Notes: generated by a model not told the origin, from the letters alone. A DNA stretch of 42,151 nucleotides from Mayamaea pseudoterrestris (GCA_027923505.1 BROI01000018.1:682001-724151); one strand, 5' to 3'. Positions 1 to 42,151 are shown, counted from the stretch's first letter. Made by a program: numbers and translations.

Positions 1-114
1 TCCCCATGAATAGTCTGTTGATTCGTTGCCATGCCAAGCTCTCAAGCAAGTCTCGAATATCCGTAGCGCAAGCGTGCAAATCGGGCACAGGAATGATGGA
101 GCGGGTGATTAAAT

Positions 115-393
115 TTAGCTCATCTTCGGGGAAGCCAAATACATCATGCTGTCATCAAAACTACCATGAGCAATAGAAGCAGCAATTATCTCGCGACGAA
201 TCTCGGGAAAGAGAGCAAGCGCCAGAAACGTCGTTCCGCGAAGTCCTAAATTTACGTTGCTGCGACGTCGCAAGTTTTCCCTCAATCTAGCTCGGCAATC
301 AGTGAGCAGTCGTTGTACTGCCGGAGTCGGACGATGAAAAAAATTATCTTCGATTTGAGGAGGATTCATGTCTTCCAATTTATACTGCGTCAC
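115..393 (-). CDS. Possible hypothetical protein or fragment of another decayed gene
   Basis: 92-aa ORF with protein-like composition, a GTG start in the ORF track (an in-frame ATG lies 8 codons in) and no recognisable motif. Confidence 0.15.
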   Translation of the reverse strand: MTQYKLEDMNPPQIEDNFFHRPTPAVQRLLTDCRARLRENLRRRSNVNLGLRGTTFLALALFPEIRREIIAASIAHGSFDDSMMYLASPKMS

Positions 394-1649
394 GTTGATT
401 GGAAATACAAATATTAATGCATAATCGTAGACGGAATGAGGGTGAAGGATGTTGCGAGCCTTTTATTCAGTCTTCCCCATCGTCCATGGCGGATTGTGCG
501 AGAGCGTGGAGCTGCGGCAGCGCACGGACGACATCAACTTTTCATAACCGCTACGACTTTAACCGGCCCTCGTTCGACGGCACTCATTCATTTTTTACAT
601 TCCGGCCATGCCTGCCATGTTGAATCTACCGGCAGCAGTACCTTGGCTTTAAAGTAGCAACACCACATCTGCAGTCAAGTAGTTGTATATGGTGATGCAT
701 GGGGAGCCCTATGGTCGCGTGTAAAATGCCGTCATGGAGCACAAGATCAAGTCATCATCCATTCCCATTTCCCATTTCCCATCGACAGTCGTCATGTCGT
801 CATCATTAAAGTGAAGTATATACTATGATTAAAGCAAAACATGACGCGACACGATCCACAATTTATGCATATAATGGTTTAGGTATCGATTGCTGATGAC
901 TCTTCACAAAGCCGACAGCAGTGGCGTTGCAGCGCAAATTATAGCGGCATATCGGCACGTGTATCATCGACCATCAATCACCAATCGCCATGTCATGCCT
1001 ACCACCATGCGTCATTCATCATCACTATAAAGGGTTAAACCATTACACTGTTGTCTGTGAATGGAAGCAGATACGTTCGCGTCGGATTGACTTCTGACAG
1101 CATGTTTTTCGCGCTGCCTTTGAGCCGAATAGTTACTCGCACGCCTTTCCTATGGGCATGTTGCAATGAGCCTCTGGCGTCGACGGACCTTTCAATACGA
1201 AGGATCCTCTAATTGATTGGTCATCGGAACAAGTCGGCGTAAACATTTTTTGCTGGGATGGACCCATGGGATATGCTGCGTGCCGCGACAGTAATTTTTT
1301 GGTTAGTCCGTTGGCGCATGACGCTCGCCATTGGTCGAATTGAACGACTTCGCCACACCAAAACTACCAGTTTATGGCGAAAGCCTTTAATGCATGTACA
1401 TTTGATGCACGGCGTTCGAGAAAGAAGCGCTCCACCGGTAGTTGTTGCTCGTGCGATACTGCTGGCGGCGCTCTGCGTTTCATTGTCGCCAAGGCGAATG
1501 GCAATTTACATCATTTGGCTTGATTAATAAGATACGAATATACACGAAACATTAATAATATGAACTAACTGTACCAGGTTTCAGCTATAACCACTTTCTC
1601 ACACTTGCGTACATGGTGATGAGAGGACAGCACAGCAACGCCCTATGTA

Positions 1650-2960
1650 GAAAGGCGCAGACCACATCGACTATACTTCAACCATCACGACTCTTCGTTC
1701 CCTTCTTCCGAGGTTACTTGCGAAAGAAAGATGGCCGACAGCCTCAATCATTGTTCTGCAGCAACACGAAAGGACCGTTCCATCAATCGACGGCGCCGCA
1801 AGACAAGCCGCAACAAGCGAAATGAACCTTGCTCTCCAAACGGCGGCGGAGGAAACACAGCAACGTGCGCAACCTGTTCGCGCCACTCCGGATCAAACAT
1901 GCCAGCATTTTGAAACATAACGACGTTGTGGTGTACTGTACAGTCAATCAAGTCAATCTCGGCTAAGGACGATTCAGTCGCACCAAAGGCCTGCAAAAGG
2001 GCATGCGAGGAGAACACGCCACCAACATCGTCGCTCATGTGTAAATTCAATCTTGAAAGAGTCGCCAAATGCTACTTTACGAACGTCATCAAAGATGCTT
2101 TGAGCTGTTTAGACAATTCTGCGAAACAAAAGTGTAGCTCCTGCACCATCCAGTGTTTAGCTTCGTTCATAATAGTTTTCAACGTATCAATGAAAAAGGT
2201 TACTGACACGCAATACTTGCACAAGCTGTTTGTCAACGCAAGCCCGACAAAAGCGTTTCACAACCATCGAAAGACAAGAGCGCCGGCACTGCCTCGTCAA
2301 AAACAACTTGGCGGAGAATCAAGGTTCGAAGCGAACGATTTTCAAGTAGTCGGTGTAATGAGTGAGCGACAGAACTGTCGCGAAAGGATCTCGTCGGCGG
2401 CATGCACACTTGTTGAAGACGATGCATGGTCGGAAAAGCCTCACAGGCTGTCGAGTACTTAGGAGGCTGCAATATTATGGCTGAATACAGCATTTAATAG
2501 CAGCGACCAAGGAAATCCTCGCCATAAACCGCATCCATTTAGCATGTGCATGCTAAATCGTCAACGCGCAAAGCAGTATCACGCATGGTCGAGACTGCTG
2601 CTAGACTTGCGTATGGAATGCTTGAAAGGTGTAGGGTCATACTTGAGGAGACGAGGCTTGGAGAGCCACAAAAAACCGTCGAAGTGTTGGCGCGTATAAG
2701 GGTGCACAAAGTGTTGCATGGCGATCATGTCAATTTCCAGATTTAAAAAAACGTCCTCGTCATCCTCCTCCCTTGCAAGAGCTCGACCAATGTAACTCCT
2801 GCAGGCCTACGAGACGAGGGAAGTCATTGAAAATCTCCATGCACCAACCGTCATGATTGGAAATCAGCAAGGAATCGCGGAAATAGTCACGCAAAGGAGA
2901 GGCAAGAAGTCGCTGCTCCTGCGACCAACTGGGGTGGAATTCAACTCGCAATGGCTCGTC
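1650..2960 (-). pseudogene. Degenerate LRR/RNI-like gene (boundaries approximate)
   Basis: Collinear minus-strand fragments (2760-2951, 2233-2493, 1748-2068) carry LxxLxL-type motifs: GLQELHW, LLENRSLRTLIL, MVQELHF, TLSRLNL, SLAEIDL. They are separated by frameshifts and in-frame stops, e.g. ...SLMTFVK*HLATLSRLNL.... Family assignment is by eye only. Confidence 0.45.
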
Positions 2961-3282
2961 GACTTCCGTCTCACATAGATTCAGTCATTCCATCATTATT
3001 TCAGACGAAATACAGTCGTCGACGGCTGCGAGAATGGTCTGGCGAAACCGAGGATGTCATACCGGTACATGCCACGTAGATCAACTTTAAGCGCATGCGC
3101 CATCTGTGATATAAATGACGTCATTGCTGACGAAGCCGAGAGCGAGCCGAGCGAGCGATGCCCTCGACCATGGAATTCCTGTCGTCACAGCTGATGCCAA
3201 TGCTTTTGCGCCTCTGCCATCGCAGCAAAGTCCATGCATCGAACTCAATACGGCCACATTGTACCGGTAGACTCTTTCAAGA

Positions 3283-3778
3283 ATGTTTCAACCAATCCAC
3301 CCATTGCTAGGGCTTCCATTCGGCACGACTCGAACTCAATCGCAGGCCGTCTTGGACAACGCATTGGAGTCGTCTCGATGTAAACGACCTCGGCAGCAGC
3401 TGCACGTTACACAAGACAATTCACTCTATGCGGCCATGGTGACGGACGAGGAAGACTACATGACAGTAGACGATAAAGCTGATGCTTCGACTGGCTTGCA
3501 GCTACAGGAGATTCCAGACAAGGACGAAGTATTGATTCAGGTGCGTGCGTTGAAGAAAGTAGTGTAAAGGAGGAGCGAAGGAGGCAGGAGGTTAGTGCTT
3601 CCATTCACCATGCTCACTTTCGAACAATCCATTCACCGCCCAGATGCTTGTGACCAGCGGAGCAACGACATACGACCAAGTCGTTGACTTTTGCATCTCG
3701 TGCAAGATTCCTTTGGGTCGCATGCTCAAGCTTGACTTGATGCGCGTCATCAAGGAAGAGCTTCCTTCTGGCGATTAA
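3283..3778 (+). CDS. Two-exon hypothetical protein, join(3283..3540,3644..3778), 130 aa
   Basis: Exon 1 ends at CAG|GTGCGT (phase-0 donor at 3541). There is a branch-like GCTCAC and an acceptor CCCAG at 3643. Exon 2 stays open: MLVTSGATTYDQVVDFCISCKIPLGRMLKLDLMRVIKEELPSGD* (TAA 3776-3778). Confidence 0.6.
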
Positions 3779-4397
3779 CGCAAAAACCACGGGAAAGAAG
3801 CAAATGTTGTTGCACGGACATAGCATAATGACTGCTACTAACAATAGTAGCGATGTAGCGATCATAGTTTCGCGGAGCCGCGGCCAATGCCGATACTTTT
3901 TGTACCAAACATCACGTTTTCAGACGCAGTGACGCGACGCGACTCGTACTTCATGCCTCTTGATTATATACACCGGCAAAAGAATACTTCTCCTGCATAT
4001 GAGTTGCTTCTCATGGGCTTGGTATATACCTAGTACTCGCAGCTGCGATTATCATCAGCCAGCGATCAAGAACAGCGACAACATGTCCCTTCTACCGGTC
4101 ATAATACCTAAAACAATGTAATCTACAATGCGTTTTGCTCCTTTAGAATGGCCAAGACTCCCAACCGTCGCTTGTGCTGGTGGTTGCTGGCAAGCTACAG
4201 TAGTCGACGCAAGACGCAAGGAATTGATTGTGAGTCTTGCCGCGCAGTCGCGCCGTCCGCGCCCTTCCCCGTTAACCGTTAAAGATTGTGTTTTAAGTGC
4301 CGATTCGGCAAGGTTTCGTCCGTGGACAACCATGGATGAACCACTAAAATCACGCCGTCGTTTCTCTCGAATCTTGTCTCCACTCAACATACTTACC

Positions 4398-5972
4398 ATG
4401 ACAGCAACTACAGATCCAGTAGCAGCAGCAGTCGGGATTCCCATGGAGATTGAGAATCGCTACGCTGCCGCTGCGAGCAAGAAGGACACGGCAGCATCAG
4501 CAGCAGCAGCGAATAAAACCAACGCTTCCGTCTTGTATTCGCCGGAACTCCTTCAAGTCTACTACAGTCGTCTCTTTCCATTCGATCTTCTCCATACTTG
4601 GCTTTCGTACAATTCCAAAGATTTGTTCATGCGCCGCGAATTCAGCATGACGATTGAGCCCAAGGCTGGCGAGGAGGTTTACATGCGCTACCAATCCTTC
4701 TCAACTCAGGAAGCACTTGCCAACATGGTGTTACAGCGCCGTCCAACCAAGATGGATATCGGAGGTATTTACACGCATCCTCCAAAAGATAAGAATACTC
4801 TGCAAAAGTCTGTCTTTTTGCCAGTCCAGCGAGAACTGGTCTTTGACATTGACTTGACGGATTACGATGCCATTCGCAAGTGCGGTTGCACGGGCGCAAG
4901 CATTTGCAAGACTTGCTGGACCTTCATGAGCATGGCCGTCGAAGTATTGGATGCTTCATTAAAACAAGACTTTGCTTTTAAGCATGTTGCTTGGTTTTAC
5001 TCGGGTCGGCGTGGGGTTCATGCCTGGGTTTGCGACGAGACGGCAAGGGAACTGACGGATGACGGAAGGAGTGCAGTTGCTCACTATTTGCAGGTATGTT
5101 ATTCAGTGTCATGAGTATGTCATTGGAATGAGAGGTATCAGATATATATGTATTTATGATGGTCTACTCATTTTGTATGCATGCAACAGGTCGACTTGGC
5201 AACCGACAAGAACAAGGATGTGCACTTGCCGTCGCCGCTCCATCCCATGCTCACGAGAGCATTCAATATTCTCGAGCCCTACTTTATCAGCAATGTCATT
5301 CCAGCATCCGGGCATGGACTCTTGGCAACGCCGGACAACTGGAACTCCTTTTTGCAAACCTTGCCGGCAACGGCGAGTGAAGTACGCGAAAAATTAGAGG
5401 CGCGCTGGAACAAGTCCAAGGACACTTCCTCGCCCGACGAAAAGTGGATTGAACTCAAGACGCACCTACAATCCTTTTGCAAGGCGTCGGCCAAGGCTGG
5501 AGCAAACAAGTCCCAGAAAAGCATGACTAGTTTGGAACGAACTCGCCTCGAGAATTGGAAGTACGAAAGTGTGTTTCTCCATACCTATCCGCGACTCGAT
5601 ATTAATGTTTCGACGCATCGAAACCACTTGCTAAAGAGTCCGTTTTGCGTTCACCCCAAAACGGGTCGAGTCTGCGTTCCGTTCTCGGCGGAGCGAGTCA
5701 CCGACTTTGATCCCTTTGTAGTTCCAACGCTAGGTCAACTCATGGCGGAACTTGACGAGTCGTCGAGCAGCGACGACAAGATGGTGTCGAATGATAGCGA
5801 AAATTTTAGCAATAACAGCAGCAAGGCAGCGACCATGGATTGGCAAAAGACGAGCTTGAAAACATACTTTGAAAGATTTGAAAAAGAGTTTTTGAAGCCC
5901 TTGTGTAAGTCACTTCAAACTAAACGTCGCGATGAAGCGGAGCAAGTTGCGGCCATGACGGGAGACTTTTAA
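4398..5972 (+). CDS. PRI1: DNA primase small (catalytic) subunit, join(4398..5093,5190..5972), ~492 aa
   Basis: AEP motifs YYSRLFPF, RREFS, RELVFDIDLTDY, SGRRGVH, YPRLDINVS and HLLKSPFCVHPKTGRVCVP. A phase-0 intron 5094-5189 (GTATGT...CAACAG) joins ORFs 4128-5114 and 5181-5972 in frame. The start at ATG 4398 is a best guess. Confidence 0.95.
5094..5189 (+). other. Spliceosomal intron (96 bp) of the primase gene
   Basis: GT donor, CTACTCA branch-like motif and CAG acceptor; AT-rich with an in-frame stop; removal restores the primase frame. Confidence 0.9.
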
Positions 5973-6093
5973 ATACTTCTTATAAACTGAGCAAATTTAT
6001 GTAATGGATGGTTTCAGCTTTCAACTATCGTAGAACTTTAGACGCAAGACGTTTCTGTCGCGACTTCTACCAATGGAATAGGTTGACCACTCT

Positions 6094-7410
6094 TCACTTT
6101 CGCATCGTCTCATACGGCCGCTTGTAGTAGTAATCAAAGACGTCATCCGGGTGCCATCCTCGACAAGTATAACGCCAAACAATGAGTGCATTGGCAAAAG
6201 TCATGTAAATGGTTCCAACCCTTTGCCATCGTCGAATGGAAACTAGGCAGCTTCCGTCCAGCACAACCAGTTTTTCCGGCAAGCAGCGCGCACGTAGACG
6301 CAGATAATCCATAAGCTCATAGTCCTCCATGATGCACTGATTGGGAAATCCGCCAAGATATGTAAAATATACGGCCGGCATGGCAATACCTTGATCGCCG
6401 TATGGCAGTTTCAAAAACTTGGTTCGAAAATTCACCATCCACTTGACTGGCAGCAGCGCCCAGTATAGCGGAGAAGTTTGGATAGCTGCATCGTTGTTTT
6501 CGAAATATGCAGATGAAACGCAGGACTTGCTGTCGAATCCAAAGCGAAAGCATGTTGCATGAACCTTGTCGTGAGTGTCGTCACGCGATTCACGAAATTG
6601 CGCAAGTATTTGCTTGTCCCATGCGAATGGGGTCATTGTATCAGAGTGTAGAAAAAATAGCACTCTTCCTTGTGCATGCGACGCTCCATAGTTTAATGCT
6701 CGCCCTCGCCCCTGACTCCGGGAATCATTGGCAGCAGCGACGGCGACTACTACTTTCAGATTGCTCGCCGGCCAACCAGTGAAGTGTTCCAAGTACTCGG
6801 CCAAGTCGGTACTGCAGCCTCCAGCATTCACGACAACAACTTGAACATCAGTTTTCGCGTGTAAACTGCTCGTTTCGTACGCTCGCTGCAGTGTGGAAGC
6901 AATTCGTTGATTGGTTTCGCGAAACGCCGGAAGAATAATTGACATTTCAAACTGATACTCGCCGGCCGAAGGAATCATTGGCAGCTCCAAGAGCCTTGGC
7001 CATAGTCGATCCAGCATCTGATAAAGCGATGTTTTCGTCGTAGCAACTTTATCTCGATTGTAAGCTACGGTCGTCATGTACTGATTGATGAGCCGTCGAA
7101 GTGAATGCTCCGATCGGAGGCGACGAATGAGTTGCTCGTCGTCACAGTTTTGTTCCGGACGTTCCATCACCTGCACTTCTAGCTTCTCCAAGGAAAATTG
7201 CAGAGTCGTCAACCGATCTTGCGTCATGATTGGCATTCTATGACATTTGTTTGCTAACAATCGAAAGGCCTTCCAGTAGTAAAGGTAGGAGTACAAACAC
7301 CCGACAACACAGCAGGAAATCAGAGAAACTGGAACCTCCAAAATGACGGGAAGATGCGACTCTCGCAGCTTGTCAAGACAGTAGTCAATCCGCTCGTCTT
7401 TCGAAACCAT
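6094..7410 (-). CDS. Family 2 glycosyltransferase, TIGR04283-like, with N-terminal extension and probable TM segment
   Basis: Motifs SIILPAFRE, VVVVNAGG, GRGRALNYGASHAQGRVLFFLHSDT, LPYGDQGI, GGFPNQCIMEDYEL and SIRRWQRVG. The ORF is open to 7521; ATG 7410 is taken as the likely start. Confidence 0.85.
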   Translation of the reverse strand: MVSKDERIDYCLDKLRESHLPVILEVPVSLISCCVVGCLYSYLYYWKAFRLLANKCHRMPIMTQDRLTTLQFSLEKLEVQVMERPEQNCDDEQLIRRLRSEHSLRRLINQYMTTVAYNRDKVATTKTSLYQMLDRLWPRLLELPMIPSAGEYQFEMSIILPAFRETNQRIASTLQRAYETSSLHAKTDVQVVVVNAGGCSTDLAEYLEHFTGWPASNLKVVVAVAAANDSRSQGRGRALNYGASHAQGRVLFFLHSDTMTPFAWDKQILAQFRESRDDTHDKVHATCFRFGFDSKSCVSSAYFENNDAAIQTSPLYWALLPVKWMVNFRTKFLKLPYGDQGIAMPAVYFTYLGGFPNQCIMEDYELMDYLRLRARCLPEKLVVLDGSCLVSIRRWQRVGTIYMTFANALIVWRYTCRGWHPDDVFDYYYKRPYETMRK

Positions 7411-7725
7411 GACATACAGTTTGAGGTTCGTCACGAGCTGACAAGTGTAGCTATCGGCTATCGATAATGAATGATAAATGGACAAGGGAGGATGACACGT
7501 AAATTGTTGCTGTACCATCAATCAAAGTAATCGCAGCCAGCACGGTGCAGTTGCGGTTTCAATTAGAGCTTCGTTAATCATAACGGGTAATCGTCGTCAG
7601 GGCCACTGGTACATTGGCAGGACTTGCATGGGACGGTTTATCATACCTCCCACATGCACTGCCGCTCAATGGTGGAACGTTTGGTCGTGCATCAAGCGAT
7701 TTTTAAGAGGGGCACATATGCAAAT

Positions 7726-8083
7726 GACATAGTTTTCACTGGGACTCGTATCGTGTTATAGCATCGTGACGTAGTTTTCACTGGCACTCGTTTCATACTA
7801 TTGCCTAATGACGAAGTTCTCCCTGGCACTCGTTTCGTGCTATTGCCTGCTGACGCAGTTTTCACTGGCGCTCGTTTCGTGATATTGCCTGATGACGCAT
7901 TTTTCACTGGCACTCGTTTCACACTATTGCCCTATGGCGTAGTTTTCACTGGCACTCGTTTTGTGCTATAGCCTTTTGACTTAGTTTTCACTGGCACTCG
8001 TTTCGTGCTATTGCCTCATGACGCAGTTTTCACTGGCACTCGTTTCGTACTATAGCCTCGTGACGCAGTTTTCACTGGCACTC
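7726..8083. repeat. 42-bp minisatellite, ~8.5 copies (consensus AGTTTTCACTGGCACTCGTTTCGTGCTATTGCCTnnTGACGC)
   Basis: Unit starts at 7731, 7773, 7815, 7857, 7899, 7941, 7983, 8025 and 8067; exact 42-bp period with no indels. Confidence 0.95.
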
Positions 8084-8468
8084 TTTTTTTGGATGCAGAA
8101 CGACCATGGCAAGCGCAGCGCTCTCTTCTTTCACTTTTTGTCGCCTAAATTGACACCACATAATAGTCCTCCGGCCCATCACCATTAAGCTAGTAATGAA
8201 TTACATCAGCCGCCATTGACCAGCGAGCAGCCATAGAGTATTACGACTCGCTGCAATCATTCTGGTCTGCTAACTGCCAAGACGCCAAGACTTGTCTGCG
8301 TGTCGCATTACAGTGCGTCGTAATCGCTGCTTTCTACTAAAAGTCGGTAATATATGATGGAGAACTTCACATCCATCTCATCTACGTGGCATGATAACTA
8401 CGACTCATTCAAGGCTCGCTTCAAACAGAAGCGAGAAGCGATACACAGCAGTCCATTCACCCTCAACC

Positions 8469-8679
8469 TGTTGGATCTAGAATATATCTTGCGCGCCCTT
8501 GAAGCGACACTAATGATTAAGCAGAACAGAGTCAATAAAACCACTTTACTTATTTTCTCCAAGAAGTGATCGTCCTCGATCCACTCCTTCGGTTGCCGCT
8601 TACCGCGTTTACTTAAACGTGACCGTCTTCGTGACGTCACCGCTGTCTCTTCGGTTTGGGTTCTCATCCATGCTCAACA
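8469..8679 (-). repeat. 3' LTR (211 bp)
   Basis: TGTTGG...TCAACA termini; shares 18 bp at one end and 40 bp at the other exactly with 13473-13588. Confidence 0.93.
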
Positions 8680-10535
8680 CACTCCTTTGGTCCAAGTAGT
8701 ACTTACTGCTTGAGGCCAGATTCATAACCAGGTTGCGGAGCTTGCCAAACTGGGCTCCCTGCAATGGTTTCGTAAAGAAATCCGCGACCATGTCTCCGGT
8801 CGGACAATGCTCGATGTTGACCTCACCAGCTGCCACGCGATCCTTCACAAAGAAGTACCGAACATTCATGTGTCGCGTGCGCTTTGTACTTGAGCTTCTG
8901 CCATTCTTTTCCAACAACATTGAACTCATATTGTCTTGGTACAATTTCGTGTCCTTGACCCCGAAACCTTGTGCCTTCAGAAAATATCCTGTCCACAGCA
9001 ACTGCGGTAGCACATCGTGAACTCCCACGACTTCACTCTCCGTCGAGCTTCTTGTTACCAACTTCTGTTTAGCCGACGTACTGTACACTGACCCTTTTCC
9101 AAGTGTCATTGTTCCACCAGTGTGACCCTTCATGTCTGGGTGTACCGCGTACGATGCATCCACCCACCACTGGACTATCCCGGACTGGTCCGCCTTCAGC
9201 GTCAACACCATGTCCACGCTTCCGCGTAAATATTTAATCACTCTTGCAGCCTTCTTATAGTCGTCTTCGTCGGGCTGCTGCAGCCTCGTGCTCAAGAAAG
9301 AAATCGCTGTGCGAATATCCGGTCGCGCTCGCTGACTCAGATACAGACACTGCATCACAATCGTCACAAAAATCTGCTTCTTCGCTTCGCTCAGCATGAC
9401 AGGATTTTCCGAGATCTGAAACAAGTGACTGGCGGCCGGAGTAGCTGCCGTTCCATCCATGTCGCCCGGCGCATGATGAAGGATGTTCTTCACATAATCA
9501 ACCATGTTGATTGCTACTTCTCCAGGCTTAGTATAGTCCAATACCATGCCGAGGTAGTCGTGCACTTTTCCGCGTGACTTGTTCATTGGAGTCTCCTTGC
9601 CGAACTCCTCATCCATCTGCTCGATGAACGCATCCACTACGCTCACGTCGACGTGCGAAATCTTCAAATCGTCCACGTGCCATCCCACGGTGATTTGCTT
9701 TCCATTGACAATCTTGTTACACACACACGGATCGTACGGGTTCTTCTCGAAGCCCCACTCAAGCAATTTTGCAGACAACTTCTCCCAGAATAGTCGCGCT
9801 GCTCGAAGCGTACCATAAAGCGCCATGAGTAACTCAACGTACATGACTTTCTCGCCATTCTCCATTGTGACGCAAGGCTCGTACATCTCGCGATCAATTT
9901 CCAACAGTAGCTCCACCATCTTCCCAGTGAAACGAACGTGCACCAACTCGTCCATTTCCGCTTGCATAAAAGCGCCCGGTACATCAACCACAGCAACCTC
10001 GCGCCCTTCCATAGCGTCAATGATAGCTGTCAGAAAGATGGCCTCTGTCGCTATCGTTGGAGATGCTGCGTCTTCCTTTGCAGTGTATGCTCTTTGCTTG
10101 CGTCCATCCGCACATCCGCGTCCCTTCACAGTCCCGCATCGCTTGCGCTTGAGAAACATCAAATACGCCAGAGCGTCCTTGCGCTGCTGCGGAGTCAGAG
10201 TGCACTGGGGGACTGCCTTCATGACGTGCCTGTCGTGTAGCTGCTGCATTTCCTTGCGCACTGCCTCCACTCCAGCATCGCCAAAAGCCTTTAAACCTTG
10301 TCGCATGTTCATCTGTGCCGTGACGAGTGGCTCCGACACTTCCTCTGCAGCGTCGAGCGTGAACAAATGAGCGAACGATCGAGGTTTGCGTGCACGCAGG
10401 CCATACCGACCAGTGCGTGGGCCATAGCGCGCATCGAAATCCTCTTCGTCTGCAGCAGCTGGCACTCCTTCAATTTCGCCTTCATCGGGCACTCCTTCAA
10501 TTTCGCCATCATCCACGGCCGCGTCCAGGCCGGCG
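8609..10535 (-). CDS. Copia polyprotein part 3: reverse transcriptase and RNase H
   Basis: RT: KGRGCADG, VVDVPGAF, ALYGT, WHVDDL, YLGM. RNase H: WVDASY, SSTESEVV, YQDN, ADFFTKPLQG. The stop codon lies inside the 3' LTR. Confidence 0.95.
8680..8688 (-). other. Polypurine tract (AAAGGAGTG) abutting the 3' LTR
   Basis: Minus strand reads ...CCAAAGGAGTG|TGTTGAG..., the canonical PPT position. Confidence 0.8.
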
Positions 10536-11575
10536 CGTCATCATCCTCGTCGTCCGGCACTCCTTCGATTGCGCCGTCAGCACCATCGTCGTCGTCGCTG
10601 TCGTCGTCATCGGTCGCATTCACTCCTTCGCTTCCGCCGGCAGAGTCGTCCTCGCCGCGAGAAGCGTCGTCATCGTAATCAGAGTCATCATCATCCTCGT
10701 CGTCATCATCGTGCCACATGACCGGCTCAGCAGCTTCCGCAACACGGTGGCGGTCCATGAACACGATGCCCGGATTGGCCTTCTGTTGACGAGCGAGACG
10801 ATGCACGCGCTCAATGACATCATCAGGCATGGGCAAAGGCGTAGCGTGCCTACGATTCAGAATTTTCCCCGAAGACAAACTGAGGAAATAAAACCCGCCC
10901 TGCACATTACCAGTCGGGCGCAGAGCCAGCGCACCAATCGTGCGCGCCTGCATGTCATTACTGTGTGACTCATGCGTTTGCACATACTGACCAAATTCAT
11001 ACTTGCAATGCCGATTAAAGTCAACTGTCTGACCAGTCACAATGGTGCGTGGACTGAGATCCTTCGAAATGCCACGCTCGTTCGGAAACGCATTCAACCA
11101 AAACACGGCAGACTTCGTCATCTCGATAACCAATCGTGCCGGCACGTGCTTAAACGGCAACGTGTTGTATGTCGCGCGCACCCGTTCCTTCACGACACGG
11201 ATAAAACGTTCGATTTCGCCAACGTGCTCATCCTCAGACGTCGCATTGAGCGCCACTCCGAGATCAGCCAACGCGCCAAGCATTGGAGCGAACTCCCCAT
11301 CCATCAGAGCCGCGACGACACGGAACCCACCGCGTGCGTAAATCTTCAACACAGACTCAATTGCCTTCAACATAACCGGAAGCGTACGGTTTTGAATCAC
11401 CTCGACCGTAGCAAAACGAATGCTGCGGGAGAACGTCACCAACATGGGGACCTTGTTGATATACATGATGTCAGCACAAAGAGTAACGTCTCGATAACGA
11501 CTCATGATAGCCGGTGGAAGTTGCTCAACAATCGCAGGCTTCACCAGATGCGACGCGCGACGCGTCGTCGTTCCT
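10535..11575 (-). CDS. Copia polyprotein part 2: integrase core and acidic linker (limits set by frameshifts)
   Basis: DDE motifs CADIMYIN, MDGEF and EHVGEIERFIRVVKER; also WLNAFP and FGQYVQ. Confidence 0.9.
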
Positions 11576-13445
11576 TTAACGAGCCAACATCTGGTCCAAA
11601 GATGTGCTCAGCAGCCAGGATGTCGGCCTTCGTCACAGGACAGTTCGGCAACTGATTGCTAGTAACGATGCGCAGGTAATCCTTGAGGCTTGGCCGTCCA
11701 ATTTTGATTTGCAGTTCCCTAGCTCTAACAGCGCGTAAATAGTCATCATTGGTGTAGTTAGTACGGTTATCGTCTACCGTAGTCAACATCGCCACTCCAT
11801 CCTTGACATCGCCGCGCTTGCCCTTTGAAAAGCTCTCGCAAACATACAGCCCAGAGTCCGTCTCGACAAACTCTCGCTGCTTACCGTCCGGCTTCTCCAC
11901 GACGAACATTGGACGCTCCACGCCATGCATGAGATACTCCACGGTAAACTTCTTTCGGACTTGCGCCAAACTCAAAATGTTCGCCAGCCCCTGCGGATAC
12001 CACCACACCGGACCATAGCCCTCCAGGTCGCCCATCATGTTCGTCCTTACTGTACCAGCGTTGCACTTGATCACCATCCACGTTGGCACCGGGCGAATGT
12101 TCGTCAGCATCTTGGCGTTACAGAACAGATCCACTGTCGACTGATTGTCCAAGAGCACAGCCTTCTTTGAGATGTTCACCTTCGGCGGCTGCGCGAACAT
12201 GTATCCGACCTCGTCGTCGTCGTCGCTATCTTCCTCGCTACCCAGCGTGAAGTGCTGCGCCCCACTAGCCTCTGCAGCCGGCGCACTCTCCGTAGACTCC
12301 GCTCTCGTGGGACAGTCTCGCTGCACATGACCAACCTGTTGGCAGATCCAGCATCTGGGAGGGTCACGCGCTGTACCAGTCGTGTGAAACGCCACGCCCT
12401 CGTTCGTTGGCAACGTGGCTTCTCCATCCGCATGCTCACGACGCTGCATGATGTTGTATGCATCGTGGATCGTCAACGGGAAGTTGTCGTGCCCGTCGAG
12501 GTAGCAGTTGCGCAAGTGCTTGCAATACCCAGCGTATTCGCCCGTTGCGCCACGCACGAAAAGCATCGCAAGCTCGAGCTCTTCGGCGGCCTTGATATCA
12601 TCCTTGTTCGCCTTGTTACGATTGTCATCCTTGGCAATGTTCAGCGCCACAATCTCGTTGTGCATCGTGACGCCAACCGCCTTCGCCACGTCTGCCAGCG
12701 TGACCATGCTTTCGTAATATTTCTGCAGGCTTTCGCGCGCTCCTTGAGTACGTCCGAACAACTCAGCTTGAATGTCCACGACTTGATCCACAAGTTTGCA
12801 GCGCCCTTCGTACGTGTGCGAGATCTCCTTGATAATCGCCAGCAACTTAATTCCGTCCGTGTCCTCCTCGGCGTCTCGGAACTTGGCGTGCGACTTGACA
12901 CGATCCTTCATACGCTCCGTGCATTGCCCATACAACACGGCGTAGAGACCAGCGAGGAAGTCGGAGTATACACGCACGCGCTCGACATGCTCTTTCTTGT
13001 CGGCCTTGTATTCCTCGAGCATTATGGACCAGTCCGAGTCCGTCGTGTCGGCATCCTTCGTTGGACGCGCAGGCTCGTCAGGAATCTCCAGTTCCACGTT
13101 GCGCATGCCCTTGAGCAGCTCCTTGGTATATTTCTTGTAGGAGCGCCCGACGAAAGTGATGATCTCGTTCGTCGTACGGATGAATCCATCGGGATCGCGC
13201 GAACCGTTGTAGTCGTAGATGAAGCCAGCGAGCGTCGGCTCGCTTCCTTGGAAATTTCCACTCGGCGCACGACTCGGTCCGTTGAGTCTGTTACCATTGC
13301 CTTGGTTCCCGGAACGATTCCCAGCACGATTCCCACGACGATAATGACGGTTACGTCGGTTTCCTTCGCTTGCTGGCGGAGCGGGAGGTGCACCTCCACC
13401 GCTCGACGCCGTTCCTGTCGTCGGAGTATTGCTCGTCGAAGACAT
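11541..13445 (-). CDS. Copia polyprotein part 1: Gag, zinc knuckle, aspartic protease, pre-integrase region
   Basis: CWICQQVGHVQRDC (CX2CX4HX4C); protease-like VLLDNQSTVDLF and ANILSL; ends in a frameshift near 11575. Confidence 0.9.
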   Translation of the reverse strand: MSSTSNTPTTGTASSGGGAPPAPPASEGNRRNRHYRRGNRAGNRSGNQGNGNRLNGPSRAPSGNFQGSEPTLAGFIYDYNGSRDPDGFIRTTNEIITFVGRSYKKYTKELLKGMRNVELEIPDEPARPTKDADTTDSDWSIMLEEYKADKKEHVERVRVYSDFLAGLYAVLYGQCTERMKDRVKSHAKFRDAEEDTDGIKLLAIIKEISHTYEGRCKLVDQVVDIQAELFGRTQGARESLQKYYESMVTLADVAKAVGVTMHNEIVALNIAKDDNRNKANKDDIKAAEELELAMLFVRGATGEYAGYCKHLRNCYLDGHDNFPLTIHDAYNIMQRREHADGEATLPTNEGVAFHTTGTARDPPRCWICQQVGHVQRDCPTRAESTESAPAAEASGAQHFTLGSEEDSDDDDEVGYMFAQPPKVNISKKAVLLDNQSTVDLFCNAKMLTNIRPVPTWMVIKCNAGTVRTNMMGDLEGYGPVWWYPQGLANILSLAQVRKKFTVEYLMHGVERPMFVVEKPDGKQREFVETDSGLYVCESFSKGKRGDVKDGVAMLTTVDDNRTNYTNDDYLRAVRARELQIKIGRPSLKDYLRIVTSNQLPNCPVTKADILAAEHIFGPDVGSLKERRRVARRIW

Positions 13446-13458
13446 GTCTTTTCACTCC

Positions 13459-13473
13459 CTTCTTGGAGAAAAT
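13459..13473 (-). other. Primer-binding-site position, non-tRNA type, complementary to LTR 8552-8566
   Basis: Minus strand reads ...CAACA|TTTTCTCCAAGAAG with no TGG, and is an exact inverted match to an LTR segment. Confidence 0.7.
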
Positions 13474-13588
13474 GTTGGATCTAGAATATAGTGGCAATTG
13501 GATCTTCTCGCTAGCCCACCGCGTTTACATCGCACCGTCCGTCACGTCCCGCTGTCTCTTCGGTTTGGGTTCTCATCCATGCTCAACA
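13473..13588 (-). repeat. 5' LTR (116 bp as assembled; internally deleted or garbled)
   Basis: Same termini as the 3' LTR and followed by the TSD; the middle is a shortened, diverged version that retains ACCGCGTTTAC. Confidence 0.85.
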
Positions 13589-14497
13589 CAACCCTCAATT
13601 CCTTGCCAGTCGCCGCAAATCGACATGCCATTCGTAACATCATGGCCGAGCTACGGAAGTGCGAAAGTCTCGAATTTATTGTCTCTTCTACGTAAATTGT
13701 GGCTGCGACGTTATGCTCGCTTTTGCCGAGACCTTGCATCGACTTCCATTCACAAGGCCAGTGTTTATTTGGGAAATTGACGTTTTGTTTGATGACTCTT
13801 CGCAATTTGCCTCGATTGACGCATCTCAAAATCAAGAGTGAATGGTGATTGTATCATAATGGCGATGGTATATGCGAAGAGCTGGCTTTGTTCCTCGACG
13901 GCGGCCAGTTCCATGCGAGTCGACGTTTGCTCCCTTCTCGCCCCCACGACACTATTCTCCCTGCGTTACACGCCATTCCAAGTTTGAAATCTTCGCACAT
14001 TTCATACCAGGACGAGATGAAGCATTGGGTGATTCCCGACTTGACACCGCGTCCATCTCAGGCGATTTGCCCGCGTCTTGCTTTCGAAACTTTTGTCAAG
14101 CGCTCGCCGGAGCAAGAGTAAAATGTGTCACGTGCGCTGCAAGCAGTCCCAAACACCGCTTTTCCTGCAGAACCAAACATTACCATCTGGCGGTTGCCGC
14201 TGCGTTGCAGTCGCGCATGGAGAGCTTCTCTCTGCCGTACATGCCTTGTTGAACGTTACCTACTGTACTGAGCATCTAGGACGATTTAATACGGCCAAGG
14301 AACCAGCAGAGGTTTGCCGGCTAACGATTTAAAGAGTAGGTACCGGCAGTGCAGTAATTTTGATGTTAAATAATTTATTAGTGTATTGACGTACCACTTT
14401 TACCCAGCACAAGCATGTTATTAAGAGAAGTCGCCCAGTGCACATCTTGTGCAAGATTCATGTTTCAAAGGCCCCTCAATTCTTTTTTTTCTAGCAT

Positions 14498-16207
14498 TCA
14501 CTGAAAGCCAAAAACATTGTACTGATCAGGATTGTAAAGTACAATCTCGCGCGATTCGCAGGCGACAATCGCCTGCGACTTTCCGCGCTCCATCGCAGCA
14601 AGCTGCGGTGCTTCTTCCATCTCTGCATCTTTCAAAATGTCCAAAGTCCAGATTGCAATCGCCTGTACTGCGTGGCGCATTAACGCCACCAACCAGCGGC
14701 ATCCTCTGTGCATCGCGCCAATCGCCAACCGATAAATGTTGCAAATGCCAATGCCTGCATCCAAAATTGCATGGCACAACAAAGTCAATGCTCCAAGGCA
14801 TTGTGAGACAATTCGTGAACGGCCAAATGCAACAGTACGTCGCGCAATCCACCCAATTATTGAGCGGTGCAATGCATTGCGAAAGAAAACGCCCACAAAT
14901 TCTAGCATCTCCAACAACGCCTGCATGAAAAGGGTGCACATTATCCAAAAGGCAAACACGTGGGCCGGCTCAGCGAATAGTTCATCCAGTTTCATCGAGT
15001 GAAAATGAGAGGCGTATTTGAAAACACCCAAAGATGCACATACATAGCACTTGGAGACATGATGCACTGCCTCTCGCTTCGCAGCCTTTAAGTTTCGATT
15101 CTTTCGCCGTGCGCATAACAGCAAGTACATGTCGACAACTTGTGCGGCGAGAACAATCATGGCCATGGGTTTGTTAAAAATCAGAAATCGAAACGTAGTG
15201 GGCTGTTCCATCAACCAAGGGCCAACATGGATGATGACTTCCCATGAACCGCCCAAGACCAACAAGCATAACAGACACAGCTTGACGTTTCTCGTGAAGC
15301 GAGCCGAAAGCCATGCGTTGATAACAATGGCATTTATTGGCGCGGTGTATATGAATTGGAGGACCAAACTATAGCAGAGTGCGACCAAAAAACCAGAGTT
15401 GTTCCACAGCACGATAGGCAGTGGCTTGTCAAACATGGTCGAGGGACAGATGTCTCCCCCATTACCAACGAATGATACCACGCAGTAGCTAGCCACCAGC
15501 ATTGCGTTGCAAGCTTTCATCGTTATCGATCGATCCGATCCATGGTAGGCCCATGCGTCTGCCAAAACGTAGGCGACCAAAAGCATGGCCAATGGCCTGC
15601 TCGCAACCTCAAAGCAAACCTCCATGAAATCTCCCGCCCAATACTCTGTCATATACGACAACCAGAGCAGGACTGCGAATGTGACCAAGAAAACGACGCG
15701 AAAGAAGCGTTTTTGCTTGTCTTGTTCAGATACTGTTGGCTGACTGACATAGCAGCAGGTTCCATAGCCGCCGGCGAAGAGTAACATGGGCCAGATAATC
15801 ACGAGTATGGGCTTGGCCGTTTCGTACGCTGTCTGGCTCGCATTGTTAACGCTGGTTTGAAGCGTCTTGGCATGGTTCCATGCCATGCGGGCCATGGCAA
15901 AAAGATGGTCGACAAATTGTTTGACGCGCACTTCGGCAGCGTCGAGCGCATCGAATGCTTCCGTGATTGCATCGGAAGCATGAGCGGCTGTTGTAGAAGT
16001 AATTGTAGATGTGATGTTCTTGTTTGATGCCCGACGCTTGTCTTGCGTCGACGCTTTTAATGTGGAAGCAGTAGTGGCAGCCTCCTTGGAGCTGTCGCCC
16101 GTGCTGCATGCGCATGTACTGCCAGCAGCAACGCTTTTAGTCAGCGCCAAGAGGCCGAAGAGAAGTAGGAGAAGAGCAGACCGATGATGGCCGCGATGAT
16201 TCATCAT
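14498..16207 (-). CDS. Hypothetical multi-pass membrane protein with signal peptide (569 aa)
   Basis: Uninterrupted 1.7-kb ORF; hydrophobic N-terminus ALLLLLFGLLALTKSVAA, Ser/Thr-rich linker and many hydrophobic segments. Confidence 0.8.
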   Translation of the reverse strand: MMNHRGHHRSALLLLLFGLLALTKSVAAGSTCACSTGDSSKEAATTASTLKASTQDKRRASNKNITSTITSTTAAHASDAITEAFDALDAAEVRVKQFVDHLFAMARMAWNHAKTLQTSVNNASQTAYETAKPILVIIWPMLLFAGGYGTCCYVSQPTVSEQDKQKRFFRVVFLVTFAVLLWLSYMTEYWAGDFMEVCFEVASRPLAMLLVAYVLADAWAYHGSDRSITMKACNAMLVASYCVVSFVGNGGDICPSTMFDKPLPIVLWNNSGFLVALCYSLVLQFIYTAPINAIVINAWLSARFTRNVKLCLLCLLVLGGSWEVIIHVGPWLMEQPTTFRFLIFNKPMAMIVLAAQVVDMYLLLCARRKNRNLKAAKREAVHHVSKCYVCASLGVFKYASHFHSMKLDELFAEPAHVFAFWIMCTLFMQALLEMLEFVGVFFRNALHRSIIGWIARRTVAFGRSRIVSQCLGALTLLCHAILDAGIGICNIYRLAIGAMHRGCRWLVALMRHAVQAIAIWTLDILKDAEMEEAPQLAAMERGKSQAIVACESREIVLYNPDQYNVFGFQ

Positions 16208-16924
16208 GGTAGATAGGGTGACGCTTGAAAACCTTGATGCGATGCTTGATGCTTGCGAACGACGGAAAGAAGAAGAGTTGCCCAGCGACTTTTAGCAAGG
16301 ACAATGGACTGCAACAGCGAGTGAAACGATGAAAGGTTCCAGCGCTGAATTTATGGAGAATGGTCGCGTTCGTCGCCTTTTGTGATTGAAAATGGACCGG
16401 TCGACTGGTTTCTGTCGTGACGACCGTTGCATCAAGTCGTGATTGACCGCCCGCATCGCTAAATTCTCCCGCACCTCAGCTTGGCATTCACGCCATGTTC
16501 ATCTACGATTGCGTACATGAGCTTGTAGAGTAACAAGGGCTGGGCGTGCAAACGTCGGGGCGTAGAGACTTAAAGGAGCGCGAAAGCTGTCATGGTGAGT
16601 GGCGACGATCCGAGCCAAAAGAGTGAATGTCGCAGCGAGAATAAACTAGTCTTACCGGTTCTCGAGCCATCCACGAAAGAAACGCACATCGTCGGCGCGA
16701 CCATGGAGGTACAAGCGGTTCTCGCAGCTAAACGATCGGTCTTGTTTGGCGGAAACGTGCATGCGTTCAGACGACCGGTATGGCTGTCGTGATTGACTGG
16801 AGTCCATCGATGGACTCGTCGCCATTATTTTTCACTAGTCTCTCTGCATTGCATTCGAGTCTGAACGATCACAAGCAGCGCTCTCTCATTCCATTACGAC
16901 TTTACTACTACAAGCAATTTCACC

Positions 16925-18478
16925 ATGATCATGGGCAGTCGCAAGACGCTTCTTGCCTTGGCGCTATCAGCCATTGTCTTTCTACAGACGAGCTCGGCCG
17001 CGCATGGCTTTGAGGCTTCGTCCAAGGACTTTGCAAACAAGTATCTGGCGTCGGCAGCCAACAAGCAGAGCCACTCGACTCTTTTAAAGCTGCAGCAACG
17101 TCATTCAGCAGCTGAAGTTGACAAGAACAAAGCCAAGCCTACAAGCGGACGAACCAAGGTAGCGATGCAGGTTGAAGACTCGGAGACTACCGAGCTCCCA
17201 GTCGTGTTGAGTGTCTTGAAGGATGCAGTTCTATTTGGCGTTCATGCCTTCTTTTCGCTGCTTCGCTTTGTTCTACAAGCAGTCCGAGCCACAATCGAAG
17301 CCTACCAACTTGTCTGCAAGACCGTTATTGTCGCTTGTCAGCTTATACACGCCGCCATTGACTCGATTCCCGGAGTCGTGGCGAGTGTATGGAGCGCTGG
17401 CGTTGCTTCGTTGTACCATGCTGGCGCGTTAATCAACATTATCTTGGAAGGAACCTTTCGCTTCTTCTGCAGCGAACATGCAGGTATATTGGTCATTCTC
17501 GGGACGGTTCTTTACTTGGTAATTGAGTTCCTCGTCGGAGCCTATAAGCTCGTCAAGTTTCTTCGTACGGGTGCCAAACTCCGGTGGAGCAAGATTCCAA
17601 CGACACTACTTTATGTTTTGGATTGCATGAGCTGGCCGTGCTTTTACTATGGGTACACATGCTTGCTCAATCTCGACCGCAACCTGCTCGTCCGCTGTGC
17701 CCTGTTTATATTGCTCACAGTGCCATTTCGCTTGGCTGTTATTGGTCACGACATTGAAAGCAATGCCGAAACAATCAAGGCCAAGATACGCTCCTTTTTG
17801 ACACGAATCTCCAAAGCCAAACGATGCTTTTGGGATGCTGACTTGGCGACCGCGGCTCGCCTTGTGCGAGGGTTCAATTCGATGCAAGCGTTGGAGCAGC
17901 GAAACCACCTGCCCTCCTTGCTCGAAACCCTTGCCAGGCTGCCTTGCGAGCCCAAGACTGTCAAGGAGCTAGATATATTTTCGAGCATGGCCGAATGCGC
18001 CGAAATTGTGGGCGAGATTCAGTTTGAAACATTGAGCAAGTTGGAGGTGGTCATGGGCAAGGAAAAACTTGGTCGTGTGCCATTTTCGTCCACACTGGTC
18101 GTCGACTACAAGACAGTTTTTGACAAGCTAGCACGCAAGTTTTGCAACTATGATGTTGACAAGCAAATGGAAGAGCTCATGCCAACGATTGAGTTTCTCA
18201 TGGCCATTGCCAATGATGGCGGTGTACGCGCTGCCGAGGACGCCTTGAGCACAGTTCTCAAACTGGTCGCTGATTTCAGACCATTGATTTCAGTGCATGG
18301 CATTATGAATATTATGAATCATGGAATCCGTGTCAGTCAAACCATTCGTCGCCTTGTTCCAAAGGGCATGGAGAAATTCTATTTTGAAAAGATCCGGCAA
18401 ATGACTTTCGAGGATTTAGCAGGAGGGTCCGCCCACTTTGTCATTTTGTCCAGAGACGCGACGACTGCAGAATTTTAG
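16925..18478 (+). CDS. Hypothetical signal-peptide and membrane protein (517 aa)
   Basis: Uninterrupted ORF; ACC-ATG start context; signal-like TLLALALSAIVFLQTSSA, TM-like GILVILGTVLYLVIEFLVG and a helical C-terminal region. Confidence 0.8.
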   Translation: MIMGSRKTLLALALSAIVFLQTSSAAHGFEASSKDFANKYLASAANKQSHSTLLKLQQRHSAAEVDKNKAKPTSGRTKVAMQVEDSETTELPVVLSVLKDAVLFGVHAFFSLLRFVLQAVRATIEAYQLVCKTVIVACQLIHAAIDSIPGVVASVWSAGVASLYHAGALINIILEGTFRFFCSEHAGILVILGTVLYLVIEFLVGAYKLVKFLRTGAKLRWSKIPTTLLYVLDCMSWPCFYYGYTCLLNLDRNLLVRCALFILLTVPFRLAVIGHDIESNAETIKAKIRSFLTRISKAKRCFWDADLATAARLVRGFNSMQALEQRNHLPSLLETLARLPCEPKTVKELDIFSSMAECAEIVGEIQFETLSKLEVVMGKEKLGRVPFSSTLVVDYKTVFDKLARKFCNYDVDKQMEELMPTIEFLMAIANDGGVRAAEDALSTVLKLVADFRPLISVHGIMNIMNHGIRVSQTIRRLVPKGMEKFYFEKIRQMTFEDLAGGSAHFVILSRDATTAEF

Positions 18479-18812
18479 GCGCTTGATGGCTTTGACAATG
18501 GACGGCATGCGAATGATACAACAATCACTTGAGTCTACCGTCCGGCATTCATATTATACATGATTAATCGATGCATGTGGTTTGCTTAAAACGTAAATGC
18601 TGATAAACAAGATTCGTAAATTACCAATATATGCTATACTCTACAATCGTCTACATTATATTTAATAAAATAGTCATGTTGACGCAGGATCGGTGGCGCT
18701 GCCGAAAGATGGGCAAATTTACAGTCGTCTACCCCTTTCATTTGCTTGTTCAAGCGGACTCATGCCATAATGATCCAGCAGAATCATTGCCGTTTCGGTG
18801 CAAAGTCGTGCT

Positions 18813-19211
18813 TTACATGTCAATACATAATGAAACGCCCAACAATGTTTCTATCTCATTTTTACTGCTGAACGAGCGATGAGAGGATGCAGTCGCATCC
18901 GCATCATGATTCACCTTTCGTCCCGTCTTGGCGTCAATCTGGTAGACTCTCAAATGCTTGGATCGCGCTTGAATCGCCTGAATTACAGCTTGTTTTGCAT
19001 CTACTCCAAGCGTCAGCAGTTTGACCTTTTGGAATTGGCAGAGAATGGAAAGCGGCACGCAGCCATCGTTCAAGTGGCGCAGCGTCTGCAAATAAACGTC
19101 CTTGCGCAAGTTGCAGTGCGAAAAGTGGTATTCGATTTGGTGCGCAAGCGCAGTGAGCATGGTGTTGTTAGTAGTAGTAGTAGTGTTTAAAGATGAAGTC
19201 GTCGTCGTCAT
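18813..19211 (-). CDS. La-motif (winged-helix RNA-binding) protein, LARP-like, ~132 aa
   Basis: LAHQIEYHFSHCNLRKDVYL...DGCVPLSILCQFQKVKLL matches the La motif consensus. First in-frame ATG is 19211; the frame is open to ~19360. Confidence 0.8.
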   Translation of the reverse strand: MTTTTSSLNTTTTTNNTMLTALAHQIEYHFSHCNLRKDVYLQTLRHLNDGCVPLSILCQFQKVKLLTLGVDAKQAVIQAIQARSKHLRVYQIDAKTGRKVNHDADATASSHRSFSSKNEIETLLGVSLCIDM

Positions 19212-19575
19212 GATGAACTCGGAGCGAACTGCGTTGTCGAAATGGAACAAAATGAGATTGGATGGAGTCGTCGTCGTCGAAGTCGTTTGCAGCGGGAACT
19301 TTCTTGTCAAGCTTGCTCGTGCTGCTGCAACTGCTAGTAGTCCTTGTTCAATGCTTTGTCAATAGTCTCGCGTCGAATTCACTTGCTGCTATGGTATGAT
19401 ATGCGTCGTCGCTACGAATCTCCTTCGTTTGGTTTTCGATCCGGATCGTCTCGTCGCTTTGTGCGAAACGTCACTCTGTCTTATTAATACCAGTACTAGC
19501 CGCAAGTACATCATCCACGTACGTCAGCGTTCAGATACCGCCTTACTACGTTGAATTTGCTGCCGATGCGGATCG

Positions 19576-19601
19576 CGATCGATCGATCGATCGACCGATC
19601 G
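19576..19601. repeat. (GATC)n microsatellite, self-complementary
   Basis: CGATCGATCGATCGATCGACCGATCG. Confidence 0.8.
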
Positions 19602-19812
19602 TCTCACAGTTGCTTAGTCAAGTACATTGCCGGAAATCAGCGTGGAAAGACTCCCAAGCTCTAGTATAATCTGAGTGCACTCGGATCTTTTTGGGAGGTA
19701 TAGGGTGCTGATTTGTGGAGGCATCCGCAGTCAGTGCTCTATGCATCAAGCAACTGTCACACCCCTTTGTCTTAGCCGGTCGGTTCTGGCAACCTCTGAG
19801 TTCTTTGGGCTT

Positions 19813-19875
19813 GGAGGAGGGGAGGGTCCATTGGGTATAGTCCATTGGGGAAAAGTCCATTGGGGATAGTCCAGT
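19813..19875 (+). repeat. Short G-rich tandem repeat (GTCCATTGGG x3 plus a partial copy, 14-15 bp period)
   Basis: GGGGAGGGTCCATTGGGTATAGTCCATTGGGGAAAAGTCCATTGGGGATAGTCCAG. Confidence 0.75.
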
Positions 19876-20642
19876 TCTAGCAAGTGCTGCTGCCGACAAC
19901 TGCCAGTTGTGGAACACTGTGGTTCAATCATGCCAGGCGATTGCGATGCCTGGTTGTTCAATTGGTTGATTGAACAAATCACTTCAAACCAACCCTGCAG
20001 CCATTCCTACTGTAATTCACGTCAGCTTTGGCATCGACGAGTTGAAGAATGCAAGCGCTGATGAGGTGGTTCGTTTGCAAACTGTTGCCGGTGATGCGTT
20101 GATGAGTATACTATCGGCAAGTACGGACGGTTATCTGTTTTGTCATTAAAGTGATTGCAGTTTCACCCGTTTTGTAAGTCGTTTGCATTCCTCGCAGGCC
20201 GCTTCATTGATGAACGATGGCAGCAGCAGCGACCAGCAATACTTTGGTTGTGGCGATAGCGTGAATGGAATTGAATAAGTACATGTTCATTGACACGATT
20301 GTACCTTGTGTGCCATTGCAGTGAGGTTTTGCCGGTACGTCGTGCGCAGTCCTTTATGCGTGTCACTGCTCGTGCGCTCGTACTTATTTTTCCTATCCAA
20401 TCTAACGCCTGTACCATTTCGTTTGCACGTTTTCACAGATGCTACTTGGCGTTACTTCCAGCAGATCTATCCTCGCCAATCTAATGTCTGCAATGTTACG
20501 TTTGCATGTTTAACACAGATGCCTTTTAAGTTACTCGTCAAGGAATCCTGCTATAACCAAGGCAGTCAGCTGGTCAAGACGTTTGGCGGTACATCATGTC
20601 TGCTGCTGCTGCTTATACAGGTGTCCTGTTTTTTTATGTTAG

Positions 20643-23600
20643 GTCTTGTGCCCTCGGATCATGCACAGTGGCTGTACACATAGAGTGTGTGGGCACTTCA
20701 TGTTTGCCACTGCTAGGTTGGTGTTCGGCAGTTGGGTAGTACATACCAGCAACTTCTGCGGATCTGGAAGCAGGCAACATGCAGGAGGCAAATGCACAAA
20801 GTGAATGCACTATACAATATCCATTTGTGACCTTGGATCATGCCCCAAGCCAGTTTACAAAGAGATTGTGGGGATCTGATGTTTGCCACTGCAAGGGTAG
20901 GCAGTCACATAGTACCTGCTAACTGTAGCTGCTGACCTGAAGGCAAAAGGCAAGCAGGAGGCTGATGCGCAGAAGGCTGATGGCGCAAAGACAAATTCAC
21001 TTCATGTTTGCCACTGCTAGGTTGGTGTTCGGCAGTTGGGTAGTACATACCAGCAACTTCTGCGGATCTGGAAGCAGGCAACATGCAGGAGGCAAATGCA
21101 CAAAGTGAATGCACTATACAATATCCATTTGTGACCTTGGATCATGCCCCAAGCCAGTTTACAAAGAGATTGTGGGGATCTGATGTTTGCCACTGCAAGG
21201 GTAGGCAGTCACATAGTACCTGCTAACTGAAGCTGCTGACCTGAAGGCAAAAGGCAAGCAGGAGGCTGATGCGTAAAACAAATTCACCAAGGAGGTATGT
21301 CTTGTGCCCTCGGATCATGCATAGTGGCTGTACGCATAGAGTGTGTGGGCACTTCATGTTTGCCACTGCTAGGTTGGTGTTCGGCAGTTGGGTAGTACAT
21401 ACCAGCAACTTCTGCGGATCTAAAAGCAGGCAACATGCAGGAGGCAAATGCACAAAGTGAATGCACTATACAATATCCATTTGTGACCTTGGATCATGCT
21501 CCAAGCCAGTTTACAAAGAGATTCTGGGGATCTGATGTTTGCCACTGCTAGGGTAGGCAGTCGCATAGTACCTGCTAACTGAAGCTGCTGACCTGAAGGC
21601 AAAAGGCAAGCAGGAGGCTGATGCACAAAACAAATTCACCAAGGAGGTATGTCTTGTGCCCTCGGATCATGCACAGTGGCTGTATGCATAGAGTGTGTGG
21701 GCACTTCATGTTTGCCACTGCTAGGTTGGTGTTCGGCAGTTGGGTAGTACATACCAGCAACTTCTGCGGATCTGGAAGCAGGCAACATGCAGGAGGCAAA
21801 TGCACAAAGTGAATGCACTATACAATATCCATTTGTGACCTTGGATCATGCCCCAAGCCAGTTTACAAAGAGATTGTGGGGATCTGATGTTTGCCACTGC
21901 GAGGGTAGGCAGTCACATGGTACCTGCTAACTGAAGCTGCTGACCTGAAGGCAAAAGGCAAGCAGGAGGCTGATGCGTAAAACAAATTCACCAAGGAGGT
22001 ATGTCTTGTGCCCTCGGATCATGCATAGTGGCTGTACGCATAGAGTGTGTGGGCACTTCATGTTTGCCACTGCTAGGTTGGTGTTCGGCAGTTGGGTAGT
22101 ACATACCAGCAACTTCTGCGGATCTGGAAGCAGGCAACATGCAGGAGGCAAATGCACAAAGTGAATGCACTATACAATATCCATTTGTGACCTTGGATCA
22201 TGCTCCAAGCCAGTTTACAAAGAGATTCTGGGGATCTGATGTTTGCCACTGCTAGGGTAGGCAGTCGCATAGTACCTGCTAACTGAAGCTGCTGACCTGA
22301 AGGCAAAAGGCAAGCAGGAGGCTAATGCACAAAACAAATTCACCAAGGAGGTATGTCTTGTGCCCTCGGATCATGCACAGTGGTTGTACACATAGAGTGT
22401 GTGGGCACTTCATGTTTGCCACTGCTAGGTTGGTGTTTGGCAGTTGGGTAGTACATACCAGCAACTTCTGCGGATCTGGAAGCAGGCAACATGCAGGAGG
22501 CAAATGCACAAAGTGAATGCACTATACAATATCCATTTGTGACCTTGGATCATGCCCCAAGCCAGTTTACAAAGAGATTGTGGGGATCTGATGTTTGCCA
22601 CTGCTAGGGTAGGCAGTCACATAGTACCTGCTAACTGAAGCTGCTGACCTGAAGGCAAAAGGCAAGCAGGAGGCTGATGCGCAAAACAAATTCACCAAGG
22701 AGGTATGTCTTGTGCCCTCGGATCATGCACAGTGGCTGTATGCATAGAGTGTGTGGGCACTTCATGTTTGCCACTGCTAGGTTGGTGTTTGGCAGTTGGG
22801 TAGTACATACTTGCAACTTCTGCGGATCTAAAAGCAGGCAACATGCAGGAGGAAAATGCACAAAGTGAATGCACTATACAATATCCATTTGTGACATTGG
22901 ATCATGTCCCAAGCCAGTTTACAAAGAGATTGTGGGGATCTGATGTTTGCCACTGTTAGGGTAGGCAGTCACATAGTACATGCTCACTGAAGCTACTGAC
23001 CTGAAGGCAAAAGGCAAGCAGGAGGCTGATGCGCAAAACAAATTCACCAAGGAGGTATGTCTTGTGCCCTTGGATCATGCACAGTGGCTGTACGCATAGA
23101 GTGTGTGGGCACTTCATGTTTGCCACTGCTAGGTTGGTGTTCGGCAGTTGGGTAGTACATACCAGCAACTTCTGCGGATCTGGAAGCAGGCAACATGCAG
23201 GAGGCAAATGCACTAAGTGAATGCACTATACAATATCCATTTGTGACCTTGGATCATGCCCCAAGCCAGTTTACAAAGAGATTGTGGGGATCTGATGTTT
23301 GCCACTGCTAGGGTAGGCAGTCACATAGTACCTGCTAGCTGAAGCTGCTGACCTGAAGGCAAAAGGCAAGCAGGAGGCTGATGCGCATAACAAATTCACC
23401 AAGGAGGTATGTCTTGTGCCCTCGGTTCATGCACAGTGGCTGTACGCATAGAGTGTGTGGGCACTTCATGTTTGCCACTGCTAGGTTGGTGTTCGGCAGT
23501 TGGGTAGTACATACCAGCAACTTCTGTGGATCTGGAAGCAGGCAACATGCAGGAGGCAAATGCACAAAGTGAATGCACTATACAATATCCATTTGTGACC

Positions 23601-26600
23601 TTGAATCATGCCCCAAGCCAGTTTACAAAGAGATTGTGGGGATCAGATGTTTGCCACTGCTAGGGTAGGCAGTCACATAGTACCTGCTAACTGAAGCTGC
23701 TGACCTGAAGGCAAAAGGCAAGCAGGAGGCTGATGCGCAAAACAAATTCACCAAGGAGGTATGTCTTGTGCCCTCAGATCATGCACAGTGGCTGTACGCA
23801 TAGAGTGTGTGGGCACCTCATGTTTGCCACTGCTAGGTTGGTGTTCGGCAGTTGGGTAGTACATACCAGCAACTTCTGTGGATCTGGAAGCAGGCAACAT
23901 GCAGGAGGCAAATGCACAAAGTGAATGCACTATACAATATCCATATGTGACCTTGGATCATGCCCCAGGCCAGTTTACAAAGAGATTGTGGGGATCTGAT
24001 GTTTGCCACTGCTAGGGTAGGCAGTCACATAGTACCTGCTAACTGAAGCTGCTGACCTGAAGGCAAAAGGCAAGCAGGAGGCTGATGCGCAAAACAAATT
24101 CACCAAGGAGGTATGTCTTGTGCCCTCGGTTCATGCACAGTGGCTGTACACATAGAGTGTGTGGGCACTTCATGTTTGCCACTGCTAGGTTGGTGTCCGG
24201 CAGTTGGGTAGTACATACCAGCAACTTCTGCGGATCTGGAAGCAGGCAACATGCAGGAGGCAAATGCACAAAGTGAATGCACTATACAATATCCATTTGT
24301 GACCTTGGATCATGCCCCAAGCCAGTTTACAAAGAGATTGTGGGGATCTGATGTTTGCCACTGCTAGGGTAGGCAGTCACATAGTACCTGCTAACTGAAG
24401 CTGCTGACCTGAAGGCAAAAGGCAAGCAGGAGGCTGATGCGCAAAACAAATTCACCAAGGAGGTATGTCTTGTGCCCTCGGATCATGCACAGTGGCTGTA
24501 CGCATAGAGTGTGTGGGCACCTCATGTTTGCCACTGCTAGGTTGGTGTTCGGCAGTTGGGTAGTACATACCAGCAACTTCTGCGGATCTAAAAGCAGGCA
24601 ACATGCAGGAGGCAAATGCACAAAGTGAATGCACTATACAATATCCATTTGTGACCTTGGATCATGCCCCAAGCCAGTTTACAAAGAGATTGTGGGGATC
24701 TGATGTTTGCCACTGCTAGGGTAGGCAGTCACATAGTACCTGCTAACTAAAACTGCTGACCTGAAGGCAAAAGGCAAGCAGGAGGCTGATGCGCAAAACA
24801 AATTCACCAAGGAGGTATGTCTTGTGCCCTCGGATCATGCACAGTGGCTTGTACCCTCGGGAACAGCAGGAGGCAAATGCACAAATCAATGCACTTACAA
24901 TATCATTTGTGACCTGACTTTGTTAGACCTGCTAACTAAAACTGCTGACCTGAAGGCAAAAGGCAAGCAGGAGCTGATGCATAAAACAAATTCACCAGGA
25001 GGTGTGTCTTGTGCCTCGGATCATGCACAGTGGCTGTACGCATAGAGTTGCGGGCACTTCATGTTTTACCACTGCTCGGTTGGTGTTCGGCAGTTGGGTA
25101 GTACATACCAGCAACTTCTGCGGATCTGGAAGCAGGAAACATGCAGGAGGCAAATGCACAAAGTCAATGCACTATACAATATCCATTTGTGACCTTGGAT
25201 CATGCCCCAAGCCAGATCACAAAGAGATTGTGGGGATCTGATGTTTGCCACTGCTAGGGTAGGCAGTCACATAGTACCTGCTAACTAAAACTGCTGACCT
25301 GAAGGCAAAAGGCAAGCAGGAGGCTGATGCGCAAAACAAATTCACCAAGGAGGTATGTCTTGTGCCCTTGGATCATGCACAGTGGCTGTACACATAGAGT
25401 GTGTGGGCACTTCATGTTTGCCACTGCTAGGTTGGTGTTCGGCAGTTGGGTAGTACATACCAGCAACTTCTGCGGATCTGGAAGCAGGCAACATGCAGGA
25501 GGCAAATGCACGAATGAATGCACTCTCCAGGATATCCATTTGTGACCTTGGATCATGCCCCAAGCCAGTTGACAAAGAGGTTGTGGGGATCTGATGTTTG
25601 CCGCTGCTAGGATAGGCAGTCACATAGTACCTGCTAACTAAAGCTGCTGACCTGAAGGCAAAAGGCAAGCAGGAGGCTGATGCGCAAAACAAGTTCACCA
25701 AGGAGGTATGTCTTGTGCCCTCGGATCATGCACAGTGGTTGTACGCATAGAGTGTGTGGGCACTTCATGTTTGCCACTGCTAGGTTGGTGTTCGGCAGTT
25801 GGGTAGTACCTACCAGCAACTTCTGCGGATCTGGAAGCAGCAACACGCAGGAGCAAATCACAAATCAATGCACTATACAATATCCATTTGCGACCTTGGA
25901 TCATGCCCCAACCTTTTGGATCTGATGTTTGCCACTGCTAGGGTAGGCAGTCACACTAGTACCTGCTAACTGGAAACTGCTGACCTGAAGGCAAAGGCAA
26001 ACAGGAGGCTGATGCGCAAAACAAATTTACCAAGGAGGTATGTCTTTTGTGCCCTCGGATCATGCACGTGGCTGTACATAGTTTGGGCACTTCATGTTTC
26101 ACCACTGCTAGGTTGGTGTTCGGCAGTTGGGTAGTACAACCACAACTTCTGCGGATTGAAACAGGCAACATGCGGAGAGCAAATGCACAAAGTGAATACA
26201 CTAACATTCTTTGTGACCTTGGATCATACCCACCTTTACAAAGAGATTGTGGGGTCTGATGTTTGCCACTGCTGGGGTAGGCTCACATGTACCTCCTAAC
26301 TGACTGCTGACTGAAGGCAAAGCAAGCAGGAGGCTGATGCGCAAAACAAATTCACCAAGGAGGTATGTCTTGTGCCCTTGGATCATGCACAGTGGCTGTA
26401 CACATAGAGTGTGGTGGGCACTTCATGTTTTACCACTGCTAGGTTGGTGTTCGCTTGGGTTTACTCACAACTTCTGCGGATCTGGAAGCAAGCAACATGC
26501 AGGAGGCAAATGCACAAAGTGAATGCACTATACAATATCCATTTGTGACCTTGGATATGCCCCAAACGGGTTACAAGAGATTGTGGGGATCTGATGTTTG

Positions 26601-26689
26601 CCACTACTAGGGTAGGCAGCCACATAGTACCTGCTAACTGAAGCTGCCGACCTGAAGGCAAAAACAAGCAGGAGGCTGATGTGCAAACA
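20643..26689. repeat. Satellite A: 352-bp unit (179+173 bp dimer), ~18 copies
   Basis: Exact 352-bp period from ~21300 to ~24830 (ORF starts 21269, 21621, 21973, 22325...). Copy 2 has a deletion near 20970-21000, the copy near 24850 is truncated, and copies after that are indel-rich. Confidence 0.97.
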
Positions 26690-29600
26690 GGCCACCCAAA
26701 TCCAATGAGTCGGGCCAAACATGTCCAGGGTATGCCATTGACAGGTGCATAGTCTCAAATGGTGCCAAAAGGACTGCCTGGAGGCTGACACCATGGGTAC
26801 GGCCTCCACGGTGGGTATGGCCAACACCACAAGTTTGACCTGTCAAACCTGCCCCATGCCATGGCCACCCAAATACCCAATGAGTCAGGCCAAACATGTC
26901 CAGGGTATGCCATTGACAGGTGCAGAGTCTCAAATGGTGCAAAAGGACTGCCTGGAGGCTGACACCATGGGTACGGCCTCCACGGTGGGTATGGCCAACA
27001 CCACAAGTTGTCGATTCTGACCTGTCAAACGCCCCATGCCCTGGCCACCCAAATACCCAATGAGTCAGGCCAAACATGTCCAGGGTATGCCATTGACAGG
27101 TGCATAGTCTCAAATGGTGCAAAAAGGACTGCCTGGAGGCTGACACCATGGGTACGGCCTCCACGGTGGGTATGGCCAACACCACAAGTTGTCGATTCTG
27201 ACCTGTCAAACGCCCCATGCCCTGGCCACCCAAATACCCAATGAGTCAGGCAAAACATGTCCAGGGTATGCCATTGACAGGTGCAGAGTCTCAAATGGTG
27301 CAAAAGGACTGCCTGGAGGCTGACACCATGGGTACGGCCTCCACGGTGGGTATGGCCAACACCACAAGTTGTCGATTCTGCCCTGTCAAACGCCCCATGC
27401 CCTGGCCACCCAAATACCCAATGAGTCAGGCAAACATGTCCAGGGTATGCCATTGACAGGTGCAGAGTCTCAAATGGTGCAAAAAGGACTGCCTGGAGGC
27501 TGACACCATGGGTACGGCCTCCACGGTGGGTATGGCCAACACCACAAGTTGTCAATTCTGACCTGTCAAACGCCCCATGCCCTGGCCACCCAAATACCCA
27601 ATGAGTCAGGCAAAACATGTCCAGGGTATGCCATTGACAGGTGCAGAGTCTCAAATGGTGCAAAAAGGACTGCCTGGAGGCTGACACCATGGGTACGGCC
27701 TCCACGGTGGGTATGGCCAACACCACAAGTTGTCGATTCTGACCTGTCAAACGCCCCATGCCCTGGCCACCCAAATACCCAATGAGTCAGGCCAAACATG
27801 TCCAGGGTATGCCATTGACAGGTGCAGAGTCTCAAATGGTGCAAAAAGGACTGCCTGGAGGCTGACACCATGGGTACGGCCTCCACGGTGGGTATGGCCA
27901 ACACCACAAGTTGTCGATTCTGACCTGTCAAACGCCCCATGCCCTGGCCACCCAAATACCCAATGAGTCAGGCAAAACATGTCCAGGGTATGCCATTGAC
28001 AGGTGCAGAGTCTCAAATGGTGCAAAAAGGACTGCCTGGAGGCTGACACCATGGGTACGGCCTCCACGGTGGGTATGGCCAACACCACAAGTTGCAGATT
28101 CTGACCTGTCAAACGCCCCATGCCCTGGCCACCCAAATACCCAATGAGTCAGGCAAAACATGTCCAGGGTATGCCATTGACAGGTGCAGAGTCTCAAATG
28201 GTGCAAAAAGGACTGCCTGGAGGCTGACACCATGGGTACGGCCTCCACGGTGGGTATGGCCAACACCACAAGTTGCAGATTCTGACCTGTCAAACGCCCC
28301 ATGCCCTGGCCACCCAAATACCCAATGAGTCAGGCAAAACATGTCCAGGGTATGCCATTGACAGGTGCAGAGTCTCAAATGGTGCAAAAGGACTGCCTGG
28401 AGGCTGACACCATGGGTACGGCCTCCACGGTGGGTATGGCCAACACCACAAGTTGTAGATTCTTCCCTGTCAAACGCCCCATGCCCTGGCCACCCAAATA
28501 CCCAATGAGTCAGGCAAAACATGTCCAGGGTATGCCATTGACAGGTGCAGAGTCTCAAATGGTGCAAAAAGGACTGCCTGGAGGCTGACACCATGGGTAC
28601 GGCCTCCACTGTGGGTATGGCCAACACCACAAGTTGCAGATTCTTCCCTGTCAAACGCCCCATGCCCTGGCCACCCAAATACCCAATGAGTCAGGCAAAA
28701 CATGTCCAGGGTATGCCATTGACAGGTGCAGAGTCTCAAATGGTGCAAAAAGGACTGCCTGGAGGCTGACACCATGGGTACGGCCTCCACGGTGGGTATG
28801 GCCAACACCACAAGTTGTCGATTCTGACCTGTCAAACGCCCCATGCCCTGGCCACCCAAATACCCAATGAGTCAGGCAAAACATGTCCAGGGTATGCCAT
28901 TGACAGGTGCAGAGTCTCAAATGGTGCAAAAAGGACTGCCTGGAGGCTGACACCATGGGTACGGCCTCCACGGTGGGTATGGCCAACACCACAAGTTGCA
29001 GATTCTGACCTGTCAAACGCCCCATGCCCTGGCCACCCAAATACCCAATGAGTCAGGCAAAACATGTCCAGGGTATGCCATTGACAGGTGCAGAGTCTCA
29101 AATGGTGCAAAAAGGACTGCCTGGAGGCTGACACCATGGGTACGGCCTCCACTGTGGGTATGGCCAACACCACAAGTTGCAGATTCTTCCCTGTCAAACG
29201 CCCCATGCCCTGGCCACCCAAATACCCAATGAGTCAGGCAAAACATGTCCAGGGTATGCCATTGACAGGTGCAGAGTCTCAAATGGTGCAAAAAGGACTG
29301 CCTGGAGGCTGACACCATGGGTACGGCCTCCACTGTGGGTATGGCCAACACCACAAGTTGCAGATTCTTCCCTGTCAAACGCCCCATGCCCTGGCCACCC
29401 AAATACCCAATGAGTCAGGCAAAACATGTCCAGGGTATGCCATTGACAGGTGCAGAGTCTCAAATGGTGCAAAAAGGACTGCCTGGAGGCTGACACCATG
29501 GGTACGGCCTCCACTGTGGGTATGGCCAACACCACAAGTTGCCGATTCTTACCTGTCAAACGCCCCATGCCCTGGCCACCCAAATACCCAATGAGTCAGG

Positions 29601-32600
29601 CAAAACATGTCCAGGGTATGCCATTGACAGGTGCAGAGTCTCAAATGGTGCAAAAAGGACTGCCTGGAGGCTGACACCATGGGTACGGCGGCCACCCAAA
29701 TACCCAATGAGTCAGGCAAAACATGTCCAGGGTATGCCATTGACAGGTGCAGAGTCTCAAATGGTGCAAAAAGGACTGCCTGGAGGCTGACACCATGGGT
29801 ACGGCCTCCACTGTGGGTATGGCCAACACCACAAGTTGCCGATTCTTCCCTGTCAAACGCCCCATGCCCTGGCCACCCAAATACCCAATGAGTCAGGCAA
29901 AACATGTCCAGGGTATGCCATTGACAGGTGCAGAGTCTCAAATGGTGCAAAAGGACTGCCTGGAGGCTGACACCATGGGTACGGCCTCCACGGTGGGTAT
30001 GGCCAACACCACAAGTTGCAGATTCTTCCCTGTCAAACGCCCCATGCCCTGGCCACCCAAATACCCAATGAGTCAGGCAAAACATGTCCAGGGTATGCCA
30101 TTGACAGGTGCAGAGTCTCAAATGGTGCAAAAAGGACTGCCTGGAGGCTGACACCATGGGTACGGCCTCCACTGTGGGTATGGCCAACACCACAAGTTGC
30201 AGATTCTTCCCTGTCAAACGCCCCATGCCCTGGCCACCCAAATACCCAATGAGTCAGGCAAAACATGTCCAGGGTATGCCATTGACAGGTGCAGAGTCTC
30301 AAATGGTGCAAAAAGGACTGCCTGGAGGCTGACACCATGGGTACGGCCTCCACTGTGGGTATGGCCAACACCACAAGTTGCAGATTCTTCCCTGTCAAAC
30401 GCCCCATGCCCTGGCCACCCAAATACCCAATGAGTCAGGCAAAACATGTCCAGGGTATGCCATTGACAGGTGCAGAGTCTCAAATGGTGCAAAAAGGACT
30501 GCCTGGAGGCTGACAACATGGGTACGGCCTCCACTGTGGGTATGGCCAACACCACAAGTTGCAGATTCTTCCCTGTCAAACGCCCCATGCCCTGGCCACC
30601 CAAATACCCAATGAGTCAGGCAAAACATGTCCAGGGTATGCCATTGACAGGTGCAGAGTCTCAAATGGTGCAAAAAGGACTGCCTGGAGGCTGACACCAT
30701 GGGTACGGCTGCCACTGTGGGTATGGCCAACACCACAAGTTGCAGATTCTTCCCTGTCAAACGCCCCATGCCCTGGCCACCCAAATACCCAATGAGTCAG
30801 GCAAAACATGTCCAGGGTATGCCATTGACAGGTGCAGAGTCTCAAATGGTGCAAAAAGGACTGCCTGGAGGCTGACACCATGGGTACGGCCTCCACTGTG
30901 GGTATGGCCAACACCACAAGTTGCAGATTCTTCCCTGTCAAACGCCCCATGCCCTGGCCACCCAAATACCCAATGAGTCAGGCAAAACATGTCCAGGGTA
31001 TGCCATTGACAGGTGCAGAGTCTCAAATGGTGCAAAAAGGACTGCCTGGAGGCTGACAACATGGGTACGGCCTCCACTGTGGGTATGGCCAACACCACAA
31101 GTTGCAGATTCTTCCCTGTCAAACGCCCCATGCCCTGGCCACCCAAATACCCAATGAGTCAGGCAAAACATGTCCAGGGTATGCCATTGACAGGTGCAGA
31201 GTCTCAAATGGTGCAAAAAGGACTGCCTGGAGGCTGACACCATGGGTACGGCCTCCACTGTGGGTATGGCCAACACCACAAGTTGCAGATTCTTCCCTGT
31301 CAAACGCCCCATGCCCTGGCCACCCAAATACCCAATGAGTCAGGCAAAACATGTCCAGGGTATGCCATTGACAGGTGCAGAGTCTCAAATGGTGCAAAAA
31401 GGACTGCCTGGAGGCTGACACCATGGGTACGGCCTCCACTGTGGGTATGGCCAACACCACAAGTTGCAGATTCTTCCTGTCAAACGCCCCATGCCCTGGC
31501 CACCCAAATACCCAATGAGTCAGGCAAAACATGTCCAGGGTATGCCATTGACAGGTGCATAGTCTCAAATGGTGCAAAAAGGACTGCCTGGAGGCTGACA
31601 CCATGGGTACGGCCTCCACTGTGGGTATGGCCAACACCACAAGTTGCAGATTCTTCCCTGTCAAACGCCCCATGCCCTGGCCACCCAAATACCCAATGAG
31701 TCAGGCAAAACATGTCCAGGGTATGCCATTGACAGGTGCAGAGTCTCAAATGGTGCAAAAAGGACTGCCTGGAGGCTGACAACATGGGTACGGCCTCCAC
31801 TGTGGGTATGGCCAACACCACAAGTTGCAGATTCTTCCCTGTCAAACGCCCCATGCCCTGGCCACCCAAATACCCAATGAGTCAGGCAAAACATGTCCAG
31901 GGTATGCCATTGACAGGTGCAGAGTCTCAAATGGTGCAAAAAGGACTGCCTGGAGGCTGACACCATGGGTACGGCCTCCACTGTGGGTATGGCCAACACC
32001 ACAAGTTGCAGATTCTTCCCTGTCAAACGCCCCATGCCCTGGCCACCCAAATACCCAATGAGTCAGGCAAAACATGTCCAGGGTATGCCATTGACAGGTG
32101 CATAGTCTCAAATGGTGCAAAAAGGACTGCCTGGAGGCTGACACCATGGGTACGGCCTCCACTGTGGGTATGGCCAACACCACAAGTTGCAGATTCTTGC
32201 CTGTCAAACGCCCCATGCCCTGGCCACCCAAATACCCAATGAGTCAGGCAAAACATGTCCAGGGTATGCCATTGACAGGTGCAGAGTCTCAAATGGTGCA
32301 AAAAGGACTGCCTGGAGGCTGACAACATGGGTACCGCCTCCACTGTGGGTATGGCCAACACCACAAGTTGCGTCAAACGCCCCATGCCCTGGCCACCCAA
32401 ATACCCAATGAGTCAGGCAAAACATGTCCAGGGTATGCCATTGACAGGTGCAGAGTCTCAAATGGTGCAAAAAGGACTGCCTGGAGGCTGACAACATGGG
32501 TACGGCCTCCACTGTGGGTATGGCCAACACCACAAGTTGCAGATTCTTCCCTGTCAAACGCCCCATGCCCTGGCCACCCAAATACCCAATGAGTCAGGCA

Positions 32601-35600
32601 AAACATGTCCATGGTATGCCATTGACAGGTGCAGAGTCTCAAATGGTGCAACAAGGACTGCCCGGAGGCTGACACCATGGGTACGGCCTCCACTGTGGGT
32701 ATGGCCAACACCACAAGTTGCAGATTCTTCCCTGTCAAACGCCCCATGCCCTGGCCACCCAAATACCCAATGAGTCAGGCAAAACATGTCCAGGGTATGC
32801 CATTGACAGGTGCATAGTCTCAAATGGTGCAAAAAGGACTGCCTGGAGGCTGACACCATGGGTACGGCCTCCACTGTGGGTATGGCCAACACCACAAGTT
32901 GCAGATTCTTCCCTGTCAAACGCCCCATGCCCTGGCCACCCAAATACCCAATGAGTCAGGCAAAACATGTCCAGGGGATGCCATTGACAGGTGCAGAGTC
33001 TCAAATGGTGCAAAAAGGACTGCCTGGAGGCTGACAACATGGGTACGGCCTCCACTGTGGGTATGGCCAACACCACAAGTTGCAGATTCTTCCCTGTCAA
33101 ACGCCCCATGCCCTGGCCACCCAAATACCCAATGAGTCAGGCAAAACATGTCCAGGGTATGCCATTGACAGGTGCAGAGTCTCAAATTGTGCAAAAAGGA
33201 CTGCCTGGATGGCCTCCACTGTGGGTATGGCCAACACCACAAGTTGCAGATTCTTCCCTGTCAAACGCCCCATGCCCTGGCCACCCAAATACCCAATGAG
33301 TCAGGCAAAACATGTCCAGGGTATGCCATTGACAGGTGCAGAGTCTCAAATGGTGCAAAAAGGACTGCCTGGAGGCTGACACCATGGGTACGGCCTCCGC
33401 TGTGGGTATGGCCAACACCACAAGTTGCAGATTCTTCCCGTCAAACGCCCCATGCCCTGGCCACCCAAATACCCAATGAGTCAGGCAAAACATGTCCAGG
33501 GTATGCCATTGACAGGTGCATAGTCTCAAATGGTGCAAAAAGGACTGCCTGGAGGCTGACAACATGGGTACGGCCTCCACTGTGGGTATGGCCAACACCA
33601 CAAGTTGCAGATTCTTCCCTGTCAAACGCCCCATGCCCTGGCCACCCAAATACCCAATGAGTCAGGCAAAACATGTCCAGGGTATGCCATTGACAGGTGC
33701 AGAGTCTCAAATGGTGCAAAAAGGACTGCCTGGATGGGTACGGCCTCCACTGTGGGTATGGCCAACACCACAAGTTGCAGATTCTTCCCTGTCAAACGCC
33801 CCATGCCCTGGCCACCCAAATACCCAATGAGTCAGGCAAAACATGTCCAGGGTATGCCATTGACAGGTGCATAGTCTCAAATGGTGCAAAAAGGACTGCC
33901 TGGAGGCTGACACCATGGGTACGGCCTCCACTGTGGGTATGGCCAACACCACAAGTTGCAGATTCTTCCCTGTCAAACGCCCCATGCCCTGGCCACCCAA
34001 ATACCCAATGAGTCAGGCAAAACATGTCCAGGGTATGCCATTGACAGGTGCAGAGTCTCAAATGGTGCAAAAAGGACTGCCTGGAGGCTGACAACCATGG
34101 GTACGGCCTCCACTGTGGGTATGGCCAACACCACAAGTTGCAGATTCTTCCTGTCAAACGCCCCATGCCCTGGCCACCCAAATACCCAATGAGTCAGGCA
34201 AAACATGTCCAGGGTATGCCATTGACAGGTGCATAGTCTCAAATGGTGCAAAAAGGACTGCCTGGAGGCTGACAACCATGGGTACGGCCTCCACTGTGGG
34301 TATGGCCAACACCACAAGTTGCAGATTCTTCCCTGTCAAACGCCCCATGCCCTGGCCACCCAAATACCCAATGAGTCAGGCAAAACATGTCCAGGGTATG
34401 CCATTGACAGGTGCAGAGTCTCAAATGGTGCAAAAGGACTGCCTGGAGGCTGAAAACATGGGTACGGCCTCCACTGTGGGTATGGCCAACACCACAAGTT
34501 GCAGATTCTTCCCTGTCAAACGCCCCATGCCCTGGCCACCCAAATACCCAATGAGTCAGGCAAAACATGTCCAGGGTATGCCATTGACAGGTGCATAGTC
34601 TCAAATGGTGCAAAAAGGACTGCCTGGAGGCTGACACCATGGGTACGGCCTCCACTGTGGGTATGGCCAACACCACAAGTTGCAGATTCTTCCCTGTCAA
34701 ACGCCCCATGCCCTGGCCACCCAAATACCCAATGAGTCAGGCAAAACATGTCCAGGGTATGCCATTGACAGGTGCATAGTCTCAAATGGTGCAAAAAGGA
34801 CTGCCTGGAGGCTGACAACATGGGTACGGCCTCCACTGTGGGTATGGCCAACACCACAAGTTGCAGATTCTTCCTGTCAAACGCCCCATGCCCTGGCCAC
34901 CCAAATACCCAATGAGTCAGGCAAAACATGTCCAGGGTATGCCATTGACAGGTGCATAGTCTCAAATGGTGCAAAAAGGACTGCCTGGAGGCTGACACCA
35001 TGGGTACGGCCTCCACTGTGGGTATGGCCAACACCACAAGTTGCAGATTCTTCCCTGTCAAACGCCCCATGCCCTGGCCACCCAAATACCCAATGAGTCA
35101 GGCAAAACATGTCCAGGGTATGCCATTGACAGGTGCAGAGTCTCAAATGGTGCAAAAAAGAACTGCCTGGAGGCTGACACCATGGGTACGGCCTCCACTG
35201 TGGGTATGGCCAACACCACAAGTTGCAGATTCTTCCCTGACAAACGCCCCATGCCCTGGCCACCCAAATACCCAATGAGTCAGGCAAAACATGTCCAGGG
35301 TATGCCATTGACAGGTGCATAGTCTCAAATGGTGCAAAAAGGACTGCCTGGAGGCTGACAACATGGGTACGGCCTCCACTGTGGGTATGGCCAACACCAC
35401 AAGTTGCAGATTCTTCCCTGTCAAACGCCCCATGCCCTGGCCACCCAAATACCCAATGAGTCAGGCAAAACATGTCCAGGGTATGCCATTGACAGGTGCA
35501 TAGTCTCAAATGGTGCAAAAAGGACTGCCTGGAGGCTGACACCACATGGGTACGGCCTCCACTGTGGGTTTGGGCCAACACCACAAGTTGCAGATTCTTC

Positions 35601-38600
35601 CCTGTCAAACGCCCCATGCCCTGGCCACCCAAATACCCAATGAGTCAGGCAAAACATGTCCAGGGTATGCCATTGACAGGTGCATAGTCTCAAATGGTGC
35701 CAAAAGGACTGCCTGGAGGCTGACACCATGGGTACGGCCTCCACTGTGGGTATGGCCAACACCACAAGTTGCAGATTCTTCCCTGTCAAACGCCCCATGC
35801 CCTGGCCACCCAAATACCCAATGAGTCAGGCAAAACATGTCCAGGGTATGCCATTGACAGGTGCATAGTCTCAAATGGTGCAAAAAGGACTGCCTGGAGG
35901 CTGACACCATGGGTACGGCCTCCACTGTGGGTATGGCCAACACCACAAGTTGCAGATTCTTCCCTGTCAAACGCCCCATGCCCTGGCCACCCAAATACCC
36001 AATGAGTCAGGCAAAACATGTCCAGGGTATGCCATTGACAGGTGCATAGTCTCAAATGGTGCAAAAAGGACTGCCTGGAGGCTGACAACAACATGGGTAC
36101 GGCCTCCACTGTGGGTATGGCCAACACCACAAGTTGCAGATTCTTCCCTGTCAAACGCCCCATGCCCTGGCCACCCAAATACCCAATGAGTCAGGCAAAA
36201 CATGTCCAGGGTATGCCATTGACAGGTGCATAGTCTCAAATGGTGCAAAAAGGACTGCCTGGAGGCTGACACCATGGGTACGGCCTCCACTGTGGGTATG
36301 GCCAACACCACAAGTTGCAGATTCTTCCCTGTCAAACGCCCCATGCCCTGGCCACCCAAATACCCAATGAGTCAGGCAAAACATGTCCAGGGTATGCCAT
36401 TGACAGGTGCATAGTCTCAAATGGTGCAAAAAGGACTGCCTGGAGGCTGACAACATGGGTACGGCCTCCACTGTGGGTATGGCCAACACCACAAGTTGCA
36501 GATTCTTCCCTGTCAAACGCCCCATGCCCTGGCCACCCAAATACCCAATGAGTCAGGCAAAACATGTCCAGGGTATGCCATTGACAGGTGCATAGTCTCA
36601 AATGGTGCAAAAAGGACTGCCTGGAGGCTGACACCATGGGTACGGCCTCCACTGTGGGTATGGCCAACACCACAAGTTGCAGATTCTTCCCTGTCAAACG
36701 CCCCATGCCCTGGCCACCCAAATACCCAATGAGTCAGGCAAAACATGTCCAGGGTATGCCATTGACAGGTGCATAGTCTCAAATGGTGCAAAAAGGACTG
36801 CCTGGAGGCTGACACCATGGGTACGGCCTCCACTGTGGGTATGGCCAACACCACAAGTTGCAGATTCTTCCCTGTCAAACGCCCCATGCCCTGGCCACCC
36901 AAATACCCAATGAGTCAGGCAAAACATGTCCAGGGTATGCCATTGACAGGTGCAGAGTCTCAAATGGTGCAAAAAGGACTGCCTGGAGGCTGAAAACCAT
37001 GGGTACGGCCTCCACTGTGGGTATGGCCAACACCACAAGTTGCAGATTCTTCCCTGTCAAACGCCCCATGCCCTGGCCACCCAAATACCCAATGAGTCAG
37101 GCAAAACATGTCCAGGGTATGCCATTGACAGGTGCATAGTCTCAAATGGTGCAAAAAGGACTGCCTGGAGGCTGACACCATGGGTACGGCCTCCACTGTG
37201 GGTATGGCCAACACCACAAGTTGCAGATTCTTCCCTGTCAAACGCCCCATGCCCCGGCCACCCAAATACCCAATGAGTCAGGCAAAACATGTCCAGGGTA
37301 TGCCATTGACAGGTGCATAGTCTCAAATGGTGCAAAAAGGACTGCCTGGAGGCTGACAACATGGGTACGGCCTCCACTGTGGGTATGGCCAACACCACAA
37401 GTTGCAGATTCTTCCCTGTCAAACGCCCCATGCCCTGGCCACCCAAATACCCAATGAGTCAGGCAAAACATGTCCAGGGTATGCCATTGACAGGTGCAGA
37501 GTCTCAAATGGTGCAAAAAGGACTGCCTGGAGGCTGAAAACATGGGTACGGCCTCCACTGTGGGTATGGCCAACACCACAAGTTGCAGATTCTTCCCTGT
37601 CAAACGCCCCATGCCCTGGCCACCCAAATACCCAATGAGTCAGGCAAAACATGTCCAGGGTATGCCATTGACAGGTGCATAGTCTCAAATGGTGCAAAAA
37701 GGACTGCCGGAGGCTGACACCATGGGTACGGCCTCCACTGTGGGTATGGCCAACACCACAAGTTGCAGATTCTTCCCTGTCAAACGCCCCATGCCCTGGC
37801 CACCCAAATACCCAATGAGTCAGGCAAAACATGTCCAGGGTATGCCATTGACAGGTGCATAGTCTCAAATGGTGCCAAAAGGACTGCCTGGAGGCTGAAA
37901 ACATGGGTACGGCCTCCACTGTGGGTATGGCCAACACCACAAGTTGCAGATTCTTCCCTGTCAAACGCCCCATGCCCTGGCCACCCAAATACCCAATGAG
38001 TCAGGCAAAACATGTCCAGGGTATGCCATTGACAGGTGCATAGTCTCAAATGGTGCAAAAAGGACTGCCTGGAGGCTGACAACATGGGTACGGCCTCCAC
38101 TGTGGGTATGGCCAACACCACAAGTTGCAGATTCTTCCCTGTCAAACGCCCCATGCCCTGGCCACCCAAATACCCAATGAGTCAGGCAAAACATGTCCAG
38201 GGTATGCCATTGACAGGTGCATAGTCTCAAATGGTGCAAAAAGGACTGCCTGGAGGCTGACAACATGGGTACGGCCTCCACTGTGGGTATGGCCAACACC
38301 ACAAGTTGCAGATTCTTCCCTGTCAAACGCCCCATGCCCTGGCCACCCAAATACCCAATGAGTCAGGCAAAACATGTCCAGGGTATGCCATTGACAGGTG
38401 CATAGTCTCAAATGGTGCAAAAAGGACTGCCTGGAGGCTGACACCATGGGTACGGCCTCCACTGTGGGTATGGCCAACACCACAAGTTGCAGATTCTTCC
38501 CTGTCAAACGCCCCATGCCCTGGCCACCCAAATACCCAATGAGTCAGGCAAAACATGTCCAGGGTATGCCATTGACAGGTGCATAGTCTCAAATGGTGCA

Positions 38601-41600
38601 AAAAGGACTGCCTGGAGGCTGACAACATGGGTACGGCCTCCACTGTGGGTATGGCCAACACCACAAGTTGCAGATTCTTCCCTGTCAAACGCCCCATGCC
38701 CTGGCCACCCAAATACCCAATGAGTCAGGCAAAACATGTCCAGGGTATGCCATTGACAGGTGCATAGTCTCAAATGGTGCAAAAAGGACTGCCTGGAGGC
38801 TGACAACATGGGTACGGCCTCCACTGTGGGTATGGCCAACACCACAAGTTGCAGATTCTTCCCTGTCAAACGCCCCATGCCCTGGCCACCCAAATACCCA
38901 ATGAGTCAGGCAAAACATGTCCAGGGTATGCCATTGACAGGTGCATAGTCTCAAATGGTGCAAAAAGGACTGCCTGGAGGCTGACACCATGGGCACGGCC
39001 TCCACTGTGGGTATGGCCACCACCACAAGTTGCAGATTCTTCCCTGTCAAACGCCCCATGCCCTGGCCACCCAAATACCCAATGAGTCAGGCAAAACATG
39101 TCCAGGGTATGCCATTGACAGGTGCATAGTCTCAAATGGTGCAAAAAGGACTGCCTGGAGGCTGACACCATGGGTACGGCCTCCACTGTGGGTATGGCCA
39201 ACACCACAAGTTGCAGATTCTTCCCTGTCAAACGCCCCATGCCCTGGCCACCCAAATACCCAATGAGTCAGGCAAAACATGTCCAGGGTATGCCATTGAC
39301 AGGTGCATAGTCTCAAATGGTGCAAAAAGGACTGCCTGGAGGCTGACAACATGGGTACGGCCTCCACTGTGGGTATGGCCAACACCACAAGTTGCAGATT
39401 CTTCCCTGTCAAACGCCCCATGCCCTGGCCACCCAAATACCCAATGAGTCAGGCAAAACATGTCCAGGGTATGCCATTGACAGGTGCATAGTCTCAAATG
39501 GTGCAAAAAGGACTGCCTGGAGGCTGACACCATGGGTACGGCCTCCACTGTGGGTATGGCCAACACCACAAGTTGCAGATTCTTCCCTGTCAAACGCCCC
39601 ATGCCCTGGCCACCCAAATACCCAATGAGTCAGGCAAAACATGTCCAGGGTATGCCATTGACAGGTGCATAGTCTCAAATGGTGCAAAAAGGACTGCCTG
39701 GAGGCTGACAACCATGGGTACGGCCTCCACTGTGGGTATGGCCAACACCACAAGTTGCAGATTCTTCCCTGTCAAACGCCCCATGCCCTGGCCACCCAAA
39801 TACCCAATGAGTCAGGCAAAACATGTCCAGGGTATGCCATTGACAGGTGCATAGTCTCAAATGGTGCAAAAAGGACTGCCTGGAGGCTGACACCATGGGT
39901 ACGGCCTCCACTGTGGGTATGGCCAACACCACAAGTTGCAGATTCTTCCCTGTCAAACGCCCCATGCCCTGGCCACCCAAATACCCAATGAGTCAGGCAA
40001 AACATGTCCAGGGGATGCCATTGACAGGTGCATAGTCTCAAATGGTGCAAAAAGGACTGCCTGGAGGCTGACAACATGGGTACGGCCTCCACTGTGGGTA
40101 TGGCCAACACCACAAGTTGCAGATTCTTCCCTGTCAAACGCCCCATGCCCTGGCCACCCAAATACCCAATGAGTCAGGCAAAACATGTCCAGGGTATGCC
40201 ATTGACAGGTGCATAGTCTCAAATGGTGCAAAAAGGACTGCCTGGAGGCTGACAACATGGGTACGGCCTCCACTGTGGGTATGGCCAACACCACAAGTTG
40301 CAGATTCTTCCCTGTCAAACGCCCCATGCCCTGGCCACCCAAATACCCAATGAGTCAGGCAAAACATGTCCAGGGTATGCCATTGACAGGTGCATAGTCT
40401 CAAATGGTGCAAAAAGGACTGCCTGGAGGCTGACACCATGGGTACGGCCTCCACTGTGGGTATGGCCAACACCACAAGTTGCAGATTCTTCCCTGTCAAA
40501 CGCCCCATGCCCTGGCCACCCAAATACCCAATGAGTCAGGCAAAACATGTCCAGGGTATGCCATTGACAGGTGCATAGTCTCAAATGGTGCAAAAAGGAC
40601 TGCCTGGAGGCTGACACCATGGGTACGGCCTCCACTGTGGGTATGGCCAACACCACAAGTTGCAGATTCTTCCCTGTCAAACGCCCCATGCCCTGGCCAC
40701 CCAAATACCCAATGAGTCAGGCAAAACATGTCCAGGGTATGCCATTGACAGGTGCATAGTCTCAAATGGTGCAAAAAGGACTGCCTGGAGGCTGACAACA
40801 TGGGTACGGCCTCCACTGTGGGTATGGCCAACACCACAAGTTGCAGATTCTTCCCTGTCAAACGCCCCATGCCCTGGCCACCCAAATACCCAATGAGTCA
40901 GGCAAAACATGTCCAGGGTATGCCATTGACAGGTGCATAGTCTCAAATGGTGCAAAAAGGACTGCCTGGAGGCTGACAACATGGGTACGGCCTCCACTGT
41001 GGGTATGGCCAACACCACAAGTTGCAGATTCTTCCCTGTCAAACGCCCCATGCCCTGGCCACCCAAATACCCAATGAGTCAGGCAAAACATGTCCAGGGT
41101 ATGCCATTGACAGGTGCATAGTCTCAAATGGTGCAAAAAGGACTGCCTGGAGGCTGACACCATGGGTACGGCCTCCACTGTGGGTATGGCCAACACCACA
41201 AGTTGCAGATTCTTCCCTGTCAAACGCCCCATGCCCTGGCCACCCAAATACCCAATGAGTCAGGCAAAACATGTCCAGGGTATGCCATTGACAGGTGCAG
41301 TCTCAAATGGTGCAAAAAGGACTGCCTGGAGGCTGACACAATGGGTACGGCCTCCACTGTGGGTATGGCCAACACCACAAGTTGCAGATTCTTCCCTGTC
41401 AAACGCCCCATGCCCTGGCCACCCAAATACCCAATGAGTCAGGCAAAACATGTCCAGGGTATGCCATTGACAGGTGCATAGTCTCAAATGGTGCAAAAAG
41501 GACTGCCTGGAGGCTGACAACATGGGTACGGCCTCCACTGTGGGTATGGCCAACACCACAAGTTGCAGATTCTTCCCTGTCAAACGCCCCATGCCCTGGC

Positions 41601-42151
41601 CACCCAAATACCCAATGAGTCAGGCAAAACATGTCCAGGGTATGCCATTGACAGGTGCATAGTCTCAAATGGTGCAAAAAGGACTGCCTGGAGGCTGACA
41701 CCATGGGTACGGCCTCCACTGTGGGTATGGCCAACACCACAAGTTGCAGATTCTTCCCTGTCAAACGCCCCATGCCCTGGCCACCCAAATACCCAATGAG
41801 TCAGGCAAAACATGTCCAGGGTATGCCATTGAGGGCTGGGGAAGGGGCCGCGGGGGGGCTGACGACATGGGTACGGCCTCCACTGTGGGTATGGCCAACA
41901 CCACAAGTTGCAGATTCTTCCCTGTCAAACGCCCCATGCCCTGGCCACCCAAATACCCAATGAGTCAGGCAAAACATGTCCAGGGTATGCCATTGACAGG
42001 TGCATAGTCTCAAATGGTGCAAAAAGGACTGCCTGGAGGCTGAAAACATGGGTACGGCCTCCACTGTGGGTATGGCCAACACCACAAGTTGCAGATTCTT
42101 CCCTGTCAAACGCCCCATGCCCTGGCCACCCAAATACCCAATGAGTCAAGC
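26690..42151. repeat. Satellite B: 181-bp unit, ~85 near-identical copies, open at the window end
   Basis: 181-bp period throughout; the unit begins GGCCACCCAAATACCCAATGAGTCAGG; ~54% GC by hand count of one unit. Confidence 0.98.

Follow-up and report, generated by a model that had tools for sequence, protein, structure and literature searches.

The window analysed here is a stretch of 42,151 nt from Mayamaea pseudoterrestris (GCA_027923505.1 BROI01000018.1:682001-724151), and it contains an entire but defective copy of a Copia-type LTR retrotransposon that reads on the minus strand (Table 1). Its borders were set by joints in Logan contigs, one spanning the empty site (8463 to 13589) and one joining LTR and primer-binding site (PBS; 13472 to 8469). 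Taken with the 5-bp GGTTG duplication, the empty-site contig identifies a polymorphic insertion. The element has the traits of Ty1/copia (Pseudoviridae), namely a Copia-type reverse transcriptase (RT), TG...CA LTR ends, a target-site duplication, and a Gag zinc knuckle (PF00098). The RVT_2 domain in the window ORF scored 63.3 bits against a Pfam cut-off of 31.6 (PF07727), and Pfam also detected RVT_2 in two intact relatives, L045 and L052. No integrase family was matched in Pfam or in a PDB sequence search; the spacing suits an integrase upstream of the RT, with ~780 amino acids from the zinc knuckle to the RT and only ~370 amino acids following the RT in L045. No Rfam family matched positions 8000-14000 at E ≤ 1. 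The sole named close homologue of the RT comes from the diatom Nitzschia, and the element apparently belongs to a large Copia-type family of diatom-type hosts.

Table 1. Features of the retrotransposon copy and its immediate flanks, in window coordinates
Feature	Position	Strand	Basis or remark
Entire Copia-type LTR retrotransposon copy, defective	8469..13588 (5120 nt)	-	LTR pair, ORFs, contig joints
Target-site duplication GGTTG, upstream copy	13589..13593	-	Sequence; five letters common at the empty-site joint (X1, X3)
5' LTR, aberrant, 116 nt	13473..13588	-	LTR alignments; ends ...CCAACA at 13473
PBS (predicted), 14 nt, TTTTCTCCAAGAAG	13459..13472	-	Adjoins LTR-terminal A (13473); same place in 56/57 readable relatives
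ORF piece 1: Gag with CCHC zinc knuckle, probably protease	11541..13445	-	PF00098 match
ORF piece 2: presumed integrase region, different frame	10309..11544	-	ORF calling; no Pfam match
ORF piece 3: Copia-type reverse transcriptase (RVT_2) and RNase H region	8609..10516	-	PF07727
Candidate polypurine tract AAAGGAGTG	8680..8688	-	Directly 5' of the 3' LTR; putative function
3' LTR, 211 nt, TGTTG...CAACA, the family's full-length form	8469..8679	-	Sequence; contigs from runs X2, X8
TCA of initiator-like motif, TCA/C(+1)T	8567..8569	-	Predicted transcription start 8566
Self-primer segment (predicted transcript nt 1-14/15), CTTCTTGGAGAAAAT	8552..8566	-	Exact complement of PBS plus LTR-terminal A
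Target-site duplication GGTTG, downstream copy	8464..8468	-	Sequence, contigs

The frame of the third ORF piece extends ~70 nt into the 3' LTR. At the upstream edge of that LTR, the polypurine tract/LTR junction AGGAGTG/TGTTG is kept in the 21 relatives compared and also codes for R-S-V-L.

A PBS complementary to the element's own LTR

A preliminary description of this DNA had proposed that the element primes reverse transcription with its own RNA, noting that a 15-nt stretch just inside the 5' LTR lacks the TGG expected for a tRNA end and has an exact complement in the 3' LTR, directly after a TCA. Both observations hold. On the minus strand, no TGG follows the LTR, and the PBS (13472-13459) is exactly complementary to 8566-8552 over 14 nt, or 15 nt with the LTR-terminal A, with the TCA at 8569-8567. 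At up to two mismatches, the PBS 14-mer has just two sites in the 42-kb window; dinucleotide-shuffled versions of this DNA average 0.23 matches, and two matches are reached in 3 of 100. By simple arithmetic, an exact complement of a 14-mer is expected by chance in a 211-nt LTR with a frequency of ~1e-6.

The same description had cautioned that the assembled 5' LTR is missing this segment, and rightly so. The two LTRs share their first 40 nt and last 18 nt and are diverged between them; the 116-nt 5' LTR is without ~95 nt of R/U5 and without the primer segment (no match to the 14-mer at up to two mismatches), and the second half of its U3 is diverged. Contigs from other copies settle the matter. 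Four public Logan runs (X1, X2, X3, X8) bear on the LTR/PBS junction: contigs from X2 and X8 join 13472 to 8469, which places a full LTR directly upstream of the PBS, and contigs from X1 and X3 continue from 13490 into 3'-LTR-type sequence. Contigs from other copies also carry an additional T behind 11574 and differ by +13/−3 nt around 10519-10597. Because other copies join a full LTR to the PBS, the truncation of the 5' LTR and both frame breaks are defects of this single copy. With neither start site nor primer in its 5' LTR, and with its coding region spread over three frames, the copy at 8469..13588 is unable to self-prime. Two origins considered for the aberrant 5' LTR, an error during reverse transcription and a hairpin-driven deletion, were both rejected, as each leaves the diverged second half of U3 unaccounted for.

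Recurrence and covariation among relatives

We collected 79 related loci by RT-RH homology alone (48-69% amino-acid identity), of which 57 were readable, in the sense that the LTR and its junction with the PBS could both be made out. Of these 57, 54 have a perfect complement, 12-21 nt long with a mode of 15 and enclosing a loop of 52-151 nt; they comprise 50 from the main scan together with L045, L052, L063, and L056. In two more, L067 and L073, 12 of the 14 positions pair and the other two are G-U-compatible, and the last, L074, is ambiguous. Throughout the relatives, the 3' arm starts within one base of the LTR-terminal A, and the sequence downstream of this arm is not conserved among them. 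A position-blind scan of the whole loci (377,741 nt) for perfect inverted repeats of at least 14 nt returned 59, with 50 at the LTR end/PBS and the other nine confined to three loci; block shuffles yielded 0-2 seeds per replicate.

The 50 relatives from the main scan contain 34 distinct 14-nt PBS sequences, none of which begins with TGG. Compared with its own LTR, the PBS matches at 14/14 positions in 31 cases and 13/14 in the other three, whereas among 1122 pairings with the LTRs of other elements none reaches 14/14, seven attain 13, and 9 is the most common value. Each PBS thus pairs with its own LTR only, so that PBS and LTR segment covary. The check for covariation in sister elements suggested in the preliminary description is therefore strongly positive, and the self-priming interpretation is supported by it.

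The cross-comparison served as an alignment-free control beside a test on a MAFFT alignment of 47 sequences. In that alignment, 90.7% of cells are paired compared with 60.9 ± 1.4% after shuffling, 192 cells are changed on both sides compared with 58 ± 6.5, and the covariation score is 0.657 compared with 0.176; 0 of 500 shuffles reached the observed value for any of these. Registers slid along the alignment are 38-50% paired, a control favoured by construction, since the 47 sequences were chosen beforehand as having the repeat. Two of the five measures do not rise above shuffles: 13 pairs changed on both sides (reached by 90 of 500) and 33 further pair types (132 of 500). The 5' arm was broken up by MAFFT, and roughly one sequence in four was misaligned; the alignment was left unaltered, which renders the test conservative.

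Predicted leader structure, priming, and competing explanations

Applied to 20 sequences, RNAalifold predicted the long-range helix unaided, along with a 4-bp helix and an 8-bp bulged hairpin in U5, and compensatory changes occur in 24 of its 26 pairs. The loop between primer segment and PBS is thus predicted to contain a covarying hairpin of its own. When the leader was modelled from the contig junction, its minimum-energy fold (−32.7 kcal/mol) included a 15-bp helix, with a modest folding z-score of −2.0. The initiator-like consensus given for P. tricornutum is TCAH(+1)W (PMC4686930), and the element's TCA/C(+1)T fits this published diatom motif, with the predicted +1 on the first paired base. 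Over 46 distinct contexts, TCAHW places +1 exactly on the first paired base in 32 and no more than 3 nt from it in 39. Contigs from L045 and L052 start exactly at nt 15, just past the primer segment, which could reflect cleaved RNA or, equally, transcription starting downstream of the segment.

Anatomy and covariation point to self-priming, for which a Tf1-like mechanism is the best reading. We consider it probable (roughly 0.8) that the copy in the window is a defective member of a Copia-type family, high in copy number and recently mobile, whose own RNA primes minus-strand DNA synthesis in the manner of Tf1. Transcription would begin at the base after the TCA of the initiator-like motif in the LTR, and the first 14-15 nt of the RNA would fold back across the ~100-nt R/U5 loop, with its conserved bulged hairpin, to pair with the PBS abutting the LTR end. 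Cleavage by the element's RNase H where the duplex ends would then release a 3'-OH for extension through U5. The two paired arms may belong to a single RNA or to two packaged ones.

The most serious competitor, though an unlikely one, is that the duplex is real and under selection but serves packaging, dimerisation, translation control, or strand transfer while another primer is used. Structure and covariation are what the comparison demonstrates, and neither tells which 3'-OH is extended; moreover, the PBS position of fungal GalEa Copia elements is occupied by a conserved hairpin described as having no known role (PMC5445492). Against such a function, the 3' arm begins within one base of the LTR-terminal A, where a primer must define the cDNA end, and the 5' arm begins at the predicted +1, a layout that is Tf1's. 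No alternative PBS is visible either, given the absence of TGG starts among the 34 variants and the unconserved downstream sequence. Slightly less credible still is a transcription start just downstream of the segment, which would make the segment the end of U3, present near the RNA 3' end only, in which case the 3' copy or a second RNA would supply the primer or make a circularising contact. The two independent contigs from different elements (L045 and L052) that begin right after the 14-nt segment speak for this arrangement. These contigs, however, extend 348 and 687 nt beyond the 3' LTR and, in running past it, are unlike simple transcripts. The segment end also has no initiator-like TCA or CA/Y, whereas TCAHW stands at the segment start in the 32 contexts noted above, and a cut in the 3' copy at U3/R would detach R from the template that is required once the first strand has been transferred.

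Conventional priming, with a host tRNA or an internal piece of one as primer and the LTR complement incidental, has general precedent in its favour, as most Copia elements are described as tRNA- or half-tRNA-primed (PMC6317226). We regard it as improbable here, because conserved tRNAs could not track a PBS that takes 34 forms in 50 relatives, none TGG-initial and each matching its own LTR only. Aragorn found no tRNA genes in the window or the 79 loci. That the match in the window arose by chance or through misassembly might be suspected from the 4.9 kb separating the two arms in the assembly and from the abnormal 5' LTR, yet this explanation has next to no likelihood left: in addition to the negligible chance expectation, 56 of the 57 readable relatives have this architecture, and contigs from the four runs confirm the junction. 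The comparative data thus already refute it.

Relation to known elements

Self-priming is known mainly from the fission-yeast element Tf1. The Tf1 duplex is formed by the PBS and the first 11 bases, and RNase H cleavage falls between base 11 and base 12 (PMC7175516). As shown experimentally for Tf1/Tf2 of S. pombe (Tf1/sushi), and as predicted here, the PBS complements the beginning of the element's own RNA, and the duplex closes an R/U5 loop that contains a stem-loop, with no need for a tRNA (PMC7175516). We liken the predicted U5 hairpin to the Tf1 U5-IR loop by way of a title cited in the same source. Tf1 belongs to Ty3/gypsy, whereas the RT here is Copia-type RVT_2 and not of the Ty3/gypsy type, so that the element would work like Tf1 while standing outside the Tf1/sushi clade. 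The duplex measures 14-15 bp (range 12-21) rather than 11 bp, and primer and PBS are hypervariable, with 34 variants; the start and the RNase H cleavage are, for the present lineage, deductions.

Within the Copia superfamily there is an earlier prediction of self-priming, made for the plant Ty1/copia lineage TAR with Houba and Osr-1 (PMC6317226), and the present family would accordingly be a new lineage with a known mechanism. The two are likened by superfamily and by sequence-predicted self-priming; TAR hosts are plants, and the present lineage adds a covariation test and the coincidence with an initiator-like motif. Fungal GalEa elements are likewise Copia elements without a tRNA-type PBS and with a conserved structure, the Conserved Hairpin Site, at the PBS position (PMC5445492). 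That structure is a local palindrome or hairpin for which the authors report no complementary LTR sequence, whereas the partner here lies in the LTR ~100 nt upstream. Most plant Copia lineages, as well as Osser, Bryco, and Bianca, are listed as primed by tRNA or half-tRNA, with a conserved PBS matching tRNA-Met, half tRNA-Met, or half tRNA-Ile (PMC6317226). They resemble the present family in superfamily and in the place of the PBS beside the 5' LTR, but here the PBS is variable and matches only its own LTR.

Among the repeats of diatom genomes, Copia-type elements are reportedly a major class (PMC2806351). The CoDi groups described from Phaeodactylum and Thalassiosira share with the present element the Copia superfamily and probably the host group. 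In the main text of that paper, "tRNA" and "priming" have no matches and the single "PBS" denotes a buffer; no discussion of how reverse transcription starts in diatom Copia elements was found in the papers searched. A broader proposal, which we offer tentatively and hold to be doubtful, is that an entire, abundant Copia lineage of diatom-type hosts replicates with no host tRNA, its primer and PBS acting as a rapidly changing, private "barcode" against cross-priming of co-resident subfamilies. Each cycle would renew the PBS by copying the self-primer, and primer and PBS would therefore evolve in concert. If true, such a lineage would, together with TAR and Tf1/sushi, imply that self-priming was invented repeatedly or is ancestral in LTR retrotransposons.

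Should the lineage self-prime, annotation pipelines that seek tRNA-type PBSs will miss or misjudge its members, and host defences that direct tRNA fragments against PBSs would be inapplicable to them. Self-priming would also bear on the idea that hairpin priming preceded tRNA priming (PMC3601003). In practical terms, the primer/PBS pair would offer a simple marker of subfamilies and of competent versus dead copies.

Element anatomy and the primer-binding site

The Copia-type copy in the window is an LTR retrotransposon of 5120 nt on the minus strand, running from 13588 to 8469. Its internal coding region is broken into three overlapping frames, the last of which matches the Pfam family RVT_2 at 63.3 bits (cut-off, 31.6). 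The middle piece (10309–11544) matched no Pfam family, and the expected integrase region of L045 (1618–3417), an intact relative from a metagenome contig, matched neither a Pfam family nor a PDB sequence. The Copia assignment is therefore based on the reverse transcriptase family and the domain spacing. The presumed integrase of the lineage is very divergent. The sole named close homologue of the reverse transcriptase is that of Nitzschia, which makes a diatom host probable. For about 70 nt, the pol frame overlaps the 3′ LTR (window 8609–8693 and relatives). A candidate polypurine tract and the LTR start meet at an AGGAGTG/TGTTG junction that is kept in relatives and also encodes R-S-V-L, placing the LTR start under both coding and cis-acting constraint.

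Features of the element and its surroundings (window coordinates)
Feature	Position	Strand	Remarks
5′ LTR	13588–13473	minus	116 nt
3′ LTR	8679–8469	minus	211 nt; ends TGTTG...CAACA
ORF piece 1	13445–11541	minus	contains CCHC zinc knuckle
ORF piece 2	11544–10309	minus	expected integrase region
ORF piece 3	10516–8609	minus	Copia-type reverse transcriptase
Target-site duplication	13593–13589 and 8468–8464		GGTTG; both element flanks
Tandem array	7682–8143		42-bp units; just downstream of element 3′ end
DNA primase small-subunit gene	4128–5114 and 5181–5972		two ORFs
Family-2 glycosyltransferase gene	6094–7521	minus	
Satellite array	26940–42151		84 or more copies of a 181-bp unit, most of them 97–100% alike; reaches window end

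On the minus strand, the 5′ LTR ends in an A (13473) and is directly followed by TTTTCTCCAAGAAG (13472–13459). In the 3′ LTR, TCA (8569–8567) is followed by CTTCTTGGAGAAAAT (8566–8552). The preliminary description had proposed that the primer-binding site (PBS) is complementary to the element's own LTR, and the match is indeed perfect over 14 nt, or 15 nt counting the LTR's last A; the TCA that it placed directly before this primer segment is likewise present. The 14-mer has no further site anywhere in the window at up to two mismatches. As had also been noticed, the assembled 5′ LTR lacks the primer segment, with about 95 nt missing from the segment's first base onward. The two LTRs have 40 nt in common at the start and 18 nt at the end and are diverged with indels in between; the missing part comprises R and most of U5, beginning exactly at the predicted +1.

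Conservation and covariation of the pairing in related loci

The RT-RH ORF was aligned with 31 homologues, and the alignment was used to retrieve 79 metagenome-contig loci, picked by protein homology alone (48–69% identity). Whole loci were scanned, blind to position, for perfect inverted repeats with a spacing of 30–400 nt. One arm pair was the top or near-top match in most loci, its first arm lying directly after a (G)CTCA motif within the LTR and its second directly after the LTR end, ...CAACA. The 377,741 nt of all 79 loci contained 59 perfect inverted repeats of at least 14 nt, 50 of them at the LTR end/PBS and nine elsewhere, confined to three loci; block shuffles gave 0–2 seeds per replicate.

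The LTR/PBS junction and the LTR were not both readable in 22 loci, meaning non-circular contigs with an RT match starting less than 2 kb from the contig start, or L068, whose contig opens 6 nt ahead of the LTR end and includes LTR sequence nowhere else. Among the 57 readable loci, 54 have a perfect complement: 50 by the scan (12–21 nt), three by comparison of the PBS with the 3′ LTR (L045, L052, and L063), and one that spans a circular contig junction (L056). Two loci representing the same old element (L067 and L073) match at 12/14, both mismatches being G-U-compatible, and no LTR end was recognised in L074. Arm length in the scan loci was 14 nt (n = 15) or 15 nt (n = 29) in most cases, otherwise 12 (n = 1), 16 (n = 3), 17 (n = 1), or 21 nt (n = 1), with loops of 52–151 nt (median, 101). 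L031:3593–3770 carries a second perfect 15-nt inverted repeat, about 1 kb downstream of its LTR/PBS pair and after TTCA and TCAAGA, which may be left over from a further element of this type. At L043:180–505, perfect inverted repeats of 22 and 15 nt form a cluster that has no relation to the LTR/PBS pair.

Among the 50 elements, 34 different 14-nt PBS sequences occur, none beginning with TGG. Compared with the LTR of the same element, the PBS agrees at 14/14 in 31 cases and at 13/14 in three; of 1122 comparisons with the LTRs of the 33 others, none reached 14/14, seven reached 13, and the mode was 9. PBS and LTR segment thus covary in sister elements, the comparison that the preliminary description had called for. 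A helix test on a MAFFT alignment (47 distinct segments, 15-pair helix, 500 shuffles) gave 90.7% paired cells (shuffled, 60.9 ± 1.4%), 192 cells changed on both sides (shuffled, 58 ± 6.5), and a covariation score of 0.657 (shuffled, 0.176), values reached by 0/500 shuffles. Pairs with both-side change (13; reached in 90/500) and further pair types (33; reached in 132/500) showed no excess over shuffles in this alignment. Slid registers were 38–50% paired. Because the alignment included only loci in which the repeat had already been found, the alignment-free cross-element comparison is the cleaner test.

From 20 sequences, RNAalifold predicted the long-range helix unaided (14 pairs), together with a 4-bp helix right after the primer (GGTT/AACC), formed by the conserved CTGGTTTAC, and a conserved 8-bp U5 hairpin with a bulged U and compensatory changes. 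Such changes occur in 24 of the 26 predicted pairs. Examples of relatives with the U5 hairpin are L004:2084–2222, L006:3111–3248, and L035:2896–3033, and a subgroup with the primer CTCTTTTTACGAAAT has a different U5.

Predicted transcription start and proposed priming

The initiator-like consensus proposed in a Phaeodactylum promoter study, TCAH(+1)W, assigns +1 to the base that follows TCA (PMC4686930). Across 46 distinct sequence contexts, the +1 assigned by this Phaeodactylum consensus is at most 3 nt away from the first paired base in 39 and coincides with it in 32; in four further contexts, the pairing merely reaches one base further upstream. CA/Y occupies that place in 45/46 contexts. 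The window copy reads TCA/CT, with its predicted +1 at 8566, and no TCAHW-type motif is found at the 3′ end of the primer segment. Indirect evidence thus points to the complementary segment as the first 14–15 nt of the transcript. Tf1-type self-priming is defined by a PBS-complementary segment at the transcript 5′ end. The data show the complementarity, its covariation, and its fixed placement at two anchors, namely the predicted +1 and the LTR end, with a conserved hairpin predicted inside the loop; the interpretation put forward earlier, tRNA-independent self-priming, is supported by strong comparative evidence from the relatives.

In Tf1, the self-priming S. pombe Ty3/gypsy element, bases 1–11 are described as pairing with the PBS, and cleavage by RNase H falls between base 11 and base 12 (PMC7175516). 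For the plant Copia lineage TAR, self-priming is a published prediction, preceded by a proposal for Houba and Osr-1 (PMC6317226). In the fungal Copia element GalEa, a local hairpin without an LTR partner replaces the PBS (PMC5445492), whereas the PBS partner in the window family lies inside the LTR. A term search of the text describing the CoDi diatom Copia groups (PMC2806351) returned no mention of tRNA or priming, and no description of self-priming in diatom Copia elements or stramenopile retrotransposons was found in the open-access full texts searched. We regard the family as a new lineage with a mechanism already known elsewhere.

If the family works as Tf1 does, the capped RNA would fold back on the PBS or pair with a second packaged RNA, RNase H would cut after about nt 14, and the freed 3′-OH would be extended through U5. 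A 14-nt primer would put the first synthesised base opposite the LTR terminal A, so setting the cDNA end. The Tf1 primer is reportedly copied into the plus strand; if the same applied here, the PBS of each new copy would be rewritten from the primer, which would account for the perfect matches as well as for the fast diversification.

Priming by a host tRNA could hardly follow 34 different PBS sequences. A tRNA scan of the window and the 79 loci gave no tRNA gene with which a PBS could be compared. The duplex may have a structural role without priming, but that role alone would leave the element without a visible PBS and would not account for the invariable position of the 3′ arm directly at the LTR end. 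The sole hint of transcription starting beyond the primer segment comes from two contigs, each of a different element (L045:1 and L052:1), whose first base is exactly nt 15, immediately after the 14 nt of the primer segment (compare L045:5353–5367 and L052:5339–5353). These contig starts equally fit the RNase H-cleaved RNA expected under self-priming, and both contigs continue past the 3′ LTR into other sequence; they could represent cleaved RNA, another physical end, or a start at nt 15.

Other copies of the family and the insertion site

Nine public sequencing runs, none of them recorded as RNA, contain 42–52% of the element's sampled words, and Logan contigs from four runs (X1, X2, X3, and X8) were compared with the element over 8380–13700. 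In X2 and X8, a contig coming from the internal region passes the PBS to 13472 and resumes at 8469 in 3′-LTR-type sequence, with 18 letters common at the joint; the X2 contig traverses the entire LTR and enters pol. Contigs of X1 and X3 depart from the window sequence at 13490 and continue in 3′-LTR-type letters. From these joints, the family in general has a full-length LTR, primer segment included, immediately ahead of the PBS. A leader modelled from the contig junction contains the 15-bp helix in its minimum-energy fold (−32.7 kcal/mol; z = −2.0 vs 200 shuffles), a helix that, on folding, cannot form in the actual window 5′ LTR and leader.

A second contig in X1 and X3 links 8463 to 13589, omitting 5125 nt with 5 letters common. 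This joint is the empty target site with a single GGTTG, so the insertion is polymorphic or heterozygous. All four runs have contigs with an extra T behind 11574 and with a net +10 nt around 10519–10597, the two frame-break places of the window copy, and L045, L052, and L063 have single ORFs of 1620–1741 aa; the frame breaks are thus specific to the window copy. In X1 and X3, contig depth summed over the element reaches the thousands, which fits a high-copy family, although such depth is not a count of copies.

With the 5-bp duplication on either side of the complete copy, exchange between elements at different sites is an unlikely origin of the aberrant 5′ LTR. The loss of R and most of U5 could reflect faulty plus-strand strong-stop synthesis or an unstable primer/PBS inverted repeat, but neither accounts for the diverged second half of U3. 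Conversion is a further possible origin. The 5′ LTR may also be an assembly problem; X2 and X8 have no contig beyond 13490, and among the contigs listed for X1 and X3 none speaks clearly for or against it. Beside the insertion lie the primase and glycosyltransferase genes of the host, and the primase gene is probably split into its two ORFs by an intron.
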